A stretch of 18,268 bases of DNA from contig NZ_FUWK01000047.1 in assembly GCF_900167395.1 (NCBI RefSeq), forward strand, positions 1 to 18,268, in the 5' to 3' direction. The notes under the pieces were generated by a model. That model was not told the DNA's origin. It worked only from the letters and a program-made list of their open reading frames with translations, and did not search any database. Both the position numbers and the translations under genes were made by a program. The stretch is from Nitrosomonas europaea. Its GTDB lineage: Bacteria > Pseudomonadota > Gammaproteobacteria > Burkholderiales > Nitrosomonadaceae. Within the stretch, counting starts at the first letter, position 1, and the number at the start of each line of letters is the position of its first letter. Below are positions 1-18,268 of this stretch, one piece after another.

Positions 1-332
1 CTGTTCTGGAAAAAGATGTCATTTTCTGCAGCGATGGTGCGGCTGTTTATCGATCCGTGGCCCGCAGTCTTGGAATCACCCATCGTCCCGTCAATCTTGC
101 TGCCGGGGTTCGAGTCATCGCTGGTGTCTATCATATTCAGAACGTTAACGCTTACCACAGCCGGCTCAAACAATGGATGAAACGATTCCATGGCGTTGCT
201 ACCCGGTATCTGGAAAATTACCTCGGATGGTTCAGGTGGCTCGATCAACAGGAAAATCTCAGTTCACCTATTGTCCCACTGCAAGCCGCTCTCGGCCGGG
301 AAAATCAGTTTCAACTGTTAACGAATACATAG
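1..332 (+). CDS. IS1595-family (ISXO2-like DDE) transposase, C-terminal part, truncated by the left window edge
   Basis: The frame is open from nt 3, and the listed 57..332 ORF starts only at an internal GTG. The translation VLEKDVIFCSDGAAVYRSVARSLGITHRPVN...VYHIQNVNAYHSRLKQWMKRFHGVATRYLENYLGWFRW matches the C-terminal catalytic region typical of IS1595-type transposases. The IS end itself is not identifiable. Confidence 0.6.
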   Translation, partial: VLEKDVIFCSDGAAVYRSVARSLGITHRPVNLAAGVRVIAGVYHIQNVNAYHSRLKQWMKRFHGVATRYLENYLGWFRWLDQQENLSSPIVPLQAALGRENQFQLLTNT

Positions 333-557
333 CCTTTTGTAAGCTTATTGTTTATATTGGTACCTGCAGTCATAACACTTTTCACTGCTGGATTCCATAG
401 TCATAGTAATACCTGGTACCGGGTTATAAACTTCGGGAAACATCCGGAAGAGTGCACCTTTTTGAAATTCGGGTATTTATTTGGCCTCGATGAAGTGGAG
501 GATCTGCTTCAGAACGGGTGCAGACGACGTAAACAGATTATTGACAGAGGAAATACG

Positions 558-1826
558 ATGAAACGGGAAACACTCGCCATTCATGGCGGTTTTGCCGGCG
601 ATCCGCAGACTCATGCAGTCGCGGTCCCCATTTACCAGACCACCAGCTACTATTTTGATGATACTCAGCACGGGGCTGATTTGTTTGATCTGAAGGTGCA
701 GGGTAACATCTACACACGCATCATGAACCCGACTACTGCTGTCCTGGAAGAAAGAGTGGCGTTACTGGAAGGAGGAGTGGGAGCGCTGGCCATGGCTTCC
801 GGCATGGCCGCCATTACAGCCTGTGTGCAGACTCTGGCCAGGGCGGGCGACAACATTATCTCCACCAGCCAGGTTTACGGTGGCACCTATAATTTCTTTT
901 GCCATACGTTGCCCAATCTGGGTATTGAAGTTCGCATGGTGGATGGTCGTAATCCGGCCGCTTTTGCCGATGCCATCGATGACAATACCAGAATGATTTA
1001 TTGCGAGTCGATCGGAAATCCGGCCGGTAATGTGGTGGATATCGCCGCACTGGCTGAAGTGGCGCATGCAGCGGGCGTGCCGCTGGTAGTGGACAATACC
1101 GTACCAACCCCGGTGCTTTGTCGTCCTTTCGAACATGGTGCCGATATCGTCGTCCATGCGCTGACCAAATACATGGGTGGTCACGGCACCAGCATCGGCG
1201 GAATCATCGTGGATTCCGGCAAGTTCCCCTGGGAAGGCAACTCGCGTTTTCCACAATTCAACCAACCTGATCCCAGCTATCACGGTGTGGTTTATGTGGA
1301 TGCATTTGGTCCGGCTGCGTTTATCGGCCGTGCGCGTGTGGTACCGTTGCGCAACATGGGAGCGGCAATTTCACCTTTCAATTCTTTTCTGATTCTGCAA
1401 GGTATCGAAACCCTGCCGTTGAGGATGGAACGGCATTGCACCAATGCGCTGGCGATTGCACGTTATCTGCAAAGGCATCCCAAAGTCAGCTGGGTCAATT
1501 TTGCCGGCCTTGAAGATAACCGTGATTACGCACTGGTGCAGAAATACATGGATGGCGGTATTCCCTCATCGATTCTGAGTTTTGGCATCAAGGGCGGGCG
1601 CGAGGCTTGTGCTCGCTTTATGGACAGACTGATGCTGATCAAACGGCTGGTCAACATCGGGGATGCCAAAACGCTGGCCTGCCACCCGGCGACGACCACC
1701 CACCGTCAGCTCAATGATGAAGAACTGGCAAAAGCCGGTGTCAGTGCTGATCTGGTGCGTTTATGTGTCGGCATCGAGCATATTGACGATCTGATTGCCG
1801 ATGTAGAGCAGGCTTTCCAGGATTAG
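558..1826 (+). CDS. metY: O-acetylhomoserine sulfhydrylase / aminocarboxypropyltransferase (PLP-dependent, Cys/Met metabolism family)
   Basis: The N-terminus MKRETLAIHGG is typical of this family. HALTKYMGGHGTSIGG contains the PLP-lysine motif, and the length from ATG 558 (422 aa) fits the family. The 70 codons upstream of 558 in the listed ORF (348..557) show no family similarity. Confidence 0.9.
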   Translation: MKRETLAIHGGFAGDPQTHAVAVPIYQTTSYYFDDTQHGADLFDLKVQGNIYTRIMNPTTAVLEERVALLEGGVGALAMASGMAAITACVQTLARAGDNIISTSQVYGGTYNFFCHTLPNLGIEVRMVDGRNPAAFADAIDDNTRMIYCESIGNPAGNVVDIAALAEVAHAAGVPLVVDNTVPTPVLCRPFEHGADIVVHALTKYMGGHGTSIGGIIVDSGKFPWEGNSRFPQFNQPDPSYHGVVYVDAFGPAAFIGRARVVPLRNMGAAISPFNSFLILQGIETLPLRMERHCTNALAIARYLQRHPKVSWVNFAGLEDNRDYALVQKYMDGGIPSSILSFGIKGGREACARFMDRLMLIKRLVNIGDAKTLACHPATTTHRQLNDEELAKAGVSADLVRLCVGIEHIDDLIADVEQAFQD

Positions 1827-3010
1827 GAATTTGTCGACGGGTTTTGGGTGGGTTTTACCTGTGGTGCAGTACGGCTTGTCAATAAAACATGTAACGCGAA
1901 TAGGAAGGCGATGCTCCAGCCTGAGGCGGCTATTATCAGCAGTGTCTCCCGGTAATTACTGAAATCTGCCGCCATGCGCGTTACGGCGGCGATCGACATG
2001 AATCCCGTCATGATGACGATTTGCGGTATGCGTGAAGGGTATTGTTTTACGTGCAGCAGCGTTACCCGCACGATGACGTTGGTCGCCAGGGTACCCAGTG
2101 CCCCGACGGTAATGGCATGTACTGCAGTGCTGAAATGACTGCCGCCATCCAGTTTTGCCCATCCCAGCAATATTAGTCCCAGCGCTAGCCAGCCATAACC
2201 CAGCCCGAGACAGATCAGATCAGGGCGTGCCAGGCAATGCCATAATTGCCAACGGAACAGGCGTATACCTGCCAGTACGCCACAGAGAATCAACAGCATG
2301 CCGGAAAACGGGACAGCTACAGGCGCCAACAGGTAAGCGGCTGCAATAGTGATGATCAAACTTGCTTCGATATTGGGCTGTACTCTGGCCCCCAGCTCCA
2401 TACCCTGGCGATAAAATTCTCCAGCAGCGGCGGGTGCCAGCATACGGCCACCGATGAACAGCATCAGCAACGCAAACAGTTGCACGCTTTCATCGATCAG
2501 ATAACGGTGCAGCAGGTATTCATCGAGCCGGCCGGCCAGAATGACAGCAATCGTGATCGCACAGATCAGACCGAGTAACGGGACGAGTGAGCGGTTACGC
2601 CATTTTTTGGCAGCCCACAGGCGGGGGAGCAATTGCCGGGCAAACAGTATGACGAACAACGCATTGAATACCAGCGCAGGCCAGGCAAAAGGAGCAATCA
2701 GGCCCGCTATTCTTGCCAGCAGCCAGAAACACAGAAACCATACCAGTCGCCGGGCGGGCATGGGTCCCAGCAGGTAGCCTGCAATCAGCGCCGGAGCAAG
2801 ACCAAACAGCATTTCAAAAGCGTGCCCGGTTGGCACAGACAGTACAGCAGGGCCGAAACCGTGCCTTGCCAGCAGGGTCAGCGGGATGATGAGTGCTGCA
2901 TAAATGCACGCTGCCGTAAAAAACCAGCGGTGGGCGTACGCCCTGGTTTCTCCCGGAAGATACCGGGAAGATCCGTTGCCTGATTGTGCCGTATTCATTT
3001 TCATTGTCAT
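1823..3010 (-). CDS. nnrS: NnrS family membrane protein (haem/copper protein linked to the NO response)
   Basis: This is a 395-aa polytopic membrane protein. RWFFTAACIYAALIIPL...GHAFEMLFGLAPALIAGYLLGP matches the conserved NnrS N-terminal His motif. The exact start (3010, 3004 or 2998) is uncertain. Confidence 0.8.
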   Translation of the reverse strand: MTMKMNTAQSGNGSSRYLPGETRAYAHRWFFTAACIYAALIIPLTLLARHGFGPAVLSVPTGHAFEMLFGLAPALIAGYLLGPMPARRLVWFLCFWLLARIAGLIAPFAWPALVFNALFVILFARQLLPRLWAAKKWRNRSLVPLLGLICAITIAVILAGRLDEYLLHRYLIDESVQLFALLMLFIGGRMLAPAAAGEFYRQGMELGARVQPNIEASLIITIAAAYLLAPVAVPFSGMLLILCGVLAGIRLFRWQLWHCLARPDLICLGLGYGWLALGLILLGWAKLDGGSHFSTAVHAITVGALGTLATNVIVRVTLLHVKQYPSRIPQIVIMTGFMSIAAVTRMAADFSNYRETLLIIAASGWSIAFLFALHVLLTSRTAPQVKPTQNPSTNS

Positions 3011-3090
3011 GCTGCTGTAAACGGTTTCCAGGAAAGGAGCACGCCGGAGTGATTCCCTGTGCCGTGCAGCAGCGGTGGATCTGCGGTGTT

Positions 3091-4017
3091 CTAGTCGTTG
3101 TGCGTTTGCGCCTGGGTAATCAGGCTGCCGGGGGGTACGCTGCGTGTCAGCCAGACATTACCACCGATGGTGGAACCGTGCCCGATGGTAATACGTCCCA
3201 GGATGGTTGCCCCGGCATAGATGACGACATCATCTTCAACGATGGGGTGGCGGGCGATTCCTTTTACCAGTGTGCCGTTTTCATCTACCGGGAAATGTTT
3301 TGCACCCAGAGTGACAGCTTGATACAGGCGTACGTTTCTGCCGATGATGGAAGTTTCACCGATGACGACACCAGTACCGTGGTCGATGAAAAAACGTTCG
3401 CCGATCTGTGCACCCGGATGGATTTCGATACCGGTTTGCGAATGAGCGATCTCCGAAATCATACGGGCGATCAGCGGCATATTCAGTTGATACAGTTCGT
3501 GTGCCAGCCGGTGCCAGGTAATGGCAGCAACACCTGGATAACATACCAGTACCTCATCGATTCCCCGTGCTGCCGGATCACCTTCATAGGCAGCCAGAAC
3601 ATCACCATCGAGCAGGCGGCGGACTGCAGGCAGCCGTTTAGCAAATGCCTGGGTGATTTCAGCCGCTTGCGCATAAGTTTCCTGATCGAGCTCTTCGGTT
3701 CCCGAGTTGAAGTGCAGCTCGTGCTGAATCTGGACCAGCAGGGCGCGTAACGTTGAATTCAGGATATGGCCGACATAATGGTCGACTCCTTCCACTGCCA
3801 GATCAGAAGGTCCCAGTCGATTGGGGAACAAGGCCGTGCGCAGGCCTTCGATGACCCCGGCCAGAATTTTGCGGGAAGGCAGCCGGGGCGGCTTGAGGTG
3901 CCCCTGCCGGTCGAGAAGTGCGGTAGTGCGTACATTACGCAATTCAGCCACGACTTCGTTGATCTGCAAATGCGTGCTCTTCAGCAGCAAATCGCCTGCA
4001 ACACTGATATCTGTCAC
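3091..4017 (-). CDS. cysE: serine O-acetyltransferase (long form with N-terminal helical domain)
   Basis: The SAT N-terminal domain is followed by left-handed beta-helix hexapeptide repeats: IEIHPGAQIGERFFIDHGTGVVIGETSIIGRNVRLYQAVTLG...IVEDDVVIYAGATILGRITIG. Confidence 0.9.
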   Translation of the reverse strand: MTDISVAGDLLLKSTHLQINEVVAELRNVRTTALLDRQGHLKPPRLPSRKILAGVIEGLRTALFPNRLGPSDLAVEGVDHYVGHILNSTLRALLVQIQHELHFNSGTEELDQETYAQAAEITQAFAKRLPAVRRLLDGDVLAAYEGDPAARGIDEVLVCYPGVAAITWHRLAHELYQLNMPLIARMISEIAHSQTGIEIHPGAQIGERFFIDHGTGVVIGETSIIGRNVRLYQAVTLGAKHFPVDENGTLVKGIARHPIVEDDVVIYAGATILGRITIGHGSTIGGNVWLTRSVPPGSLITQAQTHND

Positions 4018-4281
4018 AATACCCCCTGTTTTTTATCATGATCAAACAATAAATACCCGGGAAAATGTTGCCCGGAGAACCTGCCGGCCATGCCGGGAAT
4101 CAGCCCGGCCCGATGGCTGTGGAATTGGAAAAACAGGCGGCCTATTGTACCCGCCCGCGTTACTTTTGTTACCTTGAGATTGTTGACTGACGCTTGGAAT
4201 GATCGATTGTGTGTTGCGCCAGTGTGCAGCCATGTGGGACTTAATCAGAGATTCCTTAACCGAAGAAGAGGAAAATAATTG

Positions 4282-5289
4282 ATGGATCAGTACCTGTTGT
4301 CTGGCGACATCGGTGGAACCAAGACTCTGTTACGTTCTGCCGTGGTAAGAGGTGAAGAGGTTGAATTCCATCATGAGCATCTCTATGACAGTCACCAGTA
4401 CGATGATTTTGACGCCATTCTGGCAGATTTTCTGGAGCGATCCGGCTGCCAGCCGGTTGCTGCTTGCCTGGCAGTAGCCGGGCCGATCGTTGAACAACAG
4501 GTTCATCTGACCAATCTGCCCTGGATGATCAGTGCAGCCGGCATTGCAGAAAAATTTTCGATTCCCGCCGTGAAAATTATCAATGATTTCGAGGGAACAG
4601 CAGCTTCCATAGAAATATTGCCGCAGGATGATCTGATTACATTGCAGGCCGGTAAACCTTCTTCTTCGGCAATGCGTGTCGTGCTGGGAGCAGGGACCGG
4701 TATGGGCGTTGCCTGGCTGGCCTGGCGCGGCCAGTACTATGAGCCCCTTGCGACTGAGGCGGGACATATCGATTTTGCACCGACCAGTGCCATTCAGATC
4801 GAACTGCTCCGGTATCTGATGGTCAGGTATCACCGTGTTTCGATCGAGCGGCTGCTTTCCGGCCAGGGGTTGACCCACATTTTCAATTTTCTGCAAACCC
4901 GCGCCACTGAAGGGACTCATCTCAAAAGTATCGAACTGAACGTCGACGATGGAGCCACCGTGACTCGTCTGGCATTCGAACATCACTACCCGATTGCCTT
5001 GCAGGCGCTGGATCTGTTCGTGGAAATTTACGGTACTTATGCGGGCAACCTGGCGCTGGCGGGGTTGTGCCGCGGTGGTGTCTATATTGCGGGAGGGATC
5101 GCACCACGTATCATCCGGATTTTGCAGCAATCCGGTTTCATCGAGGCGTTTTGCAACAAGGGACGATACAGTGCGCTGGTGCGTGATATTCCTGTGTATG
5201 TGGTAATGAATCCGAAGGCCGGTCTGCTGGGTGCCGGACTGCTTGCGCAGCGCATGCTGCAGCATCAGACTGTATCATCCCGGCAGTAA
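4282..5289 (+). CDS. glk: glucokinase (ROK-unrelated Glk family)
   Basis: Motifs seen are LLSGDIGGTKTLL (ATP-binding), LTNLPW, INDFEG, LGAGTGMGVA and EAGHIDFAP, and the protein is colinear with E. coli Glk. The ATG at 4282 follows a TTG at 4279, and an AGAGGA lies about 10 nt upstream. Confidence 0.85.
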   Translation: MDQYLLSGDIGGTKTLLRSAVVRGEEVEFHHEHLYDSHQYDDFDAILADFLERSGCQPVAACLAVAGPIVEQQVHLTNLPWMISAAGIAEKFSIPAVKIINDFEGTAASIEILPQDDLITLQAGKPSSSAMRVVLGAGTGMGVAWLAWRGQYYEPLATEAGHIDFAPTSAIQIELLRYLMVRYHRVSIERLLSGQGLTHIFNFLQTRATEGTHLKSIELNVDDGATVTRLAFEHHYPIALQALDLFVEIYGTYAGNLALAGLCRGGVYIAGGIAPRIIRILQQSGFIEAFCNKGRYSALVRDIPVYVVMNPKAGLLGAGLLAQRMLQHQTVSSRQ

Positions 5290-5349
5290 TGAAGGCAACA
5301 ATGAAGAATAGCATCTGCAAAGATGGCAGAGTAGCCGAAGGATAGCTGA

Positions 5350-6003
5350 ATGAACGGTTATGAAACCCTGATTGCGACACTGGCCTTGACCATGGGGAGT
5401 TCCTGGGCGAGCGGGATCAATCTGTATGCCGCATTACTGATACTCGGCCTGGGAGGTGCCACCGGCAACATCGCTTTGCCAAATGAGCTGGCGGTACTGG
5501 AGAATCCTTTCGTGATCGGGGCGGCGGCAGTTATGTACTTGATCCAGTTTTTTGCCGACAAGATCCCGGGCGTGGATAGCATCTGGGATGCGGCACATAC
5601 CTTCGTACGTATTCCAGCCGGTGCTATGCTGGCAGCCGGTGCAGTAGGAGACGTTTCCCCCGCGCTGGAGATTGCCGCGGGTATCCTCGGTGGTGGTACC
5701 GCGGCAACCAGTCATGCCACTAAAACCGGTACACGCCTGATGATCAATACTTCACCCGAGCCGGTAACCAACTGGACTGCCTCGATCAGCGAGGATTTGA
5801 TGGTGATTGCCGGGCTGTGGACGGCGCTGAATCACCCGATCCTGTTCATCATCCTGTTTATTGGATTCATCGGCCTGGCGATCTGGCTGCTGCCAAAACT
5901 GTGGACGCTGATCAGGGGATTGCTGATGAAAATGGCACGATTCCTGAGGATTACTTCTCCACCGGTTTCTACCGGTGATAGCGTCGGGCAGGAAGAAAAG
6001 TAA
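5350..6003 (+). CDS. DUF4126 domain-containing inner-membrane protein
   Basis: This is a glycine/alanine-rich polytopic membrane protein. SSWASGINLYAALLILGLGG...FFADKIPGVDSIWD resembles the DUF4126 signature. Function is unknown. Confidence 0.6.
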   Translation: MNGYETLIATLALTMGSSWASGINLYAALLILGLGGATGNIALPNELAVLENPFVIGAAAVMYLIQFFADKIPGVDSIWDAAHTFVRIPAGAMLAAGAVGDVSPALEIAAGILGGGTAATSHATKTGTRLMINTSPEPVTNWTASISEDLMVIAGLWTALNHPILFIILFIGFIGLAIWLLPKLWTLIRGLLMKMARFLRITSPPVSTGDSVGQEEK

Positions 6004-6050
6004 CCGTCTGGCGGGTATCTGTTTTCAATCCTGGCAGGCCGTTGAGATGG

Positions 6051-6413
6051 TCAACTTCCTGCATCTGCCATATTACCGCGAAAGATGAAGTATACGGCGC
6101 CAAGGATGCATAATCCCGCCCAGAGGTAGTCGAGTTTGAGTGGTTCCTTCATGTAGAACAGGCTGAAAGGAACGAATATCGACAGGGTGATGACTTCCTG
6201 CAGGATTTTGAGCTGCCCGAGGGATAAAACATTGAACCCGATACGGTTTGCCGGTACCTGCAGCATATATTCGAAGAATGCGATTCCCCAGCTGATCAGC
6301 GCTGCTACCAGCCATGGCTTGGTACTCAGATCCTTCAGGTGTGCATACCAGGCGAATGTCATGAATACATTGCTGATGGACAGCAACCCGATGGTAAGTC
6401 CAATCTCGCGCAT
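6051..6413 (-). CDS. small DMT-superfamily membrane protein (DUF486, half-EamA, about 4 TM)
   Basis: The protein is 120 aa. NVFMTFAWYAHLK...WGIAFFEYMLQVPANRIG is typical of DUF486/DMT proteins. It lies 24 nt downstream of pgl on the same strand and is the last gene of the minus-strand operon. Confidence 0.6.
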   Translation of the reverse strand: MREIGLTIGLLSISNVFMTFAWYAHLKDLSTKPWLVAALISWGIAFFEYMLQVPANRIGFNVLSLGQLKILQEVITLSIFVPFSLFYMKEPLKLDYLWAGLCILGAVYFIFRGNMADAGS

Positions 6414-6437
6414 GGTGAAATCCGATGCCCTGTTTCG

Positions 6438-7124
6438 TTAATCCGTTTCGAACAATTCTACCGGTTTGAATTGCATGAGCCGGACAAACGGTATGTTCTG
6501 ATCGGGCGATTCGATGAGCCGATCAATTAATTGCCTTTTTTCTTTTCCTGTAATCACCAGAATGATGCGGTCGCTGTTGATGAGTGCGTGCAGACTCAGG
6601 CTGATACGTAAAGAGGGCGCTGCCGGGGGGGTAGCAGTCTGACACAGGCTGGTGGTATCGGGATTGAGGGCCATACCGGGAAACAGCGAGGCAATATGGC
6701 CATCTTCTCCCAGCCCGAGGATGACCAGGCTGAATGGCTGCGGTAATTCTGCCAGGCGTGCATCGATGTCGGTAATTGCCTGATCGGGATGGATATGCCC
6801 GGTTTTGAGAGCGATGAAATGAGGCTGTTGCTGCATATGTTGCAGGAAATGTTCGCGTACCAGTCGCTCATTGGACTGCTCGCTGGTCGGTTCGACCCAG
6901 CGTTCATCACTCAGCGTAATGAAAACTTGCTGCCAGGGAAGATCCATTTGCGCCAGCCGGGGAAGATAAACCACAGGTGTGTGTCCGCCAGGAACGACCA
7001 GGCTGGCTTTGCCGTATCGTTCGATTGCATTGCGCAGCGTTACGGTAACCGATTGTGCCAATGCTTCGGACAGTAGGGATAAGTCGCTGAAAGCGTGACG
7101 CTCGGCTAAATGGCTACTGGACAT
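6438..7124 (-). CDS. pgl: 6-phosphogluconolactonase (Pgl/DevB type, NagB/RpiA-like sugar-phosphate isomerase fold)
   Basis: Motifs seen are VPGGHTP and LGLGEDGHIASLFPG. At 228 aa it fits the family. It overlaps the upstream HAD gene by 19 nt. Confidence 0.8.
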   Translation of the reverse strand: MSSSHLAERHAFSDLSLLSEALAQSVTVTLRNAIERYGKASLVVPGGHTPVVYLPRLAQMDLPWQQVFITLSDERWVEPTSEQSNERLVREHFLQHMQQQPHFIALKTGHIHPDQAITDIDARLAELPQPFSLVILGLGEDGHIASLFPGMALNPDTTSLCQTATPPAAPSLRISLSLHALINSDRIILVITGKEKRQLIDRLIESPDQNIPFVRLMQFKPVELFETD

Positions 7125-7762
7125 AAATCAGGCACGATTTCGACTGATTCCGGAAAGGGGTTGTCATCGCCTGGACGGACCCGGCCAAGAAATGCAATCC
7201 CGTTCTGATGGGCACTTTCGTAATCAACCAGCGCGTCACCGATCATCAATACACGTTCGGGTACAAGCGGATAGGCGGACAGAATATCGGCCACCAGTGT
7301 TTCTTTCAGCCTGGGGGAACCGCGCACTTCGGTAAAATAGCGGGACAAGTCGCGCTGTTCGACAATTATGCGTAATTCGCTCTCCGGTGTACCGGAAGCG
7401 ACGAACAGCGGAATCTGATCCACCATTCTGTGCAGTAATGCTTCCGCACCTGCGACCGGCTGGCAGGAAATGACGGCGTTCATGACCAGTTCGGAGAATC
7501 GCCGATCCAGTTCCTGTTCCTCTTCTTTGGTAAGCGGAGGATAGTTCAGCAGGTTTTGCTGGAAGTAGTGAAATTTGAGGTAGCGCGACATACCGCCATT
7601 GGCGCGATGGTAGGTGACTGCAGCCTGTGCGATCGTTTCGCCATGGTGGCGGTACAGTTCAGCGAAGGCCTGCGCCTTGATGTCACCGGATTCCACGATG
7701 ACACCATCGAAATCAAAAATGATGGCCTGCCAGTAGTCAGCAGGGCGGGTTGCTATATTCAT
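7106..7762 (-). CDS. HAD-IA family hydrolase (beta-phosphoglucomutase / phosphoglycolate-phosphatase-like phosphatase)
   Basis: HAD motif I is present as IIFDFDGVIVES, followed by a cap-domain-length insert and motif IV as MIGDALVDYESA. The substrate cannot be read from the sequence. Confidence 0.75.
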   Translation of the reverse strand: MNIATRPADYWQAIIFDFDGVIVESGDIKAQAFAELYRHHGETIAQAAVTYHRANGGMSRYLKFHYFQQNLLNYPPLTKEEEQELDRRFSELVMNAVISCQPVAGAEALLHRMVDQIPLFVASGTPESELRIIVEQRDLSRYFTEVRGSPRLKETLVADILSAYPLVPERVLMIGDALVDYESAHQNGIAFLGRVRPGDDNPFPESVEIVPDLCPVAI

Positions 7763-8703
7763 GCCTGATTATCAGTGGAAGAGGGAGTCGTACCGCCTTC
7801 TTCGTTGCCATGACTGATCTGCTGGTAAATTTCCTGGATGCAGTCGAGCAATCCCTGGCCCAGATCGACATGTTCATTGAGCACGAGTTTGCGGCCGACA
7901 CGTGGTTGAAATGCATAAGGCGTGATCTGATAATGGTGCCCCGGTTTGGCCTGATCGTAATGCAGATCGACATTCCAGGGTAACATTTCTGAAATCATGG
8001 TCATGACATCGCGTATGCGCAGCTTTTCCTGCCCGGTCAGGATCAGGTGCCGGTTGGCAAATTCCGGGGCGAGAATCTGCACGCTCATCCGTGCAGCATC
8101 CTCGACGTGGATGTATTCCCTGATCGATTCTCCACTGCCACGATAAGTGATGGCACGCTGCTGTATGGCTTCGTGCAGCATACGGTAGATACCGTTCCGC
8201 CTGTCCGAACGCCGGCCGTACAATGATCCGTAGCGCAGGATGGTATATTCCAGTCCATAACGTTCGTGATAGGTTTCGGTGAAGCGTTCAGCTGCCTGTT
8301 TGCTGGCACGATAAAAAGAACCGGTTTCCGAATAGACATATACGCTGCTGGCAAAGATGAAGCGGCGCACTCCTGCAAGCCGGGACGCCTCGAGCGCATG
8401 CATGTTGCCGAGTACATTGATGCTGGCTGTACCGAGCGGGTTGTCATGGGCTTCATCGATATCGGCGATGGCCGCAAAATTGTAGACGGCAGCAGCGCCC
8501 TGAACAGCATTGGATACCTGGCTGATATCCATCAGATCGCCGATGATCATTTCCTGATCGGATCGCCGGAACGGGGAGGGGTTACGGTCGAACAGGCGTA
8601 CCTTGTAGCCCGCATTGGACAGGGCATCAGCGACATGGCTGCCCAGAAAGCCGCCTGCGCCAAGTACGACAGCCGTTTGTCCGGGTTGTATCGTTTCACT
8701 CAT
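7759..8703 (-). CDS. NAD-dependent epimerase/dehydratase (extended SDR)
   Basis: A Rossmann motif VVLGAGGFLGSHVADAL and the catalytic motif YRASKQAAE (YxxxK) are present. At 314 aa it fits the family. It has a 4-nt overlap with the HAD gene and an 8-nt overlap with the dehydrogenase gene. Confidence 0.8.
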   Translation of the reverse strand: MSETIQPGQTAVVLGAGGFLGSHVADALSNAGYKVRLFDRNPSPFRRSDQEMIIGDLMDISQVSNAVQGAAAVYNFAAIADIDEAHDNPLGTASINVLGNMHALEASRLAGVRRFIFASSVYVYSETGSFYRASKQAAERFTETYHERYGLEYTILRYGSLYGRRSDRRNGIYRMLHEAIQQRAITYRGSGESIREYIHVEDAARMSVQILAPEFANRHLILTGQEKLRIRDVMTMISEMLPWNVDLHYDQAKPGHHYQITPYAFQPRVGRKLVLNEHVDLGQGLLDCIQEIYQQISHGNEEGGTTPSSTDNQA

Positions 8704-9631
8704 CGATCAGACCTGCTTCGATCAATCCCTGCTTCAGATTTTCTGCAGCTTCGATCTCCATACGCTGCCGGGTTTCTCGCGCCAGTGAGCCGATATGGGA
8801 AGTCAGTATCGCCTGTTTACATTCGCATAAAGGCCCGTGATAGGGTTCCTGCTCAAAACTGTCCAGAGCAGCAGCTTCGAGATGGCCGGTATTCAGTGCT
8901 GCACACAAGGCAGTTTCATCGACCAGCCCGCCACGGGCGGCGTTGATGAGGATCGTTCCCGGTTTCATACGATCAATGGCTTCGGCATCGATCAAATAGT
9001 GAACTGCCGGGGAATAAGGCAAATGAAGGGTAACGAGATCAGCCTGTTCGAGCAGGGTAGTCAGTGCAACGAGTTCGACGCCGTCAGGCGCCAGTTGCAA
9101 ATGGGGGTCATGCGCGATGACCTGTGCGCCGAATGCCTGACATAATTTCGCAACTCGCCGTCCGATATGGCCGAGCCCGACGATGCCGACTGTGCGTGCG
9201 GCCAGCAGCCTTCCTTGTGAACGAGGCCATTCCCCCTGGCGTACGGAGCGGTCGATACGGTTGATCTGGCGCAGGCAGTCGAGCATCAGCCCCAGTGTCA
9301 GTTCTGCAACAGCCTGTGCCGGGGCCTCAGGTGTGTTGGAAACTTGGATGTTCAGCCGCCGGGCAGCTTCCAGATCGACATTATCCATGCCAGTGCCGCA
9401 GCGCGCGATGACGCGCAAAGCACTGGCGCTTGTCAGCACATGTTCCGTAAGCGGTTCGACTCCTGCCAGCAGGGCAACGGTGTCATTGCCCAACAGGGTG
9501 ATGATTTCATCTTCGGTGAGTTTGCGCTGGTAAGGATTGCCGGTGATGGTGAAACCTTGTGCGCGCAGCTGCTGTATGGCCGGATTATGATCGAAGCCGA
9601 AAGATGAAGTGGAAACGACGATTTTACTCAT
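8696..9631 (-). CDS. D-isomer-specific 2-hydroxyacid dehydrogenase (phosphoglycerate-dehydrogenase-like)
   Basis: GIVGLGHIGRRVAKL (NAD binding), LINAARGGLVDE and SHIGS (catalytic His region) are present. Its start overlaps the aldolase stop by 4 nt. Confidence 0.85.
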   Translation of the reverse strand: MSKIVVSTSSFGFDHNPAIQQLRAQGFTITGNPYQRKLTEDEIITLLGNDTVALLAGVEPLTEHVLTSASALRVIARCGTGMDNVDLEAARRLNIQVSNTPEAPAQAVAELTLGLMLDCLRQINRIDRSVRQGEWPRSQGRLLAARTVGIVGLGHIGRRVAKLCQAFGAQVIAHDPHLQLAPDGVELVALTTLLEQADLVTLHLPYSPAVHYLIDAEAIDRMKPGTILINAARGGLVDETALCAALNTGHLEAAALDSFEQEPYHGPLCECKQAILTSHIGSLARETRQRMEIEAAENLKQGLIEAGLIDE

Positions 9632-10389
9632 ACAGGCGCTTTGATGATGTTCAGATGGTTACGGCAGAGAGAATCGAGCATGCGGATATCCAGACTGTAT
9701 CCCAGAAAGGTGAAACCCTGTTCGATACGCTGTTGCAGCATGGCCGGATCGGGTTCGATGACATGAACTCCGCCTGCCTTGTGATGACGGATTCCGGCCT
9801 GGAGTATCTGCCGGATGGCCGCCTGGACATCAGGATGCTCCAGCTCACCCGGTCGTCCCATCGACCCTGACAAATCATAGGGGCCAATGATATAGGCATC
9901 GATACCGGGGGTGGACAGAATCGCATCGATATCTTCGATGGCCTGGATATGTTCGATCATCGCGATGACGACGGCGTTGTCACGCAACCATTGCCGATAT
10001 GCCTGAAAAGCTGAACCGTAGCCCTGAGCGCGTGCCAGCCCCACACCGCGGGTGCCTTCAGGCGGGTAATAAACGGCATTGACTGCAGCACGGGCATCTT
10101 CCGCGGATTTGATCATGGGTACCATGATCCCGCTTGCACCGGCGTCCATGACACGTTTGATCTGATCGGGGTGATTGGAAGTCAGCCGCACGATGGCCGG
10201 ACATTGCTGTCCATCCAGTACCTGAATGATGGCCTGTACTTCACTGAGTTCCAGCACACTGTGTTCAGTATCGAGCACGAGCCAGTCGAAACCGGCTTTG
10301 GCCATGATTTCGGCAATCGAGGGATGACCTAGGGTGATCCATGAACCGATGGTCAGTTCGTGGCGGGCGAGTCGGGTTTTTAATGACAT
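9628..10389 (-). CDS. HpcH/HpaI family class II (metal-dependent) pyruvate aldolase
   Basis: The protein is 253 aa. GSWITLGHPSIAEIMAKAGFDWLVLDTEHS, MVPMIKSAEDA, PEGTRG and IGPYDLSGSMG match 2-keto-3-deoxy-acid aldolases of the HpaI/GarL/RhmA type. Confidence 0.8.
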   Translation of the reverse strand: MSLKTRLARHELTIGSWITLGHPSIAEIMAKAGFDWLVLDTEHSVLELSEVQAIIQVLDGQQCPAIVRLTSNHPDQIKRVMDAGASGIMVPMIKSAEDARAAVNAVYYPPEGTRGVGLARAQGYGSAFQAYRQWLRDNAVVIAMIEHIQAIEDIDAILSTPGIDAYIIGPYDLSGSMGRPGELEHPDVQAAIRQILQAGIRHHKAGGVHVIEPDPAMLQQRIEQGFTFLGYSLDIRMLDSLCRNHLNIIKAPV

Positions 10390-10408
10390 GGGAATTCCGG
10401 TCAGTATG

Positions 10409-11167
10409 TCAGTATTTTCGGTATTCAGCCAGCAGCGGATCAGTGGCCATCAACCCTGCGACACGTATCAGATCAGCTTCGGTATCGACTGCCTGCGTGT
10501 CATGACTGGTTTCCACCATTCTGACATGATGGCCATGCTCCATCAGGCGCAGCATATCGATCGATTCAAGTTGTTCCAGCGGCGTGGGTGGCAGCTGACT
10601 GTATTCAATCAGGCAGGTGCGCGTAAATGGAATGATACATACCTGCTTGTAGACAGCAGTTGCGCCAAAGCCGCCGGGAGCCAGTGTCGGAATCGGCTGG
10701 CGGGTCATGTACAGTGCATTTCCCTGCTGATCCATGACGACCTTGATGGTATTGGGATTGCGAAAATCGGTTTCATCGTCGATACGTCGTGTCAGATTGA
10801 CGCATTCCAGTTCCGGATCAGTGTGGAAAGGTGCCACGGCGGTATCGATCATGGCAGGGTGAACCATTGGTTCATCTCCCTGCACCATGACGATCAGATC
10901 GGCATCGGTGTGTGCGACGGCTTCCGCGATGCGGTCGCTGGCCCGTTCGTGACTGTCGGAGGTCATGATGACGGGCGCTCCAAAGGCGGTTGCGGCCTGC
11001 CGGATCGTTTCATCGCAGGTGGCGATATAAGTCGCACTGAGCGACTTGCTCATAGCAACACGCTGGTAAACATGCTCCAGCATGGTGTACCCCAGCAGTT
11101 GGGCCAGCGGTTTGCCGGGAAAGCGTGATGAGCCCATGCGTGCCGGAATGATGGCGATTGTTTTCAT
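10409..11167 (-). CDS. KdsB-like 3-deoxy-manno-octulosonate (ulosonic acid) cytidylyltransferase
   Basis: From ATG 11167 the protein reads MKTIAIIPARMGSSRFPGKPL...VQGDEPM...NPNTIKVVMDQQGNALYMTR...LEQLESIDMLRLMEHG...VDTEADL. It is colinear with E. coli KdsB and has 252 aa. The 28 codons upstream in the listed ORF are not family-like. Confidence 0.8.
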   Translation of the reverse strand: MKTIAIIPARMGSSRFPGKPLAQLLGYTMLEHVYQRVAMSKSLSATYIATCDETIRQAATAFGAPVIMTSDSHERASDRIAEAVAHTDADLIVMVQGDEPMVHPAMIDTAVAPFHTDPELECVNLTRRIDDETDFRNPNTIKVVMDQQGNALYMTRQPIPTLAPGGFGATAVYKQVCIIPFTRTCLIEYSQLPPTPLEQLESIDMLRLMEHGHHVRMVETSHDTQAVDTEADLIRVAGLMATDPLLAEYRKY

Positions 11168-11351
11168 GATTGTGAATTCGGGTGGGTAACTGAATTTACA
11201 GAATGTAATGAAGCAAGTGGAATAGGTCCTGTCAGCAAGATGAATGAACACTGCTGTAAAGTGCCGGGTAGGAACGTTGTGTACTTTTATAATGATGCAT
11301 TTTTGCAGGTATCATATTTCCCCCGCCAATGCGTGGCATGATAACACAGCT

Positions 11352-12644
11352 ATGAAAGCCTTATTTTTTCTGCGCCACTATAACGATATCGATCATATAA
11401 CACCGGTTATCACTGCATGGGTCGAAGCTGGCCATACATGTGATGTAGTACTGATCGGGGCCGGCAAGTTTCGTCATGATTTCCGTGTCAGCTACCTGGC
11501 AAGTCTGGAAGGTGTCAGGGTAGCGCATATTCGGGAGTTGCTGGGAGGGTGGCTTTACGGCACCTGGCGGTTGCAGATGCTGTTGCTGACAGGAAATTTG
11601 CGCCGATCATTCATTGGCCCGCTCGTAAGCCGTCTGGCGGAGATCCATAGTGCTGAGCGGCGTAAACCATTGTGGCAAAAAGTTACCAGGATACTGCTGG
11701 CCCGCAGCTTCAAGGATGGGGAACAGGGCGTGTTGGCGTTCGACTGGATTGAACGTAATTCGGTCATTGCGACAGAGTGGGTGGAGACGATCGTTTCCAT
11801 GGCGCGTGACCGGGGAGTAGGCACGGTATCATTGCCGCACGGCGACAGCCCGCATGCCAATCAGTTGATTCGGCGGGGTGAGTGGCGGTTGGGACCGGAT
11901 ATGACCTTTTCAACTGCGCGCATTTTCGATCGGGTAGTGGTTCCAAACGAATTGTGTGCACAACGTTTCCGTCCGTTTCTGCCGGAGAATGCAATCGCCG
12001 TGCTTGGTTCCCCCCGTTTCAGTAAAAAATGGCTGGACAGGCTGACTGAATTGATGCCACCTTCGCCGTTGACTCCACCAGAGGATCGGCTCAGGATCGT
12101 GATATTTCTGAGAAAAGCAAACTTCACTACTTTCTGGGAGGAAGTAAGTGAGGTCATTCATCTGATCGCCGCTTTTCGTGATGTGGAAATCATCATCAAG
12201 CCACATACCCGCAGTGGCTGGAAACAGTCTCTGACACGCAGCAAATCACTGAAAAAACTGGCGAACGTAAAAGTGGCGGATGATTCCGTGCATTCCACCT
12301 ATCTCATGAACTGGGCAGATATATGTATCGACCTGGCAACTTCGGTGGTATTCGAAGCGATACGCTGTGGCAAGCCTGTGCTGGCAGCAGATTATCTGCA
12401 CGCCGGGCGCTCTGCCGCTGCTGTTTATATGCCGGAAACAGAATTACGTTGTCGGGATGATGTATATCAGAAAATCAGTGATGTTCTCGCTAAAGGTCGT
12501 GATGGGTTTTATGTGGAAGCACATCGGCAACGGTTCATCAGCGAAATGCTGGATGTCGGTGGGCAGGATGTATTGTCGCGATATGTGATGCTGCTGGAAG
12601 CCATTGGACAGGGGCAGGCAGAAAGTTTACTTCGGAAAAACTAA
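11352..12644 (+). CDS. hypothetical protein, possibly a GT-B-fold transferase (function not established)
   Basis: It spans 430 codons from ATG 11352 (MKALFFLRHYNDIDHITPV...), on the opposite strand from the KdsB-like gene. The C-terminal half has a beta-strand-PH-x-R element (IIIKPHTRSG) and DLATSVVFEAIRCGKPVL. These resemble the nucleotide-sugar-binding half of WaaA, KpsC, TagF and sialyltransferase-type GT-B enzymes, but I do not confidently recognise a family. Confidence 0.5.
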   Translation: MKALFFLRHYNDIDHITPVITAWVEAGHTCDVVLIGAGKFRHDFRVSYLASLEGVRVAHIRELLGGWLYGTWRLQMLLLTGNLRRSFIGPLVSRLAEIHSAERRKPLWQKVTRILLARSFKDGEQGVLAFDWIERNSVIATEWVETIVSMARDRGVGTVSLPHGDSPHANQLIRRGEWRLGPDMTFSTARIFDRVVVPNELCAQRFRPFLPENAIAVLGSPRFSKKWLDRLTELMPPSPLTPPEDRLRIVIFLRKANFTTFWEEVSEVIHLIAAFRDVEIIIKPHTRSGWKQSLTRSKSLKKLANVKVADDSVHSTYLMNWADICIDLATSVVFEAIRCGKPVLAADYLHAGRSAAAVYMPETELRCRDDVYQKISDVLAKGRDGFYVEAHRQRFISEMLDVGGQDVLSRYVMLLEAIGQGQAESLLRKN

Positions 12645-12671
12645 ATAAACGATGCAATCTTGCAGGGTGCG

Positions 12672-13453
12672 ATGGGTAATCTATTCTCGATTGGTTTTCT
12701 GAAAAACCTGGTGGTAGCAGGTTATGTAGTCAAGGGGGGTACTAAAACTGTTCGTGTCAGAGGCTATCCGATACGGTTGACGGTGGATCACTGGCGTGTA
12801 CTCAGACGTATTCGTACTTATTCCATCAAAGAACCGGATACGCTGGACTGGCTTGACAATATCGAGCCTGGTTCATGTTATTTCGATATCGGTGCCAATA
12901 TCGGCCAATACTCGCTTTATCCAGCCATAAAATTGGGTCATGACATTCGTATTTTTGCCTTTGAGCCGCAGAGTAATAATTACTATGCGTTGAATAAGAA
13001 TATTTATCTGAATGATTTGAAGGACCTGATTACCGCGTATTGTGTAGCGATAGGCGGTACAAACGGTTTCGATAAGTTATATGTACCCAAATTCATTCCT
13101 GGCGGAACCGTTCGCAATTCGGACAGGAATCCATAGATGCTATGCGAGCACCGACTTCCCATATTCAGGGAATGTTTGGCGTGACGCTGGACGATTTGTG
13201 CGGTAGATGGGGGTTTCCGTATCCCAATTATATTAAGATCGATGTCGATGGTATTGAAATCCCGATTCTTAAAGCAGCCACAAGTGTTTTGAAACACCCC
13301 AATCTTCAATCTGTCATCGTCGAATTAGGGACAGATGCTGAGCAGCAGGCGGCTTCGGATATCATGCAACAGGCCGGTCTGAAATTAAAGACAAAGACCA
13401 CCCGGAACTGGGGTGAAACATGTTGTTTGTTTGAACGGAATCCAGCGGCATAA
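12672..13453 (+). pseudogene. FkbM-family SAM-dependent methyltransferase, split by a frameshift near 13076-13136
   Basis: ORF 12660..13136 carries the FkbM N-terminal motifs CYFDIGANIGQYSLY and FAFEPQSNNYYAL. ORF 13142..13453, in a different frame, carries the C-terminal motif YIKIDVDGIEIPILKAA. The second frame is open back to 13076, so a single indel would explain the split. Confidence 0.7.
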
Positions 13454-13514
13454 TGTTTATGCATAGGGTATTAATCATTACAAAAAATGGATCAGGTGAC
13501 CCGGCAGGCTTATT

Positions 13515-14795
13515 TTGAGAAATCAGATTGTATTGAATTGGCGTGATCTGCTGGCAAAGTTTGCGCTGGTATTTTTTTGTTTCACACTGTGGCCAAAAGG
13601 GGTGATTTACTGGGGAATGGGTATGCTGGTTATTGCCTGGCTGGCAGATGGGGGGATATCCAGACTCTCCGATCTGATTAAAGAACCCTTAGCTCTGGGC
13701 GTCCTGTTGTTTTGCGGTGTATGGGTGCTTGGCCTGTTATGGAGCGATTCCGCAGTGATTTTCCAGGGAAAGTGGAGAAAATATTTTATCCTGTTGACGT
13801 TCATCCCTCTGTTCTCCCTTTTAAGCAGGGAACGTTTACCCTGGGTGACTGGAGCACTGCTTTGCAGTTATCTGGGTATGGTGATACTGGGCAGTTATCA
13901 ATGGGCAATGCAGGAAATGCAGGGAATTTCCTTGCTTGGCATGTCCTATTTACACTATTCGGCAGCCTTGGGAATTGGTGTCATTCTGGCGGTTTTTCTG
14001 GGTTGGGAAACATTATCGAGAGAAAAGAGATGGTTGTCGGTTCTGTCATGGCTGATAGCCATATTGCTGTTATTTCTCCAGTTCAATCAGAGTGCGAGAG
14101 GGATACTGCTTGCCACCCTGATGGCACTGTTACTGATGATCGTTTTGCGATACCGGGCGGAATGGAGAATGCTGACGGGCGGTTTGACTGCAATCATGGC
14201 CATGGTCATCTTGTTTGCCACCAGCAGTGATATTTTTCATGACAGGCTGCAGCAGGCTGGCACAGATTTGCGATCTTTCCAGCAAGGGGACTATCAAACC
14301 AGTGTGGGTTACCGGCTTGCAATGTGGGATGTCGGCCTGCATGGCATTGCTGAACATCCGTTGCTGGGACATGGCTCCGGTATGGCAAAAAAGTATTTTG
14401 ATGACAGCATCATCACTTATAAGCAGGGAATCTACAGAAATCTGCCGGAGTTTCAGGAAACTGCACATTTCCACAATGAATTGATCGAGATTGGTATGCA
14501 TCTCGGGTTGCTGGGTATACTGGCCTTCGTGTTTTTACTATGGTGCTGGTTTCAGATTTTCAGGCAAAACCGGATGGCCTTGTTAGGTAGTGCAATCGTG
14601 TGTTTCATTTGCATATCCGGATTGACTGATACTTTTTTGTTATACAGTGGAACTCCGCCATTTCTGCTGACAGTGACAGCCATAGCCGTTTGTTGGCGGA
14701 AATACAGGGAAGACCCTGACAGAATCGGGCAGAAATATACGAGCGGTGAGAGGAATGGAAATCAGAATCCGCAAATGTTTTTGATGAGTGCCTGA
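13515..14795 (+). CDS. O-antigen ligase / polymerase family protein (Wzy_C domain)
   Basis: This is a polytopic membrane protein with NQSARGILLATLMALLL, a large periplasmic loop, and AHFHNELIEIGMHLGLLGILAF (the H-x-x-N-E motif of WaaL/Wzy_C proteins). The start is uncertain: 13515 is a TTG without an obvious SD. Confidence 0.75.
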   Translation: MRNQIVLNWRDLLAKFALVFFCFTLWPKGVIYWGMGMLVIAWLADGGISRLSDLIKEPLALGVLLFCGVWVLGLLWSDSAVIFQGKWRKYFILLTFIPLFSLLSRERLPWVTGALLCSYLGMVILGSYQWAMQEMQGISLLGMSYLHYSAALGIGVILAVFLGWETLSREKRWLSVLSWLIAILLLFLQFNQSARGILLATLMALLLMIVLRYRAEWRMLTGGLTAIMAMVILFATSSDIFHDRLQQAGTDLRSFQQGDYQTSVGYRLAMWDVGLHGIAEHPLLGHGSGMAKKYFDDSIITYKQGIYRNLPEFQETAHFHNELIEIGMHLGLLGILAFVFLLWCWFQIFRQNRMALLGSAIVCFICISGLTDTFLLYSGTPPFLLTVTAIAVCWRKYREDPDRIGQKYTSGERNGNQNPQMFLMSA

Positions 14796-14825
14796 CCGTG
14801 CAGATTTCCCGGATTTTCACTGCTG

Positions 14826-15488
14826 ATGAACCGGATAGTATTGATGATTGTTGACCCGATCATCGAACATTACATGCACACACTGGCGAGACGGTCTGAT
14901 CACCCGGTTCTCGATGAGATGGAAGCGTTTGCGCTGGAAAAAAGTTTCCCGATCGTCGGCAGGCTTGTCGGCATCTCGCTGGAGATTTACGCAAAAATGA
15001 TTGGAGCGCGCAGGGTTTTCGAGTTTGGCAGCGGGTATGGGTATTCTGCCTACTGGTTTGGCAGGGCAGTCGGGCCTGGTGGGCAGGTTGTCTGTACGGA
15101 TAGTAATCCGCTCAATCGGGAACAGGCGGAACAATACCTCGCTGCTGCCGGGTTGTGGGAGAGGGTGAGGTTCTGTACAGGCTATGCTCAGGACATATTT
15201 GGCCAGACAGATGGGAATTTCGATATCTGCTACAACGATGCCGATAAAGGGGGGTATCCCGATATCTGGCTGATGGCCCGAGAACGAATCCGCTCTGGTG
15301 GTTTGTATATTGCCGACAACGTATTGTGGCATGGCTGGGTCGCTGTGGAAGATTCTGCAGATGCCAAACCGGACTGGACAAAAGCAATCAGAGAGCATAA
15401 CCGGTTGATTTTGACAGACCCGGAGTTTGATGCCTTTATCAACCCAACCCGTGATGGCGTTATCGTGGCACGTAGAAAAATGGCATAA
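14826..15488 (+). CDS. class I SAM-dependent, cation-dependent O-methyltransferase (family 3, caffeoyl-CoA OMT-like)
   Basis: VFEFGSGYGYSAYWF (SAM motif I), YNDADKGGYP and IADNVLWHG (D/D/N metal ligands) are present. The start could be 14826 or ATG 14844. Confidence 0.8.
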   Translation: MNRIVLMIVDPIIEHYMHTLARRSDHPVLDEMEAFALEKSFPIVGRLVGISLEIYAKMIGARRVFEFGSGYGYSAYWFGRAVGPGGQVVCTDSNPLNREQAEQYLAAAGLWERVRFCTGYAQDIFGQTDGNFDICYNDADKGGYPDIWLMARERIRSGGLYIADNVLWHGWVAVEDSADAKPDWTKAIREHNRLILTDPEFDAFINPTRDGVIVARRKMA

Positions 15489-15532
15489 TAGGTCAGTATT
15501 CGGCCGTTTCTGTTTTTTTACCATTTCTTGTC

Positions 15533-15538
15533 AAGGAG
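15533..15538 (+). promoter_or_regulatory. Shine-Dalgarno sequence AAGGAG for the DUF2024 gene
   Basis: AAGGAG lies 8 nt upstream of ATG 15547. This supports choosing 15547 rather than the 15427 start of the listed ORF. Confidence 0.5.
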
Positions 15539-15546
15539 AGTTTTTC

Positions 15547-15804
15547 ATGCAAATTCATGTATACGATACCTATGTCAAAGCCAAAGACGGGCATGTTATG
15601 CATTTTGATGTATTCACTGATGTCAGGGATGACAAAAAGGCTATTGAATTTGCAAAACAATGGCTTTCTTCGATCGGAGAAGAAGGGGCAACCGTAACCA
15701 GTGAGGAATGTCGCTTCTGCCACAGCCAGAAAGCACCTGATGAGGTGATTGAAGCAATTAAACAGAATGGCTACTTCATTTATAAAATGGAAGGATGTAA
15801 CTGA
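15547..15804 (+). CDS. DUF2024 family protein (85 aa)
   Basis: MQIHVYDTYVKAKDGHVMHFDVFT...EECRFCHSQ...GYFIYKMEGCN matches my recollection of the DUF2024 family. It has a strong SD. Confidence 0.6.
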   Translation: MQIHVYDTYVKAKDGHVMHFDVFTDVRDDKKAIEFAKQWLSSIGEEGATVTSEECRFCHSQKAPDEVIEAIKQNGYFIYKMEGCN

Positions 15805-15875
15805 TAAACCACGGGTAAACGGCCCGCACCCGGATGTCGGGCCAGACTATGCCGATAATTATGGAGTCTGATGCA

Positions 15876-16394
15876 ATGAGACGGATATTCGCAAAAGTAC
15901 TGATGCTGTCAGCCGTTTCTTTTATGACAAGTAATCTGGTACAGGCTGCTGATCCTGAGGTAATCGGGGAGTTCGATGACTGGATTGCCTATGTTTACAC
16001 GGAAGACAGCAGCAAGGTTTGTTATATGGTTGGCAAGCCTAAGAAAGAGGAAGGCAACTATACTAAGCGTGGAGCAGTTTATGCACTGGTTACGCACCGT
16101 CCTGCCGAGAAAAGTAAAAATGTGTTCAGCTTTGTTGCGGGCTATCCTTATAAGCAGAGCAGTGAAGTGACGGTCAGCATTGGTAATCAGCGTTTCAAAC
16201 TGTTTACCCAGAATGAGACTGCATGGGCGCCTGATTCGGCAATCGATAACAAACTGGTAGCAGCGATACGCGGAGGCAGTCAGATGGTGGTAAGTGGAAC
16301 TTCCTCGCAGGGAACGGCCACAACCGATACTTTTGGTCTGAAAGGATCAACTGCAGCCTACACTGCTATTTCCAAAGAATGTGGGATCAAGTGA
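15876..16394 (+). CDS. secreted IalB-like (invasion-associated locus B family) protein
   Basis: A signal peptide MRRIFAKVLMLSAVSFMTSNLVQA/ADPE is followed by FDDWIAYVY...KVCYMV and a C-terminal FGLKGSTAAYTAISKEC, the pattern seen in IalB-family proteins. The start was chosen at the Met preceding the signal peptide. Confidence 0.5.
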   Translation: MRRIFAKVLMLSAVSFMTSNLVQAADPEVIGEFDDWIAYVYTEDSSKVCYMVGKPKKEEGNYTKRGAVYALVTHRPAEKSKNVFSFVAGYPYKQSSEVTVSIGNQRFKLFTQNETAWAPDSAIDNKLVAAIRGGSQMVVSGTSSQGTATTDTFGLKGSTAAYTAISKECGIK

Positions 16395-16403
16395 GATGGA
16401 TAC

Positions 16404-16751
16404 ATGGGCGATAAAATAACCATTTATCAGAAACCAACCTGCAGCAAGTGCCGTGAAGCTTTGTCCATTCTCAAAGAAAGTGGCAGAGAGTTTGATAGTA
16501 TCAATTATTATGACGACCGGCTGACGGTCGAAGTGTTACGTGAGCTCGTGCGTAAACTGGGTATTTCGGTGAGAGATCTGTTGCGTGCAGATGAACCGCT
16601 TGCTAGAGGTACGGAATCAGTGGATGACGATGAGCTGTTACGGCTGATGGCGGCAAATCCTGATCTGATTCAACGCCCGATCGTCGTTCGGGGTGACAGC
16701 GCAGTACTGGGACGACCACCAGAAAGAATAAAAAAGCTGCTGGATAACTGA
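16404..16751 (+). CDS. ArsC/Spx/MgsR-family (thioredoxin-fold, arsenate-reductase-like) protein
   Basis: ITIYQKPTCSKCREAL (an N-terminal CxxC as in Spx-type members) and LIQRPIVV are present. At 115 aa it is colinear with ArsC-family proteins. Confidence 0.75.
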   Translation: MGDKITIYQKPTCSKCREALSILKESGREFDSINYYDDRLTVEVLRELVRKLGISVRDLLRADEPLARGTESVDDDELLRLMAANPDLIQRPIVVRGDSAVLGRPPERIKKLLDN

Positions 16752-16776
16752 GTTAAGACTGACTCAATAGCTTATT

Positions 16777-17845
16777 TTAACCAGGTTCAGTAACAGAGTC
16801 TAGTTTTGCAGCTTGTTTGAGTAACAAAACTTTAAGGTTCTGCCATTTTCCCCAGGCAGTCAGCAGTGTGCGAAGAAAGAAGGGAGTTTCCGGTGCGATC
16901 CAGATTTCTGTAACCTGTCTGTCTGCACGTTTCCAGCCTCGCAGCAGGATTCTGACTGCCGAGTACAAATTCAGATCATGGTTGTATATTTGCAGACTGG
17001 TTAACCGGCTTGAGCGTGCTGGTGTTAGCCAGTGAACATAGCCGCCATCGTGAAGAACCTGATCTATAGTACTGATAAGTTCTTCACCAAGATCTGTCAG
17101 TGCGCAGTTGGTTGTAAGTAACAGTAGGTTTTGCTGTGCTTTCGGGTAACGAGACAGATAAACAGCGCGGTTGTGCCGGGATAATGGGAAGCGATCATCA
17201 CCAAATGATCCCCCCTTTTTGTGGTGAATATGAGCTTCGGGGTGGACTCCGAAACGCCAGCCATTGAGATCAAGACGACGCCCAAGATCGATATCTTCGT
17301 AGTACCCGCGACCGAAGATCGGGTCAAATCCACCGATTGCGAGGAAAATATCGCGACGTATCAGGAAAGCATGTCCGCGTAAATAGTAGGTGCGGATATA
17401 GTTGCCGGGATACAGTGCATAACGGCCAAGGTCGAAATTGTCGTAACTGTTTCCTGCGGGAACAATGGCCGCCAGCTTCGGATCTGCGTCAAAAGCAGAG
17501 CAGAGCAGAGCAGAGGAGGGGCAGGATATTGTGTTTGACCTCAGTGTCAGAGTTGAGAATCAATACATAAAATGCATCAGACCGGCTGACAGCTGTATTG
17601 ACTGCTGTGCCGAAACCCTCATTCTTTTCTGCGTGAAAAACTTCCACACATGAGTAGGGCAGATGATCCAGCATTGCACGTGTTTCACTGTCAGATGCAT
17701 CATCCTGGATGAGTATCCTGTGTATGGATTTCCCGAGATGAGTAATGACGGAATCAATACAGCGCCTGGTTAGAACAGGTGCATTGTAAACCGGTATTAT
17801 GACGTCAATACGTTTTGAGCAAGATCGTGCTGTTTCGTCCAGCAT
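16777..17845 (-). pseudogene. family 2 glycosyltransferase, reading frame interrupted at a pentanucleotide repeat (candidate phase-variable gene)
   Basis: The N-terminal ORF 17489..17845 has IDVIIPVYNAP...ILIQDDASD...NEGFGTAVN...LILNSDTEV (GT-A/GT2 motifs). I translated the minus strand by hand. The frame offset by +1 is open from 17490 down to 16777 and continues the family: DADPKLAAIVPAGN...GHAFLIRRDIFLAIGGFDPIFGRGYYEDIDLGRRL. That frame has no ATG, GTG or TTG until 16968, which is why the ORF track shows only 16777..16968. Confidence 0.8.
17494..17515 (-). repeat. pentanucleotide tandem repeat (GCAGA)4.4 on the + strand, equal to (CTCTG)n on the coding strand of the GT2 gene
   Basis: The sequence reads directly as a-gcaga-gcaga-gcaga-gcaga-g at 17494..17515. 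The stop codon of the upstream GT2 ORF (17489-17491) lies 2 nt past the repeat. Confidence 0.9.
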
Positions 17846-17937
17846 AGCTTGGGAACCGGCTTTATGAGAGGAGAGTTTTCTTTCTGCAATGCAGGGACAT
17901 TGTAGAAATACTCATTGCTTCAGGTGTAGTAGTTGAG

Positions 17938-17985
17938 ATCTGATCTGACAGTTACCCGATTTGACGAGTGCCTGTTAGATCAGAT
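17938..17985. repeat. imperfect inverted repeat / hairpin just downstream of the transposase stop, possibly an IS-terminal structure
   Basis: 17938-17951 (atctgatctgacag) pairs with 17972-17985 (ctgttagatcagat). The stem is 14 bp with one mismatch and the loop is 20 nt. No T-tract follows. Its role is not established. Confidence 0.3.
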
Positions 17986-18268
17986 TCAGTTATTCAATTC
18001 GGTAATTTTATCGTCCCATATCTCCTTAGCGTCAATTAAAGTTTGCATCGGGGTGCGTCCACAGCACATTTTTCCCTGGTGAGTCCGCACACTGTTGTAG
18101 TACGCCATCCAATCATCCAGATCGTGTTGTAACTCTTCAATGGACTGGTAAATCTTGCGCCGGAATGTCACCTGGTAGAACTCCTGCAAGATGGTTTTGT
18201 GAAAGCGTTCGCAAATACCGTTGGTCTGCGGATGATTGGCTTTCGTTTTGGAATGTTCGATGTCATTG
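17986..18268 (-). CDS. rve-domain DDE transposase, IS481-like, C-terminal part, truncated by the right window edge
   Basis: The frame is open to the window end. The translation is NDIEHSKTKANHPQTNGICERFHKTILQEFYQVTFRRKIYQSIEELQHDLDDWMAYYNSVRTHQG. HPQTNG-x-x-ERFH contains the catalytic E region of retroviral-integrase-type transposases, and the C-terminal tail pattern is as in IS481-family entries. Confidence 0.6.
   Translation of the reverse strand, partial: NDIEHSKTKANHPQTNGICERFHKTILQEFYQVTFRRKIYQSIEELQHDLDDWMAYYNSVRTHQGKMCCGRTPMQTLIDAKEIWDDKITELNN

Follow-up and report, generated by a model that had tools for sequence, protein, structure and literature searches.

Five consecutive minus-strand genes of Nitrosomonas europaea constitute what is, on balance, probably a self-contained module making a CMP-activated 2-ulosonic acid other than Kdo, which would be built by a pyruvate aldolase and destined for a surface glycan. 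As judged from sequence, the conserved module comprises a KdsB-like cytidylyltransferase (g1), an HpcH aldolase (g2), a D-2-hydroxyacid dehydrogenase (g3), an extended SDR (g4) and a HAD-IA phosphatase (g5). The non-Kdo reading is supported because the five families travel together across phyla and g1 belongs to a subfamily without the Kdo-contact residues, and because a Kdo-type relative sits with kdsA, kdsD and kdsC instead. A first-pass annotation of this DNA had put forward the core of this idea, in which a class II pyruvate aldolase yields a 2-keto-3-deoxy acid for CMP activation by a KdsB homologue, and comparative analysis now lends it support. It had also judged the combination not to be a characterised pathway, in agreement with which the gene set has no curated family model and no description in the searchable literature.

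The module lies in a window of 18,268 nucleotides (contig NZ_FUWK01000047.1, positions 1 to 18,268), the whole stretch of DNA analysed, where ORF calls place seven genes, all with ATG starts, on the minus strand at 6051-11167:

11168..11351, no strand: divergent intergenic region with presumed promoters, a 184-bp gap between g1 and the upstream plus-strand genes (divergent starts)
10409..11167, minus strand: g1, KdsB/KpsU-like cytidylyltransferase of the putative non-Kdo 'Q181/I185/D210/M211' subfamily (252 aa; PF02348, 2e-46)
9628..10389, minus strand: g2, HpcH/HpaI class II (metal-dependent) pyruvate aldolase (PF03328, 1e-36)
8696..9631, minus strand: g3, D-isomer-specific 2-hydroxyacid dehydrogenase without an ACT domain (PF02826 and PF00389)
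7759..8703, minus strand: g4, extended SDR of the NAD-dependent epimerase/dehydratase family (PF01370, 7.5e-44)
7106..7762, minus strand: g5, HAD-IA phosphatase (PF13419 and PF00702)
6438..7124, minus strand: g6, 6-phosphogluconolactonase, pgl (passes TIGR01198, 162 vs 124)
6051..6413, minus strand: g7, small DMT_6 (DUF486) membrane protein (PF04342, 5.6e-47)

Going downstream, the junctions are a 19-nt gap, a 4-nt overlap, an 8-nt overlap, a 4-nt overlap, a 19-nt overlap (g5/g6) and a 24-nt gap, so that the seven genes and six junctions of the first-pass annotation are reproduced exactly; the ORF starts also agree with public gene calls on six contigs. Pfam returned the same families as had been assigned before, namely, from g1 to g7, CTP_transf_3, HpcH_HpaI, 2-Hacid_dh, Epimerase (extended SDR), HAD_2, Glucosamine_iso/pgl and DMT_6, and, as had been remarked, no KdsA, KdsC, KdsD or NeuB domain among the window ORFs scanned. 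Because the genes overlap, all seven are presumably co-transcribed; a pattern scan of the operon gave no convincing internal terminator, with no more matches than in shuffled sequence. Sigma-70-like matches in the divergent region are weak only and likewise no more numerous than in shuffled sequence. The arrangement is not due to chance, since g1-g6 stand in the same order in nearly all of the roughly 80 Nitrosomonadaceae loci.

The unit is not the seven-gene pathway originally proposed. Throughout Nitrosomonas, pgl is translationally coupled to g5 and always ends the unit, with variable genes downstream, but it does not follow the HAD gene in Nitrosovibrio (L086) or in modules outside the Nitrosomonadaceae. 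Judged by synteny, pgl is a Nitrosomonas-only 3' addition to the module. Among 86 Nitrosomonadaceae loci, g7 was detected in L001-L010 and L012 only, all of the europaea/eutropha clade, and the suggested parallel with the ArnE/ArnF flippase is therefore unsupported.

A Candidatus Omnitrophota MAG (L092, 41-52% identity) and Oleidesulfovibrio alaskensis G20 (L096, 35-56% identity) also carry the five core genes. MAG L093 carries a compact aldolase-SDR-CKS-2HADH-HAD operon flanked by atp genes and dapF, and L095 and L099 hold four of the five genes each. Co-occurrence of the KdsB-like gene with the HpcH aldolase, which had been suggested as a check, is thus found as five families recurring together across phyla, in an order that differs between hosts (Betaproteobacteria, Desulfovibrionaceae, Omnitrophota and other MAGs). 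Of the 10 informative contexts, with the Nitrosomonadaceae counted as one, 8 have an HpcH aldolase whose catalytic residues are intact, and another has a NeuB-like gene. Among contexts of g1-type enzymes, L090 has a NeuB-like gene, L088 a pyruvate-kinase-barrel protein with a weak HpcH match, and others Gfo/Idh/MocA and IMPase analogues. The surroundings of the module are glycan loci, where NeuB/NeuA-type genes, glycosyltransferases, Wzy_C and ABC exporters occur; hexapeptide acetyltransferases adjoin the cytidylyltransferase in such contexts, and both L095 and the P0140 context have FkbM genes beside the module.

The cytidylyltransferase g1 retains the CTP/Mg residues, with R10, K19, Q98, D100 and D235 kept, and its sugar pocket is altered by the substitutions H181Q, Y185I, E210D and Q211M, at positions that do not vary among the genuine CMP-Kdo synthetases examined. 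Two of these, H181 and Y185, have documented Kdo roles; in KdsB, Y185 binds the Kdo 5-OH together with Q98, and 5-deoxy-Kdo is not a substrate (PMC12199768). The g1-type signature occurs in 211 of the 288 relatives examined and the Kdo-type in 56, and by these residues it marks a discrete subfamily lacking the Kdo contacts. A canonical kdsB-pyrG-kdsA-kdsD-kdsC-lapB operon houses a Kdo-type relative that is 46-49% identical to g1. Enzymes of g1 type are also found in a locus that carries LytR_cpsA_psr and Com_YlbF genes; these are characteristic of Gram-positive bacteria, organisms that have no Kdo-LPS. In model searches, g1 clears the cut-offs of only two broad models at subfamily level, NF009905 and NF003952, falls below those of the kdsB equivalogs (TIGR00466, 145 vs 155; NF003948, 168 vs 281) and scores only 29.6 bits with the PseF model. 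Its best solved-structure match is E. coli KpsU (1GQ9), whose own best model is NF009905. That g1 is still closest to a CMP-Kdo synthetase and satisfies NCBI's broad models of the KdsB subfamily counts against a non-Kdo product; the database name for g1-type proteins is KdsB.

It is unlikely that the module yields ordinary Kdo through a second route, independent of PEP, that serves a capsule-type polymer. In it, the HAD enzyme would dephosphorylate arabinose 5-phosphate, the aldolase would join D-arabinose to pyruvate by reversing the Kdo aldolase reaction, and activation would be KpsU-like. Such a route draws on the kinship of g1 with a capsule enzyme through structure and a shared model, on a pgl that could feed the pentose phosphate pool, and on Kdo aldolase activity (EC 4.1.2.23), known from older enzymology. 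However, the four invariant positions, including the one contacting the Kdo 5-OH, are replaced in g1 and its whole subfamily, Kdo-type relatives of similar identity accompany kdsA, kdsD and kdsC rather than aldolases, and two dehydrogenases would be left without a role. The module does resemble the CMP-Kdo pathway (KdsD, KdsA, KdsC and KdsB, with the capsule paralogues KpsF/KpsU) in its final CTP_transf_3 cytidylyltransferase with the same CTP/Mg residues, its HAD-superfamily phosphatase and its likely output to surface glycan assembly. It differs in having neither A5P isomerase nor PEP-dependent KdsA, the carbon chain presumably coming from the class II pyruvate aldolase, in a phosphatase of HAD-IA rather than HAD-IIIA type, in two integral dehydrogenases, and in the replacement of H181, Y185, E210 and Q211.

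The best solved structures for the aldolase g2 are GarL (1DXE) and HpaI (4B5S), and the HpaI residues D42, H45, R70, E149 and D175 are each identical in aligned g2, leaving the catalytic set intact. It shares the fold of the catabolic GarL, HpaI and YfaU/RhmA enzymes, with 144-157-bit similarity, but misses the equivalog cut-off of all four models (HpaI, two for GarL, and 2-keto-3-deoxy-L-rhamnonate aldolase) and lies in a biosynthetic glycan context rather than a sugar-acid or aromatic degradation operon. N. europaea is an obligate chemolithoautotroph. Catabolism is the best-known setting of HpcH-family pyruvate aldolases, which counts against a biosynthetic role.

The dehydrogenase g3 is nearest to the phosphoglycerate dehydrogenase catalytic core (best matches PGDH 3DDN and 1WWK), with every NCBIfam equivalog cut-off above its score. 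No other partner accompanies g1-type cytidylyltransferases so constantly, loci without a typical HpcH aldolase included, and g3 is hard to place in a simple aldolase, phosphatase and cytidylyltransferase scheme, a point against the proposed pathway. The SDR g4 has readable GxxGxxG and YxxxK motifs and, of the five, is the best conserved between phyla (52% identity with its Omnitrophota counterpart, 56% with that of G20). Its best solved structures, 6WJB and 6WJ9, are deposited as epimerase/dehydratase-family proteins and represent what we take to be the UDP-GlcNAc 4-epimerase PelX. Nucleotide sugars are the usual substrates of extended SDRs, and g4 might serve a different sugar, which also weighs against the proposed pathway. 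The phosphatase g5 has a readable DxD motif (DFDGV), weakly matches beta-phosphoglucomutase family and 6-phosphogluconate phosphatase models, and has orthologues in L092, L093, L096 and L099. It may be a functional analogue of KdsC, rather than a sign that a step of this kind is missing.

If the module makes a non-Kdo CMP-ulosonic acid, g2 would form the carbon chain by adding pyruvate, or possibly hydroxypyruvate, to an aldose or aldose phosphate. Removal of phosphate by g5 could then make the aldol step, in itself reversible, irreversible in practice, as KdsC and Kdn-9-P phosphatase do on PEP-dependent routes. The SDR and the 2-hydroxyacid dehydrogenase would tailor the precursor or the product, or g3 might draw on 3-phosphoglycerate to supply either hydroxypyruvate or a unit derived from glycerate. 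Finally, g1 would couple the anomeric hydroxyl to CMP with CTP, pulling the pathway forward, and in Nitrosomonas pgl may raise the supply of a precursor derived from the pentose phosphate pathway. This scheme shares with nonulosonic acid clusters (NeuC/NeuB/NeuA/NeuD; Pse and Leg; Kdn-9-P synthase, phosphatase and CMP-Kdn synthetase) the preparation of an aldose, its joining to a three-carbon keto-acid donor and subsequent CMP activation, and tailoring partners such as SDR enzymes, hexapeptide acetyltransferases and methyltransferases; a NeuB/NeuA-type cluster adjoins the module in G20 and L095. Unlike those clusters, the module would condense with an HpcH aldolase (pyruvate) instead of NeuB (PEP), and its cytidylyltransferase belongs to the KdsB/KpsU rather than the NeuA/PseF/LegF lineage.

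Formation of the keto acid by oxidation is equally improbable as ordinary Kdo. Here g3 would oxidise a phosphorylated aldonic acid at C2, 6-phosphogluconate (the Pgl product) being one candidate; the HAD enzyme would dephosphorylate it, and the 2-keto-aldonic acid so formed, which might be 2-ketogluconate or an SDR-made epimer, would be CMP-activated; the aldolase would be accessory, serving epimerisation by retro-aldol/aldol steps or carbon supply. The constancy of g3 beside g1-type enzymes fits this scheme, as do its proximity to dehydrogenases of phosphorylated 2-hydroxy acids, the weak 6-phosphogluconate phosphatase match of g5 and the pgl-g5 coupling. However, an aldolase intact in so many contexts, with a NeuB-like gene in another, is hard to explain without C-C bond formation, the module is without pgl outside Nitrosomonas, and we know of no CMP-activated hex-2-ulosonic acid. 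That there is no dedicated pathway, g1 being a housekeeping CMP-Kdo synthetase packed into one transcript with unrelated genes, is highly improbable despite its database name and the housekeeping-type pgl and nearby glucokinase, given the recurrence of the five families in differing orders, not expected of unrelated genes, the loss of the Kdo-contact residues and the g1-type enzyme in a Gram-positive-type locus.

The CMP-ulosonic acid proposed here would pass to products of the divergent plus-strand genes:

11352..12644, plus strand: GT-B-fold protein (AlphaFold2 model and Foldseek)
12660..13453, plus strand: FkbM-family methyltransferase split into two ORFs (PF05050 on both halves; TAG stop at 13134-13136)
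13515..14795, plus strand: Wzy_C (O-antigen ligase/polymerase-like) membrane protein (PF04932, 5e-21; syntenic across Nitrosomonas)
14826..15488, plus strand: class I SAM-dependent O-methyltransferase, Methyltransf_3 (PF01596, 1.7e-25; syntenic across Nitrosomonas)

The GT-B protein, together with a GT2, Wzy_C and the methyltransferases, would use the CMP-sugar to give a decorated LPS or other surface polymer. A Pfam scan of the GT-B protein returned no match; its AlphaFold2 model, with 37 orthologues in the input, reached a pLDDT of 80 and a pTM of 0.82. Foldseek matched it to UDP-GlcNAc 2-epimerases (best, TM 0.55-0.59), GT1 glycosyltransferases and a capsule polymerase, and the modelled fold makes it a candidate CMP-sugar transferase or a nucleotide-sugar 2-epimerase-like enzyme. 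The protein and all 37 orthologues match the C-terminal part of model NF046086 very weakly (27 bits vs a cut-off of 200). That model represents the BFO_1060 family; BFO_1060 is homologous to the Pse/Leg transferase Tanf_01245 of T. forsythia (PMC5420450). Gene knock-out in T. forsythia showed BFO_1060-family members (Tanf_01245/TFUB4_00887) to be needed for Pse/Leg addition, and CMP-activated nonulosonic acids found in the cells are the likely donors (PMC5420450). The distant kinship with this family speaks for the proposed pathway. The predicted GT-B fold is shared with these enzymes; unlike them, the protein has UDP-GlcNAc 2-epimerases as best structural matches and belongs to a family found in Nitrosomonadaceae alone, absent from the module in other phyla. 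In most Nitrosomonas its gene keeps synteny with the module, but N. eutropha-type loci lack it. These absences count against the proposed pathway, as do the FkbM and GT2 genes, which appear degraded in N. europaea; FkbM is intact in N. oligotropha (L023, 254 aa).

The best-supported reading of the minus-strand genes g1 to g5 in the window is a putative module that would make a non-Kdo 2-ulosonic acid and activate it with CMP. These genes open a run of seven, each beginning with ATG:

10409-11167, minus strand: g1, cytidylyltransferase (CTP_transf_3)
9628-10389, minus strand: g2, pyruvate aldolase (HpcH_HpaI)
8696-9631, minus strand: g3, D-2-hydroxyacid dehydrogenase
7759-8703, minus strand: g4, extended SDR
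7106-7762, minus strand: g5, HAD-IA phosphatase
6438-7124, minus strand: g6 (pgl), 6-phosphogluconolactonase (passes TIGR01198)
6051-6413, minus strand: g7, small membrane protein (DMT_6)

From g1 to g7 the junctions are a 19-nt gap, overlaps of 4, 8, 4 and 19 nt, and a 24-nt gap. ORFs and public gene calls agree with one another and reproduce exactly the seven genes and six junctions of the first-pass annotation, and Pfam and NCBIfam returned every one of its domain assignments. Its statement that the established synthases and their partners are absent also held, as no KdsA, KdsC, KdsD or NeuB domain occurs among the window ORFs scanned and PF03102, the NeuB-type PEP-dependent synthase domain, has no match in the window. 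No Rfam family or tRNA was detected in the window. The window belongs to the chromosome of N. europaea ATCC 19718 (AL954747.1, at about 1.81-1.83 Mb), where an identical g2 protein is encoded, as it is on several related contigs. Recent horizontal acquisition in N. europaea was ruled out because the base composition and GC3 of g1-g7 match those of the flanking genes.

A scan with the aldolase, restricted to one genome per species, yielded 80 loci, all in Nitrosomonadaceae, with aldolase identities of 75-97%. The order g1-g6 is kept in essentially all of them, g7 is confined to the N. europaea/eutropha clade, and the genes 3' of pgl vary by species (AIPR, PhoX-like, tRNA synthetases). In Nitrosovibrio the HAD gene is the last of the unit and pgl is missing. 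Given the restricted distribution of pgl and g7 and the variable downstream genes, the conserved unit is g1-g5, to which pgl is a Nitrosomonas-specific, translationally coupled addition. The small membrane protein g7 was added recently, and the parallel once drawn between it and the ArnE/ArnF flippase subunits thereby loses its basis.

The same five families recur far outside this family. An exhaustive HMMER search with g1 recovered relatives at 45-57% identity, and inspection of their genomic contexts brought out the following loci:

L092, Candidatus Omnitrophota MAG: all five module genes within one glycan locus; aldolase 49% identical to g2, cytidylyltransferase 49%, 2-hydroxyacid dehydrogenase 46%, extended SDR 52%, HAD 41%
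L093, MAG: compact operon aldolase-SDR-cytidylyltransferase-dehydrogenase-HAD, flanked by ATP synthase genes and dapF
L096, Oleidesulfovibrio alaskensis G20: aldolase, SDR, cytidylyltransferase, hexapeptide acetyltransferase, dehydrogenase and HAD, adjoining a NeuB/NeuA-type cluster
L095 and L099: four of the five module genes each

Hosts of the module comprise all sampled Nitrosomonadaceae ammonia oxidisers, Desulfovibrionaceae, Omnitrophota and other lineages. This recurrence of five unrelated families across phyla, in differing gene orders, is strong evidence that they form one functional module. Two contexts of g1-type enzymes are without the HpcH aldolase, one having a NeuB-like gene in its place (L090) and the other a protein with a pyruvate-kinase barrel that matches HpcH only weakly (L088); in still others, Gfo/Idh/MocA and IMPase proteins replace the dehydrogenase and the phosphatase. 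The most constant partner of the cytidylyltransferase is the 2-hydroxyacid dehydrogenase. Plasmids and phages yielded only Kdo-type relatives, below 40% identity.

Several further features accompany these distant loci. A fused ABC exporter of about 600 aa (ABC_membrane plus ABC_tran) lies directly upstream of the aldolase in L092 (5412-7238) and L096 (5739-7550), and each of these two loci also has a hexapeptide acetyltransferase near its cytidylyltransferase. Some g1-type cytidylyltransferases are N-terminally extended to 363-411 aa (L094 8001-9092; P0133, P0127, P0444). The extension of P0133 is a PRD domain, and its context, with LytR_cpsA_psr and Com_YlbF genes, looks Gram-positive.

The cytidylyltransferase itself is no normal CMP-Kdo synthetase (KdsB/KpsU, EC 2.7.7.38). 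It has the CTP_transf_3 fold (PF02348, 2e-46), and KpsU, a capsule enzyme of E. coli, is its closest relative among solved structures. It exceeds the cut-offs of the broad KdsB subfamily models NF009905 (300.7 vs 255) and NF003952 (288.8 vs 193) but falls below those of the kdsB equivalogs TIGR00466 (145.2 vs 155.2) and NF003948 (168.5 vs 281), although some other g1-type proteins narrowly pass TIGR00466. Nor is it of the NeuA/PseF/LegF type, the PseF model scoring 29.6 against a cut-off of 205.7. In an alignment of g1, KpsU, three KdsB structures and 26 relatives, the CTP/Mg residues R10, K19, Q98, D100 and D235 are kept in g1 and its subfamily. The invariant motif RH(I/V)GIYAY of the Kdo enzymes is replaced in g1 by KQVCIIPF, and their equally invariant LEQLR by IDMLR; in E. 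coli KdsB numbering, which was checked against the KdsB paper through what we take to be the E. coli sequence, the changes are H181Q, Y185I, E210D and Q211M. KpsU and the KdsB enzymes of H. influenzae, V. cholerae and C. burnetii have H, Y, E and Q at these positions. Positions 210 and 211 presumably contact Kdo, which is in line with their invariance. According to a 2025 study of KdsB, the Kdo 5-OH is held by Y185 together with Q98, H181 is an active-site residue, and 5-deoxy-Kdo is not accepted as a substrate (PMC12199768). The pocket of g1 has gained hydrophobic residues, a hint that its substrate is less hydroxylated around C5 or the side chain.

Among 288 relatives, 211 carry the g1-type signature (Q181/I185/D210/M211) and 56 the Kdo-type one; the two are discrete, while their ranges of overall identity to g1 overlap. 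A Kdo-type control at 46-49% identity to g1 sits in the textbook operon kdsB-pyrG-kdsA-kdsD-kdsC-lapB, so the residue signature tracks genomic context. No kdsA, kdsC, kdsD or kps capsule gene was found in the window or the module loci, and no canonical kdsB in any locus compared; neither the literature searched nor the supplements of a metabolic-model paper pointed to a separate kdsA or kdsB in N. europaea. The models NF009905, NF003952 and TIGR00466 fail to split g1-type proteins (P0132, P0272, P0463, P0277, P0128) from Kdo-type ones (P0281, P0205, KpsU), and g1-type proteins are therefore annotated as KdsB everywhere. The consequence is a systematic annotation problem, in which hundreds of proteins named '3-deoxy-manno-octulosonate cytidylyltransferase' have a pocket incompatible with the known Kdo contacts.

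The partner enzymes are recognisable at family level, but none of the five module proteins falls under an NCBIfam equivalog. For g2, PF03328 scores 126.7 bits against a gathering score of 25, and phmmer aligns the protein with GarL (1DXE) and HpaI (4B5S). Residues D42, H45, R70, E149 and D175 (HpaI numbering) are identical, and the full catalytic set is thereby retained; Arg70 is the catalytic arginine, and Glu149 and Asp175 are the metal ligands. The scores of g2 lie far below the catabolic-aldolase equivalogs for GarL, HpaI and RhmA (TIGR02311, 194 vs 369; TIGR03239, 181 vs 407; NF007521, 146 vs 441). The nearest relatives of the dehydrogenase g3 are phosphoglycerate dehydrogenases, whose catalytic core it shares but whose regulatory domains it lacks: at 311 aa it has just the two catalytic-core domains and no ACT/ASB, and it does not reach SerA level (TIGR01327, 249 vs 454). 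In the control locus L098, a true SerA does carry PGDH_inter and ACT domains. The SDR g4 is similar to UDP-sugar 4-epimerases, and its sequence contains both GxxGxxG and YxxxK; a hopanoid link raised by a weak HpnA match was dropped, as it had no supporting context. The HAD DxD motif is present in g5, which matches specific models only weakly, and g6 passes the Pgl equivalog-domain model (162.2 vs 124.45).

Taken as a pathway, g2 would create the C-C bond by adding pyruvate, or perhaps hydroxypyruvate, to an aldose or its phosphate. The g5 phosphatase and the CTP-consuming g1 could render this reversible aldol step productive, while g4 and g3 may tailor the precursor or the product. A different possibility is that the aldolase serves to make ordinary Kdo, a reading that conflicts with the lost Kdo contacts in g1. 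The product could also be a 2-keto-aldonic acid arising by oxidation of 6-phosphogluconate, with the aldolase as an accessory; against this stand the near-universal presence of the condensing enzyme in the contexts and the absence of pgl outside Nitrosomonas. A chance operon around a housekeeping kdsB is likewise contradicted by the g1 pocket. The aldolase-built, CMP-activated acid proposed in the first-pass annotation has gained from the five-gene co-occurrence and the altered g1 pocket, whereas its seven-gene extent has contracted to the core g1-g5, and its chemistry is one that we infer. As to the identity of the product, the sequence data do not discriminate among Kdo isomers, Dha-like ulosaric acids, 2-keto-3-deoxyglucarate, 2-ketogluconate and deoxy or O-methyl variants.

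With the Kdo, Kdn and sialic-acid pathways the module would share the logic of condensation, dephosphorylation and CMP activation. It differs from them in a condensing enzyme of another family with another donor, in the subclass of its phosphatase, in its two integral dehydrogenases and in the sugar pocket of g1. Clusters for the nonulosonic acids (Neu/Pse/Leg) carry a NeuB-type synthase and a NeuA/PseF/LegF-type cytidylyltransferase, neither of which is in the window. The gene set is not described in the full-text literature searched, which did not extend to subscription journals, and aldolases go unmentioned in the SugarBase preprint, which deals with new CMP-ulosonic acids; together with the lack of an equivalog, this bears out the earlier view that the combination is not a characterised pathway. 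The chances are evenly balanced that it represents a widespread, undescribed route to a new CMP-activated acidic sugar, with a class II pyruvate aldolase in the role of the PEP-dependent synthase and a separate subfamily of cytidylyltransferases acting on a ulosonic acid that is not Kdo. If correct, it would add a new biosynthetic logic, pyruvate aldolase plus phosphatase plus CTP pull, to the few known CMP-sugar pathways, and would imply an unidentified acidic surface sugar in nitrifiers, sulfate reducers and uncultured phyla, among them environmentally important bacteria. Two cultured hosts, N. europaea and O. alaskensis G20, allow direct testing, and transposon mutant libraries exist for the latter. 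The enzymes could also be of use for making rare ulosonic acids, and the corresponding CMP donors, by chemo-enzymatic means.

The genes transcribed divergently from g1 are consistent with the product being used in a surface glycan. They encode the GT-B protein and the FkbM methyltransferase listed below, a Wzy_C protein, an O-methyltransferase and, in most Nitrosomonas, a GT2, of which the window has a remnant elsewhere:

11352-12644, plus strand: GT-B protein, 430 aa, no Pfam match
12660-13453, plus strand: FkbM methyltransferase, in ORFs of 158 aa and 103 aa split by a TAG at 13134-13136
17489-17845, minus strand: GT2 remnant, a 118-aa N-terminal piece away from the cluster

Modelled with a 37-orthologue alignment, the GT-B protein adopts a confident GT-B fold (pLDDT 80); its family profile found no match among PDB sequences. 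Its orthologues all give a weak match to NF046086, to which BFO_1060 belongs; BFO_1060 is homologous to the T. forsythia transferase Tanf_01245 (PMC5420450). Knock-out showed Tanf_01245 to be needed for adding a pseudaminic acid derivative, and the CMP-activated form of that sugar, found in T. forsythia cells, is the likely donor (PMC5420450).

The FkbM gene is a single 254-aa ORF in N. oligotropha (L023 4880-5644), and in N. europaea it has probably become a pseudogene or been disrupted in this strain alone. The GT2 of other Nitrosomonas is about 354 aa long and is encoded between Wzy_C and FkbM (e.g. L023 3829-4893), and in ATCC 19718 (L003/L004) an rve-family transposase gene adjoins the GT2 remnant. 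With the GT2 reduced to a displaced remnant beside a transposase, the glycan-assembly arm looks partly degraded in the N. europaea strain. The N. eutropha-type loci L008-L012 have g1-g6 and lack the GT-B protein and FkbM genes, so the presumed transferase is a non-obligate partner of the module. In Nitrosovibrio (L086 4397-6859, minus strand) a single 820-aa ORF combines the homologue of the GT-B protein with a GT2 domain, a fusion suggesting that both work on one glycan. Nitrosomonas cryotolerans has two GT-B protein paralogues, P0328 and P0381, with near-adjacent locus tags (101838 and 101840), and some members of the family are labelled CDP-glycerol glycerophosphotransferase in UniRef.

Follow-up and report, generated by a model that had tools for sequence, protein, structure and literature searches.

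We analysed a window of 18,268 nt, that is, the whole stretch of DNA presented above, from a genome that we take to be Nitrosomonas europaea of the ATCC 19718 type. On the minus strand the window carries a gene for a family 2 glycosyltransferase (GT2) whose reading frame is broken at a short tandem repeat of the pentanucleotide CTCTG (Table 1). In the N. europaea group this gene is flanked by rplS on one side and by a convergent ArsC-family gene on the other, and four genes farther along there is a cluster of Wzy_C, FkbM-type methyltransferase, CMP-sugar synthetase-like, aldolase, dehydrogenase and epimerase genes. Most other Nitrosomonas genomes have the Wzy_C gene directly downstream of the GT2 gene on the same strand. 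This gene context suggests that the GT2 gene belongs to surface-polysaccharide synthesis.

An insertion sequence (IS) lies between rplS and the GT2 gene, and the contig of the window stops inside it. The element is about 1.2 kb long in locus L111, where it encodes an rve-type transposase of 347 aa, and its 8-bp target duplication, ACCTGAAG, is found at 17918-17925. It sits 72-80 bp upstream of the GT2 ATG in the window and in other ATCC 19718-type genomes, and is absent from L001-L003, L005, L089 and L109. Because the IS is missing from other strains with the four-unit repeat of the window, it presumably arrived later than the repeat allele.

Table 1. Positions of the GT2 gene, its repeat and neighbouring features in the window.
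Feature	Position	Strand	Remarks
FkbM-type (Methyltransf_21) methyltransferase gene	12671..13453	+	frame split by the loss of a single T between 13105 and 13106
Wzy_C-domain (O-antigen ligase/polymerase-like) gene	13515..14795	+	
GT2 gene, 3' part in the +1 frame	16777..17493	-	reads FDADPKLAAIVP...KLDSVTEPG, then stop
G6 run in the GT2 3' part	17210..17215	-	G5 in L002/L003/L110/L112; G7 in L119
TTTTGAC, UUU UGA C in the broken frame	17488..17494	-	shifty-stop-like; a +1 slip re-enters the enzyme frame
GT2 gene, 5' fragment (118 aa)	17489..17845	-	nucleotide-binding half with DXD-like LNSDT motif; Pfam PF00535
(CTCTG)4 tract	17496..17515	-	4.4 units, to 17494, by Tandem Repeats Finder
C4 run adjoining the repeat	17518..17521	-	C3 (independent frameshift) in L095-L097
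IS end	17926..18268	-	between rplS and the GT2 gene

The preliminary description had placed the repeat exactly at the frame break of the glycosyltransferase gene, and our analysis bears this out. On the minus strand the context reads ...AATATCCTGCCCCTC, four CTCTG units, CTTTTGACGCAGATC..., and this is the only period-5 array that Tandem Repeats Finder reports in the window (17494-17515). The ORF from the ATG at 17845 crosses the tract and terminates, with the C-terminus ...NILPLLCSALLCF, at a TGA (17491 to 17489) that starts 4 nt past the last full unit and 2 nt past a partial CT unit. The +1 frame is free of stops down to 16777 and encodes the remainder of the enzyme (FDADPKLAAIVPAGNSY...GGFD...YYEDIDLGRR...). 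No second lesion was found in the 3' part of the gene in the window, which is identical to the intact 352-aa protein P0145 except at the repeat. The record of the window itself and several others annotate the locus as two CDSs, one of 118 aa and one of 257 or 190 aa.

Gain or loss of a unit within this ORF alters the frame. When the gene was rebuilt with one to eight units, the frame was restored by two (352 aa), five (357 aa) and eight (362 aa), while one, three, four, six and seven units left the product out of frame and truncated. The earlier proposal that either five or two units would repair the gene is thus correct, and its figure of 357 codons holds for five units and not for two.

The restored protein matches Pfam PF00535 (Glycos_transf_2) with E = 3.5e-20 and 73 bits, compared with a cut-off of 23.3, in agreement with the GT2 assignment first made from the letters of the DNA. 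It also exceeds the cut-offs of PF13641 and PF13632. Its nearest proteins are all from Nitrosomonas, Nitrosospira or Nitrosovibrio, and the enzyme is conserved across the Nitrosomonadaceae at 50-92% identity with many invariant residues; the region used as query gave no match to the E. coli genome. The AlphaFold model of P0001, which is 91% identical, has a pLDDT of 89.8 and a GT-A fold, and its Foldseek matches (E ~1e-12) are GT-A enzymes that identify the fold only generically. The LNSDT motif aligns with LDSDD of chondroitin polymerase 2z87. No NCBIfam equivalog attains its cut-off, and a sequence search of the PDB returned no specific function. The gene product is a GT2 glycosyltransferase of the GT-A fold, and gene context, with Wzy_C adjacent in other Nitrosomonas, gives the only clue to its donor and acceptor.

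In the P0001 model, the residues encoded by the repeat lie in a short, confidently modelled helix (residues 108-117), preceded by the strand that bears the DXD-like residues N98-S99-D100 and followed by the next core strand (121-126). Within this helix L108, P109 and L111 are invariant in the orthologue alignment. The in-frame product of a five-unit allele would have an insertion of 5 aa that is present in no orthologue.

The two-unit junction NILPLLCSAFDADP is common to every orthologue examined. Aligned, the orthologues read NILP-LLCSAFDADP at this point, five residues shorter than the five-unit reconstruction, and LNSD and PxGN are 32 residues apart in 113 of the 113 proteins matched at LNSD (two further regular-expression matches, which started at an upstream NAD, were set aside). 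The nearest intact orthologue, in L010 (about 91% nucleotide identity), has two units in the form CTCTGCTCTGCT, which encodes L-C-S-A. Since the orthologues are all of the two-unit type, the allele of the window corresponds to the ancestral sequence plus 10 nt. Outside the N. europaea group, each full-length orthologue is encoded by one uninterrupted ORF. Intact orthologues and intact conspecific alleles exist alongside a derived lesion, as is characteristic of a polymorphic pseudogene.

Chance estimates agree with this polarity. Under a null model of independent, identically distributed bases at the composition of the window, the expected number of period-5 tracts of at least 20 nt is about 2e-5 per 18 kb, and none appeared in 20,000 simulated windows. 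The ancestral tract of 12 nt (2.4 units) is expected about 1.2 times per window by chance. On these expectations the four-unit tract arose by duplication, from a two-unit precursor that is itself at the level of chance.

We gathered alleles by listing the 90%-identity clusters of a collection of 15 billion proteins and then fetching the encoding contigs. The two-unit allele is in frame and encodes a protein of 352 aa, P0145, in L089-L092 (SRR18766857, ERZ795018, SRR28484114 and SRR18779421); P0145 is, residue for residue, the two-unit restoration of the gene in the window. Three units, out of frame and with a product of 159 aa (P0124), were found in L093 and L094 (ERZ27257434 and JGI 3300009687). 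The four-unit allele, with its 118-aa product P0121, is present in 89 blocks of the collection, and all loci fetched from these blocks have the same four-unit DNA, L005/L114 excepted. In L095-L097, the gene has two units and has lost one C from the adjoining CCCC run, an independent frameshift that leaves 157 aa (P0122). No allele with one, five, six or seven units by length, and none longer than that of the window, was found among the members of the 90%-identity clusters.

L005/L114, which represent one MAG, have the four-unit length and the same 118 aa, still out of frame. Two synonymous changes (CCCTC to CTCTG) have made five perfect units there, the only locus in which this number is reached, by substitution rather than by gain of a unit. 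These five perfect units may hint at ongoing repeat dynamics.

The alleles of two, three and four units show no mismatch over 0.6-1.2 kb of gene sequence flanking the tract: L092 (two units) has none relative to the window over 1.2 kb, nor do the three-unit loci L093 (1.1 kb) and L094 (0.6 kb). The comparison of copy number in related strains, which the preliminary description had suggested, thus reveals that the repeat changes by 5-nt steps among very close relatives. Such a series on otherwise identical sequence supports slipped-strand mispairing as its cause, the mechanism being read from the pattern of alleles. A scan of JGI metagenomes with both flanks and a variable gap returned four loci, three with two units and one with three, and is unusable for allele frequencies as it missed contigs known to have four units.

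The preliminary description had considered a fixed pseudogene and an assembly error in the repeat equally plausible, and these two suggestions fared differently. An assembly or sequencing artefact is favoured only by the general difficulty of short repeats, and we regard it as vanishingly improbable. The tract of 20 nt is far below read or k-mer length, and the identical allele is found in many independent assemblies made by different methods, including complete chromosomes. The exact 118-aa product occurs in JGI, ENA and Logan assemblies, on contigs of up to 2,812,094 bp, and the assemblies with P0121 include two chromosomes of 2.81 Mb, one of them CM135170.1 (2,810,989 bp). The suggestion of a fixed pseudogene, in contrast, comes close to what we find.

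The four-unit allele shows a strong association with its genetic background. Between 9 and 113 SNPs in 20 kb, distributed in patchy, recombination-like blocks, separate the loci that share the tract, and the tract itself is unchanged. Among strains about 0.5% apart, the allele thus travels as one stable haplotype, by inheritance or by recombination. In L102 the four-unit tract is found on a divergent background. An independent origin of four units there (P0123) was considered and rejected, as the central ~430 nt of L102 match the window and both flanks are of the L104 type. Because L102 is a recombinant mosaic, a single origin of the four-unit allele, spread by recombination, is indicated.

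Over 20 kb, the two-unit locus L089 and the four-unit locus L109 differ by 135 SNPs and by only two indels, namely the repeat and the 1-nt T deletion in the FkbM-type methyltransferase gene. This T deletion is present in all eight of the four-unit loci that reach the methyltransferase gene, and the gene is intact in L089, the sole two-unit locus that reaches it. As the two-unit repeat occurs on a haplotype with an intact methyltransferase, the two-unit allele is ancestral-like and not a revertant.

Additional lesions have accumulated within the GT2 gene. L002/L003/L110/L112 combine the four-unit tract with a change from G6 to G5 downstream and with deletions of 3 and 6 nt, and L119 combines two units with a TA duplication near codon 23 and a change from G6 to G7. 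In a comparison of 12 loci over 6.4 kb, every true indel falls within the GT2 gene. We rejected G5 in L002/L003 as a compensating frameshift (+10 -1 = +9), as frame 0 meets three stops on the way from the tract to the G run. The 312-aa protein P0133 was likewise rejected as an N-terminally disrupted allele: its gene body aligns with that of the intact L104 type free of indels, and it is shorter only through a shorter start call. A lesion inherited with its haplotype, and further lesions accumulating around it, are both features of a pseudogene.

These observations bear directly on the central proposal of the preliminary description, an operating ON/OFF switch currently in the OFF state. If the locus were a genuine phase-variable locus mediated by a simple sequence repeat, reversible changes in CTCTG number would turn GT2 ON (two or five units) or OFF (three or four), and such toggling could help the cell against phage or grazers. 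The tract lies within the coding sequence of a predicted surface-glycan enzyme, and the length of its unit is not divisible by three. ON and OFF lengths occur in near-identical backgrounds in different samples, the three-unit allele shows steps of a single unit, and a change from four units to two or five would restore the ORF in the window, where the 3' part has no second lesion. The three-unit contigs end soon past the tract, which might reflect population heterogeneity. In known systems, tract-length variation among close relatives is taken as a sign of phase variability, and such polymorphism is found here.

Other properties of the locus argue against a switch. Pentanucleotide tracts are counted as phase-variable by PhasomeIt from at least five units (PMC6321876, PMC5953494). 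The CTCTG tract has four units at most by length (four in the window and two or three in relatives); the earlier remark had placed four units at the low end for efficient slippage. Alleles of Neisseria opa with one to four units are classed as non-phase-variable (PMC5953494). The authors of PhasomeIt describe a continuum of mutability in which rates below 1e-5 are inefficient for switching (PMC6321876), and the CTCTG tract would belong at the low end of it.

Neither a five-unit in-frame allele nor a demonstrable revertant was found in the public clusters, and none of the samples read carried two alleles. Length is not uncoupled from haplotype, but is tightly tied to the flanking sequence, including the second frameshift in the methyltransferase gene. 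The sole ON allele observed is the ancestral two-unit form, linked to an intact methyltransferase. Nor is the gene otherwise intact: G5 occurs on four-unit alleles, and C3 and the TA duplication with G7 occur on two-unit alleles, so that some alleles carry lesions beyond repair by a change in the repeat. According to the preliminary description, the switch would be refuted if all reads and all related strains showed the same four-copy allele, or one lacking the repeat, with no in-frame variants, and equally if further inactivating mutations in orthologues indicated simple decay. An in-frame variant does exist, and the first outcome did not arise; the G5 lesion and the TA duplication with G7 correspond to the second. 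We therefore do not uphold an operating switch, and consider a genuine phase-variable locus to be distinctly unlikely, although length variants at low frequency may exist within a culture. In line with the earlier remark that no phase variation was known from the lineage, the searchable Nitrosomonas literature contains nothing relevant on phase variation or a pseudogene at the GT2 locus.

Comparison with Neisseria opa (CTCTT/CTTCT)n and with Haemophilus influenzae lic1A (CAAT)n and lex2A (GCAA)n places the locus more precisely. All share a unit of 4-5 nt inside the ORF of a surface-structure gene, in which gain or loss of units by slipped-strand mispairing alters the frame, and the pyrimidine-rich CTCTG unit resembles that of opa. 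However, these systems have tracts of between 5 and more than 20 units and undergo frequent, reversible switching, whereas the CTCTG locus has two to four, its ON state is the ancestral, non-expanded sequence, and no reversion was seen. In contrast to these systems, the tract is located in a core helix of the enzyme and not in a signal peptide or a tolerant N-terminal region. The locus works like a first step in the birth of a contingency locus, yet it lacks several defining properties of one, and that status is not supported.

Loss of function could also be incomplete if the break were bypassed during translation. The sequence immediately after the tract, UUU UGA C (17494-17488), resembles the +1 frameshift motif described for prfB, the RF2 gene (PMC12421855). 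By analogy with CUU UGA C in prfB, ribosomes would re-enter the enzyme frame if tRNA-Phe slipped by +1 on the T4 run, leaving the gene leaky or functional; the product would be 355 aa long with a three-residue LLC insertion. The site has three of the four elements of the prfB motif, namely slippery pyrimidines in a run, the UGA and a 3' C that favours poor termination, and the frame offset is exactly +1. As in prfB, the GT2 site thus combines a pyrimidine run, UGA and C with a +1 shift.

Unlike prfB, the GT2 site has no Shine-Dalgarno-like stimulator about 3 nt upstream of the slippery codon: the preceding 30 nt (...CTCTGCTCTGCTCTGC) are the CT-rich repeat and contain no purine-rich element. 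The frameshift is not conserved among orthologues, all of which are in frame, and TTTTGAC represents the ancestral Phe-Asp codons read out of frame. The site itself arose as a by-product of the repeat expansion, the LLC insertion would fall in a helix of invariant length, and in the four-unit loci L002/L003/L110/L112 a second frameshift downstream implies that the product is not maintained there. From this comparison of motifs, functional recoding at the GT2 site seems very unlikely.

Given the allele, haplotype and structural analyses presented above, we conclude that the locus is most probably a polymorphic pseudogene made by slippage, in a glycan cluster that is decaying or has been repeatedly inactivated, and not a reversible switch operating at high frequency. 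What we observed are the states of the sequence, the series of alleles, their linkage and the additional lesions, and from these we infer the slippage, the order of events and the selective regime as follows. The starting point would be an incidental proto-repeat of 12 nt, CTCTGCTCTGCT (L-C-S-A), located in the helix just after the DXD-like motif. During replication, slipped-strand mispairing may then have added 5-nt units, from two to three to four. With its 10 additional nucleotides, the four-unit allele shifts the frame, and translation ends at the TGA just past the tract. The four-unit allele would thereafter behave as an ordinary heritable loss of function, passed on by descent and by homologous recombination, and it became linked to a second frameshift, that of the FkbM-type methyltransferase gene in its cluster. 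The IS found 72 bp before the start codon in the ATCC 19718-type lineage was probably a later arrival. Elsewhere in the species group, different lesions have inactivated the GT2 gene, and we suggest that the glycan pathway may be dispensable, or selected against, in these lineages.

Polymorphic slippage pseudogenes, or interrupted coding sequences, have been described elsewhere, for example in the Mycobacterium tuberculosis complex (PMC2277376). The GT2 locus resembles those cases in having a frameshift at a short repeat of a gene that is conserved otherwise, broken alleles next to intact ones within the species, transmission of the mutation together with its haplotype, and a build-up of extra lesions. 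It differs from them in that several independent lesions have struck one glycan gene and another has struck the same cluster. This concentration of lesions in the GT2 gene and its cluster suggests a loss at the level of the pathway, which was possibly selected. We found no description of pathway-level glycan loss in ammonia oxidisers in the searchable literature. The loss would be neutral if the pathway were already dispensable; selection, for example for loss of a phage receptor, is unproven, and is plausible because the independent lesions cluster in the GT2 gene.

A stronger form of the selective argument would regard the CTCTG tract and the C4 and G6 runs as mutational hot spots for repeated, adaptive shut-off of the GT2 gene or its pathway, and perhaps for its occasional switching on. 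This would make the locus the first contingency-like locus in an ammonia-oxidising bacterium. We consider this rather unlikely; it stays in consideration because a single gene of 1 kb has undergone at least five independent frameshift events among strains that diverge by less than 1%. If it were true, the drivers could be phage or grazers that the cells evade in activated sludge, or adaptation to laboratory and bioreactor culture, and a low level of enzyme might persist via the +1 shifty stop UUU UGA C.

For annotation, our preferred reading of a slippage-made pseudogene implies that the locus should be recorded as one frameshifted GT2 pseudogene and not as two CDSs. Although phase variation is not established, the recurrent and independent inactivation of the GT2 gene provides a small, testable hint that surface glycans of nitrifiers are under selection. 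Two Wzy-linked surface-polysaccharide enzymes that are still present in close environmental relatives appear to be missing from the model nitrifier N. europaea ATCC 19718. Loss of these enzymes could affect lipopolysaccharide or extracellular polysaccharide, aggregation, biofilm formation and phage susceptibility relative to wild strains, which would be relevant to the use of ATCC 19718 as a proxy for them.

The glycan cluster that holds the broken glycosyltransferase (GT2) gene contains a second frameshift pseudogene, which encodes an FkbM-type (Methyltransf_21) methyltransferase. A 1-nt deletion of a T, at a site outside any repeat, splits this gene in the window into ORFs of 154/158 aa and 103 aa. 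The gene is unbroken (260 aa) in L089, a locus with two CTCTG units, and the deletion is present in all eight of the four-unit loci that reach it. The gene calls for the 2-hydroxyacid dehydrogenase of the same cluster are split or shortened in two metagenome contigs (L115 and L116), which may represent an additional lesion or sequencing error.

Within the GT2 gene, the G6 run is reduced to G5 in four four-unit loci (L002, L003, L110 and L112) and extended to G7 in L119, a two-unit locus with other lesions. The G5 and G7 variants share one 3' haplotype, which also carries in-frame deletions of 3 and 6 nt. The loss of one C from the C4 run, found in three contigs of a single study (L095-L097; SRR16287264, SRR16287266 and SRR16287270), is an independent frameshift on a two-unit background. 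These contigs all terminate near the same point, some 320 nt beyond the run.

Two unusual repeat alleles were identified. In L005/L114, two synonymous substitutions convert the CCCTC located 5' of the tract into CTCTG, creating five perfect units; tract length is unaltered and the frame is still out. The allele may reflect repeat homogenisation or a consensus artefact of the metagenome-assembled genome (MAG). The upstream SNPs of L005/L114 are similar to those in the three-unit contigs L093 and L094. In L102, the central ~430 nt, including the four-unit tract, match the window exactly and both flanks are of a divergent GT2 type (that of L104/L105); this allele is a recombinant mosaic.

Positions of sequence features at the GT2 locus and in the surrounding glycan cluster
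Feature	Source	Positions	Strand	Remark
G6 run, GT2 3' part	window	17210-17215	-	polymorphic among relatives
C4 run, immediately 5' of CTCTG repeat	window	17518-17521	-	one C missing in L095-L097
FkbM-type methyltransferase gene	window	12671-13453	+	T deletion at 13105/13106
Five-unit variant tract	L005/L114 (GCA_029557755.1)	3326-3350 (locus)		
GT2 allele, recombinant mosaic	L102 (GCA_014337965.1, QUBT01000046.1)	3183-4251		
2-hydroxyacid dehydrogenase gene	L115; L116 (JGI 3300014786 and 3300014713)	8370-9170; 8346-9277		
TTTTGAC	window	17488-17494	-	UUU UGA C in broken GT2 frame
IS end	window	17926-18268	as GT2 gene	window contig stops within IS
IS target duplication ACCTGAAG	window	17918-17925		

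The window differs from L089 by 59 substitutions, and because nearly all are packed into ~1.6 kb (9344-10916), overlapping the ORFs at 8696-9631, 9628-10389 and 10409-11251, their distribution suggests a recombination tract. In most genomes of other Nitrosomonas (L018-L034), Wzy_C directly follows the GT2 gene on the same strand, whereas in the N. europaea group (window 13515-17845) the Wzy_C-to-ArsC block is inverted, and rplS therefore adjoins the GT2 gene. An insertion sequence (IS) of ~1.2 kb, found only in ATCC 19718-type assemblies, separates these two genes; it encodes a 347-aa rve-type transposase and has imperfect terminal inverted repeats (TGTAGTAGTT...).

The stop context that follows the CTCTG repeat is similar to the shifty stop of prfB, but the GT2 site lacks an SD-like stimulator. 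If a +1 slip occurred at UUU UGA C, the resulting protein would be 355 aa long and contain an inserted LLC.
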